A DNA stretch of 64,000 bases. It comes from Actinomycetota bacterium (GTDB taxonomy: Bacteria; Actinomycetota; Acidimicrobiia; Acidimicrobiales; CADCSY01). Location of the stretch: the NCBI GenBank assembly GCA_016781135.1, contig JADDQY010000076.1, positions 48,632 through 112,631 on the forward strand, read 5' to 3'. The notes beneath the pieces were generated by a model, which was not told the origin of the DNA, ran no database searches, and was given only the letters and a program-made list of their open reading frames with translations. Every line of letters begins with the position of its first letter. The stretch's first letter is position 1. The position numbers and the translations under genes are program-made. Below, piece by piece: positions 1 to 64,000 of the stretch.

Positions 1-237
1 CGGGTCGTGGTCACCCTCGGCAACGTGGCCACCAGGGCGCTGCTCGGCCGGGGCGATGGCATCACCAAGCTCCGGGGGCGGGCCTACCCCTGGAACCGCC
101 GCCAGCTGATCCCCACGTACCACCCCTCGGCCGCGCTTCGGGGGAGCCCCGGCGTCATGGCCGCCATGCGGGGCGACCTGGTGCGGGCCAAGCTGGCACT
201 GGCCGCCGCCTCGTCGGTCGGGAGCCCGGCGGGATGA
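1..237 (+). CDS. Uracil-DNA glycosylase, family 4 (C-terminal fragment; 5' end lies outside the window)
   Basis: The ORF runs in from the left edge. It carries ...LIPTYHPSAALR..., which resembles the family-4 UDG HPS-x-x-LR motif. Its stop overlaps the next start (ATGA at 234-237). Confidence 0.65.
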   Translation, partial: RVVVTLGNVATRALLGRGDGITKLRGRAYPWNRRQLIPTYHPSAALRGSPGVMAAMRGDLVRAKLALAAASSVGSPAG

Positions 238-749
238 CCCTCACCACCGCCACCACCGACGCTGGGCAGACGCGGGCGCTGGGCGCGGCCCTCGCCGCCG
301 TCGCCGAGCCCGGTGATGTCGTGCTGCTCGCGGGTGACCTCGGCACGGGTAAGACCGCCTTCGCCCAAGGCTTCGCCGCCGGCCTGGGGATCGACGAGCC
401 CGTCACCAGCCCTACCTTCACCCTGGTGCGCAGCTACACCGGTCGCCTCACCATGCACCACGTCGACGTCTACCGCCTCGAGCGCCTGCAGGAGGCGCTC
501 GACCTTGATCTGGCGACGATGATCGACGACGGGGGTGTCACCGTCATCGAGTGGGGTGACGTGGTGGCACCGGCGCTGCCGGCGGAGTTCCTCGAGGTCA
601 GGCTCGACTACGGAGAGGCCGACAGCGAGCGGACGGTGGCGTTGCGCCCGGTGGGCTCGCGATGGTCCTCACGAGACGAAAAGCTGCACCAGGTGGTCGC
701 AGCGGTCGAGGCCGAGGAGCCCGGTCGGCTGGCGGGGAGGTCTCGGTGA
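234..749 (+). CDS. tsaE: tRNA threonylcarbamoyladenosine (t6A) biosynthesis ATPase TsaE
   Basis: It has the P-loop LAGDLGTGKTAFAQG and SPTFTLV, typical of the YjeE/TsaE family. It heads the conserved tsaE-tsaB-rimI-tsaD cluster. Confidence 0.85.
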   Translation: MTLTTATTDAGQTRALGAALAAVAEPGDVVLLAGDLGTGKTAFAQGFAAGLGIDEPVTSPTFTLVRSYTGRLTMHHVDVYRLERLQEALDLDLATMIDDGGVTVIEWGDVVAPALPAEFLEVRLDYGEADSERTVALRPVGSRWSSRDEKLHQVVAAVEAEEPGRLAGRSR

Positions 750-876
750 GCAGATGGGGGAGTTCGGTCGCCGGGCCCGCTGCGGGCCCTCACCACGGAC
801 CTGCCGTGCCCGTGTCCGCCGAACAGCCCGGGGCGAGGGGCGCCTGTGGCGGGCCTGATGCCACCGGACCTCTGGG

Positions 877-1617
877 GTGGGTTGCGACGTGCTGATCCTT
901 GGTATCGAGACCGCCACCGCCCAGGTCGGCTGCGCCATCGGTGCCCATGAGGGGGTGCTGACCTCGTTCCACGCCGCCAAGGGGCGCCGTCACGCCGAGA
1001 CCCTCGTGCCGGCGATCGACTTCATCGCCCGCCAAGCGGGGATCGAACTCGATGAGATCGGCGCCGTCGCCGTCGACGTGGGCCCGGGCCTGTTCACCGG
1101 CCTGCGCGTCGGGGTGATCACGGCCAAGGCCATGGCGACGGCCCTGCGTGTCCCCGTGATCGGCGTCTCCAGCCTCGACTTGCTGGCCTTCCCGGCGCGC
1201 TGGACCCCGCGGCGCATCGTGTCCGTGGTCGACGCCGCCCGGGGTGAGGTGTTCTACGCCTTCTACCGCCAGGTTCCCGGGGGCGTGCAGCGGCTGTCAG
1301 AGCACCGGGTGGGCCGGCCCGAGGAGCTGTGCTCGGAGATCCTGGCCACCGGTGAGGAGTGCCTGGCCGTGGGCGACGGGGCGCTGCGCTACGCCGACGC
1401 CCTCGAGAAGCTGATCAAGGTCGACATCGGCGATGCCGGGTGGGCGCACCCCTCGGCCGGGTCGCTGGTGCAGCTGGCCCACGCCCAGGCCCTGCGGGAG
1501 GAGTTCGTCAACCCCTGGGAGCTGACCCCCGTCTACTTGCGCAAGGCCGACGCCGAGATCAACTGGCAGACCCGGGAGCGGTCGGCCGCCACTCCGGCGC
1601 CGCCGTTCCTGGCGTGA
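877..1617 (+). CDS. tsaB: tRNA t6A biosynthesis protein TsaB (YeaZ)
   Basis: The N-terminus (V)LILGIETATAQVGCAI and GPGLFTGLRVGV are TsaB/YeaZ-like. An alternative in-frame GTG at 889 would give VLILGIE. Its stop overlaps the rimI start (TGATG at 1615-1619). Confidence 0.85.
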   Translation: MGCDVLILGIETATAQVGCAIGAHEGVLTSFHAAKGRRHAETLVPAIDFIARQAGIELDEIGAVAVDVGPGLFTGLRVGVITAKAMATALRVPVIGVSSLDLLAFPARWTPRRIVSVVDAARGEVFYAFYRQVPGGVQRLSEHRVGRPEELCSEILATGEECLAVGDGALRYADALEKLIKVDIGDAGWAHPSAGSLVQLAHAQALREEFVNPWELTPVYLRKADAEINWQTRERSAATPAPPFLA

Positions 1618-2198
1618 TGCGGGCCGAGGAGGACGCCATGGCAGTGGTCCCCCACGCTGGCCCCGACACGTCCGGCCCGAACGTCCGCATCGTCGACATG
1701 CGCCGCCGCCACCTGAGAGCGGTGACCCGCATCGAAGGGGCGGTGTGCCCCCGGCCGTGGTCGATCGGGCTCTTCCTCTCCGAGCTCGCGGCGACGAACC
1801 GCCGCTACCTGGTCGCCCGGGCGGCAGGGGCGGTCGTCGGCTACGGGGGCGTGATGGTCGGCGCCGGCGAGGGCCACGTGACCACCCTCGCCGTCGACCC
1901 GGCCTGGCAGCGCCGGTCGGTGGGGAGCCGGCTCCTGCTCGCCCTCGTCGAGTGGGGTCTCGACCAGGGGTGCTCCGGGCTCACCCTCGAGGTGCGGATG
2001 GGCAACCTCGGCGCCCAGGCCCTGTACCGCCGCTTCGGCTTCGTCCCCGCCGGGGTGCGCCCCGGCTACTACGCCGAGACCAACGAGGACGCCCTGATCA
2101 TGTGGGCCCACGACGTCAGCGAGCCCGCCTACGCCGAGCGGTTGAAGGCCATCGCCGCCCGCCTCTCGGCTGCGGGCACGACAGGAGGAGACGTATGA
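1617..2198 (+). CDS. rimI: Ribosomal-protein-alanine N-acetyltransferase RimI (GNAT)
   Basis: The GNAT core reads LAVDPAWQRRSVGSRLL...LTLEVRMGNLGAQALYRRFGF. It sits in the canonical position between tsaB and tsaD. The first 86 codons of track ORF 1359..2198 overlap tsaB and are not used. Confidence 0.85.
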   Translation: MRAEEDAMAVVPHAGPDTSGPNVRIVDMRRRHLRAVTRIEGAVCPRPWSIGLFLSELAATNRRYLVARAAGAVVGYGGVMVGAGEGHVTTLAVDPAWQRRSVGSRLLLALVEWGLDQGCSGLTLEVRMGNLGAQALYRRFGFVPAGVRPGYYAETNEDALIMWAHDVSEPAYAERLKAIAARLSAAGTTGGDV

Positions 2199-3202
2199 GC
2201 GACGCCGACGTGCTGCTCGGCATCGAGACCAGCTGTGACGAGACGGCGGCGGCGGTCGTCGCCCGCGGCGTCGACGTGCGCTCGTCGGTGGTGTCGAGCC
2301 AGGTCGACCTCCACGCCCGCTTCGGCGGCGTCGTGCCCGAGATCGCCAGCCGAGCCCACGTCGAGCTGCTCGGCCCCGTCGTGGCCGAGGCCCTGGTGGA
2401 GTCGGGGGTTGGCGGCGAAGACCTCGATGCGGTCGCCGCGACCGTCGGCCCTGGGCTGGTCGGCTCCCTGCTCGTGGGCCTGGCTGCCGCCAAGGCCCTG
2501 GCCCTGGTGTGGGGCGTCCCGTTCGTCGGCGTCAACCACCTCGAGGCCCACCTCTACGCCTCATTCATCGACGAACCGGCGCTCGAGCCGCCGATGGTGG
2601 CGCTGCTCGTGTCGGGGGGCCACACGCTGCTCGTGGCCGTTGATGACCACGGCCGCTACCGCCTGCTGGGCTCGACCATCGACGACGCCGCCGGTGAGGC
2701 GTTCGACAAGGTGGCACGCTTTCTCGGCCTCGGGTACCCCGGCGGCCCGGCCATCGACCGCACCGCGCTGACCGGCGACCCGACCGCCATCGACTTCCCC
2801 CGGGCCATGCTCGACCAGGGGTACGACTTCAGCTTCTCGGGGCTCAAGACGGCGGTGGTCACCCACGTGCGTCGCCATCCCGACGTGGCCACCGACGACG
2901 TCGCCGCCAGCTTCCAACAGGCGGTGGTCGACGTGCTCGTGGCCAAGACCCTCCGGGCGGCGCGCCACGCCGGGGTGAGCCGGGTGTGCATCGGCGGCGG
3001 GGTGGCCGCCAACTCGCTGCTGCGGGAGCGGCTCCTCGACGCCTGCGCCGGCGAAGGCTTCGAGTGCTTCCTGCCCAGCCGGTCGATGTGCACCGACAAC
3101 GCCGCCATGGTCGCCGCCGCCGGGTGGTGGCGGCTGAAGAACGATGGCCCCACCGGGCTCGACGCCGGCGCCCAACCGAACCTCCGCTTGCCGGTGGCCT
3201 GA
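2195..3202 (+). CDS. tsaD: tRNA N6-adenosine threonylcarbamoyltransferase TsaD (Kae1/Gcp family)
   Basis: It contains LGIETSCDETAAAVV..., NHLEAHL, and SGGHT... GLGYPGGPAID. The ATG at 2195 overlaps the rimI stop (ATGA). Confidence 0.95.
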   Translation: MSDADVLLGIETSCDETAAAVVARGVDVRSSVVSSQVDLHARFGGVVPEIASRAHVELLGPVVAEALVESGVGGEDLDAVAATVGPGLVGSLLVGLAAAKALALVWGVPFVGVNHLEAHLYASFIDEPALEPPMVALLVSGGHTLLVAVDDHGRYRLLGSTIDDAAGEAFDKVARFLGLGYPGGPAIDRTALTGDPTAIDFPRAMLDQGYDFSFSGLKTAVVTHVRRHPDVATDDVAASFQQAVVDVLVAKTLRAARHAGVSRVCIGGGVAANSLLRERLLDACAGEGFECFLPSRSMCTDNAAMVAAAGWWRLKNDGPTGLDAGAQPNLRLPVA

Positions 3203-3320
3203 GACCGAGCGGGGGCGTGCCGCGCTTCCTCGGTCGATGCCACCGCCGGCCGTCGGTGGAACGGTCTCGCCCCCGGTCATCTCCCCAGAGGGTTGTGGCC
3301 CGTGCCACCTTCGCCTATCG

Positions 3321-3347
3321 TTAGCACTCGACACCCGAGAGTGCTAA
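3321..3347 (+). promoter_or_regulatory. CIRCE operator (HrcA binding site) upstream of groES
   Basis: TTAGCACTC-gacacccga-GAGTGCTAA is a perfect match to the CIRCE consensus TTAGCACTC-N9-GAGTGCTAA. It lies 67 bp upstream of the groES ATG. Confidence 0.9.
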
Positions 3348-3413
3348 CGGTCTTCCTGTGACCGCCCCCTCGAGTGCGAACGGTCCCAGCGAACATCCCC
3401 CACGGAGGCGCAG

Positions 3414-5383
<1,970 letters not shown>

Positions 5384-5397
5384 GGGCCCCACCGCCC

Positions 5398-5420
5398 GGG
5401 AACCGTCAACGACGGGTCCC
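5398..5420 (+). terminator. Stem-loop immediately after groEL (candidate terminator)
   Basis: GGGAACCGTC-aac-GACGGGTCCC forms a 10-bp stem with one mismatch, starting 15 nt after the groEL stop. There is no clear U-tract. Confidence 0.35.
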
Positions 5421-5547
5421 TTCCGTCGGTGCCCCCGGTGGCTCCGCCAGTGCGAGAGTTGGCCAGACGACCGGCCCGCGAGGGCCGGTCGTCTCGCGTG
5501 CCGGCCTGCGGTGCTCGGTGGTGTCGCTGCTCGGGTAGGGCAGGGGC

Positions 5548-5748
5548 ATGACCGACACGGGTGGGAGCAACGTCCAGAAGGATCCGGATGACTGGGTCAC
5601 CGGTGACGAGGCCATGACCGGGGCGCAGGCGTCGTACCTGGAGACGTTGAGCCAGGAGGCCGGGGAGGAGTTCGATCCCTCCTTGACCAAGGCGGAGGCG
5701 TCCCGGCGCATCGACGAGCTGCAGGAGCGCACCGGGCGAGGCAAGTAG
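5548..5748 (+). CDS. Small conserved hypothetical protein (DUF3072-like)
   Basis: The 66-aa product contains KDPDDWVTGDEAMTGAQASYLETLSQEAG...LTKAEASRRIDELQ. It resembles DUF3072 proteins from memory only. GC3 is high. Confidence 0.55.
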   Translation: MTDTGGSNVQKDPDDWVTGDEAMTGAQASYLETLSQEAGEEFDPSLTKAEASRRIDELQERTGRGK

Positions 5749-5758
5749 GCTCGCCGCG

Positions 5759-5926
5759 ATGCTGGACCGCCCGCCGCCTGACCCCTCGAAGCTCCTCTCC
5801 CAGTGGATGGAGTGGGAGAAGGGTGAGGAGACCCCCGGCCGGGTGATGGCCAACCTCAAGACCGGCGGGCTGCGCGAGCTGCTGGAGCAGCTGGTCAGCG
5901 TGCAGCAGGAGCAGGCCAGCGCCTGA
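5759..5926 (+). CDS. Hypothetical 55-aa protein (below the ORF-track length cut-off)
   Basis: The ORF runs from ATG 5759 to TGA 5924-5926 and encodes MLDRPPPDPSKLLSQWMEWEKGEETPGRVMANLKTGGLRELLEQLVSVQQEQASA. Almost every codon ends in G/C, as in the surrounding genes. Confidence 0.4.
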   Translation: MLDRPPPDPSKLLSQWMEWEKGEETPGRVMANLKTGGLRELLEQLVSVQQEQASA

Positions 5927-5998
5927 CCGTAGGAGCTGGCGCGGCGCCCCCATCACCGGATCGGGAAGGGGGCCGGGGTTAGACTGGCCCCTCCGAAG

Positions 5999-7192
5999 GT
6001 GGCAGAGCGAGGGGGCACACGGGTGGCCGAGGTGGAGATCGGGATCGGCAAGTCGGGCCGGATGGCCTACGGGTTCGACGACATCGCCATCGTTCCCAGC
6101 CGGCGCACCCGCGACCCCGAGGACATCGACATCTCCTGGGAGCTCGACGCCTTCCGATTCGAGCTGCCGTTGATGGGCTCGGCCATGGACGGGGTGGTCA
6201 GCCCGGCGACGGCCATCGAGATCGGCCGCCTGGGTGGGGTGGGCGTGCTCAACCTCGAGGGCCTGTGGACTCGCTACGAGGACCCCGAGCCGTTGTTCGA
6301 CGAGATCGCCGATCTGCCTACCGACAAGGCCACGCTGCGGATGCAGGAGATCTACGCCGAGCCGGTCAAGCTCGAGCTGATCGCCCCCCGCATCCGCCAG
6401 ATCCGGGAGGCCGGCGTCGTCTCCTGCGCCTCGGTCACCCCCCAGCGCACCCAGGCCTTCGCCCCGTACCTGCTCGAGGCCGAGCTCGACCTCCTCGTCA
6501 TCCAGGGCACGGTGGTCACTGCCGAGCACCTGTCGAAGTCGAGCGAGCCGCTCAACCTCAAGCGGTTCGTGCGTGAGCTGCCCATCCCGGTGGTGGTCGG
6601 TGGCTGCGCCTCCTATGACGCCGCCCTGCACCTCATGCGCACCGGTGCGGCCGGGGTTCTGGTGGGAGTGGGCCCGGGCAACGCCTGCACCAGCCGCGGC
6701 GTGCTCGGCATCGGCGTGCCCCAGGCGACGGCGGTGGCCGACGCCAAGGGAGCCCGTATGCGCCATCTGGACGAGACCGGGGTCTACTGCCACGTCATTG
6801 CCGACGGGGGGATGAGCACCGGCGGCGACATCGCCAAGGCGATTGCCTGCGGGGCCGATGCGGTGATGATCGGCTCGCCCCTGGCCGCCGCCGCCGAGGC
6901 CCCGGGCCGGGGCCATCACTGGGGGATGGCCACCTTCCACCCGACCCTGCCCCGCGGTACCCGTGTGCGGCTCGGCGTGCGCGGCACCCTGGAGGAGATC
7001 CTCGTCGGGCCGGCGCGGGAGAACGACGGCCGGCTCAACCTGTTCGGCGCGCTGCGCACCTCCATGGCCACCTGCGGCTACGAGACGGTCAAGGAGTTCC
7101 AGAAGGCCGAGGTCATGGTCGCCCCCGCCCTCCAGACCGAGGGCAAGGCGCTGCAGCGTGCTCAAGGCATCGGAATGGGCCGGAGCGGGTGA
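5999..7192 (+). CDS. GuaB3-family IMP dehydrogenase-related protein (no CBS pair)
   Basis: It contains [36 protein letters not shown]..., an IMPDH-type TIM barrel and [12 protein letters not shown]. Its length and N-terminus match GuaB3-type proteins. More likely in-frame GTG starts lie at 6023 or 6032. Confidence 0.85.
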
Positions 7193-7271
7193 ACTTGGCA
7201 CTTCCCCCTCCGAAGTCGATGCGCCGAGGGGGCCACAAGCGGCTCAGCTGGGGTGCCGTGGGAGAGCGGCG

Positions 7272-8807
7272 ATGAGTGACTTCGACACCGTCCTCGTCGT
7301 CGACTTCGGGGCCCAGTACGCCCAGCTGATCGCCCGGCGGGTGCGTGAGGCTCGGGTCTACAGCGAGATCGTCCCCCACACCATCACCGCCGCCGAGATC
7401 GCTGCCCGGGCGCCGGTGGGCGTGATCCTGAGTGGCGGCCCCAAGTCGGTCCACGTCCCCGGGGCCCCGGGTCTCGACCCCGACGTGTTCGAGCTCGCCG
7501 TCCCCGTGCTCGGGATCTGCTACGGCGCCCAGCTCCTCGCCCAGCAGCTCGGTGGTGCGGTCGCTCCGACCGGACGGGGCGAGTACGGACGAACGGTCCT
7601 GGAGGTCGATGTGCCCTCCGGGCTGTTCGACCTCCCCACCGAGCAGTCGGTGTGGATGAGCCACGGGGACACCATCGCCGCTCTCCCCGAGGGCTTCGTG
7701 GCTACCGCCCGCACCACCGACGTGCCCATCGCCGCGCTGGAGTCGCCGGGTCGGCGTATCTACGGAGTGCAGTTCCACCCGGAGGTGGTCCACACGCCGA
7801 GGGGCCAGGAGCTGCTCGAGCGGTTCCTCCACGACATCTGCGGCGCCCGCCCGACCTGGACGATGACCTCGATCATCGAGTCCCAGGTGGCCGCGGTGCG
7901 GGCCCAGGTCGGCGGCGAGCGGGTCATCTGCGGGCTCTCGGGAGGCGTCGACTCGGCGGTCGCCGCTGCGCTCGTGCACAAGGCCGTCGGCCCCCAGCTC
8001 ACCTGCGTGTACGTCGACACCGGGTTGATGCGAGAAGGCGAGAGCGACCAGGTGGTCGACACCTTCCGCCGCCACCACGGCATGGAGCTCGTCCACGTCC
8101 GGGCCGCCGAGCGGTTCTTCGAGCGCCTCGCCGGCGTGGTGGACCCCGAGGAGAAGCGCAAGGCCATCGGCGAGCGCTTCATCCGGGAGTTCGAGGTGGC
8201 GGCCCAGGGCCTGGAGGACGCCCGCTTCCTGGTGCAGGGCACGCTCTACCCCGATGTCATCGAGTCGGGCACGCCCGATGCCGCCCGCATCAAGTCCCAC
8301 CACAACGTGGGGGGGTTGCCCGCCGACCTCGACTTCGAGCTGGTGGAGCCCCTGCGCACCCTGTTCAAGGACGAGGTGCGCAAGGTGGGCGAGGAGCTCG
8401 GCCTCCCCGACGAGATCGTGTGGCGCCAGCCCTTCCCCGGACCAGGCCTCGGCGTGCGCATCATCGGCGAGGTCACCCCCGAGCGCCTGGCCACCCTCCG
8501 TCAGGCCGATGCCATCGTGCGCGAGGAGGTCAAGGCGGCGGGCCTCGAGCGCGACATCTGGCAGGCCTTCGCCGTGCTGGCCGCCGACGTGCGCTCGGTC
8601 GGGGTCATGGGCGACGAGCGCAGCTACGCCGCCCCGATCATCGTGCGGGCGGTCACCAGCGACGACGCCATGACCGCCGACTGGGCTCGGCTCCCCCACG
8701 AGCTGCTGGAGCGGCTGTCGAGCCGCATCGTCAACGAGGTCGCCGGGGTCAACCGGGTCGCCTACGACATCACCTCCAAGCCGCCCGGCACCATCGAGTG
8801 GGAGTGA
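7272..8807 (+). CDS. guaA: GMP synthase (glutamine-hydrolysing)
   Basis: It contains [26 protein letters not shown]..., GICYGAQLL, the ATP-PPase motif [13 protein letters not shown], and ends ...KPPGTIEWE. The upstream part of track ORF 6963..8807 overlaps the previous gene. Confidence 0.97.
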
Positions 8808-8811
8808 GTTC

Positions 8812-8837
8812 CGCCCTCGGAGCGGAGTTCGAGGGCG
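8812..8837 (+). terminator. Stem-loop after guaA (candidate terminator between convergent genes)
   Basis: CGCCCTCG-N10-CGAGGGCG forms an 8-bp perfect stem that starts 5 nt after the guaA stop. Confidence 0.35.
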
Positions 8838-8969
8838 AGCTCGACGTGCTCCAGCGGACAGGCCCAGCCGTCCCGCTCGCGCTGAACCCTCATCTGGCCG
8901 CTGCCCCGGCCGGGCCGCCAGGCAGGGACAGCTCCCTTCGGCGGCGCCGCCCGCCGGCCGCGGGTCGGA

Positions 8970-10229
8970 TCAGGAGAGACGGACCGGTAGCTCGGCCAGG
9001 CCGCGTAGGGTGATGCTGTCGCGGTAGCGGGGGGTGTCGTCGAGCAGGTCGATGCCGCTGAAGCGCTGGAGCAGCCGGCCGAAGACCACCTGGCCCTCCA
9101 CCCGGGCCAGGGCGGCCCCCAGGCAAAAGTGGATCCCGCTGCCGAAGCTCATCGACGCCCCTTCCGAGCGGCCCACCTCGAGGCGGTCCGGGTCGCTGAA
9201 GCGTCTGGGATCGCGGTTGGCCGCTCCCTGGAGCACCAGCACGGTGGAGCCTCCGGGGAAGCGTTGGCCGTCGATCTCGACGTCGTCGCCGGCGATGCGG
9301 CCGTTGACCTGCACGGGGCTGTCGTAGCGCAGCAGCTCGTCGACACCCGACGCCAACAGTCCGGGGTCGGCCCGCAGCCGGTCGAGCTGGTCGGGGTGGC
9401 GCAGCAGCGCCAGCAGTCCGTTGCCGATGAGGTTGGTGGTCGTCTCGAACCCGGCGGCGAACAACAGGATGGCGGTCGACAGCAGCTCCAGCTCGCTGAG
9501 CTGGTCACCGTCGTCCTCGGCCAGGATCAGCTGGCTCAACAGGTCGTCACCCAGCGCCTTGCGGCGCTCGGCCACGAGGTGGCGGAAGTACTCCTCCATC
9601 TCCAGCGTGGCCTCGTTGGCGGCGGTGAGCAGCTCGGCCGACACGAACGGCTCGAGGGCGGCGGCCGACGTCCGCACCAGGCGCTGGAACTGGGGCCGGT
9701 CGGCAGGGGGCACGCCGAGCATCTCGCCGATGACGGTGACCGGCAGCGGAAAGGCGAGGGCGGCCATGATGTCGACCTCGCCGCCGATGGGGTCGAGGAG
9801 CTCGTCGCACAGCCGGACGATGTGGGGACGGAGCGCCTCGACGGTGCGGGGGGTGAACGCCTTGGACACCAGCCCCCGCAGCCGGGTGTGGTCGGGGGGG
9901 TCGCGGAACAGCATCGAGGGCCGGTCGCTGCTGAAGGCCTGCTGCGCCGCCAGCTCCTCCTCGGACAGGCCCCACCGTCGTTGCATGGCGGCGAAGTCCT
10001 TGCCGAAGCCGGGGTGGCGAAGGACGGCTTGGCAGTGGTCGAAGCGGGTCAGCACCCAGGTGCCGCCGGTGCTCCCGGGAGGGTCGACCACCAGCTTGTG
10101 CACCGGCCAGTGCTCCCGGAGGCGGGCATAGCGGGGATAGGGGTCGGCACGGCCCTCCGGGGTGGCGAGGAGCTCGAAGAGCAGGGCGTCGGCCGGACCG
10201 ATCGTAGGGGCGGCGTCGGTGGTGGTCAT
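8970..10229 (-). CDS. Cytochrome P450
   Basis: The 419-aa product has the heme-binding loop FGSGIHFCLGAALAR, the I-helix LLFAAGFETT, and an EXXR motif (ELLR). Confidence 0.92.
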   Translation of the reverse strand: MTTTDAAPTIGPADALLFELLATPEGRADPYPRYARLREHWPVHKLVVDPPGSTGGTWVLTRFDHCQAVLRHPGFGKDFAAMQRRWGLSEEELAAQQAFSSDRPSMLFRDPPDHTRLRGLVSKAFTPRTVEALRPHIVRLCDELLDPIGGEVDIMAALAFPLPVTVIGEMLGVPPADRPQFQRLVRTSAAALEPFVSAELLTAANEATLEMEEYFRHLVAERRKALGDDLLSQLILAEDDGDQLSELELLSTAILLFAAGFETTTNLIGNGLLALLRHPDQLDRLRADPGLLASGVDELLRYDSPVQVNGRIAGDDVEIDGQRFPGGSTVLVLQGAANRDPRRFSDPDRLEVGRSEGASMSFGSGIHFCLGAALARVEGQVVFGRLLQRFSGIDLLDDTPRYRDSITLRGLAELPVRLS

Positions 10230-10312
10230 GGTCCCAGTCTCTCGCCTTGCGCCCGGAATCGTGCCGCGGAGTTCCCTGAGGCTGTCGCCGCCCGACGGTA
10301 GGTTTGGCAGCG

Positions 10313-12553
10313 ATGGCCCAGCACCTCCCTTCCCCGACCCAGCTGCTGTCCGGGCTCAACCCCGACCAGGCCGAGGCGGTGGTGAGCGGGGACGGCGCCC
10401 TGCTGGTGGTCGCCGGGGCGGGCTCGGGCAAGACGCGGGTGCTCACCCACCGCATCGCCCACCTGATCCACCAGGGGGTGTCACCGTTCGAGATCCTGGC
10501 CATCACCTTCACCAACAAGGCGGCCGACGAGATGAAGGCGCGGGTGGCGGCGCTGGTGGGGCCGGTGGCCCAGAGGATGTGGGTCTCCACCTTCCACGCC
10601 GCCTGCGTGCGCATCCTGCGGGGCGACGGCAAGCGGCTTGGCTACCCGTCGTCGTTCACCATCTACGACCAAGCCGATGCCGTGCGCCTCACCGGCTACG
10701 TGCTGCGCGACCTCGACATCGACCCCAAGCGCATGACCCCGCGCGGGGTCCACGCCGCGATCAGCGCGGCCAAGAACGATCTCGTTGGCCCTGAAGGCTT
10801 CGCCGAGGTCGCCGCCAACGTCTTCGAGCGCCGTACCGCCGAGGTCTACCGGGAGTACCAGCACCGCCTCGTCCAGGCCGGGGCCATGGACTTCGACGAT
10901 CTCCTGGGCCAGACCGTGCGGCTGTTCCGCGAGCACCCCGACGTGTTGGAGCACTACCAGCGGCGGTTCCGCCACGTGCTCGTCGACGAGTACCAGGACA
11001 CCAACCGGGCCCAGAACGAGTTGGTGATGATGCTGGGCCGAGGCCACGGCAACGTCTGCGTCGTCGGCGACAGCGACCAGAGCATCTACCGGTTCCGGGG
11101 CGCCGACATCAGCAACATCCTCGACTTCGAGAAGGCGTTCCCCGACGCCTCGGTGGTGGTGCTCGACCAGAACTACCGCTCCACCCAGACCATCCTCGAC
11201 GCCGCTAACGCGGTGATCGCCCACAACCTGGGGCGCACGCCGAAGGAGCTTTGGACCGACCAGGCGCGGGGTGAGCCCATCGTGCGCTACGGCGCCGAGG
11301 ACGAGCACGACGAGGCGGCGTGGGTGACGGCCGAGCTGGCCCGCCTGCACGACGCCAACGCCTACCGGTGGGGCGACCTGGCGGTGTTCTACCGGACCAA
11401 CGCCCAGAGCCGGGTGCTGGAGGAGCGGCTGGTGCGGGTGGGCATCCCCTACAAGGTCATCGGCGGCCCCCGCTTCTACGACCGCCGGGAGGTGAAGGAC
11501 GCCCTCGCCTACCTCCGGGCCACCGTCAACCCCGCCGACGAGGTCTCGCTCAAGCGGGTGCTCAACGTCCCCAAGCGAGGGGTGGGAGATACCACCATCG
11601 GGCGCCTCGATGCGTGGGCCCGGGCCGAGGGGGTGCCGTTCTGCGCCGCCCTCGAGCGGGCCGAAGAGGCGGGGGCCAAGGGCGCGGCGCTGCGGGGGAT
11701 CGGCCAGTTCCGCACCCTGCTGGCCGAGCTGCGAGCCTTGGCCGAGGCCGGGGAGGGCCCGGCGGCCGTGCTCGACGCCGCCCTCGGCGCCAGTGGGTAC
11801 CGGGCCGAGCTCGAGGCCGAGCACACGGTGGAGGCCAAGGGGCGCATCGAGAACCTGGCCGAGCTGGTGGGGGTGGCCGCCGAGGTCGACGACATCGCCG
11901 CCTTCCTGGAGTCGGTCAGCCTGGTGGCCGACACCGACGGGCTGGACGACGACGAGTCGTCGGTGATCCTCATGACCCTGCACTCGGCCAAGGGCCTGGA
12001 GTTCCCGGTGGTGTTCCTGACCGGCTTGGAAGAGGGGGTGTTCCCCCACCAGCGTTCGCTGACCGAGCCCGGTGAGCTCGAGGAGGAGCGCCGGTTGGCC
12101 TACGTGGGCATCACCCGGGCGAGGGAGCGGCTGTACCTGACCTCGGCGTGGCGCCGCAGCCTGTTCGGCGCCACCCAGTACAACCCTCCCAGCCGCTACC
12201 TGCGAGAGCTGCCCGAGGCGCTGGTCAAGACGGTGGGGGAGGCTGGTCCCGGCGACCCCGGCACCGCCCGGCGCCCGGCTTGGGACGGAGGCGCCGAGCC
12301 CGAGGGGCGGGTGTTCGGGGGGCGCCCCCGGATCGTGGAGTCCGCTCTGCAGGCGGCACAGCCCCCGCCCAGCACTGGCGCCGAGGCGCTCGGTCTGCGG
12401 GTGGGCGACGACGTGCGCCACCGCAAGTGGGGCGAGGGCGTGGTGCTCGAGCTCACCGGCGCCGGGGACAAGGCGGAGGCGCTGGTCCGGTTCCCGAGCG
12501 TCGGCGAGAAGCGGCTACTGCTGTGCTGGACGCCGCTCGACAAGGTCGGCTGA
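10313..12553 (+). CDS. pcrA: ATP-dependent DNA helicase PcrA/UvrD (SF1)
   Basis: It has motif I AGAGSGKTRVLTHR, VDEYQDTN, YRSTQ and LMTLHSAKGLEFPVVF. The ATG at 10313 is preferred over the in-frame TTG at 10304. Confidence 0.93.
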   Translation: MAQHLPSPTQLLSGLNPDQAEAVVSGDGALLVVAGAGSGKTRVLTHRIAHLIHQGVSPFEILAITFTNKAADEMKARVAALVGPVAQRMWVSTFHAACVRILRGDGKRLGYPSSFTIYDQADAVRLTGYVLRDLDIDPKRMTPRGVHAAISAAKNDLVGPEGFAEVAANVFERRTAEVYREYQHRLVQAGAMDFDDLLGQTVRLFREHPDVLEHYQRRFRHVLVDEYQDTNRAQNELVMMLGRGHGNVCVVGDSDQSIYRFRGADISNILDFEKAFPDASVVVLDQNYRSTQTILDAANAVIAHNLGRTPKELWTDQARGEPIVRYGAEDEHDEAAWVTAELARLHDANAYRWGDLAVFYRTNAQSRVLEERLVRVGIPYKVIGGPRFYDRREVKDALAYLRATVNPADEVSLKRVLNVPKRGVGDTTIGRLDAWARAEGVPFCAALERAEEAGAKGAALRGIGQFRTLLAELRALAEAGEGPAAVLDAALGASGYRAELEAEHTVEAKGRIENLAELVGVAAEVDDIAAFLESVSLVADTDGLDDDESSVILMTLHSAKGLEFPVVFLTGLEEGVFPHQRSLTEPGELEEERRLAYVGITRARERLYLTSAWRRSLFGATQYNPPSRYLRELPEALVKTVGEAGPGDPGTARRPAWDGGAEPEGRVFGGRPRIVESALQAAQPPPSTGAEALGLRVGDDVRHRKWGEGVVLELTGAGDKAEALVRFPSVGEKRLLLCWTPLDKVG

Positions 12554-12628
12554 CCGCCGCCGGATCTTTCCCGCGCTCCAACCGAGGGGCTCGACGGGCC
12601 GGGCGCGACCAACGGTCGACCCGACGCC

Positions 12629-12646
12629 GGGCACCCAGGGGTGCCC
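12629..12646. terminator. Stem-loop between convergent pcrA and the 12670..13167 gene
   Basis: GGGCACC-cagg-GGTGCCC forms a 7-bp perfect GC-rich stem. Confidence 0.3.
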
Positions 12647-12669
12647 CGATGCTCGTCACCACCGGTTCT

Positions 12670-13167
12670 CTAGGGCACCCTCGGGGAGGAGCCCGGCGAC
12701 GAGGGTTGGCGCAGGTCGACCGACAGCCTGCCTTCCTCCACCATGGTCGGGTACCGCAGAAGTCCCTCGCCGTCGCCCGGGTAACGCCATTCGCTGCAGG
12801 GGTCCACGAACTCCTCCTCGGCGGGGAGCCACTGCAAGAGGCACCGTCGCTCGGCGCCCGGCGCCTGGGCCGAGAACGCCAGCCACCCCTCCTCGGGGGT
12901 GGGCCCGAGGTGCTGCAGGTACAGGTCGCGGGCCCGGCGAGGGGAGGCGTCGGCGATGGCGATGGGCCCGTCGCGCTCGACGGCGGCGGCCAGGCGCTCG
13001 ACCTGGCCGGCGTTGAACACGTCGTCGCCCAGGCGCACGTCGACCCCACCGGAGCCGGCCAGCAGGGCGATGCCGGCGAACAGGGCGAAGCCGGCCACGA
13101 CCCCCGCCAGCCCGAGCACCACCGAGCGCCTGGTCCGCACGTTCGTGCTCGACGCCAGAGGGCTCAC
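12670..13167 (-). CDS. Hypothetical membrane-anchored protein
   Basis: The C-terminal 166 codons of track ORF 12670..13572 encode an N-terminal TM segment (VVLGLAGVVAGFALFAGIALLAG) followed by a soluble domain. The proposed GTG start at 13167 is divergent from sucC. The start is uncertain. Confidence 0.45.
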   Translation of the reverse strand: MSPLASSTNVRTRRSVVLGLAGVVAGFALFAGIALLAGSGGVDVRLGDDVFNAGQVERLAAAVERDGPIAIADASPRRARDLYLQHLGPTPEEGWLAFSAQAPGAERRCLLQWLPAEEEFVDPCSEWRYPGDGEGLLRYPTMVEEGRLSVDLRQPSSPGSSPRVP

Positions 13168-13285
13168 CCGGCGAAGGTTAGAGCTCCGACCGGCCCGTGG
13201 CTCTGGCGAGCAGCGGGAGCAGCGGAGCCGACCACGACCGCCATCAGGGGCGGGGCCGGAGGCCGCGGGAGTAGCGTCGGGCGGA

Positions 13286-14443
13286 ATGGACCTGTTCGAG
13301 TACCACGGCAAGGAGCTGCTCGCCTCCTTCGGGGTGCCGGTGCCCGCCGGCGAGGTCGCTGCCACCACCGCCGAGGCGGTGGCCGCCGGCCAGCGCCTGG
13401 GGTGCCCGGTCGTGGTCAAGGCCCAGGTGCGGGTGGGGGGGAGGGGCAAGGCCGGTGGCATCCAGGTGGCGACCGACCTCGCCGAGGTGGCTGCGGCGGC
13501 CGAGGCGATCCTCGGGATGGACATCAGGGGCCATACCGTGGAGCGGCTCTGGGTCGAGCGGGCCTCGGACATCGCCGCCGAGCACTACGTGAGCCTCACC
13601 CTCGACCGCTCGGTCCGCATGCACCTCGGCCTGCTGTCAGCCCGAGGCGGTGTCGACATCGAGGTGGTTGCCACCGAGGACCCGGCGGCGGTGGCTCGTG
13701 CCCACATCGACCCGATCGACGGTCTCACCACGGCCCAGTGCCGTACGTGGGTGGCGGCCGCCGGGTTGGCGGACGACGTGGCCGAGGGGGTCATCGAGGT
13801 GCTCGGGCGCCTGTGGACCGCCTACGCCGAGGGCGACGCCGAGCTGGTGGAGGTGAACCCTCTGGTGGTCACCGGCGAGGGCGAGCTGCTCGCTCTCGAC
13901 GCCAAGGTCACCCTGGACGAGAGCGCCGCCTACCGCCACCCGGAGTGGGGCGGCTATGCCGCCACCCAGGCCGGTGACGAGAGGGAGCAGGCGGCCCGGG
14001 CCCGGGGCCTGCAGTACGTGGGTCTCGACGGCACCGTCGGCATCATCGCCAACGGGGCCGGGCTGGCCATGAGCACGCTCGACGTGGTCGATCAGGTGGG
14101 AGGCTCGCCGGCCAACTTCCTCGACATCGGCGGGGGGGCCAAGGCCGAGGCCATGGCCGCCGCCCTCGAGGTGGTCAATGCCGACCGCAAGGTGGCCGCC
14201 ATCTTCGTGAACATCTTCGGTGGCATCACCCGCGGAGAGGAGGTCGCCACCGGCATCGTCACCGCGCTGGAGCAGGTCGACCTCGCCTCGCCGATCGTGG
14301 TCCGCCTCGACGGGACCAACGCCGCTGAGGGCCGGGCCATCCTCGCCCGCCACGAGTCCGATCGCCTGGTGTCTCGGCCCACGATGGTGGAGGCGGCCGA
14401 GACCGCCGTCGCCCTGGCGGCGCGAAGGACGGCACGCCCGTGA
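13286..14443 (+). CDS. sucC: Succinyl-CoA ligase (ADP-forming) beta subunit
   Basis: It contains MDLFEYHGKELLASFGVPVP..., the ATP-grasp segment VVVKAQVRVGGRGKAGGI, and NIFGGITR. Confidence 0.95.
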   Translation: MDLFEYHGKELLASFGVPVPAGEVAATTAEAVAAGQRLGCPVVVKAQVRVGGRGKAGGIQVATDLAEVAAAAEAILGMDIRGHTVERLWVERASDIAAEHYVSLTLDRSVRMHLGLLSARGGVDIEVVATEDPAAVARAHIDPIDGLTTAQCRTWVAAAGLADDVAEGVIEVLGRLWTAYAEGDAELVEVNPLVVTGEGELLALDAKVTLDESAAYRHPEWGGYAATQAGDEREQAARARGLQYVGLDGTVGIIANGAGLAMSTLDVVDQVGGSPANFLDIGGGAKAEAMAAALEVVNADRKVAAIFVNIFGGITRGEEVATGIVTALEQVDLASPIVVRLDGTNAAEGRAILARHESDRLVSRPTMVEAAETAVALAARRTARP

Positions 14444-15327
14444 CGATCCTCGTCGACGAGACGGCCAAGGTGCTCTACCAGGGTCTCACCGGCAGCCAGG
14501 GGCGCTTCTACGGCCTGCGCAACCGCGCCTACGGGACCCAGGTGGTGGCCGGCACCAACCCCCGCAAAGCCGGGACCGACGTCGACGGTGTCCCCGTCTT
14601 CGCCACCGTGGCCGACGCGGTAACGGCCACCGGGGCGACCGTCTCGTGCATCTTCATCCCCGCCCCGGGGGTGGAGGCCGCGGTCCTGGAGGCGGCCGGG
14701 GCGGGCCTGGAGCTGGTGGTGGTCATCACCGAGGGGGTGCCCACCCACGACCAGGCCCGCCTTTTCCGCACGCTGGTGCGGGACTTCCCGGGGACGCGCC
14801 TGCTCGGGCCCAACTGCCCCGGGGTCATCAGCCCAGGGCGGTGCAACATCGGCATCACCGCCGGCGAGATCGCCATGGGCGGGGGCCCGGTCGGCATCGT
14901 CAGCCGCTCGGGCACGCTGACCTATCAGGCCCTCCACGACCTCACCCGGGCGGGCATCGGGCAGACCACCTGCGTGGGCATCGGTGGCGATCCCGTCCCC
15001 GGGACCACCTTCGTCGACTGCCTGGCCGCCTTCGAGGCCGACCCCGACACCAAGGTCGTGCTGCTCATCGGCGAGATCGGGGGCTCGGCCGAGGAGGAGG
15101 CGGCCGAGTTCGTGGCCGGGGAGATGACGACGCCGGTGGTCGCCTACGTCGCCGGGGTGACCGCACCTCCGGGCCGGCGCATGGGCCATGCCGGGGCCAT
15201 CGTGTCGGGCACCCGGGGCACCGCCCAGGCCAAGATCGACGCCCTCCGGCGCGCCGGCGCCGCCGTGGCTCGCAACCCGAGCGAGGCCGCCGCCCTGGTG
15301 GCCGAGGCGGTGGCCGGCCTGGCCTGA
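14440..15327 (+). CDS. sucD: Succinyl-CoA ligase alpha subunit
   Basis: It contains QGLTGSQGRF, the SRSGTLTYQ motif and the phosphohistidine loop MGHAGAIV. Its GTG start overlaps the sucC stop. Confidence 0.96.
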   Translation: MTILVDETAKVLYQGLTGSQGRFYGLRNRAYGTQVVAGTNPRKAGTDVDGVPVFATVADAVTATGATVSCIFIPAPGVEAAVLEAAGAGLELVVVITEGVPTHDQARLFRTLVRDFPGTRLLGPNCPGVISPGRCNIGITAGEIAMGGGPVGIVSRSGTLTYQALHDLTRAGIGQTTCVGIGGDPVPGTTFVDCLAAFEADPDTKVVLLIGEIGGSAEEEAAEFVAGEMTTPVVAYVAGVTAPPGRRMGHAGAIVSGTRGTAQAKIDALRRAGAAVARNPSEAAALVAEAVAGLA

Positions 15328-15397
15328 TCACTGCCTGGTAGCGAAGGGCTCAGGGAACGGGGAAGGCGAGCTGGCGACGCTGGTACGGTCGGGTCCG

Positions 15398-15961
15398 GTG
15401 CGCATCGGGGTGCTGGCGTCGGGGAGCGGGACGATCCTCGAGGCCATCCTCTCCGCCGGGATCGACGTCAGCGTGGTGGTGGTGGACCGGGCCTGCCGAG
15501 CCACCGCGGTGGCCGGGAGGGCCGGGGTACCGGCCGAGGTGGTGCGACGGGCGAGCTTCGGGCCCGACTTCGACCGCCTCGACTACACCCACCGCATCGT
15601 CGACGCCCTGGAGGCTCATCGGGTCGAGCTGGTGGTCATGGCCGGCTTCGGCACCGTGCTCGACAAGCCGGTGCACGACGCCTTCCCCGGCCGCATTCTC
15701 AACACCCACCCCGCCCTGCTGCCGGCGTTCCCGGGGTGGCATGCGGTGGAGCAGGCGTTGGAGGCGGGGGTGCAGGTGTCCGGCTGCACGGTGCACCTGG
15801 CCACCCTCGAGGTCGACGCCGGGCCCATCCTGGCCCAAGAAGCGGTCCCGGTGCTGCCGGGGGACACCGCCGCCAGCCTGCACGAGCGCATCAAGACCGT
15901 CGAGCGGGACCTCTACCCCCGTACCATCCGCGCCTTCGTCGACCAGGTGGGCTCGCCGTGA
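15398..15961 (+). CDS. purN: Phosphoribosylglycinamide formyltransferase
   Basis: It contains VRIGVLASGSGTILEAIL..., NTHPALLPAFPG and SGCTVHLATLEVDAGPILAQ. The GTG at 15398 is the start chosen, but an earlier start is possible. Confidence 0.88.
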   Translation: MRIGVLASGSGTILEAILSAGIDVSVVVVDRACRATAVAGRAGVPAEVVRRASFGPDFDRLDYTHRIVDALEAHRVELVVMAGFGTVLDKPVHDAFPGRILNTHPALLPAFPGWHAVEQALEAGVQVSGCTVHLATLEVDAGPILAQEAVPVLPGDTAASLHERIKTVERDLYPRTIRAFVDQVGSP

Positions 15962-17484
15962 GGGCGTTGCTGTCGGTCTACGACAAGACCGGCGTGGTCG
16001 AGCTGGCGGCGGCGCTGGTCGAGCTCGGCTGGGAGCTGGTGTCGAGCGGTGGCACGGCCCGGGCCATCGTCGGAGCGGGCCTTCCGGTGGTCCCGGTCGA
16101 GGACGTCACCGGTTCCCCGGAGATGCTCGGGCACCGGGTCGTCACCTTGCACCCGGCCCTGCACGCCGGCATCCTCGCCGATCGGAGCGACCCCTCCCAC
16201 GCCGCCGACCTCCAGCGCTTCGGCATCACGCCCATCGACTTGGTGGTGAGCAACCTGTACCCCTTCCGCTCCGACCCGTCCGTCGAGATGATCGACATCG
16301 GTGGGCCGGCCATGGTGCGGGCGGCGGCCAAGAACCACGGGTCGGTGGCAGTGGTGGTCGACCCCGGCGACTACCGCCCAGTGGTCGACGAGCTGCGGGA
16401 GTCGGGTTCGCTGTCGGCGGGCACGCGGAGGCGCCTGGCCCGAACCGCCTTCGCCCACACCGCCGCCTACGACGCTGCCATCGTGGGGTGGTTCGACGCC
16501 GTCGGCGGCGAGGCCGGTGTGGCCGGCACCCTGCCTCCCACCATCCACCTCGCCCTCGAGCGAGCCCAGGAGCTGCGCTACGGAGAGAACCCCCAGCAGG
16601 CGGGGGCCCGCTACCGGGCGATGGGCACCACCAGCTGGTGGGACGGGGTCGTCCAGCACCAGGGCCTGCCGCTGTCGTACCTGAACCTCTACGACGCCGA
16701 CGCCGCCTGGGGGCTGGTGCACGACCTGGCGTTGCTCCAGGCGGGGACGGCGGTGGCCATCGTCAAGCACGCCAACCCGTGCGGCGCGGCGGTGGCCGCT
16801 GATGTGGCCACCGCCTACCAGGGCGCTTTGGAGGGCGACGAGCAGGCGGCGTTCGGCGGGATCGTCGCCCTCGGGGACGTCGTCGACACCGCCACCGCGG
16901 AACGCATGGCCGCCGGCCCCCAGGCCGACGTCGTCATCGCCCCAGGCTACGACGACGGGGTGGTCGAGGTCCTGCGGGCCCGGCGCAAGAACACCCGGGT
17001 GCTCTCGGCGCCGCCTCCCGAGGCCGACCCCGTGCAGCTGCGCCAAGTCGCCGGAGGGTTCCTCGGCCAGGACCGGCCTCGGGTGGCCACCGGTCGAGCT
17101 GACTGGCGGGTGGTCACCAAGGTGACGCCCACCGACGGGCAGTGGGGCGACGCCGAGCTGGCCTGGCGCCTGTGCGGCCACGTGACGTCCAACTGTGTGG
17201 TGCTGGTGGAGGGCGGCCGGGCGGTGGGCATCGGCGCCGGCCAACAGAGCCGCGTGGGAGCGGCCGAGATCGCCACCGCCAGAGCCCGCGGTCGAGCGGC
17301 AGGCGGCGCCTCGGCCACCGACGGCTTCTACCCCTTCCCCGACGGCGTGGAGGCCGCCGCCGCCGCCGGCGTGGCCGTCGTGGTGCAACCCGGCGGTTCG
17401 GTGCGCGACGACGAGGTCAGCGCCGCCGCCGACCGCCTGGGCCTGGCCATGGTCCTCACCGGGGAGCGCCTGTTCCGGCACTAG
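15958..17484 (+). CDS. purH: Bifunctional AICAR formyltransferase / IMP cyclohydrolase
   Basis: It contains [55 protein letters not shown], and ends ...TGERLFRH. Its GTG overlaps the purN stop (GTGA). Confidence 0.96.
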
Positions 17485-17745
17485 CGGTTTCGGCCTCACT
17501 CGTTCGCCTCGCTCACTCCGTCGGCCGAGAAGATCGTGCTGCCGCCCGGCGGTCGAGCCGCAGGGCCGCCGTGACGACTCCTCTGGCTCGCTTGCGCTCG
17601 CCGTGCTCGCCGGCCAGGAGGACAGGGGCCGCCTTCGGCGGCGGCGGCGGGGGTCGCCGGCGGGCGGGGCTCGCTCGCTGCGCTTCGCTCGGCAGTTCTC
17701 CTGCTCGTCTTGTTGGCCGACAGCGGGGCCGTAGTGTTCCGCTGC

Positions 17746-18603
17746 GTGACCGCCGTGCTCATGCCCGGAGGGCCGGTGGCCGAGGCCGTCTTTGCCGACC
17801 TCCGTCCTCGGGTGGATGCCCTGGTGGCCGCCGGTCACCGCCCCGGGCTCGGGACCATCCTGGTCGGCGACGACCCGGCCAGCGCGGGCTACATCCGCAT
17901 GAAGCAGGAGCGCTGCGCCGAGATGGGCATCGACTCGCCCCACCAGCACCTCGGCGCCGGGATCACCCAGGACGAGCTGGTGGAGGCCATCCGCCGCTTC
18001 AACGACGACGACGCCGTTGACGCCATGCTCGTCCAGCACCCCACCCCGGCCCACCTCGACTACGAGGCGGCGCTGTTGGCCATGGACCCCGACAAGGACG
18101 CCGACGGCCTGCACCCGCTCAACCTCGGCCGTTTGGCTCTGTCGCTGCCCGGGCCGGTGCCGTGCACCCCGGCGGGGATCGAGGCCCTGCTCGCCCACTA
18201 CGACATCCCGGTGGCCGGCCGCCACGTGGTGGTGCTGGGGCGGGGGTTCACCCTGGGCCGGCCTCTGGCCCTGCTGCTGACCCAGAAGCGCCCGACGGCC
18301 AACGCTGCCCTCACCGTGGTCCACACCGGCGTGCTCAACTGGGCCGAGCACACCCGCCGGGCCGACATCGTCATCGCCGCCGCCGGCGTGCCCGGCATCC
18401 TGCGCCCCGAGCACGTCCGTGCCGGGACGGTGGTGGTCGGTGGTGGCGTGCGCTACGAAGGCCGCCGGGTGCTTCCCGACGTCGACGAATCGGTGGCCGA
18501 GGTCGCCGGGTGGATCACCCCGAGGGTCGGAGGCGTGGGGCCGACGACGGTGGCCATGTTGCTGGCCAACGCCGTTGCCGCCGCCGAGCGCCGGGCCCGG
18601 TAA
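17746..18603 (+). CDS. folD: Bifunctional methylenetetrahydrofolate dehydrogenase / methenyl-THF cyclohydrolase
   Basis: It contains GLGTILVGDDPASAGYIRMK, DADGLHPLNLGRL, PCTPAGI, and GGVGPTTVAML. The start could be GTG 17746 or ATG 17761. Confidence 0.93.
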   Translation: MTAVLMPGGPVAEAVFADLRPRVDALVAAGHRPGLGTILVGDDPASAGYIRMKQERCAEMGIDSPHQHLGAGITQDELVEAIRRFNDDDAVDAMLVQHPTPAHLDYEAALLAMDPDKDADGLHPLNLGRLALSLPGPVPCTPAGIEALLAHYDIPVAGRHVVVLGRGFTLGRPLALLLTQKRPTANAALTVVHTGVLNWAEHTRRADIVIAAAGVPGILRPEHVRAGTVVVGGGVRYEGRRVLPDVDESVAEVAGWITPRVGGVGPTTVAMLLANAVAAAERRAR

Positions 18604-18663
18604 CGAAGGCGGGCGAGAAGGTCTCGGCCACCATGGTCGGTCCTCGCCCTTGCCGAGCCCGGG

Positions 18664-19584
18664 TCAGGGACCGCTGGGCTCGAACTGGTCGAGGGCGAGG
18701 AGCTGGTACTCCCAGGGACACGAGCTCGCCTCGTCCCGGCAGGTGAGCGGGACCGCCGCCGCCGAGGGGGCTCGGCTGACCCGGGCCCGCCACGTGGTGG
18801 CGCTGGGCGTGGCGAAGGAGACCTCGACCACGTCGTCGTGCACCCCCCGAACCGCGGTCACCACCAGGGCGGACATCGCCCGCAGTCCGCTGGCCCGTCG
18901 CACGAACAACTCGGCGGCCTGCACCAGGGGCGGGTGGCACGAGCGTCCCCTGAGGTGGTCGAGGTCGAGGAGCCCGACGGCGTAGTCGCTGGCCAGCACC
19001 GGTCCGGTCGAGGGGTCGACGCGGCCGAAGTAGGTGCCTTCGGGCAGGCAGACCAGGTTGGCGGCGAAGCGGTCACCGCCGATGTGGGAGCACTCCCACA
19101 CGTCGCCCACTCCGGCCGCGGCCAGGGCGCGCACGAGGGGACGCCCGAAGTCGGCGCAGCAGCGGTCGTGGCGTCCGTTGGTGCAGACCAGGTACACCGG
19201 AGCGTCCCTGCGTTCGCCCAGCCCCGGTGCCCGGTCGGCGGCCAACGCGGTGAGATCGAGATCGAGCACCTCGGCCGGATCGTCTACCTCGAGCGCCTCC
19301 AGCCAACTGCGCCGAGCGCCGGAGTGGGCGAGGTAGCAGCGGCGGGGGCCGGTCGAGCGATGGCCGCCGGGGCGGCGGATGAGCAGAGGCCGGACCTGCC
19401 ACCGGCGGCACCGCTCGACGATCGCCGCGCCTACCCGACGGTCGAGGTCGCTCTCCACCAGGGCGTGGCGTCCCCAGGCGCCGGGCTGCTCGAGCACCAG
19501 CCAGGCTCGCACCCGGGACGCGGTGGCGAGGAGGGCGTCGCCCCGGGCCGCGGCCGCTGCGGCGCACGGCACTCCCTCAAGCAC
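18664..19584 (-). CDS. Sucrase/ferredoxin-like (thioredoxin-like [2Fe-2S]) family protein
   Basis: Cys motifs VCTNGRHDRCCADFG and ECSHIGGDRFA are typical of the Suc_Fer-like family. Its GTG start overlaps the upstream cupin stop by 8 nt (19577..19584). Confidence 0.72.
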   Translation of the reverse strand: MLEGVPCAAAAAARGDALLATASRVRAWLVLEQPGAWGRHALVESDLDRRVGAAIVERCRRWQVRPLLIRRPGGHRSTGPRRCYLAHSGARRSWLEALEVDDPAEVLDLDLTALAADRAPGLGERRDAPVYLVCTNGRHDRCCADFGRPLVRALAAAGVGDVWECSHIGGDRFAANLVCLPEGTYFGRVDPSTGPVLASDYAVGLLDLDHLRGRSCHPPLVQAAELFVRRASGLRAMSALVVTAVRGVHDDVVEVSFATPSATTWRARVSRAPSAAAVPLTCRDEASSCPWEYQLLALDQFEPSGP

Positions 19585-20938
19585 GGACCTCGACGACGCC
19601 CTCGAGCACCAGGCGCCGCACGAGCACCAGCCGGCTCGGACCGTCGAGTAGATCGGCGAGTGCCGACACTGCCATCGGCGACCCCTCGGTCAGCCGGCGC
19701 ACGGCGGGCTCGACTGCCCGGGGCAGGACCAGTTCGCGATCGCCCAGCAGGAGCCGAAGTCGGGAGGGGTCGCTGTCGTCGAACTCGCAGATGGATCCCG
19801 TCCGCCGCACCACCACGCTGTGGTCGTCGAGCCGGTCGAGGCGCTCGAGCTGCTGGAGCTGGCCTTCGAGCAGCGGGGGGCGCTGGGACCAGAACCGCCG
19901 GCGGACCCCGGCCGCCACCGGTGAGGTGTCGAGCGATGCGAGCCAGCGCGACGCCTCGGCCACCGCCTCGGCCACCGCCTCGGCCAGCGCCTTGGCTCCG
20001 TCGTCCCGGGCGAAGCCGAGCGGAAGGGCCTCGCGAAACGCCCGCTCCTCGGCGGCGCGGTCGAGCACGGCAGCGAGGACGTCGTGGAGGGTGACGGCGT
20101 CGATGCCGATGGTGATGTGCAGCGACATCCCCTCCTGGGTGGTGGCGGCATGGACGAAGCCTCGGGGCAGGTAGAGGCACTGCCCGGGGGTGAGCTCGGT
20201 CTCGAACAGCACGGGTTGGGCGCCAGCCTGCTCCCGCTGGGAACGGTGGCGGGGCAACGGCGCGTCGACCACCGGCTCGGAGACCCGCCAGTGCTTGCGC
20301 CCGTGGACCTGGAGCACGAACACGTCATGGGTGTCGTGGTGGGGGGCCAGTGCCGTCGCCCCCGCTGGGGTGAGGTAGGCGTTGGCCTGGGCGGGATGGC
20401 TGAGCTCGAGCTCGAGCGACCGGCAGAAGGAGGCCAGCGGGGCCCACGAGCGGTGGAGCGACTGCAACACGATCGTCGCCCCGTCGGCAAACGCCCGGTA
20501 CATTCGGGCCACGTCGGCGGCCCCCTGGTAGGGCATGCCCCCGACGGTCCCGGAGCGGGTGTACGAGCTGGGAACCAGGGGCGTGCCGTCCTTGACCAGG
20601 CGGAACGACGGGGTGCGGGGGGCGGTGGTGGCCAGCACGTGGTCGACCGCGGCGAGCGACAGGAGGTCGGCGAAGCCCTTCGGGTCGCGCTCGGGGAGCT
20701 GGTGAGGACGCCGTCCCCAGCAGTGGTCGACGAAGCCGGCGACGTCGCCGACGCAGCGGGCCAGAGCAGCCGCACCGGGCGGCTGCGGAGGATCAGGCGT
20801 CAGCGGTGTCGCCGTCGGTGACGTCGGTGCTGTCGCCGTCGGTGACGTCAGCCGTGTCGGTCTGGTCGGCGCTGTCGGTCGAGTCGGTGGTGTCGCTGTC
20901 GGTCGAGTCGGTGGTGTCGGCATCGGTGCCGTCGGCAT
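19577..20938 (-). CDS. JmjC/cupin-4 family 2-oxoglutarate/Fe(II) oxygenase-like protein (ribosomal-oxygenase-like); N-terminal boundary unresolved
   Basis: It has the metal triad context LAPHHDTHDVFVLQVHGRKHWRV ... PRGFVHAA and an N-terminal ALARCVGDVAGFVDHCWG. The first ~48 codons (Pro/Thr-rich) overlap ORF 20793..21068 and show atypically low GC3. See the finding on this conflict. Confidence 0.72.
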   Translation of the reverse strand: MPTAPMPTPPTRPTATPPTRPTAPTRPTRLTSPTATAPTSPTATPLTPDPPQPPGAAALARCVGDVAGFVDHCWGRRPHQLPERDPKGFADLLSLAAVDHVLATTAPRTPSFRLVKDGTPLVPSSYTRSGTVGGMPYQGAADVARMYRAFADGATIVLQSLHRSWAPLASFCRSLELELSHPAQANAYLTPAGATALAPHHDTHDVFVLQVHGRKHWRVSEPVVDAPLPRHRSQREQAGAQPVLFETELTPGQCLYLPRGFVHAATTQEGMSLHITIGIDAVTLHDVLAAVLDRAAEERAFREALPLGFARDDGAKALAEAVAEAVAEASRWLASLDTSPVAAGVRRRFWSQRPPLLEGQLQQLERLDRLDDHSVVVRRTGSICEFDDSDPSRLRLLLGDRELVLPRAVEPAVRRLTEGSPMAVSALADLLDGPSRLVLVRRLVLEGVVEVRA

Positions 20939-21038
20939 CGGTCCCGAGGGGGGTGTCCGTGTCCATGCTGGTGACGGCGGGTCGCAGCCAGACCGTCTCC
21001 ATGTCGTCGTCTCGCAGGTCGGTCACCACGGTGGCCAT
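20793..21038 (-). CDS. Acidic Thr/Asp tandem-repeat protein (81 aa from ATG 21038; 91 aa from ATG 21068)
   Basis: The product reads MATVVTDLRDDDMETVWLRPAVTSMDTDTPLGTDADGTDADTTDSTDSDTTDSTDSADQTDTADVTDGDSTDVTDGDTADA. Across the repeats nearly every codon ends in C (GAC/ACC/GTC/GGC). A GAGAGG Shine-Dalgarno-like sequence lies about 8 nt upstream of ATG 21038. There is no signal peptide. Confidence 0.5.
   Translation of the reverse strand: MATVVTDLRDDDMETVWLRPAVTSMDTDTPLGTDADGTDADTTDSTDSDTTDSTDSADQTDTADVTDGDSTDVTDGDTADA
20811..20924. repeat. Coding tandem repeats (two pairs of 24-nt units)
   Basis: Units 20811-20834 and 20835-20858 read gccgtcggtgacgtcggtgctgtc and gccgtcggtgacgtcagccgtgtc. Units 20877-20900 and 20901-20924 read ggtcgagtcggtggtgtcgctgtc and ggtcgagtcggtggtgtcggcatc. 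Confidence 0.85.
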
Positions 21039-21281
21039 GTCGCACCTCTCAGCAAATGGAACGGGCACGTGCAGCGCTGAGCATAACCCTACGACGCTGC
21101 ACTGAGAGGAATTGCCCCCTTTCGCTCGGTGGCGTCGCTCAGGCCACTGGGGGTGGCATCGAAGAGCCCGACAACCGGGGCGACCAGGAGACCGAGGACG
21201 AGCCCCACGAGAAGGGCAACGACCGGGCCGTTGTCGCCGACCGTGAGGAGAAAGCCGACGACGGCGGCGATGACCGGCGGG

Positions 21282-21989
21282 CTACGAGGCCCTGCGCACC
21301 CGCCGCAGGACGACCCCGGCGCGGCCCAGCCCGTCCTCGATCGCCTCCCGTTCCTCGGACAGCAGCCGGCGGCGGCCGCCACCAGGGAGCACGGTGGAGG
21401 GCAGGCCCACCTCGACGGCCAGGTCGATGAGCATGCCGTCAAAGGTGTCGAGGTCTTCGCACCACTCGTCGACCTTGGTCGGCCACAGGCGGTCGTCGGT
21501 CTCGTAGGCGTCGAGGCGGCGGCGCATCACCCGGGCCTCGTCGATGAGCTGGGTGCGCCGGGTGGGTGGAGGAGGTGGCGGGGGAGGAGGTGGCGGGGGA
21601 GGGGGCGGTGGTGCGGCCTGCGGCGGCGACCACGGCCCGGTGCCCGGGCCGATGGCCCGCAGCCGGGGCCGGTGGTCGACGCCCACATCGACGCCGACGG
21701 CGGCGACCGCCTTCTCGAGCATCGCCCGCTCCGGGTAGGTGAGGATGCGCCTGCCGATCACCAGGTCGGGCTCGGGAGCACCGGGCAGCTCGAGGAGGTC
21801 GGCCACTTGCACGAGCACCTCGTCGTAGGCGGTCCGGGTGCGACGCCGTTCGGGCGAGCCACCGCCGAGGTTGTCGCCCAGACGGAGGCGTAGGCCCTTC
21901 AGCCTGGCGAGCAGCTCGGGTGGCAGGGTCGAGACGTCGGGAGGAGGCGGTGGAGGAGGAGGTCGCCACGCCCGAACTGGTTCAGCCAT
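21282..21989 (-). CDS. Hypothetical protein with two poly-proline tracts and an internally duplicated ~70-aa module
   Basis: The 235-aa product has an 8-Pro run near the N-terminus and a 16-Pro run encoded at 21564..21611. Two related halves are present: ...YDEVLVQVADLLELPGAPEP...ERAMLEKAVAAVGVDV and ...FDGMLIDLAVEVGLPSTV...EREAIEDGLGRAGVVL. Confidence 0.6.
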   Translation of the reverse strand: MAEPVRAWRPPPPPPPPDVSTLPPELLARLKGLRLRLGDNLGGGSPERRRTRTAYDEVLVQVADLLELPGAPEPDLVIGRRILTYPERAMLEKAVAAVGVDVGVDHRPRLRAIGPGTGPWSPPQAAPPPPPPPPPPPPPPPPTRRTQLIDEARVMRRRLDAYETDDRLWPTKVDEWCEDLDTFDGMLIDLAVEVGLPSTVLPGGGRRRLLSEEREAIEDGLGRAGVVLRRVRRAS

Positions 21990-22386
21990 CGCACACCTCC
22001 AGGTCAGGGCTCACGCCACGTCCACCTTCCACTCGAGCACCGTTGCCGCCCGCCCGCTCAGCCCCACCCAGAGGCTAGAGCGTGTCGCCCCCCGCGGCGA
22101 GCGACTCAGTCGCCTGCCGGCTGATCGACGGGAGGAGGGCCCGTTCGGCGGTTCAGCAGATCGGCCGCGGTTGGGGCGTCGATGCGCGCTTCGGTGGCGA
22201 GCGTGGGCGGCGGAGTGCCCCAGCGGGTCACCTGGGAGGTGCTGCGGCGTCTGCCGGGCATCGACCATGCCATGGGGGACCTCCTCCCGCCGGTTCCCCT
22301 CGCCGTCGAGAGGACGCTCCCGTTCCTATCGGCAGGAACGACGGCGAGCTGAAGCCCCGATATCGGCGAAAGGGCGCCGTTACCCT

Positions 22387-23259
22387 GTGACGGTGGCCAA
22401 GGTCCACCAGGTGCTCGCCGCCGGCCCCACCCTCTCGTTCGAGTTCTGGCCCCCGAGAGACGAGCAGCGCTTCTCCAGGGTGCTCGAGGAGCTGGCGGCC
22501 CTGCGGCCCCACTTCGTATCGGTGACCTACGGTGCCGCCGGTTCCACTCGAGAACGCACCCACGATCTCGTCACCGACCTGCGGGCGGCGTCCCTCCTGC
22601 CCGTCGCCCACGTCTGCTGCGCCGCCCATCGTCGTGACGAGCTGGTCGGCCTCCTCCACCGCTACCGCCACGACGGCATCGAGAACATCCTCGCCCTGCG
22701 CGGCGATCCGCCGCTTTCCGCCGGCGGTGCCCTGCCCGAGGGTGATCTGCGCTACGCCGTCGAGCTCGTCGAGCTCGTGCGAGCGGTCGGCGACTTCTCG
22801 GTGGGCGTAGCCGCGCACCCCGAGGGTCACCCCGACTGCGACGGCGACCTCGAGGTCGACCTCGACCACGCCGCGGCCAAGCTCTACGCCGCCGACTACG
22901 CCATCACCCAGTTCTTCTTCCGGGTCGAGGACTACCTCCGCCTGGTCGAGGGCTTGTCGGCCCGCGGCGTCGACAAGCCGGTCGTGCCCGGCATCATGCC
23001 CATCGACCGGATCGGCCAGGTGAGCCGGATGGCCGAGATGTCCGGGGCGACCTTGCCCCCCGAGCTCGCCGCTCGCCTCGACGCCGCCGCCCACGACGCC
23101 GACGAGGTGCGCCGCATCGGCATCGACGTGGCCACCGAGCTGGCCCAGAAGCTGCAGGCCGAGGACGTCCCCGGCTTGCACTTCTACACGATGAACCGCT
23201 CGGCGAGCGTGCTGGCGGTGTGCGCCAACCTCGGGCTGGCGCCGGGCCGGCGAGCATGA
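22387..23259 (+). CDS. metF: Methylenetetrahydrofolate reductase
   Basis: It contains TLSFEFWPPRDEQ..., FVSVTYGAAGSTRERT, LALRGDPP, ITQFFF and LHFYTMN. GTG 22387 is the first plausible start. The upstream part of track ORF 21838..23259 is non-coding-like. Confidence 0.92.
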   Translation: MTVAKVHQVLAAGPTLSFEFWPPRDEQRFSRVLEELAALRPHFVSVTYGAAGSTRERTHDLVTDLRAASLLPVAHVCCAAHRRDELVGLLHRYRHDGIENILALRGDPPLSAGGALPEGDLRYAVELVELVRAVGDFSVGVAAHPEGHPDCDGDLEVDLDHAAAKLYAADYAITQFFFRVEDYLRLVEGLSARGVDKPVVPGIMPIDRIGQVSRMAEMSGATLPPELAARLDAAAHDADEVRRIGIDVATELAQKLQAEDVPGLHFYTMNRSASVLAVCANLGLAPGRRA

Positions 23260-23348
23260 GGCAGCCTTTGCCCGGCGCACCCGCGGTGCGCCCTCGCTGG
23301 AGGAACACCTCGTCGATCGGGCGAGGGAAGCTCCGGTAGCCTCTCCCG

Positions 23349-24545
<1,197 letters not shown>

Positions 24546-24763
24546 GCGCCGGCGGTCGGCACCCACCACCGCACCCCACGTCTCCCTCGAACCGCGCCTG
24601 ATTCCCTCCGGAAGGGGGTGAAGGGTGAAGAGGCGACCACCGGGGACCTTCATCGGCCGGGTGGCGGCGGGACGGCGGTGGCGATGACCGAAGCGACAAG
24701 CACCTCGCTGCCAGCCTTGCCGGCGGCGGTCGGGGGAAGATCCAGCGGAATAGCCGATCTGTA

Positions 24764-27139
<2,376 letters not shown>

Positions 27140-27266
27140 GCTCGCCTCCGGCCTGCCGACCGTGCCGTTCCCGGCGCGGCCGGCCAGGCGGCGCGTCTGG
27201 CAGCGCCTCGGCGGCTGGGGAGGAGCGGCGACGGCGCTGGCCTCGGTTTCGGCTTGACTGGGGGCG

Positions 27267-28259
27267 GTGAAGCCCGCGGTCCGAGTCGCGGTCACCGGGG
27301 CGGCGGGACAGATCGGCTACAGCCTCGTGTTCCGCATCGCCTCGGGGGCCATGCTGGGCGACGACCAACCGGTCGAGCTGCGCCTGCTGGAGATCGCCCC
27401 GGCGCTGCCGGCGCTGGGAGGCGTGGCCATGGAGCTCGACGACTGCGCCCTGCCGTTGCTCGCCGGCGTCGTGTGCACCGACCACGCCGGTGAGGCCTTC
27501 GAAGGGGCCGAGTTCGCCCTGCTCGTGGGTTCCCGTCCCCGCACCTTGGGCATGGAGCGGGCCGACCTGCTCGACGCCAACGGCGCCATCTTCACCGCTC
27601 AGGGCGCGGCCCTGGCCGCCCATGCCTCGCCCGGGGTGCGCGTGCTGGTCGTGGGCAACCCGGCCAACACCAACTGCCTCGTCGCCCAGCGCAACGCTTC
27701 CGGAATCGACCCCCGCCAGTTCTCGGCCATGACCCGGCTCGACCACAACCGGGCCAAGGCCCGTCTGGCCGCCCGGGCGGGGGCGCCGGTGGGCGACGTC
27801 ACCCGGATGACCATCTGGGGGAACCACTCGGCGACCCAGTACCCCGACCTCTTCCGAGCCCGGGTGGGCGACCACTCAGCCTGGGACGCCGTCGGCGGCG
27901 ACCAGCGGTGGGTGGAGACCGAGTTCATCCCCGGCGTGCAGCAGCGGGGAGCCGAGGTCCTCGCTGCCCGCGGCGCCTCCAGCGCGGCATCGGCGGCCGT
28001 TGCCGCCGTGGACCACGTGCGCGACTGGGCGCTGGGCACGCCCGAGGGCGAATGGGTCTCGATGGCGGTGGTCTCCGACGGCTCCTACGGGGTGCCTCCC
28101 GGGCTGGTGTCGTCGTTCCCGGTGGTGTGCTCGGGTGGGGCCTGGTCGATCGTCGACGACCTCGACCTCGACCCGTTCTCCCGGGGCCGCATCGACACCT
28201 CGGTGGCCGAGCTGATCGACGAGCGCGATGTCGTGGAGCGCCTCGGCCTGCTCGGCTGA
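27267..28259 (+). CDS. mdh: Malate dehydrogenase
   Basis: It contains [39 protein letters not shown] and [12 protein letters not shown]. Confidence 0.96.
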
Positions 28260-28356
28260 CCACCCTGGCTCCCCGGCGTGGTGGCGCCGGGGTGCAGGAC
28301 GGGGGTGCGCTCCACGATCCGACGGCGGACGGAGCGTGGCGAGCTCCCGCCACTGC

Positions 28357-29991
28357 TCACTGGACCAGGCGCCCACCCGTGCCCGGGCAGTCCACCCCGA
28401 GGGTACGCACGTCGGCGCCGCCCACCGACAGCCCGAGGGCGTCGAGCAGCGGGTTGACGATGACCTCGTCGATCTCGGTGGTCACCGGCTCCACCGCGTC
28501 GAGCAGGCTGGCGGCGTCCAGCCCCACCAGGCTGAGCTGGGCGTCGGTGATCAGCCCGGTGGTGATGGTGCTGCTGCCGGGGGTCGACTGGATGGCGGAG
28601 GGGAACACCATCGGCGTCGGGTCGCCGGGGGGCTTGGGGAAGCGCAGCGCGGTGGTCCCCCCGGCCACCGCCGGGAACTGGGCGTCGGCCACGTCGGTGC
28701 CGACGATGCCGAGGAGCTGCGCCGTCGCCCGGGCGGTGGCGGTGACCCCCTGGGTCACCGCCGAGATGTCCACCGGGGTGTCGGGCGGGGCCACGCTGCA
28801 GTCGATGCCGGTGATGGTCCCGGTGGCCCCGGCGGCGCCGAGCACGACGGGGAGCTCGACGATGAGGATCTCGGGCGTGCAGACCAGCAAACAGACCTCC
28901 GCCTCCACCTCGATGCGGGTGGTGAGGGTCGTCTTCATCTGGGCGGTGGTGGCTTGCGTGCCGACCGGTCCGAAGACGGAGGGGACGGGGGCTTCGATCA
29001 GCTCCAACTGGAGCGACGACGACGCCAGGCCGGGGACGCCCACGGTGAGCGGCACGTTGAGGCCGTTGGTCCCGTCGGCGATCCGGGCTCGCTGTCCGGC
29101 GCTGGTGAGGAGATCGAGCACGTTGACGGCCATGGAGGCGGCGGCGTCGCCCTGGCCCTGCTCGACGTCGACCAGGTCGCCCATGTTGGCATCGAGGCTG
29201 CTGTCGCCGTCGGCGCCGATCGTCCCCAGCGCGGTGACCACGCTGGCGTCGGTGGTGCCCTCGCGATCGAGGATGATGGCCGAGGCGTCAGCCAGCTGGG
29301 GCACGGTGACGTTGCCGGCGAGCAGGTCGTCGACCGAGGCGAAGCCGAGCTCGGCGGCGAGGTCGTCGAGACGGACGGTGCTGTTGGCCAGGCCCTGGTA
29401 GGTCACGGCGTCGGCGCTGAGCCCGGGGTTCACCCCGAGGAGCTCGGTGAGCACCGGGCCGAGCACGTTGCTCGAGCGGGCGTCGAGCGACGCCAGCTTG
29501 GAACCGATGGAGAACTTCGCCTTGGGCTCGCCGCCGAAGGAGGCCACGGCGTCGACCGTGACGGTGTTGCTCCCCGGCACGAAGTTGTAGCCGACCTGGC
29601 GGCGGGCGGTGACTTGGACGGCGTCGGCCAGGGCGGGGTCGAGCACGGGGACGAAGGCGGGGTCCAGCGTGGCGTCGAAGGTGCCGAGCACGGCGACGAG
29701 CCTGTTGCCGGCAGCGGCGAAGTCGAAGTCGTTGCGGGTGGCGCTCTCCTCGGCGAAGAGCTGGGCGTCGGTCTGGTTGAACGCACCGAGGCCGGCGAGC
29801 GCCTGGGCGGTGTCGATGGCGGCCAGGTCGGCGACCACTTGGAGGTCGCGCTTGCGCCAGATGACCGACCCGACGTCGACGGCGAGGGCAGCGGCGAGGA
29901 CGGAGATGACCAGGCCCAGCCCGGCGAAGATCAGGACGGCACCTCGCTCGTCACCGACCCTGCGGACCACGGTCGACCGCATCGGCTTCAT
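28357..29991 (-). CDS. TadG-like (Flp pilus-assembly TadE/G-like N-terminal domain) large secreted/membrane protein
   Basis: This is the last 545 codons of track ORF 28357..31569. The N-terminus ERGAVLIFAGLGLVISVLAAALAVDVGSVIWRKRDLQVVADLAA is typical of the TadG N-terminal domain. The rest is a Thr/Ala/Gly/Val-rich extracellular-looking region. ATG 29991 overlaps the tadE-like stop. Confidence 0.68.
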   Translation of the reverse strand: MKPMRSTVVRRVGDERGAVLIFAGLGLVISVLAAALAVDVGSVIWRKRDLQVVADLAAIDTAQALAGLGAFNQTDAQLFAEESATRNDFDFAAAGNRLVAVLGTFDATLDPAFVPVLDPALADAVQVTARRQVGYNFVPGSNTVTVDAVASFGGEPKAKFSIGSKLASLDARSSNVLGPVLTELLGVNPGLSADAVTYQGLANSTVRLDDLAAELGFASVDDLLAGNVTVPQLADASAIILDREGTTDASVVTALGTIGADGDSSLDANMGDLVDVEQGQGDAAASMAVNVLDLLTSAGQRARIADGTNGLNVPLTVGVPGLASSSLQLELIEAPVPSVFGPVGTQATTAQMKTTLTTRIEVEAEVCLLVCTPEILIVELPVVLGAAGATGTITGIDCSVAPPDTPVDISAVTQGVTATARATAQLLGIVGTDVADAQFPAVAGGTTALRFPKPPGDPTPMVFPSAIQSTPGSSTITTGLITDAQLSLVGLDAASLLDAVEPVTTEIDEVIVNPLLDALGLSVGGADVRTLGVDCPGTGGRLVQ

Positions 29992-30473
29992 GGCCCGGGC
30001 ACGATCTGGCCGGTGGCGGCGGCCGTCAGGGTGTCGGGCAGCAGCAGGCCCAGGCCGGGCAACGGCGGGATGATGGCGGCACCGGGCTCGCCGTAGCGGT
30101 AGACGTAGGTGACCGTGATGCAGTCGCCGCCGCCCGTGGTGCAGGGGGCGACCTGGGCGTCGATGTCGCTGAAGCCGGGCTTGCCCAGCCCGTCGGTCGT
30201 GTCGAGGGCCACGTCCTCGGCCTCCGCCTCCTTGGCGAGGTCGTCTCCGGGGAACACGATGGCGGCCCGGACCGCCTCTCCGGTGGCCTGGCCCATGCTC
30301 TGGCGCAGGGCCATGGCCATGCCGAAGGCGACGATGCCGTAGAGCAGCACGACCAGCATCACCACCACCAGCGCGAACTCGACCAGGACGACCCCCTGCT
30401 CGTCGGCCCAGCGATGCCACCGTCGCCCGGTCCGCGCCGACGTGCCTGCGCTCCTGCTCCGTACCGTCGTCAT
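29988..30473 (-). CDS. TadE-like protein
   Basis: The product is 161 aa from ATG 30473. DEQGVVLVEFALVVVMLVVLLYGIVAFGMA matches the TadE-like N-terminal pseudopilin-type segment. Confidence 0.68.
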   Translation of the reverse strand: MTTVRSRSAGTSARTGRRWHRWADEQGVVLVEFALVVVMLVVLLYGIVAFGMAMALRQSMGQATGEAVRAAIVFPGDDLAKEAEAEDVALDTTDGLGKPGFSDIDAQVAPCTTGGGDCITVTYVYRYGEPGAAIIPPLPGLGLLLPDTLTAAATGQIVPGP

Positions 30474-30645
30474 CGGCCCCTCGTCGGTCGGGCCGGCAGC
30501 GGTCCTGCCGGCTTCCACGACCACTATCGGGACGTGCTCGGGTGCCCTTGAGGGCCAATCGACGCGGCCGGCGGTCCACCCGTGACAGCGGAAGCTCAGT
30601 GTGAAAGGATAGGAAGAAGCACCAGGGCATCGAAGGAGGCTCCCC

Positions 30646-30975
30646 ATGACCCCACCCGACACCCCCGGGCTCGACCCCCGCCCGTGGCCCCCGGCCCCGC
30701 CCTACGCCACCGATCCCCCGCTGAACGGCTTGGCCGTGGCCTCGCTCGTGTTGGGGCTCCTGTGGCTCAACTGGTTCGGGTCGATCCTCGCCCTGCTCCT
30801 CGGCTACGTGTCCCGGAGCCAGATCGACCAGCGGGGTGAATCGGGGCGGGGGCTGGCGATCGCCGGCATCGTGCTCGGTTGGATCGGTGTCTCCACCCTC
30901 GTGCTGGTGCTGGTGTTCGGGCTCGTCGGGGGCCCCGAGGTGACCTCGATGACCACCACCGTCCCGAACGGCTGA
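30646..30975 (+). CDS. DUF4190-like small membrane protein (Pro-rich N-terminus, 2 TM)
   Basis: It contains ...PPAPPYATDPPLNGLAVASLVLGLLWLNWFGSILALLLGYVSRSQIDQRGESGRGLAIAGIVLGWIG.... Confidence 0.68.
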   Translation: MTPPDTPGLDPRPWPPAPPYATDPPLNGLAVASLVLGLLWLNWFGSILALLLGYVSRSQIDQRGESGRGLAIAGIVLGWIGVSTLVLVLVFGLVGGPEVTSMTTTVPNG

Positions 30976-30993
30976 GCGCGGGGCGCGCACCCC

Positions 30994-31356
30994 GTGATCT
31001 CCCGCCACCGGCCGAGCGCGCCACGGCCAGGGTCGCCGGCGCCACCCGCCGCTCCCCCCGGCGTGCCACCCGGCCGGCAGTGGCGTCCCCCACGCCAGCA
31101 CCTGCGCCCTCAGGGCCCGACCAACGGCCTGGCCGTCGCCTCGCTGGTGCTCGGGGCCCTGTGGCTGTGGTGGGTCGGCTCCATCCTCGCCCTGGTGCTC
31201 GGCTACGTCGCAAAGCGCCAGATCGACCAGCAGGGCGAATCGGGCCGGGGCATGGCCCTCGCCGGCATCATCCTCGGCTGGATCGGCTTGGCGTTCCTGG
31301 TATTGGCCGTGATCGCCATCTCCATCGTCACCAACCCTGACTTCAGCTTCGAGTAG
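30994..31356 (+). CDS. DUF4190-like small membrane protein (tandem paralogue of 30646..30975)
   Basis: TNGLAVASLVLGALWLWWVGSILALVLGYVAKRQIDQQGESGRGMALAGIILGWIG is nearly collinear with the preceding gene. The start is uncertain. Confidence 0.62.
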   Translation: MISRHRPSAPRPGSPAPPAAPPGVPPGRQWRPPRQHLRPQGPTNGLAVASLVLGALWLWWVGSILALVLGYVAKRQIDQQGESGRGMALAGIILGWIGLAFLVLAVIAISIVTNPDFSFE

Positions 31357-31363
31357 CTCGACC

Positions 31364-31753
31364 TCAGTAGGTGGTCGAGGCCCGGAGCTCGGCGAACACC
31401 GCGTCGAGGTCGACCAGGGCGCGACCGTGACGCAAGAGGGCACCGACATCGCCCGCGAGCTGCAGCCGGCCGGTGGTGAAGGCATCCTCGGCGCTGGTCC
31501 CTCCCGTCGCCAGAGCCACGGCCGTGTCCCAGTCGAGCGAGAAGGTGACGTCGGCCGACGGTTCGTCACCGGGGCGGAGCTCGGTGCGCCCGTTGTCGAT
31601 CGACACGACGTAGCGAACCTCGCCGTGGGGGGTGCCGGTGACCACCTGCTGCACCACGAGCCGCACCTCCGCAGTGGCCCGAGCCAATTCGGCGCTGGCC
31701 GCCGCCGCCGCCGCCGCTCGGGCGATCCACTCGGGGCTCAGGAACCGGCTCAC
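31364..31753 (-). CDS. SCP2 sterol-binding-domain protein
   Basis: The product is 129 aa from GTG 31753. FLSPEWI...VRYVVSIDNGRTEL...FSLDWDTAVALATGGTSAEDAFTTGRLQLAGDVGAL is the typical SCP2-fold pattern. Confidence 0.65.
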   Translation of the reverse strand: MSRFLSPEWIARAAAAAAASAELARATAEVRLVVQQVVTGTPHGEVRYVVSIDNGRTELRPGDEPSADVTFSLDWDTAVALATGGTSAEDAFTTGRLQLAGDVGALLRHGRALVDLDAVFAELRASTTY

Positions 31754-31807
31754 CGTCGCATCCTCGCAGCCCCGACGCCTCGTCGCCCCCTCGCTACTCT
31801 GCTCGCC

Positions 31808-32665
31808 GTGGGAGCTCCCGCCGGCGGCGACGAGGGCCGTCACCCTCCTGAGGCCGGCACCACCCGGTGGGAGGAGTCGTGGGACTTCGCGTTCCACACC
31901 GAGGGAGGCGACCTCGGCGGCTACCTGCGCATCGGCTTGCACCCCGCCCTCGAGGTCGCCTGGTGCTGGGCCGCCCTGGTGGGCCGCAGGCGCCCCCTGC
32001 TGACCGTGGTCGACCTGGACGTGGCCCTGCCCCGGGGCCCCGGCCTCGACCTGCGAGCTGAGGGCTTGTGGGCGATGGCCGAGCAGGAGACGCCGATGGA
32101 GCACTGGACGGTGGGGCTGGAGGCCTTCGGGGTGGCCCTCGACGACCCGACCGAGGTCTGGCGCTCGGGGCGAGGCGATCGCCGCGCCCTCGGCTTCGAC
32201 CTCGAATGGGAGACCACCGGCGGGCCCGCGCTGCTCGCCCTCGCCGGCGCCGGGTACCACCTACCATGCGCGGTCCACGGCGAGGTGCTGGTGGACGACG
32301 ACATCATCACCGTGGCCGGCTGGGGTGCTCGCAGCCACGCCTGGGGTGAGCGCGACTGGTGGGGCCGGTCGTGGTGCACCACCAGCGGCCGCTTCGACGA
32401 CGGCACCAGCTGGTACGGCGAACGACTCGAAGTCCGAGCCAACCCGGGCCCTGGCGTCCTGCCCCGACCGGTCACGGTGGAGCTCGGCGCCGGCCTCGCG
32501 GTGGCCGTGCAGCCCCTGCACCACGCTCCGGTGCGCCTCGACGCCCCCGGGCGCGGCTGCGCCCAGCTGGCCCGAGCGCTGTGCCTGGGCACCGCGACCG
32601 ACGGTCGCAGCGGCGTCGGCTGGACGGAGTGGAACCGCCCCCTGGCCCCTGGCGCTCCCGGGTAG
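31808..32665 (+). CDS. Hypothetical protein (Trp-rich, soluble)
   Basis: This is the C-terminal ~285 codons of track ORF 31427..32665 and has high GC3. It contains ...WEESWDFAFHTEGGDLGGYLRIGLHP... I cannot name a family with confidence. The start (GTG 31808) is uncertain. Confidence 0.45.
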   Translation: MGAPAGGDEGRHPPEAGTTRWEESWDFAFHTEGGDLGGYLRIGLHPALEVAWCWAALVGRRRPLLTVVDLDVALPRGPGLDLRAEGLWAMAEQETPMEHWTVGLEAFGVALDDPTEVWRSGRGDRRALGFDLEWETTGGPALLALAGAGYHLPCAVHGEVLVDDDIITVAGWGARSHAWGERDWWGRSWCTTSGRFDDGTSWYGERLEVRANPGPGVLPRPVTVELGAGLAVAVQPLHHAPVRLDAPGRGCAQLARALCLGTATDGRSGVGWTEWNRPLAPGAPG

Positions 32666-32778
32666 GCGGGTGGCGCTCGCCAACAGGGCCGGAACGCCGT
32701 CGCCCCGGCCCTGTTCGAGCTCTTTGGCCGGCCGACACTGGCCCACCCGGGGGTCGGTCCTGGTCGATAGGCGGCGTC

Positions 32779-34326
32779 TCAGCCGAAGGCCAGCGGCGGG
32801 TTGAACGGTGTCAGCAACACCGACAGCGTGCCGTCGTCGAGGACCCCGCTCTCGGGCAGGCGAGCCCGGGCCTGGTAGGCCTGGAGGGCGCCGGTGGTGA
32901 CCTCGTCCCAGGTGCCACTGGCCGGCACGGGGTGGCCGAGCTTGGTGAGCTGGGCCTGCAACGCCCGCACCTGGTCGGCGCCCAGTTCGTGAGGGGCCTT
33001 CGCTTCCCAGCGGAACTCGGGAGCGGTCTCGATGGCTCCCCAGATGGCTTCGGTGGCGTGCTGCCACGACCAGAACGAGGCTCCCGCCGCCCCTACCTGC
33101 TGGGCGGCGCCGAGGAAGCGCTGGATCTCATCGGGGGGCGGAGGCCCGGGACGCCCGCCTTCGGGACCTCCGTCGTACGCCTGGCCGATGGGGATCACCG
33201 GCTTGCCGAACCGCGAGAGGTAGGCAACGTCGTTGGTCACATCGCTGTCGGGCTGGCGGTTGAGCCAGTAGGTCATGGGCGCCACCGCGTCGTAGGGCGG
33301 GATCACCGCCTGGTAGGGGTAGTCGACCTGGCGCTTGGGCGAGGGGCGGGGTACCACTGCCACCAGGGGGTACGTCGGTCCGACTACGGCTCGCAGCCGC
33401 TCCCCGTAGGCGGCCGCCCCCTCAGCGGTGAGGTTGGTGCCCTCCGCCGGCGTCTCGATGTCGGCGGCGAACCCGTCGATGCGGTCGCCGGTCGGCGTGG
33501 TGTAGGTGATCGCCGCCACCGAGCGGGCGACATCGGCGTCGACGTCGTCGAGGTAGGGGAAGTCCCAGCCGTACACCCTGATCCCGGCGGCGTGGGCCTT
33601 GGGGAGGAGCTCGTCCATGTAGGCCTGGGCGTAGAAGCCCTGGCGCGACGACCCGGTGCGGACGTAGACATGGGTGAGACCCACCTTTTCGGCCCTGGTT
33701 ACCAGGGCGTCGACGTTGCCGCCTTCGATCTCCTCTGGAACGTAGAGCCACATGCCCTTGCCCAGGGGCAGCGCCCCGCGGTCACTGGGCACGACGATGC
33801 CGGGTTCGGCGACGCTGCCGGTGACGGCAGAACGGCTGACCCGGCTGAGCCGCACGCCCCCGACCGCCTCCCTGGGGATGGGAGCGACGGCGTTGTTGGC
33901 CGGCGCTGCCGGTGGGGGGTCGGCCGGCACCGAGACCCGCTGGAGCCGCCGCTCGGCCCCTTCGCCCGACCACCAACCCTGCGGCCGCCCGCCATGCCCG
34001 CTCTCGTCCTCGTTGCGGTCGTGGTCAGGGCTCTCCCGGCCGAGGGGCGGCAGGACCGCCACCGGGGCGTCGACCCCCAGCACCCTGGCCACGACGGCGC
34101 GCTCCAGGGTGGCGGTCGGTGTCCCGGCGAGCTCGGCCAGGGCGACCAGCCCGAGGGTCGACACGGTGGCGGAGGCGAGCACCACCCCGGCTGCCGCCCA
34201 GGCTCGGTTCACCCTCGTCGGCGAGCCGACCAGCGCCGGGGACTCGTCGGTCAGGTTCACCGCCGCGGCGGTCGTCGCCCCGGCTGTCGCCAGGCGCGCC
34301 CAAATTGGTGACGTCGCTGCCATCAC
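32779..34326 (-). CDS. Membrane-anchored protein with a putative glycoside-hydrolase-like TIM-barrel region and a C-terminal peptidoglycan-binding domain
   Basis: It has an N-terminal TM segment (AWAAAGVVLASATVSTLGLVALA). The central region reads GMWLYVPEE...THVYVRTGSS...IRVYGWDFPY...DGFAADIE. The C-terminal LQAQLTKLGHPVPASGTWDEVTTGALQAYQARARLPESGVLDDGT matches the PG_binding_1 pattern. Confidence 0.62.
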   Translation of the reverse strand: MMAATSPIWARLATAGATTAAAVNLTDESPALVGSPTRVNRAWAAAGVVLASATVSTLGLVALAELAGTPTATLERAVVARVLGVDAPVAVLPPLGRESPDHDRNEDESGHGGRPQGWWSGEGAERRLQRVSVPADPPPAAPANNAVAPIPREAVGGVRLSRVSRSAVTGSVAEPGIVVPSDRGALPLGKGMWLYVPEEIEGGNVDALVTRAEKVGLTHVYVRTGSSRQGFYAQAYMDELLPKAHAAGIRVYGWDFPYLDDVDADVARSVAAITYTTPTGDRIDGFAADIETPAEGTNLTAEGAAAYGERLRAVVGPTYPLVAVVPRPSPKRQVDYPYQAVIPPYDAVAPMTYWLNRQPDSDVTNDVAYLSRFGKPVIPIGQAYDGGPEGGRPGPPPPDEIQRFLGAAQQVGAAGASFWSWQHATEAIWGAIETAPEFRWEAKAPHELGADQVRALQAQLTKLGHPVPASGTWDEVTTGALQAYQARARLPESGVLDDGTLSVLLTPFNPPLAFG

Positions 34327-34471
34327 CTGCTCCGTCTCTCAGTACAGCTCGTGCTCGATGAGTGACGGAGGGTGGGAAAATCGGCAGTTCGTCGCTCGGT
34401 CGGGCATTGTGACAGGCCGGAGGCCGCCTGTCAGCCCAAAAGTGAAACTTTCTTCCCGGACCTCGGAGCCT

Positions 34472-35197
34472 TCAAACCCGGTCCGAGAGGATCGTCCGCT
34501 TCACCTCCTGGATGGCCTCGGTGACCCGGATGCCGCGGGGGCAGGCATTGGTGCAGTTGAACGCCGTGCGACACCGCCACACTCCGGAGCGGTCGCTCAG
34601 GACCTCGAGGCGATCGGCGGTGCCCTCGTCGCGCGAGTCGAAGATGAAGCGGTGGGCCTGCACGATGGCGGCGGGGCCGACGTAGCTGCCGTTGGGCCAG
34701 AACACCGGGCACGACGTGGTGCAGGCGGCGCAGAGGATGCACTTGGTCGTGTCGTCGAAGCGCGCCCGCTGCTCGGGGCTCTGCCGTCGTTCGGTGTAGC
34801 CGGGGTCGCCCTCGGCCACCAGCCAGGGGAGCACCGATCGGTACTGGGCGAAGAACGGCTGCATGTCGACCACCAAGTCCTTGACCACCGGGAGCCCACG
34901 AATGGCCTCCACGGTGACGTCGGGGCCGGTGGCGCTGAGCAGCACCTGGCAGGCCAGCCCGTTGGCGCCGTTGATCACCATGGCGTCGGAGCCGCACACT
35001 CCGTGGGCGCACGACCGGCGGAAGCTCAGCGACCCGTCCTGGTGCCACTTGGCCTGGTGGAGCACGTCGAGCACGCGGTCGGTGGGCTCCATGCCCTCGA
35101 CGGTGAAGACCTGCCAGTGGGGCTTGCGGTCGACCGCCGGGTTGAAGCGCTTCACCCGGAGGGTCACGGTGAGGATGTCGGCGGCCACCTGCTCCAT
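34472..35197 (-). CDS. sdhB: Succinate dehydrogenase / fumarate reductase iron-sulfur subunit
   Basis: The product is 241 aa from ATG 35197. It has three Fe-S cluster motifs: SCAHGVCGSDAMVING, CILCAACTTSCP, and CRTAFNCTNACPRGI. Confidence 0.93.
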   Translation of the reverse strand: MEQVAADILTVTLRVKRFNPAVDRKPHWQVFTVEGMEPTDRVLDVLHQAKWHQDGSLSFRRSCAHGVCGSDAMVINGANGLACQVLLSATGPDVTVEAIRGLPVVKDLVVDMQPFFAQYRSVLPWLVAEGDPGYTERRQSPEQRARFDDTTKCILCAACTTSCPVFWPNGSYVGPAAIVQAHRFIFDSRDEGTADRLEVLSDRSGVWRCRTAFNCTNACPRGIRVTEAIQEVKRTILSDRV

Positions 35198-35261
35198 TGT
35201 GGAGGCTCGGCATCGCTCGGTGACCTCCAGGCTCGGAGAATTCCACCGGAAGAAGCCGTCG

Positions 35262-37055
35262 TCAGTACTTGCGCTCCATCGGCTCGTAGAGCCCGCCGTC
35301 CACCGGCTTGTACGACAGGCGCACCGAGCCGTCGGCCTCGCGGTGGGCCAGGGTGTGGCGCATCCAGTTGGCGTCGTCGCGACTGGGATGATCGTCGCGG
35401 AAGTGCGCGCCACGGCTCTCGGTGCGGGCCCGGGCCGACACCACCAGCGTCTCGGCCAGGTCGAGCAGGTAGCCGAGCTCGAGGGCCTCGGTGAGGTCGT
35501 AGTTGAACACTGCGCCCTTGTCGTCGATGACCGCGTCGCCGTAGCGGGCACGAAGCTCCCCGAGGTGGCCGGCGACCTTGGTCAGACTCTCCTCGGTGCG
35601 GAACACCGACGCCTCCAGCATCATGTGCTCCTGCAGCTGGTGGCGCACGACGGCCACTCGCTCGCCTCCCGAAGAGGCCTTCAGGGCCTCGATCCGGCGG
35701 CGCACGTCGCCCCCGGCGTCGGCCGGGAGGTCGGGCTGGGAGGCGTCGGCCACGAACGCGGCCATGGCCCGCCCCCCCCGGCGCCCGAACACCACGATGT
35801 CGAGCAGCGAGTTGGTGCCCAAGCGGTTGGCCCCGTGCACCGAGACGCAGGCGCACTCGCCGGCGGCGTACAGACCGGGCACGGTGGTGCCGGCGGCGTC
35901 GATCACCACCTCGGCGTCGAGGTTGGTCGGGATCCCGCCCATGGCGTAGTGGGCGGTGGGCTGGATGGGGATGAGGTCAATCTTGGGCTCGAGGCCCTGG
36001 TAGGTGCGCACGAAGTCGGCGATGTCGGGGAGCTTGGCGTCGATCTGGTCGGGGGGAAGGTGGGTGAGGTCGAGGTGGAGGAAGTCGGCGTCGGGGCCCA
36101 GGCCCCGGCCTTCCCGGATCTCGGTGAGCATGGCTCGTGAGACGAGGTCGCGCGGCGCCAGGTCCTTCACCGTGGGGGCGTAGCGCTCCATGAACCGCTC
36201 GCCCTGGGCGTTGCGCAGCACCCCCCCTTCGCCCCGCGCCGCTTCCGAGAGCAGGATGCCCAGCTTGTAGATGCCCGTGGGGTGGAACTGGAAGAACTCC
36301 ATGTCCTGGAGCGGGATCCCCCGGCGGAACAGCAGCCCGGGCCCGTCACCGGTCAGGGCGTGGGCGTTGGAGGTGACCTTGAACACCTTGCCGAACCCGC
36401 CCGTGGCGAACAGCAGCGCCTTGGTGGCGAAGACGTGGAGGTCGCCGGTGGCCAGCTCGTAGGCCACGACCCCCGCCACCCGCCCGTCGTCGAGGACCAC
36501 GTCGAGGGCCATGAGCTCGTCGAAGAAGGTGACGCCCCGCTTGACGCACTGCTGGTAGAGCGTCTGGAGGATCATGTGGCCGGTGCGGTCGGCGGAGTAG
36601 CAGGCCCGGCGCACCGGGGCCTGGCCGTGGTTTCGGGTGTGACCGCCGAAGCGGCGTTGGTCGATGCGGCCGTCGGTGGTGCGGTTGAACGGCAGGCCGA
36701 AGTGCTCGAGCTCGATCACCGCGTCGACCGCCTCGGCGCACATGACCCGGGCAGCGGTCTGGTCGACGAGGTAGTCGCCGCCTTTGATCGTGTCGAAGGT
36801 GTGCCACTCCGAGGAGTCCTCCTCCACGTTGGCCAGGGCGGCACACATCCCGCCCTGCGCCGCCCCGGTGTGGGAACGGGTGGGGTGGAGCTTGCTCAAC
36901 ACCGCCGCCCGGCACGTTCCCGCCACCTCGATGGCCGCCCGCAGCCCGGCGCCGCCGGCTCCCACGATGACGGCGTCGTAGCGGTGGTGGTGGACGTGCA
37001 CGGGGTCCAGTGTTCCAGGTGCCCCCACCTGGGTTGAGATCAAGGCCAGGGCCAC
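35262..37055 (-). CDS. sdhA: Succinate dehydrogenase / fumarate reductase flavoprotein subunit
   Basis: It contains YDAVIVGAGGAGLRAA, the covalent-FAD region RSHTGAAQGG, HPTG and ESRGAH. The start could be GTG 37055 or the in-frame GTG at 37001. Confidence 0.95.
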   Translation of the reverse strand: MALALISTQVGAPGTLDPVHVHHHRYDAVIVGAGGAGLRAAIEVAGTCRAAVLSKLHPTRSHTGAAQGGMCAALANVEEDSSEWHTFDTIKGGDYLVDQTAARVMCAEAVDAVIELEHFGLPFNRTTDGRIDQRRFGGHTRNHGQAPVRRACYSADRTGHMILQTLYQQCVKRGVTFFDELMALDVVLDDGRVAGVVAYELATGDLHVFATKALLFATGGFGKVFKVTSNAHALTGDGPGLLFRRGIPLQDMEFFQFHPTGIYKLGILLSEAARGEGGVLRNAQGERFMERYAPTVKDLAPRDLVSRAMLTEIREGRGLGPDADFLHLDLTHLPPDQIDAKLPDIADFVRTYQGLEPKIDLIPIQPTAHYAMGGIPTNLDAEVVIDAAGTTVPGLYAAGECACVSVHGANRLGTNSLLDIVVFGRRGGRAMAAFVADASQPDLPADAGGDVRRRIEALKASSGGERVAVVRHQLQEHMMLEASVFRTEESLTKVAGHLGELRARYGDAVIDDKGAVFNYDLTEALELGYLLDLAETLVVSARARTESRGAHFRDDHPSRDDANWMRHTLAHREADGSVRLSYKPVDGGLYEPMERKY

Positions 37056-37093
37056 GAGGCGTGCCGAGGCCGCCCCCGCCGCCCCCTACCCGG

Positions 37094-37690
37094 TCAGCGC
37101 GCCCCCGGCTGGTCCCCGCTCTCCTGATCGTCGGCGCCGCCTCGGATTTGCTCGGGAAGGTGGTCGAACCACTCGAGCACCGCTCGTTCGTATCTGATGC
37201 CGAAGTCGAGAGTGGCACGGGCATGGGGGTCGAGCCCGGCGCCGGCGCCGGCCAGCACTCGTTCGTACTCGGCGAGGCGAGCGGCGTGCACGGTGCGATG
37301 GCTGGCGACGAAGGCAGCGAGGCGCTCGGGGGCCAGGTGCTGGCCGAAGGCGATGGTGAGCAGTAGCGGGTAGCGGATCTGCTCGGGGCCGGGCTCGATT
37401 TCCAACCACCGTCGGAAGGCCTCTCGCCCGGCGTCGGTGAGTGAGAAGGGGCGGCGCTCACGAGGCCCGAGCTCCCCGGCGGCCACCAACCCCGCCCGCT
37501 CCATGGCCGCCAGCTCCCGGTAGACCTGGCTCCTGGTCAGGCTCCAGAAGTCGCCGATGAGGACGTCGGCGGTGCGGACCAGGTCCCATCCGGTCATCGG
37601 CCCGCTGTGGAGGAAGCCCAGCAGCGAGGCGGCGGTCGCGTTCAACGGCCGGTCCTTCACCGTTCCCCCCTTGACCGTCCACTGTGACAT
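37094..37690 (-). CDS. PadR-family transcriptional regulator
   Basis: It has the winged-helix region LLGFLHSGPMTGWDLV...WSLTRSQVYRELAAMERAGLV and a C-terminal dimerisation helix region. It ends 38 bp upstream of sdhA on the same strand. Confidence 0.85.
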   Translation of the reverse strand: MSQWTVKGGTVKDRPLNATAASLLGFLHSGPMTGWDLVRTADVLIGDFWSLTRSQVYRELAAMERAGLVAAGELGPRERRPFSLTDAGREAFRRWLEIEPGPEQIRYPLLLTIAFGQHLAPERLAAFVASHRTVHAARLAEYERVLAGAGAGLDPHARATLDFGIRYERAVLEWFDHLPEQIRGGADDQESGDQPGAR

Positions 37691-37731
37691 GTTACACTCC
37701 TTCCTCGGTCCACTGTGGAGGGTAGGTTCTC

Positions 37732-38250
37732 ATGCTGCGATCGGTGCTGTTGGGCGTGCACATCACCGCCGGGGTGTACGGGCTCGTCCTCGGTCCTGCG
37801 GCCATCCTCGCTGCCGTACGAGGCGGTCGAGCCACCACCGGCGCCGCCGCCTACCAGGTCGCCGTCGCCGTCGTCACCACCACCGCGGTGGGCTTCGCCG
37901 TGCTCGACTGGCGCCGCTGGTGGCCCTTCCTCATCCTGGCGGTGGGCACCGAGTGGGCGGTGGCGGCCGGCTGGCGCGTCCGCCGGCGCCCTCGCCCGGG
38001 CTGGCTGGGCCGCCACATCTGCCTGATCTGCGGCTCCTACGTATCGCTGGTCACGGCCCTCATGGTGGTGAGCTGGGGAACGCGTCTGGCCTGGGTCCTG
38101 GCCACGGTGGTGGGCACGATGCTGATCGAGGTGGTCGCCCACCGGGCCGCCGCCCCCGGCGCTCTTCCGTCCGCTGCCGGTGCTGCCGTCTCGGGGACGG
38201 TGCAACCGCCCGAGCATGGTCAGGAGGGGGCCGATACCACCGTCTCGTAG
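37732..38250 (+). CDS. Hypothetical integral membrane protein (about 4 TM)
   Basis: The 172-aa product has hydrophobic segments (VLLGVHITAGVYGLVLGPAAIL, YQVAVAVVTTTAVGFAVL, WWPFLILAVGTEWAVAAGW, ICGSYVSLVTALMVV...). It is divergent from padR and its 3' end overlaps the convergent GH2 gene by 31 nt. Confidence 0.5.
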   Translation: MLRSVLLGVHITAGVYGLVLGPAAILAAVRGGRATTGAAAYQVAVAVVTTTAVGFAVLDWRRWWPFLILAVGTEWAVAAGWRVRRRPRPGWLGRHICLICGSYVSLVTALMVVSWGTRLAWVLATVVGTMLIEVVAHRAAAPGALPSAAGAAVSGTVQPPEHGQEGADTTVS

Positions 38251-40364
38251 CGGTTGGTCGCCGCCACATCGCCGGCGGTGAGGGTGAGGTCGAGGACGAG
38301 GGGCCCGGGTGCCTCGGGCGTCACCCACTGGAGCGTGCCGACACGGACGCACTCGTCGGCAGGAACCTCCCCGCCGAAGCGCCACTGGTGCTCACCGCCG
38401 GGCCACGACAGCCGCGCCTCCACCACCGCCCCCAGGAGGGGCGCCCGCAGATCGCTCACGACGTGCACGTCGAGGGCGATGGAAGCCCCGGGCGCCACCG
38501 CCGGAGGAAGCCGCTCGGCCACCACGATCACCGAACGGCAGGCCTGGACGAGGGCGTGGAACCCGGCCTTGGGCGTCCGGCGATGGTCGAGCACGGCCCA
38601 GGTGACGCCGGGGTGCCCGTCACCGAAGGCGAACAGGCAGAACCCCCCCGTGGGCCGGTACTTGAGCCGGCGCAGGGTCTCCACGTGGTGCTTGACCACC
38701 CGGGCCTGGTAGGCCTGGGTGGCGTCCCGCCAGTCCTCGAAGGTGGCGTGGTCGGCCGGGGGCACGTAGCGGTCGAAGCGGGCCTTCTGCAGGTTGTGAG
38801 CGCGCCCCAGGCGCTTCCAGTCCAGGTCGGGCCACCGGTCGGGCTCGCAGAACGACGCGTCGTCGGGTACCGCCTGGGCCCCGAACTCACTGACGAAGCG
38901 AGCGAGGCGGGGCATCACCCGCAACGCCGCCGGAAAGGTCCGCTCGTCGCCGTAGTACCACCCGAAGTAGAGGTGGCTGTCGGTGCCTCCGGAGCCCGGG
39001 CGGGGCAGGGCGCCCGAGTGGGGCAGCACCCGCCGGGTGCCGTCGACCTCCTCGAGCGCCCGGCTGACGTGGCGGTCGAGCACCGAGCGGTTCCAGTTGG
39101 GCAGCTCCTGTTTCATCGTGAAGCGGATGAGCTGGCGGAAGGCCTCGCGGCGACTGACCGTCTGCCCGAGGTCGACGTCGATCGGCATCGGCTCGTTGTG
39201 GGCGCACCACAGGGCGATGGAGGGGTGGTGGCCGAGCAGGTCGACGGCCGCCCGAGCCTGGATCTCCGCCCTGCCCCGCACGGAGCGGGCGTAGCCCCAC
39301 TGCAGCGGCAGGTCCTGCCAGACGAGGAGACCCTGCTCGTCGGCTGCCTCGTAGAGCTCGGGTCGGCTGATGTGGGCATGCAGTCGCACCAGGTCGAGCC
39401 CGGCCTCCACGGCGAGGGTGACGTCGCCTCGGACCTCGTCGGCGCTGGCGTCGCCGAGGGCCATGCGGGTCGGGCCCTGGTTGGCCCCCTTCAGGAACAA
39501 CCGCTCGCCGTTGACCGAGAGCACCCAGTCGTCCCAGGTGACGGTGCGCAGGCCGACCCGCCGCTCGACGCTGTGGCTGGTACGGCCGTCGACGTCGACC
39601 TCGACGCGCAGGGTGTGCAGCGGCTGGGCACCGAGCGCACGGGGCCACCACAGCTCGGGCTCGGGCACGGTGAGGGTCCAGTCGAGGAAGTTCGCCCCCG
39701 TGGCCAGGGTGTGGTCGACCACCTCCTCGACCGTGGCGAGCGAGGTGCGGAGACGGACCACCCGCATGCCGTCGCTGTCGAGCTCCGCATGCAGCTTCAC
39801 CGTTGCCGCCCGGGCGTCAGCCGCCGAGCACAGCACCCGCAGGTTGCGCAGCCGGACGGGACCGGTGCGCTCGAAGCGCAGCGAGCGCCAGATGCCCCCG
39901 GGGTTCCAATCGGGGTCGAGGCAGTCCCAGTGCTGGAAGACGCCGGTGACGTTCCGCTTGGCGGTGAGATCGCTCTCCGGCGAGCACTCCACCTCGACGC
40001 CGATCAGGTGCTCCGAGGACGAGCGCGCGCATTCGGTGACCTCGAAGGCGTGAGGGACGAAGTAGCCCTCGGTATCGCCGAGGTAGCGCCCGTCGAGCCA
40101 AACGTCGCCGTGGTAGAACAGCCCGTCGAGCACCAGCCAAGCTCGGTCGTCGCCCTCGGGGGCTGCCAGCTCGGCCCGGCGCCGGTACAGCACGGGGCCG
40201 TCGCTGTCGGCGAAGGCGGGATGTGAGCGCCAGTGGCCCGGCACCACCAGCTCGTCCCAGCCGTCGTCGTCGAGCTCCGGGGAGGGGAACGCCAGCCGCA
40301 GCTTGGGATCGGACGGCGCCGCCCGCCAGCGGCCGCCCAAGTCCAGCACCTCGGGCCGCGTCAT
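38220..40364 (-). CDS. Glycoside hydrolase family 2 protein (beta-mannosidase/beta-galactosidase-like)
   Basis: The 714-aa product has the GH2 sugar-binding N-domain pattern (WDELVVPGHWRSH..., LVLDGLFYHGDVWLDGRYLG) and a TIM-barrel region (VRLHAHISRPELYEAADEQGLLVWQD ... WCAHNEP). No signal peptide is evident. Confidence 0.8.
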   Translation of the reverse strand: MTRPEVLDLGGRWRAAPSDPKLRLAFPSPELDDDGWDELVVPGHWRSHPAFADSDGPVLYRRRAELAAPEGDDRAWLVLDGLFYHGDVWLDGRYLGDTEGYFVPHAFEVTECARSSSEHLIGVEVECSPESDLTAKRNVTGVFQHWDCLDPDWNPGGIWRSLRFERTGPVRLRNLRVLCSAADARAATVKLHAELDSDGMRVVRLRTSLATVEEVVDHTLATGANFLDWTLTVPEPELWWPRALGAQPLHTLRVEVDVDGRTSHSVERRVGLRTVTWDDWVLSVNGERLFLKGANQGPTRMALGDASADEVRGDVTLAVEAGLDLVRLHAHISRPELYEAADEQGLLVWQDLPLQWGYARSVRGRAEIQARAAVDLLGHHPSIALWCAHNEPMPIDVDLGQTVSRREAFRQLIRFTMKQELPNWNRSVLDRHVSRALEEVDGTRRVLPHSGALPRPGSGGTDSHLYFGWYYGDERTFPAALRVMPRLARFVSEFGAQAVPDDASFCEPDRWPDLDWKRLGRAHNLQKARFDRYVPPADHATFEDWRDATQAYQARVVKHHVETLRRLKYRPTGGFCLFAFGDGHPGVTWAVLDHRRTPKAGFHALVQACRSVIVVAERLPPAVAPGASIALDVHVVSDLRAPLLGAVVEARLSWPGGEHQWRFGGEVPADECVRVGTLQWVTPEAPGPLVLDLTLTAGDVAATNRYETVVSAPS

Positions 40365-40457
40365 CGCCGGACGCTACCCCTTCGGCGAACGTTGGTCGGT
40401 CAACGCCCGCCGGTGACGCCGTCGGCCGAGAGAACGGGGAGAGGAGCCACGGCTACC

Positions 40458-41879
40458 GTGGGCCGGGTGCCGCCACCCGCCGCCACCCTCGCACAGCTGC
40501 GTGCCTCGGGCTGGACCCCCTCATCGGTCAAGGACGAGCTCCGCCGCAACGCCATGGCCCGCATCGAGTCAGGCCGGCCACTGTTCGACGGCCTGCTCGG
40601 CTACGACGAGACCGTCCTGCCTCAGCTCGAGAACGCCGTGCTCGCCGGGCACGACGTCATCTTCCTCGGTGAGCGGGGCCAGGGGAAGACCCGGATGATC
40701 CGCAGCCTCGTCGGCCTGCTCGACGAGTGGCTGCCGATCGTCGCCGGCTCCGAGATCAACGACGACCCCTTCGCCCCGGTGTCGCGCTACGCCCGCGACC
40801 TGGTGGCCGAGCACGGCGACGACACGCCCGTGGAGTGGGTGCACCGCGACCGGCGCTTCGGGGAGAAGCTGGCGACCCCCGACACCTCCATCGCCGACCT
40901 CATCGGCGAGGTCGACCCCATCAAGGTGGCCGAGGGTCGCTACCTCGCCGACGAGTCGACCCTGCACTTCGGGCTCGTTCCCCGGACCAACCGGGGGATC
41001 TTCGCCATCAACGAGCTGCCCGACCTGGCCGAGCGCATCCAGGTGGGCCTGCTCAACGTGCTCGAGGAGCGCGACGTGCAGGTGCGGGGCTACAAGGTCC
41101 GCCTGCCCCTCGACGTGGTGCTGGTCGCCTCGGCCAACCCCGAGGACTACACCAACCGGGGCCGCATCATCACCCCGCTCAAGGACCGCTTCGGCTCCCA
41201 GATCCGCACCCACTACCCCGTCGAGGTGGGCATCGAGATGGCCATCGCCGCCCAGGAGACCCGTCCCGTCCCGACCGCTGGCGGCCGGCCGGTCACCGTG
41301 CCCGAGGAGCTGGCCGAGGTGGTGGCCACGGTGTCGCACCTGGCCCGCTCCAGCCCGCACGTGAACCAGCGCTCGGGGGTGTCGGTGCGTCTCACCGTGG
41401 CCAACCGGGAGACCCTCGTGGCCAACGCCACCCGCCGAGCGCTGCGCCTGGGTGAGCCCGAGGTGGTGCCCCGGGTGAGCGACCTCGACGCGCTGGTGGC
41501 CTCCACCGCCGGCAAGATCGAGATCGAGACCCTCGACGAAGGGCGGGACGAGGCGGTGGTGGCCGGGCTGTTCTCGGCCGCGGTGCTGACCGTGTTCCGC
41601 CGCCGGGTGCCGGCCGGCACCATCGCCGGCCTCGTGGCCGCCTTCGACGGCGGCCGGGTGGTCCACACCGGCGACGACCTGCCGTCGTCGGGTTACGTCG
41701 AGCTGGTGGCCTCGGTGCCTGCGCTGCGCTCCGCGGTGACCGCCCTCGCCGGCGCCGTCGACAGCCCCGCGGCGGTGGCGTCAGCCGTCGAGTTCCTCCT
41801 CGAGGGGCTGCACCTGTCGAAGCGCCTCAACAAGGACGTGGCCACCGACGGCCGCGCCGTCTACCGCTCGCGTCGATGA
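40458..41879 (+). CDS. AAA+ ATPase, Mg-chelatase ChlI/BchI-like
   Basis: It has Walker A FLGERGQGKTRM, Walker B GIFAINELPDL, and LLNVLEERDVQVRGYKVRLPLDVVLVASANPEDY. GTG 40458 is the chosen start. The upstream part of track ORF 40233..41879 overlaps the GH2 gene. Confidence 0.82.
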   Translation: MGRVPPPAATLAQLRASGWTPSSVKDELRRNAMARIESGRPLFDGLLGYDETVLPQLENAVLAGHDVIFLGERGQGKTRMIRSLVGLLDEWLPIVAGSEINDDPFAPVSRYARDLVAEHGDDTPVEWVHRDRRFGEKLATPDTSIADLIGEVDPIKVAEGRYLADESTLHFGLVPRTNRGIFAINELPDLAERIQVGLLNVLEERDVQVRGYKVRLPLDVVLVASANPEDYTNRGRIITPLKDRFGSQIRTHYPVEVGIEMAIAAQETRPVPTAGGRPVTVPEELAEVVATVSHLARSSPHVNQRSGVSVRLTVANRETLVANATRRALRLGEPEVVPRVSDLDALVASTAGKIEIETLDEGRDEAVVAGLFSAAVLTVFRRRVPAGTIAGLVAAFDGGRVVHTGDDLPSSGYVELVASVPALRSAVTALAGAVDSPAAVASAVEFLLEGLHLSKRLNKDVATDGRAVYRSRR

Positions 41880-41987
41880 ATCGCGCCCGCCAGTGACCGT
41901 CCGGGCCTGCCCACCCTTCCTGCTCATCGCCGCCTGGAGCACGTCCCAGCTGCGACGATCGACGAGGGACGGGAGGGGGGGCGGGTT

Positions 41988-44003
41988 GTGAGCCCTCGGG
42001 CTCGTTATTCGCGCTGGGACGGCACCCAGACCGGGTTCGACCTGGACGCCGAGGCGGTCATGGCCGAGTTGGCCGACGACCTGGTGCACCACGGAGACGC
42101 CAACGCCGCCCTGCGTCGCATGCTCCAGTCCGGGTTCCGCGACCGCAACGGCCAGGAGGTGCAGGGACTGAGGGAGCTGCTCGAGCGGCTGCGCCAGCGC
42201 CGCCGCGAGCGCCTCGAAGAGCGTGACCTCGGTGGCGTCTACCACGACATCGCCGAGCGTCTGCGTGAGGTCCTCGACCTCGAGCGGGCGGGCATCGACG
42301 CCCTGGAGGACGCCGCCCGGGCCTCGGGGGATCAGCGCCGCCAAGACGTGGTGGGAGAGGCCGCGGCCTCCCGCCGCCTCCAGCTCGACCTGCTGCCCCC
42401 CGACCTGGCCGGCCAGGTCCGGGAGCTGTCCAGCTACGACTTCGCCTCGCCAGAGGCTCGGGAGCGCTTCGAGGGCCTGGTCGACGAGCTGCGCCGCCAG
42501 CTCGCCCAGTCGTGGTTCGACCAGATGGCCGGAGCCATGGGCAACGTCTCTCCCGAGGAGTTGGCCCGGACCAAGGACATGCTGGCCGAGCTCAACTCCA
42601 TGCTCGAGCAGCGGGCTCGGGGGGAGGAACCCGACTTCGCCGGGTTCATGTCCCGCTACGGCGACTTCTTCCCCGAGCAGCCTGCCAACCTCGACGAGCT
42701 CCTCGAGCTCATGGCCCGGCGGATGGCCGCCACCCAGGCCATGCTCAACTCGATGACGCCCGAGCAGCGGGCTCAGCTCCAGGGTCTGTCCGACCAGCTG
42801 CTGGCCGACATGGACCTGCGCTGGCAGATGGACCAGCTGACCGCCAACCTGCGCCAGGCCTTCCCCGGAGCGGGCTGGGACCGCGAGTACGACTTCACTG
42901 GCACCGACCCGCTCAGCTGGGGCGAGGCCGCCGAGGTGCTGGGTGAGCTCGGCGACCTCGATCAGCTCGAGCACCTCATGCGCGGTGCCCCCAGCCCCGG
43001 GGCGCTGGGCGAGGTCGACCTGGAGCGGGCTCGGACGCTCCTGGGCGACGACGCCGCCACCAGCCTCGAGCGCCTCGCCGAGGTGGCCGAGATCCTGGCC
43101 GACGCCGGCTTCATCGAGCAGCGGGAGGGGCGCTTGCAGCTCACCCCCCGGGCCATCCGCACCATCGGCGCCCACGCCCTACGCCAGCTGTTCGACCGCC
43201 TGTCCCGTGACGCCGTCGGGCGCCACCAGATCACCCGGCTGGGCGTGGGGCACGAGCGGTCCTACGAGTCCAAGCCCTACGAGTTCGGCGACCCGTTCAA
43301 CCTCGACATCCACCGCACGGTCCGCAACGCCGTGGCCCGGTCGGGAGCAGGCACGCCCGTTCGCCTCCAGGCGGACGACTTCGAGGTGGAGCAGACCGAG
43401 CTGGCCACCCGGGCGGCCACCGTGGTGATGCTCGACGTGTCGCTGTCGATGGCCATGCGCGACAACTTCCTGGCCGCCAAGAAGGTGGCCATGGCCCTGC
43501 ACGCGCTGATCACCAGCCAGTTCCCCCGCGACTTCCTGGGGATGGTGAGCTTCGGGCGGCTGGCCCGGGAGCTGCGCCCCGAGCAGCTGCCCGAGGTGTC
43601 GTGGGACTTCGAGTACGGCACCAACATCCAACACGGGCTGGCCCTGGCCCGGCGCATGCTGGCTCGGGAGCGAGGCACCAAGCAGGTGGTGATGATCACC
43701 GACGGCGAGCCGACCGCCCACCTCGAACCCGGCATGGACCAGGCGTTCTTCCACTACCCCCCGGTTCGGGCCACCGTCGACGCCACCCTGGCCGAGGTCA
43801 ACCGCTGCACCCGCGAAGGCATCCGCATCAACACCTTCATGCTCGACGCCACCGACCACCTGCAGCGCTTCGTGGAGCACCTGACCCGCCTCAACCGGGG
43901 CCGGGCCTTCTTCACCACCCCGGAGACGCTGGGCGACTACGTGCTGGTCGACTTCCTCGACCAGCGCCGCTCGGCCAGCCCCAGGAGCGGCCGCAGCGCC
44001 TGA
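41988..44003 (+). CDS. von Willebrand factor A (VWA) domain protein, partner of the preceding AAA+ ATPase
   Basis: The 671-aa product has a long helical Glu/Arg/Leu-rich N-terminal part. The C-terminal VWA domain carries the MIDAS motif VVMLDVSLSM and later MITDGEPTAH. Confidence 0.82.
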   Translation: MSPRARYSRWDGTQTGFDLDAEAVMAELADDLVHHGDANAALRRMLQSGFRDRNGQEVQGLRELLERLRQRRRERLEERDLGGVYHDIAERLREVLDLERAGIDALEDAARASGDQRRQDVVGEAAASRRLQLDLLPPDLAGQVRELSSYDFASPEARERFEGLVDELRRQLAQSWFDQMAGAMGNVSPEELARTKDMLAELNSMLEQRARGEEPDFAGFMSRYGDFFPEQPANLDELLELMARRMAATQAMLNSMTPEQRAQLQGLSDQLLADMDLRWQMDQLTANLRQAFPGAGWDREYDFTGTDPLSWGEAAEVLGELGDLDQLEHLMRGAPSPGALGEVDLERARTLLGDDAATSLERLAEVAEILADAGFIEQREGRLQLTPRAIRTIGAHALRQLFDRLSRDAVGRHQITRLGVGHERSYESKPYEFGDPFNLDIHRTVRNAVARSGAGTPVRLQADDFEVEQTELATRAATVVMLDVSLSMAMRDNFLAAKKVAMALHALITSQFPRDFLGMVSFGRLARELRPEQLPEVSWDFEYGTNIQHGLALARRMLARERGTKQVVMITDGEPTAHLEPGMDQAFFHYPPVRATVDATLAEVNRCTREGIRINTFMLDATDHLQRFVEHLTRLNRGRAFFTTPETLGDYVLVDFLDQRRSASPRSGRSA

Positions 44004-44038
44004 TCGGAGGCAGGCGCAGGGCCGGGCCCCCTGGCTCC

Positions 44039-44054
44039 CAGAACGTGTGTTCGC
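44039..44054 (+). promoter_or_regulatory. LexA (SOS) box upstream of imuA'
   Basis: cAGAAC-GTGT-GTTCGc matches the actinobacterial SOS box TCGAAC-N4-GTTCGA in 10 of 12 half-site positions. The core GAAC-N4-GTTC occupies 44041..44052, 15 nt before the ATG at 44067. Confidence 0.75.
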
Positions 44055-44066
44055 TAACGTGGGGGG

Positions 44067-44861
44067 ATGGCGTTGGCCCGGCCGAGGGACGTCGAGGCGC
44101 TCCACCAGGCGGGTGAGTGGGCCCGCCCCGTCACCCTGGTCAGCGAGCAGCTGCTGCCGGTGTTGTCGTCCCTCGAGCCCCTCCTGCCCGACGGTGGCCT
44201 GCGCCGGGGCAGCACGGTCACCGTCGATGGCGCGCCAGGGGCCACCACGCTGGCGTTGGCGCTGGGTGCGGCGGCCTCGGCGAGCGGGTCCTGGGTGGCC
44301 GCTGTGGGCCTGCCCTCGCTCGGGCTGTCGGCGGCGGCTGAGCTGGGGGTCGCCCTCGAGCGGATGGTGGTGGTCACCTCCCCGCCGGCCCAGGCGTGGG
44401 CCACGGTGGTGGCCGCCCTGATCGACTCCGTCGAGCTGGTGTGGGTCGGCCTGCCCCGCCGGGTGGCGGCCGGTGATGCCCATCGCCTGGCCGCCCGGGC
44501 CCGCGAGCGCGGCTCGGTGCTGGTGCCCCTCGCTGCTCGGGGCGCCACCGCCACCTGGCGTGCCCGCGGTGCCGCCTGGCCCGAACCCGCTGACATCCGC
44601 CTGGTGGTGTCCTCGACCACCTGGGCCGGGCTGGGGGGCAGCGGCGCCGGCCGCCTGGAGGCTCGCCGGGTTGAGGTGGTCGCCACCGGGAGAGGCGCCG
44701 CCTCCAGGGAGCGGCGGGTGCCGTTGTGGCTGCCCGGCCCCGACGGCCGGGTGCTGGCGTTGGGAGCACCGAGCGCTCCCGTTCTTCGTCGGTTCGACCA
44801 TCTACGACGTGATCCCTTCGACAAAGAACGAGGAGGGGGGAGCCAGGGGGTGGCCGGGTGA
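44067..44861 (+). CDS. imuA': ImuA'-like SOS mutasome accessory protein (degenerate RecA/KaiC-like fold)
   Basis: It contains GSTVTVDGAPGATTLALALGAAASASGSWVAAVGLPSLGLSAAAELGV...ALIDSVELVWVG...RLAARARERGSVLV, a pattern seen in actinobacterial ImuA' proteins. It is preceded by a LexA box, overlaps imuB (GTGA), and dnaE2 lies downstream. Confidence 0.7.
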   Translation: MALARPRDVEALHQAGEWARPVTLVSEQLLPVLSSLEPLLPDGGLRRGSTVTVDGAPGATTLALALGAAASASGSWVAAVGLPSLGLSAAAELGVALERMVVVTSPPAQAWATVVAALIDSVELVWVGLPRRVAAGDAHRLAARARERGSVLVPLAARGATATWRARGAAWPEPADIRLVVSSTTWAGLGGSGAGRLEARRVEVVATGRGAASRERRVPLWLPGPDGRVLALGAPSAPVLRRFDHLRRDPFDKERGGGSQGVAG

Positions 44862-46486
44862 CGCGTGGGAGCGCGGTGAGGCGGGGGAGCGCAGTGCGCA
44901 CCCTGGTGGCGTGGTGTCCCGACTGGCCGGTGGTGGCCGCTGGGGTGGCGCTCGACCAGGCGGCGGCGGTCGTGGGAGGGGCCGGTGGGCGGGTGTTGGC
45001 GTGCTCGGCTGCGGCTCGGGCCCAGGGGGTGCGACGGGGCCTGCGTCGGCGCGAGGCCGAGGCGCGTTGTACGGGCCTGCGGATGCTGGCGGCCAACCCC
45101 GACGGCGAGGCTCGGGCCTTCGAGGCGGTGGCGGCGGCGCTGGCGTCGCTCAGCCCCCGACTGGAGGTGCTGCGACCCGGTACCGTCGCCCTGCCCACCC
45201 GGGGCCCGTCGCGGTACTTCAGGGGCGACCGTGCCCTCACCGACCGGGCCGCCGCTCTCGGTGAGGAGGTCCTGGCCGGTCGGGGGCACTGCCAGGTGGG
45301 AGTGGCCGACGGGCTCTTCGCCGCTGTCCTGGCCGCTCGGCGGGGTGTGGTGGTCGAGCCCGGGGGCAGCGCCGCCTTCTTGGCCCCGTTCCCCGTGGCC
45401 GCCCTCGACCTCGCCGCCTCACTCGGCACCTCGTCTTCCGCCGAGCTCGCCGAGCTCGCCAACCTGTTTCGCCGCCTCGGCCTGCGCACTCTCGGCGACG
45501 TCGCCGCCCTGCCCGCTGCCCAGCTCGCCGGACGCTTCGGCCCAGCCGGCGTCAGGGTGGCCACCTGGTGCCGGGGACTCGACGACCGCCCACCCCACCC
45601 CCGGGTCCCCCCGCCCGATCTCACGGTGGTCGCCGAGCTCGACCCCCCGGCCGACCGGGTCGAGGCCGCCGCCTTCGTGGCCCGGGCGCTGGCCACCGAG
45701 TTGGGCGAGCGCCTGGCAGCGGCGGGGCAGACCTGCACCCGGGTGCGCATCGAGGCCGAGACCGAGCACGGCGAGACGCTGTCGCGGCGCTGGCGGACCG
45801 AGGGCCTCGTGCTGGCCGTCGCCCTGGTGGAGCGGGCCCGTTGGCAGCTCGACGGATGGTGCAACGGGACCGGGGCGGTGCGACCCACCGGCGGCATCGC
45901 CGTCCTGCGGCTGGTGCCCGAGGAGGTCCGAGCCGATCGGGGCCTCCAGCTCGGCTTCTGGGGCGGGGCCACCGCGGCCGACGAGCGGGCCGCCCGGGGG
46001 GTCGCCCGCCTCCAGGGCCTGCTCGGTCCCGAGGCGGTGACCGTCCCCCGGTGCCGCGGCGGCCGTGGCCCCGCCGAGCAGGTGGTGCTGGTGCCCGCCC
46101 ATGCCGGCGTGCCGGTGGGGAACGGGTCGAGCCACGCCTCGGCGGCCGAGGTGCAGGCTCCGTGGCCCGGTCGGATCCCGCCACCGTCACCCGCGTTGCT
46201 CACCGTCGCCGTTGCCCCGCCCGTCGAGGTGCTCGACGCCACCGGTGCGGCGGTGGCGGTCACCGGGCGGGGGATCGCCACCGCGGCCCCAGCGCGGATC
46301 TCGGTGGCCGGCGGCTCGTGGTTCGAGGTGGTGGCCTGGGCCGGCCCGTGGCCGGTCGACGAGCGCTGGTGGGACCAGGCTGCCCGCTGCCGCCGCGCCC
46401 GTATCCAGGTGGCCACCGCCGCCGGCGAAGCCCACCTCCTCATCCTCAACGGCGGCCGCTGGGCCCTCGAGGCCACCTACGATTGA
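44858..46486 (+). CDS. imuB: ImuB, Y-family-polymerase-like SOS mutasome protein
   Basis: The N-terminus RTLVAWCPDWPVVAAG ... VLACSAAARAQGVRRGLRRREAEARC is typical of ImuB. The product is 542 aa and sits between imuA' and dnaE2. Confidence 0.85.
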   Translation: MTRGSAVRRGSAVRTLVAWCPDWPVVAAGVALDQAAAVVGGAGGRVLACSAAARAQGVRRGLRRREAEARCTGLRMLAANPDGEARAFEAVAAALASLSPRLEVLRPGTVALPTRGPSRYFRGDRALTDRAAALGEEVLAGRGHCQVGVADGLFAAVLAARRGVVVEPGGSAAFLAPFPVAALDLAASLGTSSSAELAELANLFRRLGLRTLGDVAALPAAQLAGRFGPAGVRVATWCRGLDDRPPHPRVPPPDLTVVAELDPPADRVEAAAFVARALATELGERLAAAGQTCTRVRIEAETEHGETLSRRWRTEGLVLAVALVERARWQLDGWCNGTGAVRPTGGIAVLRLVPEEVRADRGLQLGFWGGATAADERAARGVARLQGLLGPEAVTVPRCRGGRGPAEQVVLVPAHAGVPVGNGSSHASAAEVQAPWPGRIPPPSPALLTVAVAPPVEVLDATGAAVAVTGRGIATAAPARISVAGGSWFEVVAWAGPWPVDERWWDQAARCRRARIQVATAAGEAHLLILNGGRWALEATYD

Positions 46487-46911
46487 TGGTTCGGGCGTCG
46501 TGGTCGCACCTGTTCGCACACATCAGCGACCAGAACGGCGAGGTCGTGGTCACTACCGTGGTGCCGGTGTCGACGCTGCCCCCGCCCTCCGAGCCCGAGG
46601 GTCAAGCGACACCCACCGAGGCCGAGGAGCGGGTCGGGCGCCTGACCGACCTCCTACGGGACCTGCGCCGACGACTGGAGGGCTACCAGGGCATCGTCGA
46701 CCCGACCCCAGATGACCTGGCGACGTGGGACACCGTGCTCTACACCTACGACGATGCTCTGGTCGCCATCGCCGACCTCCTCGACCTCGAGGTCCCGCCC
46801 GAGGCGCGCGACGAGATGAACGTCGAGCAGCGCAGCGAGCTCGAAGCCGCACTGGCGGGTGCCGGCATCGACCTGACCGCGCCGGGCACGACGACCACTC
46901 GAAGCGACTGA
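46486..46911 (+). CDS. Hypothetical 141-aa protein, start/stop-overlapped with imuB; shares a module with the 21282..21989 protein
   Basis: ATG 46486 overlaps the imuB TGA (TGATG). GC3 is high throughout. It corresponds to the last 141 codons of track ORF 45568..46911. The module reads RRRLEGYQGIVDPTPDDLATWDTVLYTYDDALVAIADLLDLEVPPEARDEMNVEQRSELEAALAGAGIDL. Confidence 0.55.
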   Translation: MVRASWSHLFAHISDQNGEVVVTTVVPVSTLPPPSEPEGQATPTEAEERVGRLTDLLRDLRRRLEGYQGIVDPTPDDLATWDTVLYTYDDALVAIADLLDLEVPPEARDEMNVEQRSELEAALAGAGIDLTAPGTTTTRSD

Positions 46912-46931
46912 CCAGTCACATGACTGCGGTC
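46910..46931 (+). terminator. Stem-loop at the stop codon of the 46486..46911 ORF
   Basis: GACCAGTCA-ca-TGACTgcGGTC is an inverted repeat with a 2-nt bulge. Confidence 0.25.
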
Positions 46932-47270
46932 GTGAACGACGACCGTGTTCCGGGGCCTGGCTGATCCCACCGGCGGTCGGCAGGTGGGGACGAGACCACC
47001 GGGGTCACCTGGGAGATCAGCCGAGCAGGGCCAGCGATGCCTGCTGACCGTGGTCCACGGTCGACCACCGAGGGCAGGTACCAGTCGGCAACGACCGGGG
47101 GGCCGTTGATCCTCTCCAGCCTCGAGACCCCCTCGAGAGCGGTGAGGCCCTGACCGGCTGACCGCCCCACGACCGGTTTCGAGGCAGGTGGCGACGGTAG
47201 AGGTCGCCCTGCGCGGATGCTCGACAAACTCGGGCGGGCACGACGGGCCAGGCGACGGTAGCGTGCTCTG

Positions 47271-48767
47271 GTGGTCGGAGGCGAGGAGGAAACCATCGAA
47301 AACCCCGTCGTCCTCGTCTCCCACCGCGGCCCGGTGCAGTTCGCTCGCCAGGGCAACGAGCGCACCGTCGATCGGGGTGGCGGGGGCCTGGTCACCGCCC
47401 TGTCGGGGTTGATCCCCGATCTCGACCATGCCGTGTGGGTCTGTGCCGCACTCACCGACGAGGACGAGGTCGTGGCGGCCGAGCACGACGGCGCGGGGTT
47501 CGACGTGGGGGAGGGCAACGACCACGTACGCCTGCGCATGGTGGTGGTCGACGACGAGACCCACGACCAGTTCTACAGCATCGTCGCCAACCCGCTCCTG
47601 TGGTTCATCCAGCACCAGCTTTGGGACACCAAGGTGTCGCCGGAGCTCACCCGGCGCGAGCACGACGCCTTCACCGACGGCTACGTTGAGGTCAACCGCA
47701 GCTTCGCCCACGCCGTGGTGGAAGAGGTCGAGGCCAGCGGTGGCGCCGCCACCGTCATGGTCCACGACTACCACTTCTACCTGCTCCCCGAGCTGGTCCG
47801 GGAGCGTTGCCCGGAGGTCTTCCTCCACCACTTCGTGCACATCCCCTGGCCTTCGTCCGACGCCTGGCGGGTGCTGCCTCCGGTGATGCGCGAGGCGATC
47901 TTCAACGGGATGCTCGGCAACGATGTGGTTGCGTTCCACACCGAGCGCTCCGCCCGCAACTTCGTCCTCGGCTGCGAGGAGCTGCTCGACCTGCCCGTCG
48001 ACCTCGATGCCCGCAGCGTCACCGTGGGCGATCGCTCGGTGGTGGCCCGGGCCTACCCCATCTCCATCGATGCCGACGACTTCGAGGCCCGGGCGGCGTC
48101 GGATCCCGTGACCGAGCACCGGGAGGCGCTCGAGAGCACCCGCCGCGACCACCTGCTGCTGCGAGTCGACCGCACCGATCCCTCGAAGAACATCGTGCGG
48201 GGCTTCCGGGCCTTCGACCTGCTGCTGCGTGACCATCCCGAGCTGGCCGGGCAGGTGAGCTTCCTCGCCCTGTTGCAGCCCAGCCGCCAGGACGTCGAGG
48301 AGTACGCCGACTACACCGCCTTGATCCGGCGGGTGGTGGCCGACGTCAACCTCGAGCACGGCACCGCCGACTGGCAGCCCATCGACCTGCGCCTCGAGGA
48401 GGACCTCGACCTGGCCGTGGCCGCCTACACCCTCTTCGACGTGCTGGTGGTGAACGCCGTCGTCGATGGCATGAACCTGGTGGCCAAAGAGGCGGTGCTG
48501 GTCAACCGGCGCAACGGGGTGCTGGCGCTGTCGGAGAACGCCGGGGCCCACGAGGAGCTGGGGAAGCTGGCCGTGACCCTGTACCCGTTCGACCTCCAGC
48601 AACAGGCTGATGCCCTCTACGAGGCCATCACCATGCCCACCGACGAGCGCCGTCGCCGGCGGGAGGCGGCCGCCGACCATGTGCGCAGCCACGACGTGTC
48701 GGGCTGGTTCGGCGCTCAGCTCGACGACATCGCCTGCCTGCGGAGCTTGCCGGAGGCGTCGACGTAG
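47271..48767 (+). CDS. otsA: Alpha,alpha-trehalose-phosphate synthase (GT20)
   Basis: It contains VVLVSHRGPVQF...GGLVTAL, HDYHFYLLP, FLHHFVHIPWPS, RVDRTDPSKNI and VVNAVVDGMNLVAKE. Confidence 0.9.
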   Translation: MVGGEEETIENPVVLVSHRGPVQFARQGNERTVDRGGGGLVTALSGLIPDLDHAVWVCAALTDEDEVVAAEHDGAGFDVGEGNDHVRLRMVVVDDETHDQFYSIVANPLLWFIQHQLWDTKVSPELTRREHDAFTDGYVEVNRSFAHAVVEEVEASGGAATVMVHDYHFYLLPELVRERCPEVFLHHFVHIPWPSSDAWRVLPPVMREAIFNGMLGNDVVAFHTERSARNFVLGCEELLDLPVDLDARSVTVGDRSVVARAYPISIDADDFEARAASDPVTEHREALESTRRDHLLLRVDRTDPSKNIVRGFRAFDLLLRDHPELAGQVSFLALLQPSRQDVEEYADYTALIRRVVADVNLEHGTADWQPIDLRLEEDLDLAVAAYTLFDVLVVNAVVDGMNLVAKEAVLVNRRNGVLALSENAGAHEELGKLAVTLYPFDLQQQADALYEAITMPTDERRRRREAAADHVRSHDVSGWFGAQLDDIACLRSLPEAST

Positions 48768-48779
48768 GGCTCGACGGGG

Positions 48780-48793
48780 CGAACGTATGTTCG
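48780..48793 (+). promoter_or_regulatory. LexA (SOS) box upstream of dnaE2
   Basis: CGAAC-GTAT-GTTCG has both pentamer half-sites perfect against TCGAAC-N4-GTTCGA. It lies 14 nt upstream of the GTG start at 48807. Confidence 0.8.
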
Positions 48794-48806
48794 GTACCCT
48801 CGACGT

Positions 48807-51800
48807 GTGGGCTGGCGCAACCCTCCCGTCCCGTGGTCGCAGCTCGAGCAGCGGCTCTCTGACTGCAAGCCGCCGGGAGCCGACGGCGGTGACAGTCCGG
48901 CCTGGTCGGCCCGGCGCCCGACCTACCAGGTGCCACCCGAGCTGGCGGTGCGAGTCCCCGGTCGTGCCGACGGGGGCGTGGCCTACGCCGAGCTGCACTG
49001 CCACTCCAACTTCAGCTTCCTCGACGGCGCCTCCCACCCCGAGGAGCTGGTGGAAGAGGCCGTCCGCCTCGGCCTGACGGCGCTGGCGCTCACCGACCAC
49101 GACGGGCTCTATGGGGTGGTCCGCTTCGCCGAGGCGGCCAAGGAGGTGGGCCTGCCCACGGTGTTCGGTGCCGAGCTCACCCTCGACGCCCCGAGCGGGC
49201 GCAGCGGGATGCCCGACCCCGACGGTCGTCACCTGGTGTTGCTGGCTGGCGATCCCGAGGGCTACGCCCGCCTGAGCCGGGCCATCAGCGACGCCCAGCT
49301 GGCCGGGGGCGAGAAGGGCCGGCCCCGCACCGACCTGGCGGCGCTGGCGGCGGCCGGGGGAGGCCACTGGCAGGTGCTCACCGGCTGCCGCAAGGGGGTC
49401 GTGCCCGCCGCCCTGGTCGCCGCCGGACCCGCCGCCGCCGCTCGCGAGCTGGCCCGGCTGGTGGAGGCCTTCGGGCGCGACCGGGTGGCAGTGGAGGTCT
49501 GGGACCACGGCGATCCCCTCGACTCGGCCCGCAACGACGCCCTGGTGGCGCTGGCGGCTGGGGCCAGGGTGGAGGTGGTGGCCACCAACAACGTCCACTA
49601 CGCCATCCCCGCCCGCCGGCCGGTGGCGACCGCCCTGGCCGCGGTGCGCTCCCAGCGCAGCCTCGACGAGCTCGACGGGTGGCTGCCGGCCGCCGCCACC
49701 GCCTGCCTGCGCTCGGGGGCCGAGCAAGCCCGGCGTCTGGCCCGCTACCCCGGTGCCGTCGAGTACGCCGCCGAGCTGGGGGGGGCGTGTGCGTTCGACC
49801 TGGCCCTGGTCGCTCCCCGCTTGCCCGACTTCCCCGTGCCGCCCGGTCACACCGAGATGACGTGGCTGCGGGCGCTGGCGGAGCGGGGGGCGGAGGAGCG
49901 CTACGGCCCCCGGGGGGCCGAGCGGGTGGCGGGGGCGTGGGAGCAGATCGACCACGAGCTCGCGGTGATCGAGGAGCTCGGCTTCCCCGGCTACTTCCTC
50001 GTCGTCCACGACATCGTCGAGTTCTGCCGCGGCCACGACATCTACTGCCAGGGCCGGGGCTCGGCCGCGAACTCGGCTGTCTGCTACGCGCTCGGCATCA
50101 CCAACGCCGACGCGGTGGGCCTGGGGCTGCTGTTCGAACGCTTCTTGTCGCCGGAGCGTGACGGTCCCCCCGACATCGACGTCGACATCGAGAGCGAGCG
50201 CCGGGAGGAGGTCATCCAGGAGGTCTACCGCCGCTACGGGCGCGACCGGGCTGCCCAGGTGGCCAACGTCATCACCTACCGGCCCCGCTCAGCAGTGCGG
50301 GAGATGGGCAAGGCCCTCGGCCACCCGCCAGGGGAGGTCGACGCTTGGTCCAAGCAGCTCGACCACGCCCTGCCGGCGGCGGACAGGAGCGAGATTCCCG
50401 AGGACGTCTTGGCCCTGGCCCGGGAGGTGCAGCACTTCCCCCGCCACCTCGGCATCCACTCCGGGGGGATGGTGATCTGCGACCGCCCGGTGGTCGAGGT
50501 GTGCCCGGTGGAGTGGGGGCGCATGGCCAACCGCACCGTGTTGCAGTGGGACAAGGACGACTGCGCCGCGGTGGGCCTGGTCAAGTTCGACCTGCTGGGC
50601 CTCGGCATGCTGTCGGCCATCCACCGCTGCGTCGACCTGATCGCCGCCCACGAGGGGGTGAAGATCGACCTGGCCGCGCTCCCTCAGGACCCGGCGGTCT
50701 ACGACATGCTGTGCCGGGCCGACTCGATCGGAGTGTTCCAGGTGGAGAGCCGGGCCCAGATGGCCACCCTGCCCCGGCTGCGCCCGCGGTGCTTCTACGA
50801 CCTGGTGGTCGAGGTCGCCCTCATCCGCCCCGGCCCCATCCAGGGGGACTCGGTGCACCCCTACCTGCGGCGGCGCAACGGCACTGAGGCCGTCACCTAT
50901 CTGCACCCCCTGCTCGAGCGGTCGCTGGCCAAAACCCTCGGGGTGCCGCTGTTCCAGGAGCAGCTGATGCAGATGGCCATCGACGTGGCCGGCTTCTCGC
51001 CGGCCGAGGCTGACCAGCTTCGCCAGGCCATGGGGTCGAAGCGCTCCAGCGAGCGGATGGTCCGCCTGCGGGGGCGGCTGTTCGCCGGCATGGCCGAGCG
51101 GGGGATCACCGGGGAGGTGGCCGAGGTCATCTACGACAAGCTCGCCGCCTTCGCCAACTTCGGCTTCCCCGAGAGCCACTCGGTGAGCTTCGCTTACCTG
51201 GTCTACGCCAGCGCCTGGCTCAAGCACCACCACCCGGCGGCCTTCTGTGCCGGGTTGCTCAACGCCCAGCCCATGGGGTTCTGGTCGCCCCACACCCTGG
51301 TGCGCGACGCTCGCCGCCACGAGGTGGTGGTGCGTCGCCCCGACGTCAACGCTTCGGAGGCGACCTCGACCCTCGAAGCCTGCGAGGCCAGCAGCGGCGG
51401 GATGGCGCTGCGCCTCGGGCTCGACCAGGTGCGCAATGTGGGCGACGACCTGGCCGGGCGCATCGCCGCCGGGCGGCCCTACGCGTCCATCGACGACCTG
51501 GTGGGCCGCACCGGGGCCGGGCTCGCCGCCGTCGAAGCCCTGGCCACCGCCGGAGCCTTCGCTGGCCTGGGCCTCGATCGGCGCGCAGCGCTGTGGGCTG
51601 CCGGCGCGTGCGCCCAGGCCCGCCCCGGACGCCTGCCCGGGGTGGTCACGGGGGCCGAGGCGCCCCCGCTGCCTGCGTTGGCCCCGGCCGAGGAGACCGC
51701 CGCTGATCTGTGGGCCACCGGCATCAGCGCCGAGGTCCACCCCACCGAGCACGGGCGGGCTCACCTCGACGTGCTCGGAGTACTCACCGCCGAGGCCCTG

Positions 51801-52091
51801 GCCGGTGCCGAGCCCGGTGCTCGGGTGCTCGTCGGCGGGGTGGTCACCCACCGCCAGCGCCCGGCCACGGCGTCGGGCACGGTGTTCGTCAACCTCGAGG
51901 ACGAGACCGGCCTGATCAACGTGATCTGCTCGGCGGGGTTGTGGGAGCGCTACCGGGCCGTGGCCCGCACCGCTCCCGCCCTGCTGGTCCGGGGCACCCT
52001 CGAGCGGGCCGAGGGGGTGGTCAACGTCGTGGCCGACCGCCTGGAGCTCCTGCCGCTCGGTGCCCCCACCCGCTCTCGCGACTTCCGCTGA
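48807..52091 (+). CDS. dnaE2: Error-prone DNA polymerase DnaE2 (ImuC)
   Basis: The 1094-aa product has the PHP domain YAELHCHSNFSFLDGASHPEELV and the Pol III alpha core (GRGSAANSAVCYALGIT, DIDVDIES, FQVESR, LIRPGP). The LexA box and imuA'/imuB context also support the call. Confidence 0.95.
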   Translation: MGWRNPPVPWSQLEQRLSDCKPPGADGGDSPAWSARRPTYQVPPELAVRVPGRADGGVAYAELHCHSNFSFLDGASHPEELVEEAVRLGLTALALTDHDGLYGVVRFAEAAKEVGLPTVFGAELTLDAPSGRSGMPDPDGRHLVLLAGDPEGYARLSRAISDAQLAGGEKGRPRTDLAALAAAGGGHWQVLTGCRKGVVPAALVAAGPAAAARELARLVEAFGRDRVAVEVWDHGDPLDSARNDALVALAAGARVEVVATNNVHYAIPARRPVATALAAVRSQRSLDELDGWLPAAATACLRSGAEQARRLARYPGAVEYAAELGGACAFDLALVAPRLPDFPVPPGHTEMTWLRALAERGAEERYGPRGAERVAGAWEQIDHELAVIEELGFPGYFLVVHDIVEFCRGHDIYCQGRGSAANSAVCYALGITNADAVGLGLLFERFLSPERDGPPDIDVDIESERREEVIQEVYRRYGRDRAAQVANVITYRPRSAVREMGKALGHPPGEVDAWSKQLDHALPAADRSEIPEDVLALAREVQHFPRHLGIHSGGMVICDRPVVEVCPVEWGRMANRTVLQWDKDDCAAVGLVKFDLLGLGMLSAIHRCVDLIAAHEGVKIDLAALPQDPAVYDMLCRADSIGVFQVESRAQMATLPRLRPRCFYDLVVEVALIRPGPIQGDSVHPYLRRRNGTEAVTYLHPLLERSLAKTLGVPLFQEQLMQMAIDVAGFSPAEADQLRQAMGSKRSSERMVRLRGRLFAGMAERGITGEVAEVIYDKLAAFANFGFPESHSVSFAYLVYASAWLKHHHPAAFCAGLLNAQPMGFWSPHTLVRDARRHEVVVRRPDVNASEATSTLEACEASSGGMALRLGLDQVRNVGDDLAGRIAAGRPYASIDDLVGRTGAGLAAVEALATAGAFAGLGLDRRAALWAAGACAQARPGRLPGVVTGAEAPPLPALAPAEETAADLWATGISAEVHPTEHGRAHLDVLGVLTAEALAGAEPGARVLVGGVVTHRQRPATASGTVFVNLEDETGLINVICSAGLWERYRAVARTAPALLVRGTLERAEGVVNVVADRLELLPLGAPTRSRDFR

Positions 52092-52159
52092 AATCCGTGC
52101 GTGGTGACGGTTCTTGGACCATCGACCGGCTGAGGCGCCTCGATCGTCCACATCACGCT

Positions 52160-53311
52160 TCAACGCCGGGCGACCTCGCCGACGGCGGCCACCAGGCGGT
52201 CGATCTCCTCGCCGGTGTTGTAGCCGTGGGGGGCGATGCGGATCCCCCCGCCCCGGGCAGAGGTGACGATGCCCGCTTCGAGCAGCTGCTGGCGGACGAC
52301 AACCGGGTCGTGGCCCTCGAGGGCAAAGGTGACGATGGCGGAGCGACCTTGCTCCGAACGGTCGGACAGGACCGTGACCCCGGCCTCGGCCGCCAGCCCG
52401 GCGCAGGCCCGCTCGCAGAGGGCGTCGACATGGCGCCACACCGCCTCGACACCACTGTCGGCCAGAAGGTCGAGCGAGGCGCCCAGGGCGTGGATGCCGG
52501 CGTGGTTGTAGCTTCCGCCCTCCAGGCGTCGGGCGCCGTGGTCCCAGACCAGCTCCAGGTTGTCCCACTGCTCCCGGTGGGCCACCGAGTTCCACCCCGG
52601 CTCCAGGGGACGGAGCAGGTCCAGGCGGCTCGCCCGTACATACAGCACCCCGATCCCTTCGGGACCGAGCAGCCACTTGTGGGCGTCGGCCATGGCGAAG
52701 TCGACACCCCAGGCCCCGAGCTGGGCCGGCAGGACGCCCAGGCCCTGGATGATGTCGGCGCACAGCAGGGACCCGGCGTCGTGGCAGACCCGGGCGAGGG
52801 CGGCGAGGTCGCAGCGCCACCCCCGCCCGAACTGCACCCAGCTGGCAACCACCACCTTGGGCGGAGGGCCCGACTGCACGGCATCGGCGAAGGACTCGAC
52901 GGGGAGGCAGCGTCCTGCTCCGATGGTGGGCACGACGTCGACGACCACGCCGAGCTGTTGCAGCGCCAGCCAGGGGTACAGCGTCGAGGGGAACTCGAGG
53001 TCGGGGATCAGCACCCGGTCGCCGGGTTCCCATGCCAAGCCGTTGGCCACGAAACCGAGGCCCTCGGTGGTGTTCTTCACGAAGGCAACGTCGCTGCCGG
53101 GGACCCCCATGAGCCGAGCAGCGCTCGCCCGCACCTCCTCGGCCCGCTCATTGCGGACCTCTCCGGTCAGCGAGCCCCCGGCGGCGGCGGTGCTGGCGTA
53201 GGCGTCGATCGCCTCCACAGCGGTCACGGGCAGCGGGGCCACGCCGGCGTGGTTGAGGTAGACCCAGCGCTCGGTGACGGGGAACTGCTGGCGGGGGAGG
53301 GCGGGCATCAC
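52160..53311 (-). CDS. Aminotransferase class V-fold PLP-dependent enzyme (cysteine desulfurase/IscS-NifS-like superfamily)
   Basis: It contains VYLNHAGVAPLP, NTTEGL, and the PLP-Lys context FAMADAHKWLLGPEGIGVLYV. Confidence 0.85.
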   Translation of the reverse strand: MMPALPRQQFPVTERWVYLNHAGVAPLPVTAVEAIDAYASTAAAGGSLTGEVRNERAEEVRASAARLMGVPGSDVAFVKNTTEGLGFVANGLAWEPGDRVLIPDLEFPSTLYPWLALQQLGVVVDVVPTIGAGRCLPVESFADAVQSGPPPKVVVASWVQFGRGWRCDLAALARVCHDAGSLLCADIIQGLGVLPAQLGAWGVDFAMADAHKWLLGPEGIGVLYVRASRLDLLRPLEPGWNSVAHREQWDNLELVWDHGARRLEGGSYNHAGIHALGASLDLLADSGVEAVWRHVDALCERACAGLAAEAGVTVLSDRSEQGRSAIVTFALEGHDPVVVRQQLLEAGIVTSARGGGIRIAPHGYNTGEEIDRLVAAVGEVARR

Positions 53312-53374
53312 GCCGAGTGAGCCTACGGACCGGGCGAGGTGGCGGCCGGTGTCACTGCTAGCGTGAGCCGTTCC

Positions 53375-53447
53375 GGGCCGTTAGCTCAGTTGGCAGAGCA
53401 CTTGCATGACGCGCAAGGGGTCGGGGGTTCGAATCCCTCACGGCCCA
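53375..53447 (+). tRNA. tRNA-Val (anticodon GAC)
   Basis: Manual cloverleaf: acceptor GGGCCGT/ACGGCCC, D-arm GCTC-AGTTGGC-AGAGC, anticodon stem CTTGC/GCAAG with loop AT-GAC-GC, variable loop GGGTC, T-arm GGGGG-TTCGAAT-CCCTC, discriminator A. No full CCA is encoded. Confidence 0.9.
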
Positions 53448-53525
53448 CCCGGAACCGCAGGTCAGAGACAGCACGCTGACCACGACGAGCGGATGTGTGC
53501 GGACCCGGTTCATGCTGGACACCGT

Positions 53526-53597
53526 GGCCCCGGCACCTGGTGAAGGACGCGGCCCCGGCACCTGGGCGACAGTGACCCCGGTTCCTGGACGACAGTG
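53526..53597. repeat. Three tandem ~24-25-bp direct repeats between tRNA-Val and the IS481-like remnant
   Basis: The units are GGCCCCGGCACCTGGtgaaggacgc, GGCCCCGGCACCTGGgcgacagtg and GACCCCGGTTCCTGGacgacagtg. Confidence 0.75.
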
Positions 53598-53681
53598 CGT
53601 GTCGAGGTGAATCACCCCTGAGCAGGCGCCACCTTCTTCGCTTGCGGGTTGTCATACCCGCGGATCCGGAGGAGGCCGTCG

Positions 53682-54101
53682 GTGCTCGTGGAGTTGAGAC
53701 TGGTGGAGCAGCGCTATCAGGCGGTGTTGGAGGTCCTCAATGAGGGCGGCGGTGACCGACGTGGCCCGCCGGTATGGGGTAGCCCGCCAGACGGTTCATG
53801 GTTGGTTGCTCAAGTACGCGGCCAGCGGCTTGGCTGGGCTGGCCGACAGGACCTCGAGGCCGTCATCGTGCCCGCACCAGATGATCCCCCTCGTGGAGGC
53901 CCGGATCGTCGAGCTGCGCCGGGCGCACCCGGGGTAGGGTCCGCGCACGATCCTGTTCTGGCTCGACAAGGAGGGCGTGGCGCGTTGCCGGGCCGCACGT
54001 CGGCGGAGCGGTGCCTGGTTCGTCACGGGCTGGTCACCCCCCAGGCTCGCCGGCGCAAGCGAGCGGACGCGAGTGCTACGAGGAGGCCTGCCAGGCGATG
54101 A
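53682..54101 (+). pseudogene. IS481-family transposase, N-terminal remnant (frameshifted, nonsense-interrupted, DDE domain missing)
   Basis: The reading path (V)LVELRLVEQRYQAVLEVLNEG / AVTDVARRYGVARQTVHGWLLKYAASGLAGLADRTSRPSSCPHQMIPLVEARIVELRRAHPG*GPRTILFWLDKEGVA / ERCLVRHGLVTPQARRRKRAD is spread over two frames. An in-frame TAG at 53935-53937 replaces the conserved Trp of HPGWGPRTI. Nothing resembling the catalytic domain follows. Confidence 0.7.
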
Positions 54102-54258
54102 CGCAGGCCCCTCTATTCTCCGTGCTGGGCTCCCACCCCCTGCGGGACCGCCCGAGCACGTTCTCCTCCGTGCGCTACTACCGGAGTGAGGTGCTCTGCC
54201 GGGAGGTCGGGGCCGCCGAGCGCGTCGGGGAGACGCACACGAGGACGGGAGGTACGCC

Positions 54259-54711
54259 GTGGTGAAGGTGTCCGAGATCGCCGCCGCGGTGGGACGGGGC
54301 GTCGTCGCCGGCGTGATCGGTACCGCGGCGATGACCGTGGCCTCGACGGCGGAGATGAAGATCCGCGGTCGCGCCCCCAGCTCGGCTCCGGCCAGGGCGG
54401 CGGCCAAGGTGCTCAGGATCGAGCCCGCCGACGAAGCCGACGAGGCGCGGTTCTCCACCACGGTCCACTGGGCTTACGGCACCTCCTGGGGAGTCGTGCG
54501 AGGCCTGCTGGGTGCGCTCGGCCTCCGAGGAGCGACGGGCGCCAGCGCTCACTTCGCGCTCGTCTGGGGGACCGAGCTCACCATGCTTCCGGCCCTCGGA
54601 GTCGCACCACCGGTCCCGCAGTGGGGAACCAAGGAGGTCGCGATCGACGCCGTTCATCACCTCGTGTACGCGACGGCGACCAGCGTCGCCTACCGGTGGC
54701 TGGACCGGTGA
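54259..54711 (+). CDS. Hypothetical membrane protein
   Basis: The 150-aa product has hydrophobic segments (GVVAGVIGTAAMTVAS; WAYGTSWGVVRGLL; LVWGTELTMLPALGV; AIDAVHHLVYATATS). It has high GC3 and a GTG start. Confidence 0.45.
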   Translation: MVKVSEIAAAVGRGVVAGVIGTAAMTVASTAEMKIRGRAPSSAPARAAAKVLRIEPADEADEARFSTTVHWAYGTSWGVVRGLLGALGLRGATGASAHFALVWGTELTMLPALGVAPPVPQWGTKEVAIDAVHHLVYATATSVAYRWLDR

Positions 54712-54882
54712 ACCGATCCTGGAGGTTGTCGTCCAGCTGGCTGTCGACGCGGCCGGTCCCCGTCTCGCACTGGTACCGCGCCGGTCGACAGCACGCCTGA
54801 GGAGCCGGGGCGGCGATGACGGTGGAGGAAAGGACGGCCGCCTTCACGGGCACGAGGAGCCCCTCGCTATCCTCGGCCCACT

Positions 54883-56193
54883 GTGCCGCCCCGGAGCTCG
54901 CCGGCGACTCGGGGAGCGGCGTCAGAGCGCGGGGCGCTAGGAGGCCCATCCCGTCCTCGGCCCCCCCTCGGCTGGGTCCCGTGGGTGGTCGTCGCCGTCG
55001 CCCTCGTCCTCGGGTGGTGGTCGAAGGCTCGCTGCCTCGGCGACGGGGGCTGGGAAGGCGGCGAACAGTTCCACCGCTACTGCTACAGCGACCTCGTCGC
55101 CCTCTGGCTCCGCCCAGGCCTCGCCGAGGGGGGCATCCCCTACCTCGACCAGCCGCTCGAATACCCACCGCTCATCGGCGCCCAGCTGTGGGCCACGGCG
55201 CTGGTCACCCGGGCTGGGGGCGGAGGGGCCGCAACCTTCTACAACCTCAACGCCGTGCTCAACGCCGCCTTCGTCGTGGCGACGTTGGCCCTGCTGCGGC
55301 GGTTGCAGCTGCCCACCAGCAGGCAGCTGTGGTGGGCGGCAGCCCCTCCACTCGTCCTCTACGCCTCCTTGAACTGGGATGCGCTGCCGGTGCTGCTCCT
55401 CGTGCTCGCCGTCGTCCTGCACGTGGCCGGGCGGGATGCGGCCGCCGGCGTGGCCGCCGGCCTCGGTGCCGCCGCCAAGCTCTTCCCGGTGCTGCTCGTC
55501 CCGCTGGTCGTCATCGCCCGACTCCGCCAGCGCGACCTGGGTGCCGCTGCCACCCACGCCGGAGGCGCGGCCGCCGCCTGGGCAGTCGTGAACGTCCCCC
55601 TCGCCCTCGTTGCCGTGGAGGGGTGGAGCCGCTTCTTCCACCTGAACCGCGAACGTGGGGCCAACAGCGCGACCCTCTGGGCTCTGGCCGCCGAGCTCGA
55701 CCTTGTGCGGCTCGACCGGTCGGCGCTCAACCGGGCCAGCGCGCTCGCCTTCGCCGCCGGCGCCCTGCTCATCCTCGCCCTCGGTGGGCGGCGCCGCCCC
55801 CCAGCCGCGACCTGGTCGCTCCTCCTGCCCGTGCTCGCCTGGTTCCTCCTCACCAACAAGGTGTTCTCACCGCAGTACGACGTGTGGCTGGTCCCCCTGC
55901 TGGCCCTACTCCTTCCCGGCACTGCGCCCTTCGCCGCCTTCGTGGCCGCCGACCTCGCCGTGTTCACCACCGAGTTCGCCTATCTGGGGGCGCGGGCCGG
56001 CGTGGGGCCCGATCTCGGGTTCGGGGGGCTGGGGGCGGCGATCGTCTTTCGCGCCGCCGTGCTCGTGTGGATCATCGTCGTGTCGTTGCGACGACCCACG
56101 CCCGGGCCTCCAGCGGCCGGCCCTGGCTGCTCAGCGCCAGGTGTCGAGCCACATCCGGGTGTCGAGCCCGGACTTGGGCAGCTCCACCCCTGA
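54883..56193 (+). CDS. Polytopic membrane protein, GT-C-type glycosyltransferase-like (GT87/DUF2029-like mannosyltransferase suspected)
   Basis: It has at least 9 predicted TM segments. YSDLVALW...GIPYLDQPLEYPPLIG and AAKLFPVLLVPLV resemble DUF2029/GT87 proteins from memory only. The start is uncertain. Its 3' end overlaps the convergent pmt gene by 63 nt. Confidence 0.55.
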   Translation: MPPRSSPATRGAASERGALGGPSRPRPPLGWVPWVVVAVALVLGWWSKARCLGDGGWEGGEQFHRYCYSDLVALWLRPGLAEGGIPYLDQPLEYPPLIGAQLWATALVTRAGGGGAATFYNLNAVLNAAFVVATLALLRRLQLPTSRQLWWAAAPPLVLYASLNWDALPVLLLVLAVVLHVAGRDAAAGVAAGLGAAAKLFPVLLVPLVVIARLRQRDLGAAATHAGGAAAAWAVVNVPLALVAVEGWSRFFHLNRERGANSATLWALAAELDLVRLDRSALNRASALAFAAGALLILALGGRRRPPAATWSLLLPVLAWFLLTNKVFSPQYDVWLVPLLALLLPGTAPFAAFVAADLAVFTTEFAYLGARAGVGPDLGFGGLGAAIVFRAAVLVWIIVVSLRRPTPGPPAAGPGCSAPGVEPHPGVEPGLGQLHP

Positions 56194-57606
56194 CCAGATC
56201 GGCAGGAAGTACACCGACGCCACCACGGCGAGCGCGGCGATCACCCCCGGAAACCAGCGCCATCGCGGCGACGCGGCTGCCTGGGCGGAGAGGTAGGCCA
56301 CGCTCATGGCGACGAAGGGAACGAGAGGAGTTGCGTAGAAGAAGTAACCGTCCTTGCCGGTCAGCAGCCACGGCAGATACTGGCCGAGCAAGAAGACCAG
56401 AAGGACGAGGGCCGAGCGACGGCGCCGGACGAGCGCTGACCAGGCGACCACCAGGTAGGCGAGGAGGGCGGTCCACCAGACGACGGGGTTGCCGACCCCG
56501 ACGATCTTGGCCCGGTTGCCGACACCCACGGCGCACGGCTCACCGGCCGACTCTTGCCCGGTGGTGCAGCGCTCGAAGTAGTACAGGACGGGCCGGGTCA
56601 TCAGCGGCCAGGTGGTGGGCGAGGAGCGATAGGGGTGGGTCGTCGGCAACCGCTGGTGGTAGTCGACCAGTTCGAGCTGCTCCTCCCACCACACCCGGGC
56701 GCGCTCGGCCATCCCGACCTCGCAGCCTCCCTGCGGGCACCGGTCGCGCCCGGCATCGGAGGCCTGGTAGTTGGTGAACCAGCCGGCGTAGCTGAGGACG
56801 TAGACGGCGGTCGGCAGCCCGAGCAGGCACATCGCCGACACCCCCACCCGGCGCGCCAGCTCCCGTGCGCCGGCGTGCTCGCCTCGAAGGTCCCAGAGCT
56901 GCCGCCCGACGACGACGGCGAGGGCGGCGCCGGCCGCCAGCGCACCCGACCACTTGGTGGCCACTCCCAGACCAAAGGCGACGCCGGCGAGCGCCAGGGT
57001 CGGCCCCGTCCGGCCCGGGCGGTCGAGGGCCAGGACCATGAGCCAGAAGCCGGTCACGACGAAGAGCCCGAGGAAGACGTCGAGCATGGCGATCCTGCTC
57101 ATGGTCAGGGCGAGCCCGTCGACGGCGACGAGCAGTGAAGCCAGCGCCGCCAGCCACCGTCGACGGAACAGCTGGAAGGCGGCAAGGTAGGTCACGAGGA
57201 CCGTCAGCGTCCCCGCCACGGCGCTCGCCACCCGCCAACCCAGCGGCTCGAAGCCGATGACGGCGATCCCCGCGGCGATGAGCCACTTCCCGAGGGGAGG
57301 ATGAGCAGGCCGATCCACCTCCACTCCCGTGTCCAGCATGGAGCGGGCGTCGTTGGCGTAGTAAACCTCGTCGAAGTAGAGGCGGGTGGGCTCGGAGAGG
57401 CTGACGAAGCGCAGCGTTGCCGCTACGACGACCACGGCGACGGGTACGAGCAGACCGAGCCGCGACCCGAGGACCCCCCACCGACCGTCTGGCTCGCCGC
57501 TCCCCGGTGTCCGCCGACCCGGCTCGGCTTCGGCGCGCCGACGCCGCCGGCGACCGGCGGAGGGGCTGGGATCAGGGTTTGCTGGTGCCGCTCCGGCGAG
57601 CGTCAA
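56131..57606 (-). CDS. pmt: Protein O-mannosyltransferase (GT39; phospholipid-carrier-dependent glycosyltransferase)
   Basis: LYFDEVYYANDARSML... HPPLGKWLIAAGIAVIG ... is the GT39 loop-1 DE motif region. The protein is polytopic and has the C-terminal PMT_4TMC-like part (...YFFYATPLVPF...). A TTG start at 57606 lies 2 nt after the upstream stop, so the start is uncertain. Confidence 0.85.
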   Translation of the reverse strand: MTLAGAAPANPDPSPSAGRRRRRRAEAEPGRRTPGSGEPDGRWGVLGSRLGLLVPVAVVVVAATLRFVSLSEPTRLYFDEVYYANDARSMLDTGVEVDRPAHPPLGKWLIAAGIAVIGFEPLGWRVASAVAGTLTVLVTYLAAFQLFRRRWLAALASLLVAVDGLALTMSRIAMLDVFLGLFVVTGFWLMVLALDRPGRTGPTLALAGVAFGLGVATKWSGALAAGAALAVVVGRQLWDLRGEHAGARELARRVGVSAMCLLGLPTAVYVLSYAGWFTNYQASDAGRDRCPQGGCEVGMAERARVWWEEQLELVDYHQRLPTTHPYRSSPTTWPLMTRPVLYYFERCTTGQESAGEPCAVGVGNRAKIVGVGNPVVWWTALLAYLVVAWSALVRRRRSALVLLVFLLGQYLPWLLTGKDGYFFYATPLVPFVAMSVAYLSAQAAASPRWRWFPGVIAALAVVASVYFLPIWSGVELPKSGLDTRMWLDTWR

Positions 57607-57608
57607 AC

Positions 57609-57866
57609 CTATCGACGGGTCTGGAACTCCGTCTCGGTCTCGGTGACGGTGCCGGTCTCGGTGGCGACCTCTTCGGTCTTGGTCTCCGTCTCTGTCTCGG
57701 TCGGCCCGAGCGTCTCGGTGGCGGTCTCGGTATCGATCTCGAGCTCGGTCTCGGACACCGTCTCGGTGACCTCCACGGTGCCCTCGTCGTTCTCGCAGGC
57801 GGTGGCGCCGAGCGAGAGCCCGGTGACGAGCAGGCCGGCCGCGGCGTTCCTCCAGGCAGAGTTCAT
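57609..57866 (-). CDS. Putative lipoprotein with Thr/Glu-rich repeats
   Basis: The product reads MNSAWRNAAAGLLVTGLSLGATAC|ENDEG..., with a signal peptide and a lipobox-like GATAC. It continues TVEVTETVSETELEIDTETATETLGPTETETETKTEEVATETGTVTETETEF. A Shine-Dalgarno-like AAGGGA lies upstream of the ATG. Confidence 0.6.
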   Translation of the reverse strand: MNSAWRNAAAGLLVTGLSLGATACENDEGTVEVTETVSETELEIDTETATETLGPTETETETKTEEVATETGTVTETETEFQTRR

Positions 57867-57940
57867 GATCGGGTCAGTCCCTTTCGCGAAGGGCGCACCG
57901 GGACCTTCCCTGGCGCTGCTCCAGTCTAGGCGACCAACAG

Positions 57941-58726
57941 CTACCGGAGCGCAGCCCGAGCTCGGCGGCCACGTCGCCGGCGTGGCGCAGCGGTCAGCGA
58001 TGCTCGCCGGGTGCGGCGCAGCCGCTCGCCTACGCCCCAGCGCGTGACCAACACGAAGGCTTCGAGCACGATCAGCAACGACATCTTGGAGGTGCCCCGG
58101 GTGCGCTCGACGAAGTGAATGGGCAACTCGAGGACGCGGCCTCCGAGGCGGGAGATGCGGTAGGCCATCTCGATCTGAAATCCGTAGCCCTCGGCGTTGA
58201 CCTCGTTCAGGTCGAGCTGGCCGAGGGCTTCGGCGTCGTAGGCCCGAAAGCCCGAGGTGGCATCGGCGACGTCGAGGCGCAGGAGCCGGGCGGCGTAGCG
58301 GTTCCCCCAGCGCGACAGCAGGCGTCGACGGAGCGACCAGGCCGGGATGCGCCCCCCGGGGACGTACCTCGAGCCGATCACCAGCGCCGCCCCCTCCTCG
58401 AGCGCGCCGAGCATCGCCGGCAACACGGCGGGGTCGTGGGAGAGGTCGCTGTCCATCTCCACCAGCGCCCGGTAGCCCCCGGCCAGGCCCTCTCGGAACC
58501 CGGCCCGGTAGGCACCGCCCAGGCCCGACTTCGCCGGCCGGACCATGACGTTGACCCGTCCGAGCTCGGCGCCCACCGCCTTGGCCACCTCGGCGGTCCC
58601 GTCGGGGCTCGAGTCGTCGACCACGAGCACGTCGGCCTCAGGTACGGCTGCCCGTAGGCGGCGAAGGACCTCCTCGAGGTTCTCGGCCTCCTGGTAGGTC
58701 GGCAGGATGACCAGCGTCGGCTTCAT
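57941..58726 (-). CDS. ppm1: Polyprenol-phosphate mannose synthase (GT2, Ppm1/DPM1-like)
   Basis: It contains LVILPTYQEAENLEEVL, LVVDDSSPDGTAE, VEMDSDLSHDP, GSRYVPGG and SGFRAYD. Confidence 0.88.
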   Translation of the reverse strand: MKPTLVILPTYQEAENLEEVLRRLRAAVPEADVLVVDDSSPDGTAEVAKAVGAELGRVNVMVRPAKSGLGGAYRAGFREGLAGGYRALVEMDSDLSHDPAVLPAMLGALEEGAALVIGSRYVPGGRIPAWSLRRRLLSRWGNRYAARLLRLDVADATSGFRAYDAEALGQLDLNEVNAEGYGFQIEMAYRISRLGGRVLELPIHFVERTRGTSKMSLLIVLEAFVLVTRWGVGERLRRTRRASLTAAPRRRRGRRARAALR

Positions 58727-58852
58727 GGCGCCCCACCCGCGGCCGACCGGAGTGCGGGGGGCTCCACCTTGGGAAGCTAGCGCGGGGAGAGGCCTTGCTC
58801 GTCGCCACGGTCACGCCCGGCAGGTGGTGTAGGCGACGGTCATCGCGTCGGC

Positions 58853-58997
58853 CTAGTGGACGACCCGGGTGTGCTGGGCCCACACGACGCGGCGCCGGGC
58901 TGCTGGAAGATCGTGCGCACGAGCGTGGCGACCATCGACTGGGCGGACTTCGGGACCCGGGTCAACAGGGCGCGCTTGTAGTGCGTGCGGCATCTTG
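58853..58997 (-). pseudogene. IS256-family (mutator-type) transposase, short internal/C-terminal remnant
   Basis: On the minus strand, ...RCRTHYKRALLTRVPKSAQSMVATLVRTIFQQPGAA matches the conserved CxxHFxRNLL..VPK....VA..LRTIF.QPD block. A frameshift then leads to ...VVWAQHTRVVH*. There is no N-terminal or DDE region. Confidence 0.6.
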
Positions 58998-59320
58998 CAA
59001 GCCCCCGTGAGCGTCGAGGCGATCGTCCATCTTGTTGTTGACCACCGCGTTCTTCCTCTCGCTCGTCTTCGCAAGGACTGCAAGAGGCTGACGCGGTGGT
59101 CATCGCGTCCGGGGGACCTCCGCCCGCTGCACCACTACCTGGGACGCAACTGTCGACCGCGCCACGCAGTGTTCCGCTCTGGCTCGCTAGAGTGCGTGCG
59201 TACCGGCGCCAGCACAGCCACTGTTGTCGCATCCCGACTAGCTGCTGCACAACAGTCGCCGTGCACCTCCCACTGCGGGAGCGACGTCACAAGGTTCGAG
59301 TCACGTTCCAGGAGGGAAAC

Positions 59321-61126
59321 ATGCGCGGTCGGGCGACGGGCTGGGCGATTGGCGTGGTGCTGGCCCTTGCCTGCACCCTCGTCGCTCCCGAGGCGAGCGC
59401 CCAGGAGTCGGCCCAGTCGGCGCAGCGGTTGCGCGTGGCGATCCACAGCTACGAGAACAACCTGACGCCCTTCACCCTCACCCTGACCACCTTTCCGGTC
59501 ACCGCCGACATGGTGATGCTCGTGTACGACTCGCTGTTCTACTCACAGGCCAGCGAGGACCCCGAGCCGTGGCTGGCCGAGTCGGCGAGCGTTAGCGACG
59601 ATGCCAGAACCTGGACGGTCACCCTGCGTGAGGGGGTTACGTGGCATGACGGGCGGCCCCTGACGGCAGAGGACGTGGCCTTCAGCTTCGACTACTACCA
59701 GCAGCAGGCCGGTTCTTCCGGTCGTTACGCCCACCATGTGTTCGACGTGCCCGCCCTCGACCGTTCGGAGGTCGTCGACCAACGCACCATCCGGTTCCAC
59801 TTCAAGGATCCCGCGCCGCAGTTCGACATCATGCCCGGCGCCGACCTGCCCATCATCCCCAAGCACGCGTGGCAAGGCGTGACCGAGCCGAGCAAGGCCA
59901 CGTCCGAGCTCCCTGTCGGGTCGGGGCCCTACAAGCTCGTCGAGATGGTCTCGGACCAGCGCTACCGCCTGGTGGCCAACGAGGCCTACTTCAAGGGGCG
60001 GCCGACGGTCGACGAGATCGAGATGCCCGTGGTGAAGGACCCCGCTGCCGCTTTCGCCGCCCTAAGGACCGGTGAGGTCGGCTTCGTCACCCGCAACGTC
60101 CCCTCGGAGCTGGTGGGACAGTTCGGCGGCTCTTCGGGCGTGGCGGTCGCGGCCGCCACCAAGTTCGAGTCGACGCAGCTCAACTTCAACGCCCGCAAGT
60201 CCCCCTGGAACAGTGCTGCCGTGCGCAAGGCCATCAGCTTGGGCACCGACACCCAGGCCCTGGTCGACACCGTGCTCCTCGGCAGGGGACGACCCGGACG
60301 GGACGGCTTCCTCCACCCCGACTCTCCCTGGGCCATGCCCAACGGGAGGCACGAGCTCGACCGGGCCGAGGCCGAGCGCCTGCTCGACGAGGCGGGCTAT
60401 GCCGACAGGGACGCCGACGGGGTCCGCAGGGCGGCCGATGGCAGCCGCCTCGAGCTCAGCGTCTTGGTGTCGTCGTTCGAGCCCCAGGACCTCCGGGCGG
60501 TACAGCTCATGTCCCAGCAGCTCGAGCCCCTCGGGGTCCGGGTGGCCCCAGAGGCGCTCGACCCGGTCAGCCTGCGTCAGCGTCGTCAGGCGCCCCCTGG
60601 TCAGGTCCCGGGCTTCGACGCCTACATGTCGACCCTCGAGACGCACGCCCACGTCGACCCCGACGGGCTCTACTACTTCTTCCACTCCCCTGGACCGAAG
60701 GGCTTCGGCGGGGTGATCACCGGCTGGGGCAACCCTCGTTTCGACCAGCTGACCGAGCAGGCGGCGGTGAGCGGCAAGGACGAGCGCAAGCCGATGCTTC
60801 ACGAGGCGCAGGAGATCCTGGCCGAGGAGGCGCCGGCCATCGTGTTCTGGTACCGCAGCGGCGAGTGGGCCTACCGCCCCGACGCCTACTCCGGCTGGGT
60901 GCCCGACCCCGGCCAGGGGATCCTCGGCAAGCGCTCGTTCCTCCCCGAGTACGTCAGGGCCCGCAGCGTGGCCACCGGCGCCGGAGAGGGGTCGGCGGGT
61001 GAGGCGCCGGGCGACGCCGGCGGTGGGGGGGTGGGCCCGGCGCTGGCGATCGGTGCGGTGGTGGTGCTCGGCCTCGTCGGCGCCACCGTCGCCCGCCGTC
61101 GCCGGGTCGAGCCCGACGACGAGTAG
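59321..61126 (+). CDS. ABC transporter substrate-binding protein, family 5 (peptide/nickel type), with an extra C-terminal TM anchor
   Basis: GGAGGG lies 5 nt upstream of ATG 59321. The signal peptide is MRGRATGWAIGVVLALACTLVAPEASA. The SBP_bac_5 pattern is present (LAESASVSDDARTWTVTLREGVTWHDGRPLTAEDVAFSF). The C-terminus reads GGGGVGPALAIGAVVVLGLVGATVARRRRVEPDDE. Confidence 0.88.
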   Translation: MRGRATGWAIGVVLALACTLVAPEASAQESAQSAQRLRVAIHSYENNLTPFTLTLTTFPVTADMVMLVYDSLFYSQASEDPEPWLAESASVSDDARTWTVTLREGVTWHDGRPLTAEDVAFSFDYYQQQAGSSGRYAHHVFDVPALDRSEVVDQRTIRFHFKDPAPQFDIMPGADLPIIPKHAWQGVTEPSKATSELPVGSGPYKLVEMVSDQRYRLVANEAYFKGRPTVDEIEMPVVKDPAAAFAALRTGEVGFVTRNVPSELVGQFGGSSGVAVAAATKFESTQLNFNARKSPWNSAAVRKAISLGTDTQALVDTVLLGRGRPGRDGFLHPDSPWAMPNGRHELDRAEAERLLDEAGYADRDADGVRRAADGSRLELSVLVSSFEPQDLRAVQLMSQQLEPLGVRVAPEALDPVSLRQRRQAPPGQVPGFDAYMSTLETHAHVDPDGLYYFFHSPGPKGFGGVITGWGNPRFDQLTEQAAVSGKDERKPMLHEAQEILAEEAPAIVFWYRSGEWAYRPDAYSGWVPDPGQGILGKRSFLPEYVRARSVATGAGEGSAGEAPGDAGGGGVGPALAIGAVVVLGLVGATVARRRRVEPDDE

Positions 61127-61131
61127 CGCTC

Positions 61132-62115
61132 ATGGCCGGCCATGTGGCACGCACCGTGGCCCAATACCTGCTGGTGCTGTTCGCCGCCATCAGCTTGAAC
61201 TTCGCCCTGCCCCGGCTGGCCCCGGGCGACGCCGTCGACTACCTGCTGCCCCCCGAGCAGGCGGGGAGCCTCACCCCCGAGCAACGGACCCAGGTGCTGT
61301 CCCAGTTCGGCTTGGACGAGCCCCTCGCCACCCAGTTCGGCGACTACCTGTCGGGCCTGGCGCGGGGCGATCTGCTCTTCTCGGTCCGCTACGGGCGACC
61401 GGTGACCGAGCTGCTGGCCGAGCGGGTGGGCTGGTCGGCGCTCCTGGTCGGCGGAGCGGTGTTGCTGTCGACGGTCATCGGTGCCGTCCTCGGCTTCCGC
61501 TCCGCCTGGCGACGAGGCACCTCGCGCGACGCCGGGACCCTCACCGGCGTCATGCTCGTCGACTCGCTCCCGCCGTTCTTCGTCGGCATGGTGCTCATCC
61601 TCGTCTTCTCGGTGCAGCTCGATCTGTTCCCGATCTTCGGTGCGCTCCCGACCGTCGACACCTCGGGGCCCGCACTGGTCGGCGAGGTGATCAGGCGGTC
61701 GGTGCTGCCGTTGGTCACCCTGACGCTGGCGTACATCGGGCCCGTCTACCTGGTGGCTCGCTCCGCGCTGGTCTCCGAGCTCCAGGAGGACTACGTGCTC
61801 ATGGCCGAGGCCAAGGGCTTGAGCGACCGCCAGGTCCGCCGGCACGCCGAGCGCAACGCCCTGTTGCCGTTGTCCACCGTGACCTTGATCGGCCTCGGCG
61901 CCCTCGTCGGGGGGGCGGCGGTGGTCGAGACCGTCTTTTCGTACCCGGGTCTCGGACGCCTGATCTACGAAGCGGTGCTGGCCCGTGACTACGCCGTCCT
62001 CCAGGGGGCGTTCCTCCTGTTGGCCATCGGGGTGATCGTGGCCAATTTCGTCAACGACCTGCTGTACCCGTTGCTCGACCCCCGGGTGCGCCGACCTCGG
62101 GCGGCGACGGCGTGA
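61132..62115 (+). CDS. ABC transporter permease (DppB/OppB-like)
   Basis: The 327-aa product has about 6 TM segments and the EAA-loop region EDYVLMAEAKGLSDRQVRRHAERNALLP. Confidence 0.9.
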   Translation: MAGHVARTVAQYLLVLFAAISLNFALPRLAPGDAVDYLLPPEQAGSLTPEQRTQVLSQFGLDEPLATQFGDYLSGLARGDLLFSVRYGRPVTELLAERVGWSALLVGGAVLLSTVIGAVLGFRSAWRRGTSRDAGTLTGVMLVDSLPPFFVGMVLILVFSVQLDLFPIFGALPTVDTSGPALVGEVIRRSVLPLVTLTLAYIGPVYLVARSALVSELQEDYVLMAEAKGLSDRQVRRHAERNALLPLSTVTLIGLGALVGGAAVVETVFSYPGLGRLIYEAVLARDYAVLQGAFLLLAIGVIVANFVNDLLYPLLDPRVRRPRAATA

Positions 62116-64000
62116 CCGCTCCCGCCCCCCTCTCCGCGGTCGACGTTCCCGAGCCCCCGCCGGCGCCGATCGCGGCGGTGGCGGCCAAGGCGTCGCTGGC
62201 GCGGCGGCTCGGCGGCCTCGGTGCCGGTCTGCTCCTGTTCCTGGTCCTGGTCGCGTTGTTCGCACCGCTGATCGCCCGCCACGACCCCGACCTGCCCTCC
62301 GGGCTCCCGTACGAGTCACCGAGCCTTGCCCACCCCTTCGGCACCAACGACGTCGGTCAGGACCTCTTCGCCCAGCTCGTGTTCGGGACCAGGGTCTCCC
62401 TCACCATCGCCACCCTCTCGGCACTGGTGGCCCTCGGCGTGGGGCTGACCGTGGCCCTGCTGGCCGGCTACCACCGGGGGCGGGTGGAAGCGGCGCTCAT
62501 GCGCCTGGTCGACCTGATCCTCGCCTTTCCGTTCATGGTTCTGGTCATCGTGCTCGCCGCCTTCTTCGGACGGGGGCTGCTCACCACCGTCGTCATCCTC
62601 GCCGGCGTCATCTGGGCCCGTCCCGCCCGGGTGCTCCGCTCGCAGGTGCTGAAGGTCCGGGAGTATCAGCATGTCGTCGGGGCCCGAGCGATGGGCGCGT
62701 CGACCTCGCGCTGCATCTGCCGCCACGTGGTGCCCCGCATTGCCCCCCTCGCCGCCGCCCAGTTCGTCCGGGCGGCCAACATCGCCGTGCTCCTCGAAGC
62801 CTCGCTCTCGTTCCTCGGGCTGGGTGACCCGAACCGAGTGAGCTGGGGCACGATGCTGTACTTCGCCAACGCCAGGAACGCCTTCCTCACCGACGCCTGG
62901 CTCTGGTGGATCCTCCCGCCCGGCCTCGCCCTCACCGCCGCCATCCTCGGCTTCGCCTTCCTGGGCTATGCCATCGAGGAGCTCGCCGATCCTCGCCTGG
63001 CTCGTGCCGCGCCCCGCCACTCCCGCCGGGGTGCCCGCCGCCCGCCGGCCGTCACCCCGGCCGAGGGAGCCCATGCCGGCATGGTGCTGGAGGTACGCGA
63101 CCTCAGCGTCGAGTACCTGGCCGACCCACCGGTCCGGGCCGTCGACGGCGTCAGCTTCAGCGTCGGGCCGGGACGCGTGCTCGGCCTCGTGGGCGAGTCG
63201 GGGAGCGGCAAGAGCACGCTGGTCATGGCCCTGTTGGGCCTGCTGCGCCCGCCCGGCCGGGTCGTCGCCGGCAACGCCACCGTGAACGGGCGTGAGCTCG
63301 GCCGCCTGCACCGAGCAGCGGTGGCGCGAGTGCGGGGAAGGGAGATCGGCTTCATCCCCCAGAACGCCATGAACGCCCTCAACCCCGCCTATACCGTGCA
63401 CCACCAGGTCACCGAGGCGGCGGCGCTCACTCGAGACCTTTCGGCAGCGAGGCAGCGGGCGACCGAGGTGCTCGAGCTCGTCGGCATCCCCGCCCCCCGC
63501 CACCGCGCCTATCCCCACGAGCTCAGCGGTGGCATGCGCCAGCGGGTGGTGATCGCCATGGCGGTGACCAACGAACCCTCGTTGTTGGTGGCCGACGAAC
63601 CGGTCACCGGCCTCGACGTGGTGACCTCGGCCCGGGTCCTGCGACTCCTGCTCGAGCTGCGGGACCGCTTGGGCCTGTCCATCCTTCTCGTCTCCCACGA
63701 CCTGCCGCTCGTGGCCAGGGTTGCCGACGACCTGCTCGTCATGTACGGCGGCCGGATCGTCGAACGGGGTGGCGCCAAGGCGGTGACCGGCGCCCCCGCC
63801 CACCCCTACACCCGCCAGCTGCTCAGTGCCTTCCCCAGCCTGCGGGGGCCACGGCGACGGATGACGGGGTTGACCAGCGAGCCCACCGACCTCACCGCTC
63901 CGTCCGCTGGCTGTCCGTTCCACCCCCGCTGCCCCGACCGCGGCGAGGCCTGCCGTTGCACCCACCCGCCCCTGGTGGAGGTCGACGTCGGGCACGAGGC
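62112..64000 (+). CDS. Fused ABC permease (DppC/OppC-like) and ATP-binding domain (DppD/OppD-like); 3' end lies outside the window
   Basis: GTG 62112 overlaps the previous stop (GTGA). The permease part runs (HPFGTNDVGQDLFAQLVFG ... REYQHVVGARAMGAS ... FLGYAIEELADPRL). I translated codon by codon through to the NBD (MVLEVRDLSV ... GESGSGKST ... LSGGMRQRV ... LLVADEPVTGLD ... CPFHPRCP) and met no stop. The NBD ATG at 63081 is in frame (969 nt after 62112). The frame stays open to the window end. Confidence 0.8.
   Translation, partial: MTAPAPLSAVDVPEPPPAPIAAVAAKASLARRLGGLGAGLLLFLVLVALFAPLIARHDPDLPSGLPYESPSLAHPFGTNDVGQDLFAQLVFGTRVSLTIATLSALVALGVGLTVALLAGYHRGRVEAALMRLVDLILAFPFMVLVIVLAAFFGRGLLTTVVILAGVIWARPARVLRSQVLKVREYQHVVGARAMGASTSRCICRHVVPRIAPLAAAQFVRAANIAVLLEASLSFLGLGDPNRVSWGTMLYFANARNAFLTDAWLWWILPPGLALTAAILGFAFLGYAIEELADPRLARAAPRHSRRGARRPPAVTPAEGAHAGMVLEVRDLSVEYLADPPVRAVDGVSFSVGPGRVLGLVGESGSGKSTLVMALLGLLRPPGRVVAGNATVNGRELGRLHRAAVARVRGREIGFIPQNAMNALNPAYTVHHQVTEAAALTRDLSAARQRATEVLELVGIPAPRHRAYPHELSGGMRQRVVIAMAVTNEPSLLVADEPVTGLDVVTSARVLRLLLELRDRLGLSILLVSHDLPLVARVADDLLVMYGGRIVERGGAKAVTGAPAHPYTRQLLSAFPSLRGPRRRMTGLTSEPTDLTAPSAGCPFHPRCPDRGEACRCTHPPLVEVDVGHE

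Follow-up and report, generated by a model that had tools for sequence, protein, structure and literature searches.

A small Thr/Glu-rich lipoprotein gene joined to pmt in actinobacteria and its possible place in a conserved protein O-mannosylation module

Does a small Thr-rich lipoprotein whose gene lies between ppm1-like and pmt genes serve as a substrate for the encoded mannosyltransferase, and does this arrangement extend beyond a single genome? In S. coelicolor, ppm1 (sco1423) and pmt (sco3154) are unlinked (PMC5882110), in agreement with the remark in the first-pass annotation that these genes lie apart in model organisms. In the window, the 64,000-nt stretch of DNA that was analyzed, ORFs for a GT2, an 85-aa protein, and a GT39 Pmt were all found on the minus strand (Table 1). 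The host of this protein-mannosylation gene cluster is a soil actinobacterium.

Table 1. Positions of genes and sequence features at the locus (numbered within the window)
Feature	Position	Strand	Basis
GT87-family GT-C membrane glycosyltransferase	54883..56193	+	Pfam GT87 28.0 bits, cut-off 25
GT39 protein O-mannosyltransferase (Pmt), 491 aa from TTG	56131..57606	-	Pfam PMT, PMT_4TMC, PMT_2
Small Thr/Glu-repeat lipoprotein gene, 85 aa	57609..57866	-	Alignments, dN/dS, GC3, lipoprotein pattern, shuffles
Stop codon (TAG) of the small ORF	57609-57611	-	
Mature acidic Thr/Glu domain	57612-57797	-	
Imperfect 6-nt DNA periodicity, ACC GAG on coding strand	57627..57767	.	Tandem Repeats Finder
Lipobox Cys24	57795-57797	-	Protein alignments
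Signal peptide, residues 1-23	57798-57866	-	Protein alignments
74-nt spacer, ppm1 to small ORF	57867..57940	-	Sequence read and 9-copy alignment
Invariant GAAAGG, Shine-Dalgarno-like	57880-57885	-	13 nt before ATG; alignment of 9 copies
TAGACT/TAGAGT element	57923-57928	-	Alignment of 9 copies
Ppm1/DPM1-like GT2, 261 aa	57941..58726	-	Pfam Glycos_transf_2 E 6e-28

The three enzyme assignments made previously held up against Pfam families and solved relatives, with putative sugar specificities. The best solved relative of the GT2 was Pyrococcus dolichol-phosphate-mannose synthase (5mlz, E value of 9e-32), the alignment spanning the catalytic motifs VVDDxSPDxT, MDxDLxHxP, and IGSRYVxGG; the protein has no C-terminal transmembrane helices and is a candidate polyprenyl-phosphate-mannose synthase. 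The Pmt scored over threshold for all three of its Pfam domains, and its FDEVYY pairs with FDEVHF of yeast Pmt1 (6p25), the DE motif of loop 1. It carries an Arg-rich cytoplasmic tail, and its first transmembrane helix spans roughly residues 50 to 70. The GT-C membrane protein that had been noted to converge on these genes belongs to GT87, and homologs are named GT87/DUF2029. Its gene is convergent with pmt, the ends overlapping by 63 nt, and its true start may be about 34 codons downstream, since a 100%-identical relative is recorded as 402 aa. The AlphaFold2 model of this protein (pLDDT of 89) matched PIG-M (9wno, TM of 0.60), ALG3, and PimE (9dm7) in Foldseek. Among 60 GT87 homologs, the invariant columns included D70, Y94, D166, and K199, and D70 and K199 may correspond to the essential Asp and Lys of PimE.

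For pmt, an in-frame TTG (57604-57606) is the sole canonical start that leaves the first transmembrane helix intact, and it begins 2 nt past the stop codon of the small ORF, the same gap as originally proposed. The next start, a GTG at residue 58, would leave only MVVVAATLRFVSL ahead of the loop; it matches the 434-aa product recorded for a 99%-identical relative. We regard the TTG as a plausible start. The tight junction is conserved among relatives: where a canonical pmt start could be placed, the gap was about 0 to 25 nt in close relatives and reached about 130 nt in the more distant loci. The two genes are probably translationally coupled.

The small ORF might be no gene at all, its open frame having arisen from a GC-rich hexanucleotide repeat between ppm1 and pmt. 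Tandem Repeats Finder reported 23 copies of a period of 6 with 63% matches, which underlies the Thr-Glu alternation. In most loci, four or five of the six reading frames lack stops over this stretch, so that openness is uninformative here; Pfam and NCBIfam gave no match to the small ORF, and its exact sequences were absent from a large protein collection. Against this stand the conserved ATG, the invariant upstream GAAAGG, and a conserved lipoprotein-type signal peptide with Cys at residue 24 in all members, every one of which matched the G+LPPv2 lipoprotein pattern, in line with the earlier prediction of a lipoprotein; the member from Blastococcus goldschmidtiae has the canonical lipobox L-A-G-C. 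The GC3 was 0.93 and dN/dS was 0.15 to 0.45 among close relatives, although dN/dS alone leaves the strand unfixed because its third-codon-position signal is common to one antisense frame. Homology exceeded composition: mature-part alignments gave z scores of 6 to 17 relative to composition- and dipeptide-preserving shuffles, and 0 of 500 shuffles reached the observed score. Furthermore, the ORF persists between lineages that share just 45% Pmt identity, and public contigs annotate it as a gene in six loci (L080, L081, L086, L091, L093, and L095). An artifact of the repeat is very improbable; these comparisons mark the small ORF as a genuine and conserved gene. In the spacer upstream of it, the TAGACT/TAGAGT element is kept only in loci where ppm1 precedes and is a possible -10 box; a sigma-70 consensus scan found nothing. 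No RNA run was found to contain the locus.

After Cys24, the product is 32% Thr, the one-third originally noted, together with 29% Glu, giving a net charge of -17. Across members, the mature domain is 23 to 32% Thr, and its net charge lies between -17 and -35 over 59 to 71 residues. It has a near-constant length, the fixed motifs GTVEVTETE, PTETETE, and ETETEF, one conserved Pro, and one conserved Phe at the C terminus. AlphaFold2 predicted a long beta-hairpin (pLDDT of about 80 to 87, pTM of 0.29, from only three sequences) with a Thr-rich face, a Glu-rich face, and the Pro at the predicted turn, and the modeled order exceeds what would be expected of a mucin-like acceptor. Additional copies of the gene were found in L002, L080, and L081 without a second full-length pmt. 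In the L081 paralog, the same Thr/Glu domain bears a transmembrane anchor in place of the lipobox, indicating that the conserved feature is a membrane-tethered, outward-facing Thr/Glu domain.

Comparison of loci revealed the small ORF immediately 5' of pmt and in the same orientation at 16 loci (the window, L001, L002, L003, L005, L006, L007, L080, L081, L084, L086, L091, L093, L094, L095, and L096), including those of cultured Modestobacter and Blastococcus. The genes outside the module were unrelated between these loci, indicating that the arrangement is more than chance. The ppm1 gene was linked in 9 of the 16; at L001, L002, L003, L007, and L080 it lies immediately 5' of the small ORF in the same orientation, and it was not found within 5 to 6 kb in L005, L081, L093, and L095. 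Both ppm1 and the second GT-C are looser members: ppm1 has in some loci moved elsewhere or is missing, and the second GT-C is YfhO instead of GT87 in L081, L086, and L096. Thus, of the cassette of ppm1, lipoprotein gene, and pmt proposed in the first-pass annotation, all three ORFs are present, but the conserved core is the small ORF with pmt, without ppm1. A search with the small-ORF DNA pattern retrieved one metagenome contig, where pmt was again adjacent, and the gene was never found away from pmt wherever the flank was readable. Conversely, about 75 more distant pmt loci showed no such ORF in the 6 kb or so around pmt. In a neighbor-joining tree, the linked Pmts formed one clade, and both of two further members chosen from it on the tree (P0118 and P0019) had the small ORF. 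The linkage is exclusive to this clade.

Since the small gene always directly precedes pmt, its product is a candidate substrate or partner of Pmt. We favor, tentatively and at somewhat short of an even chance, the view that the locus is a conserved protein O-mannosylation module with the small lipoprotein gene joined to pmt as its core, in which the lipoprotein would be a dedicated, membrane-tethered, polyanionic acceptor. The membrane-tethered, extracytoplasmic design of the protein was evident, and Pmt substrates include lipoproteins as a major class (PMC6593405; PMC5673659; PMC3460810). Mapped actinobacterial O-mannosylation sites, however, lie in Ala/Pro/Gly-rich context (PMC6593405), and the Thr-Glu alternation, being unlike this, would count against an acceptor. 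So would the extracytoplasmic loops of Pmt in the linked clade, which showed no added positive charge, the lack of a nearby ppm1 in four of the loci, and a Pmt that is probably a general enzyme. Moreover, the fixed length and position-specific conservation would suit an accessory subunit just as well. Such a subunit, docked periplasmically on Pmt and the second GT-C, would select, hold, or gate acceptors, as do eukaryotic MIR domains or a proposed mycobacterial beta-propeller subunit. This is a serious if rather unlikely rival given a 2026 preprint that reports a mycobacterial complex of Pmt and GT87, a GT87-like protein and two accessory proteins having been co-purified with Pmt (bioRxiv 10.64898/2026.07.15.738315). 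The Pro and Phe, the two predicted hairpin faces, and a tight junction suited to stoichiometric co-production would all fit a subunit, as does the constant association of the small gene with pmt despite changes in ppm1 and the second GT-C. Yet precedent is lacking for so acidic and low-complexity a subunit, and the hairpin model comes from three sequences with a pTM of 0.29. The extra copies suggest an abundant product more readily than a stoichiometric subunit, and the change of anchor in one paralog also speaks against a subunit. A domain so rich in Thr, placed next to an active site that mannosylates Thr, would in any case probably be modified.

It is also conceivable, but unlikely, that the lipoprotein has a function of its own, for example binding water or divalent cations on the surface of the membrane, that it shares no more than an operon with the general Pmt of the cell, and that the cluster reflects gene-order inertia rather than a functional unit. 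Its net charge would by itself bind cations, and the variable membership of ppm1 and the second GT-C would fit. The linked Pmt clade is sister to the ordinary, housekeeping-type rsmI-linked Pmts, suggesting that this Pmt is probably the general enzyme of the cell and not a dedicated one; no second pmt was seen in the window. On the other hand, inertia accords poorly with a pair that stays adjacent and on one strand despite such divergent Pmts and the change of all flanks, and with the absence of the small gene from every locus outside the clade.

The locus is a variant of the known actinobacterial Ppm1/Pmt pathway (S. coelicolor SCO1423/SCO3154, M. tuberculosis Rv1002c, and C. glutamicum Cg1014). 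Shared with that pathway are the GT2 and GT39, the DE motif in loop 1, and PMT_4TMC as the C-terminal module, and lipoproteins, like the candidate here, are a main substrate class. In the model organisms pmt typically adjoins rsmI, as in L082, and ppm1 is elsewhere, whereas in the window ppm1 and pmt form a cluster around the small gene, with a second GT-C gene convergent with pmt. For the earlier suggestion of glycan extension by this GT-C, PimE offers a precedent, being a GT87 described as elongating O-mannose in mycobacteria (PMC12757957). Fusion to GT87 is reported for some GT39s of Paenibacillus (bioRxiv 10.64898/2026.07.15.738315). PimE and the Rv0051-type GT87-like protein co-purified with Pmt are likewise GT87-family GT-Cs functionally tied to Pmt; in the window the tie consists of two conserved, convergent genes whose ends overlap. 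Catalytic residues are reportedly lacking in the mycobacterial partner of Pmt (bioRxiv 10.64898/2026.07.15.738315), in contrast to the invariant D70 and K199 here. By analogy, the GT87 could be a dimer partner of Pmt instead of an extender (bioRxiv 10.64898/2026.07.15.738315).

Bacterial gene pairs of a dedicated glycosyltransferase and its substrate include Aah-AIDA-I, pilin-PilO/TfpO, and serine-rich repeat adhesins with Gtf genes. As with the candidate pair here, the gene for a Ser/Thr-rich exported protein lies beside that of its enzyme, but the glycosyltransferases are of other families and the substrates are large adhesins or pilins, compared with a GT39 and a 62-residue acidic lipopeptide candidate. 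The Firmicutes three-component extracytoplasmic glycosylation system, comprising the GT2 CsbB/GtlA, the flippase GtcA, and the GT-C YfhO/GtlB, decorates teichoic acids. As proposed here, it combines a GT2 lipid-sugar synthase with a GT-C acting on a membrane-anchored polyanion, and the YfhO of three loci belongs to its GT-C type; in the present case, a Glu-rich peptide encoded by a gene would take the place of poly-glycerol-phosphate as the polyanion. No GtcA-like flippase was seen at the locus. The C. glutamicum ppm operon (ppm1-ppm2/lnt) also links polyprenyl-phosphate-mannose synthesis to lipoprotein maturation and glycosylation, although the partner there is a lipoprotein N-acyltransferase gene and not pmt or a substrate (PMC3460810).

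Under the favored acceptor model, the GT2 would make polyprenyl-phosphate-mannose at the cytoplasmic face, as its DPMS homology suggests, and a flippase would carry this donor across the membrane. The 85-aa precursor would be exported, lipidated at Cys24, and cleaved, as expected from its signal peptide, lipobox, and invariant Cys, leaving on the outer face a tethered 62-residue peptide (including Cys24) in which Thr and Glu together account for about 60%. Pmt, putatively from the same transcript, would then place mannose on its Thr residues, as the gene linkage suggests, and by analogy the convergent GT-C (GT87 here, YfhO in some relatives) may extend or decorate the O-mannose or pair with Pmt. 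If the lipoprotein is indeed the acceptor, the pathway would yield a polyanionic and heavily mannosylated mini-glycopeptide anchored in the membrane.

Three minus-strand ORFs and a fourth converging on them from the plus strand were located at the module coordinates of the window, which has a G+C content of 69 to 77% throughout. Near-identical DNA was found in soil and sediment metagenome runs, and the nearest genomic relatives of the window are metagenome-assembled genomes (MAGs) labelled Actinomycetota or Acidimicrobiales. By family, the enzymes of the module are those of the known Ppm1/Pmt/GT87 pathway. A scan of 55900-59300 gave no promoter-like sites, and terminator-like sites occurred at chance level.

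Coordinates of the module and of neighbouring features in the window
Feature	Position	Strand	Description
Ppm1-like GT2	57941-58726	-	261 aa; Pfam E 6e-28
Small ORF	57609-57866	-	85 aa, between GT2 and pmt
GT39 Pmt	56131-57606	-	491 aa; PMT, PMT_2 and PMT_4TMC domains
GT87-family GT-C	54883-56193	+	Pfam GT87/DUF2029 28.0 bits (cut-off 25); overlaps pmt end by 63 nt
SBP_bac_5 solute-binding protein	59096-61126		adjoins ABC permease gene
Short ORFs	53650-54100		follow the tRNA gene
tRNA-Val (GAC)	53375-53449		
ImuB-like IMS-family protein, GT20 trehalose-6-phosphate synthase and DnaE2-type DNA polymerase III alpha, in a row	44858-52091		

The small ORF gave no family match in Pfam or NCBIfam and was not contained in any RNA run searched. 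In most loci four or five of the six frames are stop-free across this GC-rich repeat, which makes frame openness worthless as gene evidence. Among close relatives dN/dS is 0.15 to 0.45 and third-position changes are about three times more frequent, but one antisense frame has the same third positions, so that this signal alone cannot fix the strand; stop-free frames and third-position variation were thus both rejected as discriminating proof of the reading frame. All nine copies from close relatives have an ATG preceded at 9 to 14 nt by an invariant GAAAGG, even where other upstream DNA has diverged. The mature parts of the proteins scored above composition- and dipeptide-preserving shuffles (z of 6 to 17, with none of 500 shuffles scoring as high), and their similarity is positional (GTVEVTETE, PTETETE, ETETEF), going beyond composition. 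For six loci, the public contig record also lists the ORF among the called genes. From the GAAAGG element, the dN/dS values, the shuffle tests, these gene calls and the conserved signal sequence with its Cys24, described below, we conclude that the small ORF is a genuine gene.

The encoded protein is predicted to be a lipoprotein. Each member (about 17 distinct sequences in all) shows a basic n-region and a hydrophobic core, Cys invariably occupies residue 24, and the G+LPPv2 lipoprotein pattern matches every one of them; the member from Blastococcus goldschmidtiae has a canonical L-A-G-C lipobox. In the window protein residue -3 is Ala, and its A-T-A-C, cut before the Cys, would also be compatible with cleavage by signal peptidase I. 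The predicted processed forms are 59 to 71 residues long, with 23 to 32% Thr, 29 to 45% Glu, one Pro, at most one aromatic residue and a net charge of -17 to -35. AlphaFold2 predicted a long beta-hairpin formed by residues 30-52 and 58-81 (pLDDT about 80 to 87), in a model with a pTM of 0.29 built from 3 sequences.

Extra copies of the small gene were found in three of the related loci. In L002 a second copy (L002:8846-9103) lies past the GT87 gene, with a weak thioredoxin-like ORF after it. In L080 a tandem duplication of the gene (L080:5203-5460 and L080:5723-5980) includes the first pmt codons, and the two proteins are identical. In L081 one Thr/Glu domain is present in two copies (L081:4447-4761 and L081:5678-5926), preceded by a lipobox in one and by a transmembrane signal-anchor in the other; the copies are identical at 161 of 171 nt, with only synonymous differences in the shared domain. 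This swap of anchors suggests that what is conserved is a tethered, outward-facing Thr/Glu domain.

With Pmt as the starting point, 79 loci were collected from genomes, and more were added by protein look-ups and a DNA-pattern scan. The small ORF was found immediately ahead of pmt, in the same orientation, in the window and in 15 other loci, including those of the cultured Modestobacter sp. VKM Ac-2977 and B. goldschmidtiae, while genes outside the module were unrelated from locus to locus. Such an ORF was absent within about 6 kb of pmt from all of the roughly 75 more distant loci, which came among others from Micrococcales, Kineosporiaceae, Actinomycetaceae and Bifidobacteriaceae and included an rsmI-linked Egibacteraceae locus. 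In a neighbour-joining tree the linked Pmts formed one clade, sister to an Egibacteraceae/Euzebyales group. When the tree was used predictively, two clade members whose context had previously been unseen (proteins P0118 and P0019) both proved to have the ORF upstream. The first-pass annotation had proposed checking relatives for conserved synteny of ppm1, the small ORF and pmt; the small ORF-pmt pair stood up, in 16 loci, but ppm1 did not keep its place so strictly, and both ppm1 and the second GT-C gene are looser members of the module. The latter, where present, usually overlaps the 3' end of pmt.

Arrangement of the module genes in the window and related loci
Arrangement	Loci
Small ORF directly upstream of pmt, same strand	window, L001, L002, L003, L005, L006, L007, L080, L081, L084, L086, L091, L093, L094, L095, L096
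ppm1 directly upstream, same strand	window, L001, L002, L003, L007, L080
ppm1 beyond GT87 gene	L006
ppm1 divergent	L091
ppm1 beyond YfhO gene	L096
ppm1 absent within 5-6 kb	L005, L081, L093, L095
Second GT-C is GT87, convergent	window, L001, L002, L003, L004, L005, L006, L080, L093, L095
Second GT-C is YfhO, convergent	L081, L086, L096
No second GT-C; RecQ-type helicase gene after pmt instead	L091

The small protein itself was poorly retrieved by direct searches. Protein-database searches gave only 2 and 8 matches, of which the weak match P0124 does not adjoin pmt, and the weak matches P0125 and P0128 look, by inspection of sequence alone, like low-complexity matches. A metagenome scan with the alignment pattern of the small protein gave 600 pattern matches and no confirmed member, perhaps owing to the low-complexity query; a scan with a hand-made DNA pattern gave one locus. 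Rarity of the family was nevertheless rejected as an explanation for the few matches, since the exact sequences of five clear members, including those from the cultured Modestobacter and Blastococcus, are absent from a collection of 15 billion proteins, so that the apparent rarity is an artefact and such small genes are easily missed.

Several observations concern the surroundings of the module. The overlap between pmt and the convergent GT-C gene is 46 to 76 nt in the window (56131-56193), L080, L081, L086, L093 and L095, for GT87 and YfhO alike, and only 4 nt in L096. A gene with an MS_channel_1st_1 domain recurs beside the module in L002:3925-4713, L080:8886-10497 and L081:3620-5595, two of these three loci also having a PRC/DUF2382 gene; it is not found in the window. 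There, the short ORFs that follow the tRNA-Val gene gave nothing in Pfam, and we take them to resemble the helix-turn-helix at the N-terminus of a transposase; this stretch may be a rearrangement scar beside the module. The row of genes from the ImuB-like protein to the DnaE2-type polymerase partly overlaps the segment 44001-46000, where both G+C (0.77) and AT skew reach their maximum for the window. The SBP_bac_5 protein ends in a hydrophobic helix and an Arg-rich tail that would anchor its C-terminus to the membrane. This neighbour was considered as an LpqW-like regulator and rejected: the ABC permease gene comes next, and the SBP_bac_5 gene is not conserved in related loci.

Pmt matched PF02366, the N-terminal PMT domain, with 84 bits (cut-off 22.7) and PF16192, the four-helix C-terminal module PMT_4TMC, with 63.6 bits (cut-off 32.4). 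Against the NCBIfam Pmt equivalog it scored 162 bits where the cut-off is 800, which marks it as a divergent GT39 member, predicted to transfer mannose from polyprenyl-phosphate-mannose to Ser/Thr of exported proteins. In an alignment to 6p25 its FDEVYY is the counterpart of FDEVHF in yeast Pmt1, the DE motif of the first extracytoplasmic loop. Tandem pmt paralogue pairs were seen in L036, L048, L049, L059 and L063 (Kineosporiaceae, one Micrococcales MAG and one Bifidobacteriaceae MAG) and may bear on the proposal that Pmts act as dimers. In L006:6001-8671, on a long-read scaffold of a MAG, pmt and the GT87 gene are each split into two frames, reflecting either a sequencing indel or pseudogenes.

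The gap of 2 nt between the small ORF and pmt, described in the first-pass annotation, holds given a pmt start at TTG 57604-57606. This is the sole canonical start that retains both the Arg-rich tail and the whole of the first helix. For a relative with 99% identity the recorded product has 434 aa and begins at the next GTG, which truncates the helix. A GTG lies 21 nt past the small ORF stop in L003, L006, L007 and L080, and 4 nt past it in L005. In L001:3533-3695 and L002:5920-6055 the pmt frame contains no ATG, GTG or TTG from that stop to the first transmembrane helix, which could reflect initiation at a non-canonical codon, an N-terminus that is shorter or an error in the assembly. In more distant loci the called start is 75 to 134 nt beyond the small ORF, and the N-terminal tail of Pmt varies in length among loci. 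Tight coupling of the two genes is thus likely among close relatives, the exact pmt start being a prediction. The pmt frame has no stop within the repeat. A fusion of the small ORF to Pmt by frameshifting was also considered; it was rejected on topology, because an exported Thr/Glu domain needs a membrane span before the Arg-rich cytoplasmic tail.

The best solved relative of the GT2 protein is the Pyrococcus dolichol-phosphate-mannose synthase 5mlz (E 9e-32), followed by ArnC enzymes (E 2e-11), and its VVDDxSPDxT and MDxDLxHxP align with 5mlz as the nucleotide-sugar and DxD motifs. It reached no NCBIfam equivalog, the top partial matches being AglJ and PpgS, far under their cut-offs. We term the protein Ppm1-like and predict that it is specific for mannose, taken from GDP-mannose.

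Homologues of the second GT-C protein carry PF09594 and the NCBI name GT87. A sequence search of solved structures gave no match with either the single protein or a 60-sequence profile. An AlphaFold2 model from 60 homologues (pLDDT 89, pTM 0.87) was matched by Foldseek to GPI mannosyltransferase I (PIG-M, 9wno, TM 0.60), ALG3, ArnT and PimE (9dm7, TM 0.52 to 0.60, 20% identity), so that the modelled fold is that of GT-C enzymes dependent on Dol-P-Man or polyprenyl-phosphate sugars. The invariant columns of the 60-homologue alignment include D70, Y94, D166 and K199, which, compared by position along the sequence, lie close to D58, Y92, D160 and K195, essential in PimE (PMC12041525); of these, PimE D58 is the catalytic Asp of the first periplasmic loop and K195 the phosphate-binding Lys. 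The protein is on this ground probably catalytically active. PimE is described as elongating O-mannose in mycobacteria, and other GT87 members are presumed to do so elsewhere (PMC12757957). According to a 2026 preprint, Pmt is purified together with a GT87-like protein and two further accessory proteins, and in Paenibacillus GT39 is in some cases fused to GT87 (bioRxiv 10.64898/2026.07.15.738315). By analogy, the conserved convergent pmt-GT87 pair would fit either role, O-mannose elongation or partnership with Pmt.

For the small lipoprotein we favour the role of a candidate dedicated acceptor of Pmt. The predicted product is an exported protein tethered to the membrane, with a Thr content of up to one-third; bacterial glycosylation systems commonly pair the gene of an enzyme with that of its substrate; and both the extra copies in L002, L080 and L081 and the L081 paralogue, which exchanges the lipobox for a transmembrane anchor while keeping the Thr/Glu domain, argue in the same direction. 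So does the fact that lipoproteins are a main class of Pmt substrates (PMC6593405). Of the features expected of such substrates, clustered Ser/Thr in an exported, accessible region is provided by the tethered extracytoplasmic domain. Surroundings of Ala, Pro and Gly, among which the mapped actinobacterial O-mannosylation glycopeptide sites lie (PMC6593405), are not found; here Thr alternates with Glu, with one Pro per protein. This Glu context counts against an acceptor, as do the unusually constant length and motif of the Thr/Glu domain, the predicted hairpin and the lack of charge adaptation in Pmt, whose periplasmic loops carry no more positive charge in the lipoprotein-linked clade than outside it. 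The same points make an accessory subunit of Pmt a serious rival to the acceptor.

It is also possible that the product is an independent acidic lipoprotein. A more far-reaching proposal, which we regard as improbable, is that the product of the module is a genetically encoded equivalent of lipoteichoic acid or lipomannan: a lipid-anchored, Glu-alternating polyanionic peptide whose Thr residues would bear short mannose chains from Pmt and the second GT-C, for cation buffering, hydration or wall-enzyme control on the membrane surface of actinobacteria from soil and rock. In a variant of this proposal the same peptide may be a new, indispensable subunit of a Pmt-GT-C complex in bacteria.

In the literature searched we found no description of the clustering of ppm1, small ORF, pmt and GT-C genes, of the small Thr/Glu lipoprotein family, of its exclusive linkage to one Pmt clade or of the interchange of GT87 and YfhO as convergent partner. 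The natural cassette resembles a synthetic GT39-plus-reporter operon used in Corynebacterium glutamicum (PMC11727336), and this likeness suggests that it could be put to use as a compact reporter. What protein O-mannosylation is for in actinobacteria is still described as enigmatic, with no consensus acceptor site known (PMC12757957, PMC6593405), and the Pmt complex is only now being described in mycobacteria (bioRxiv 10.64898/2026.07.15.738315). The small protein would be either a co-produced acceptor or a missing subunit of that complex; both answers would be informative, and the question is directly testable because the pair also occurs in cultured Modestobacter and Blastococcus. A small gene kept joined to pmt across a whole clade offers a natural lead on the purpose of O-mannosylation.
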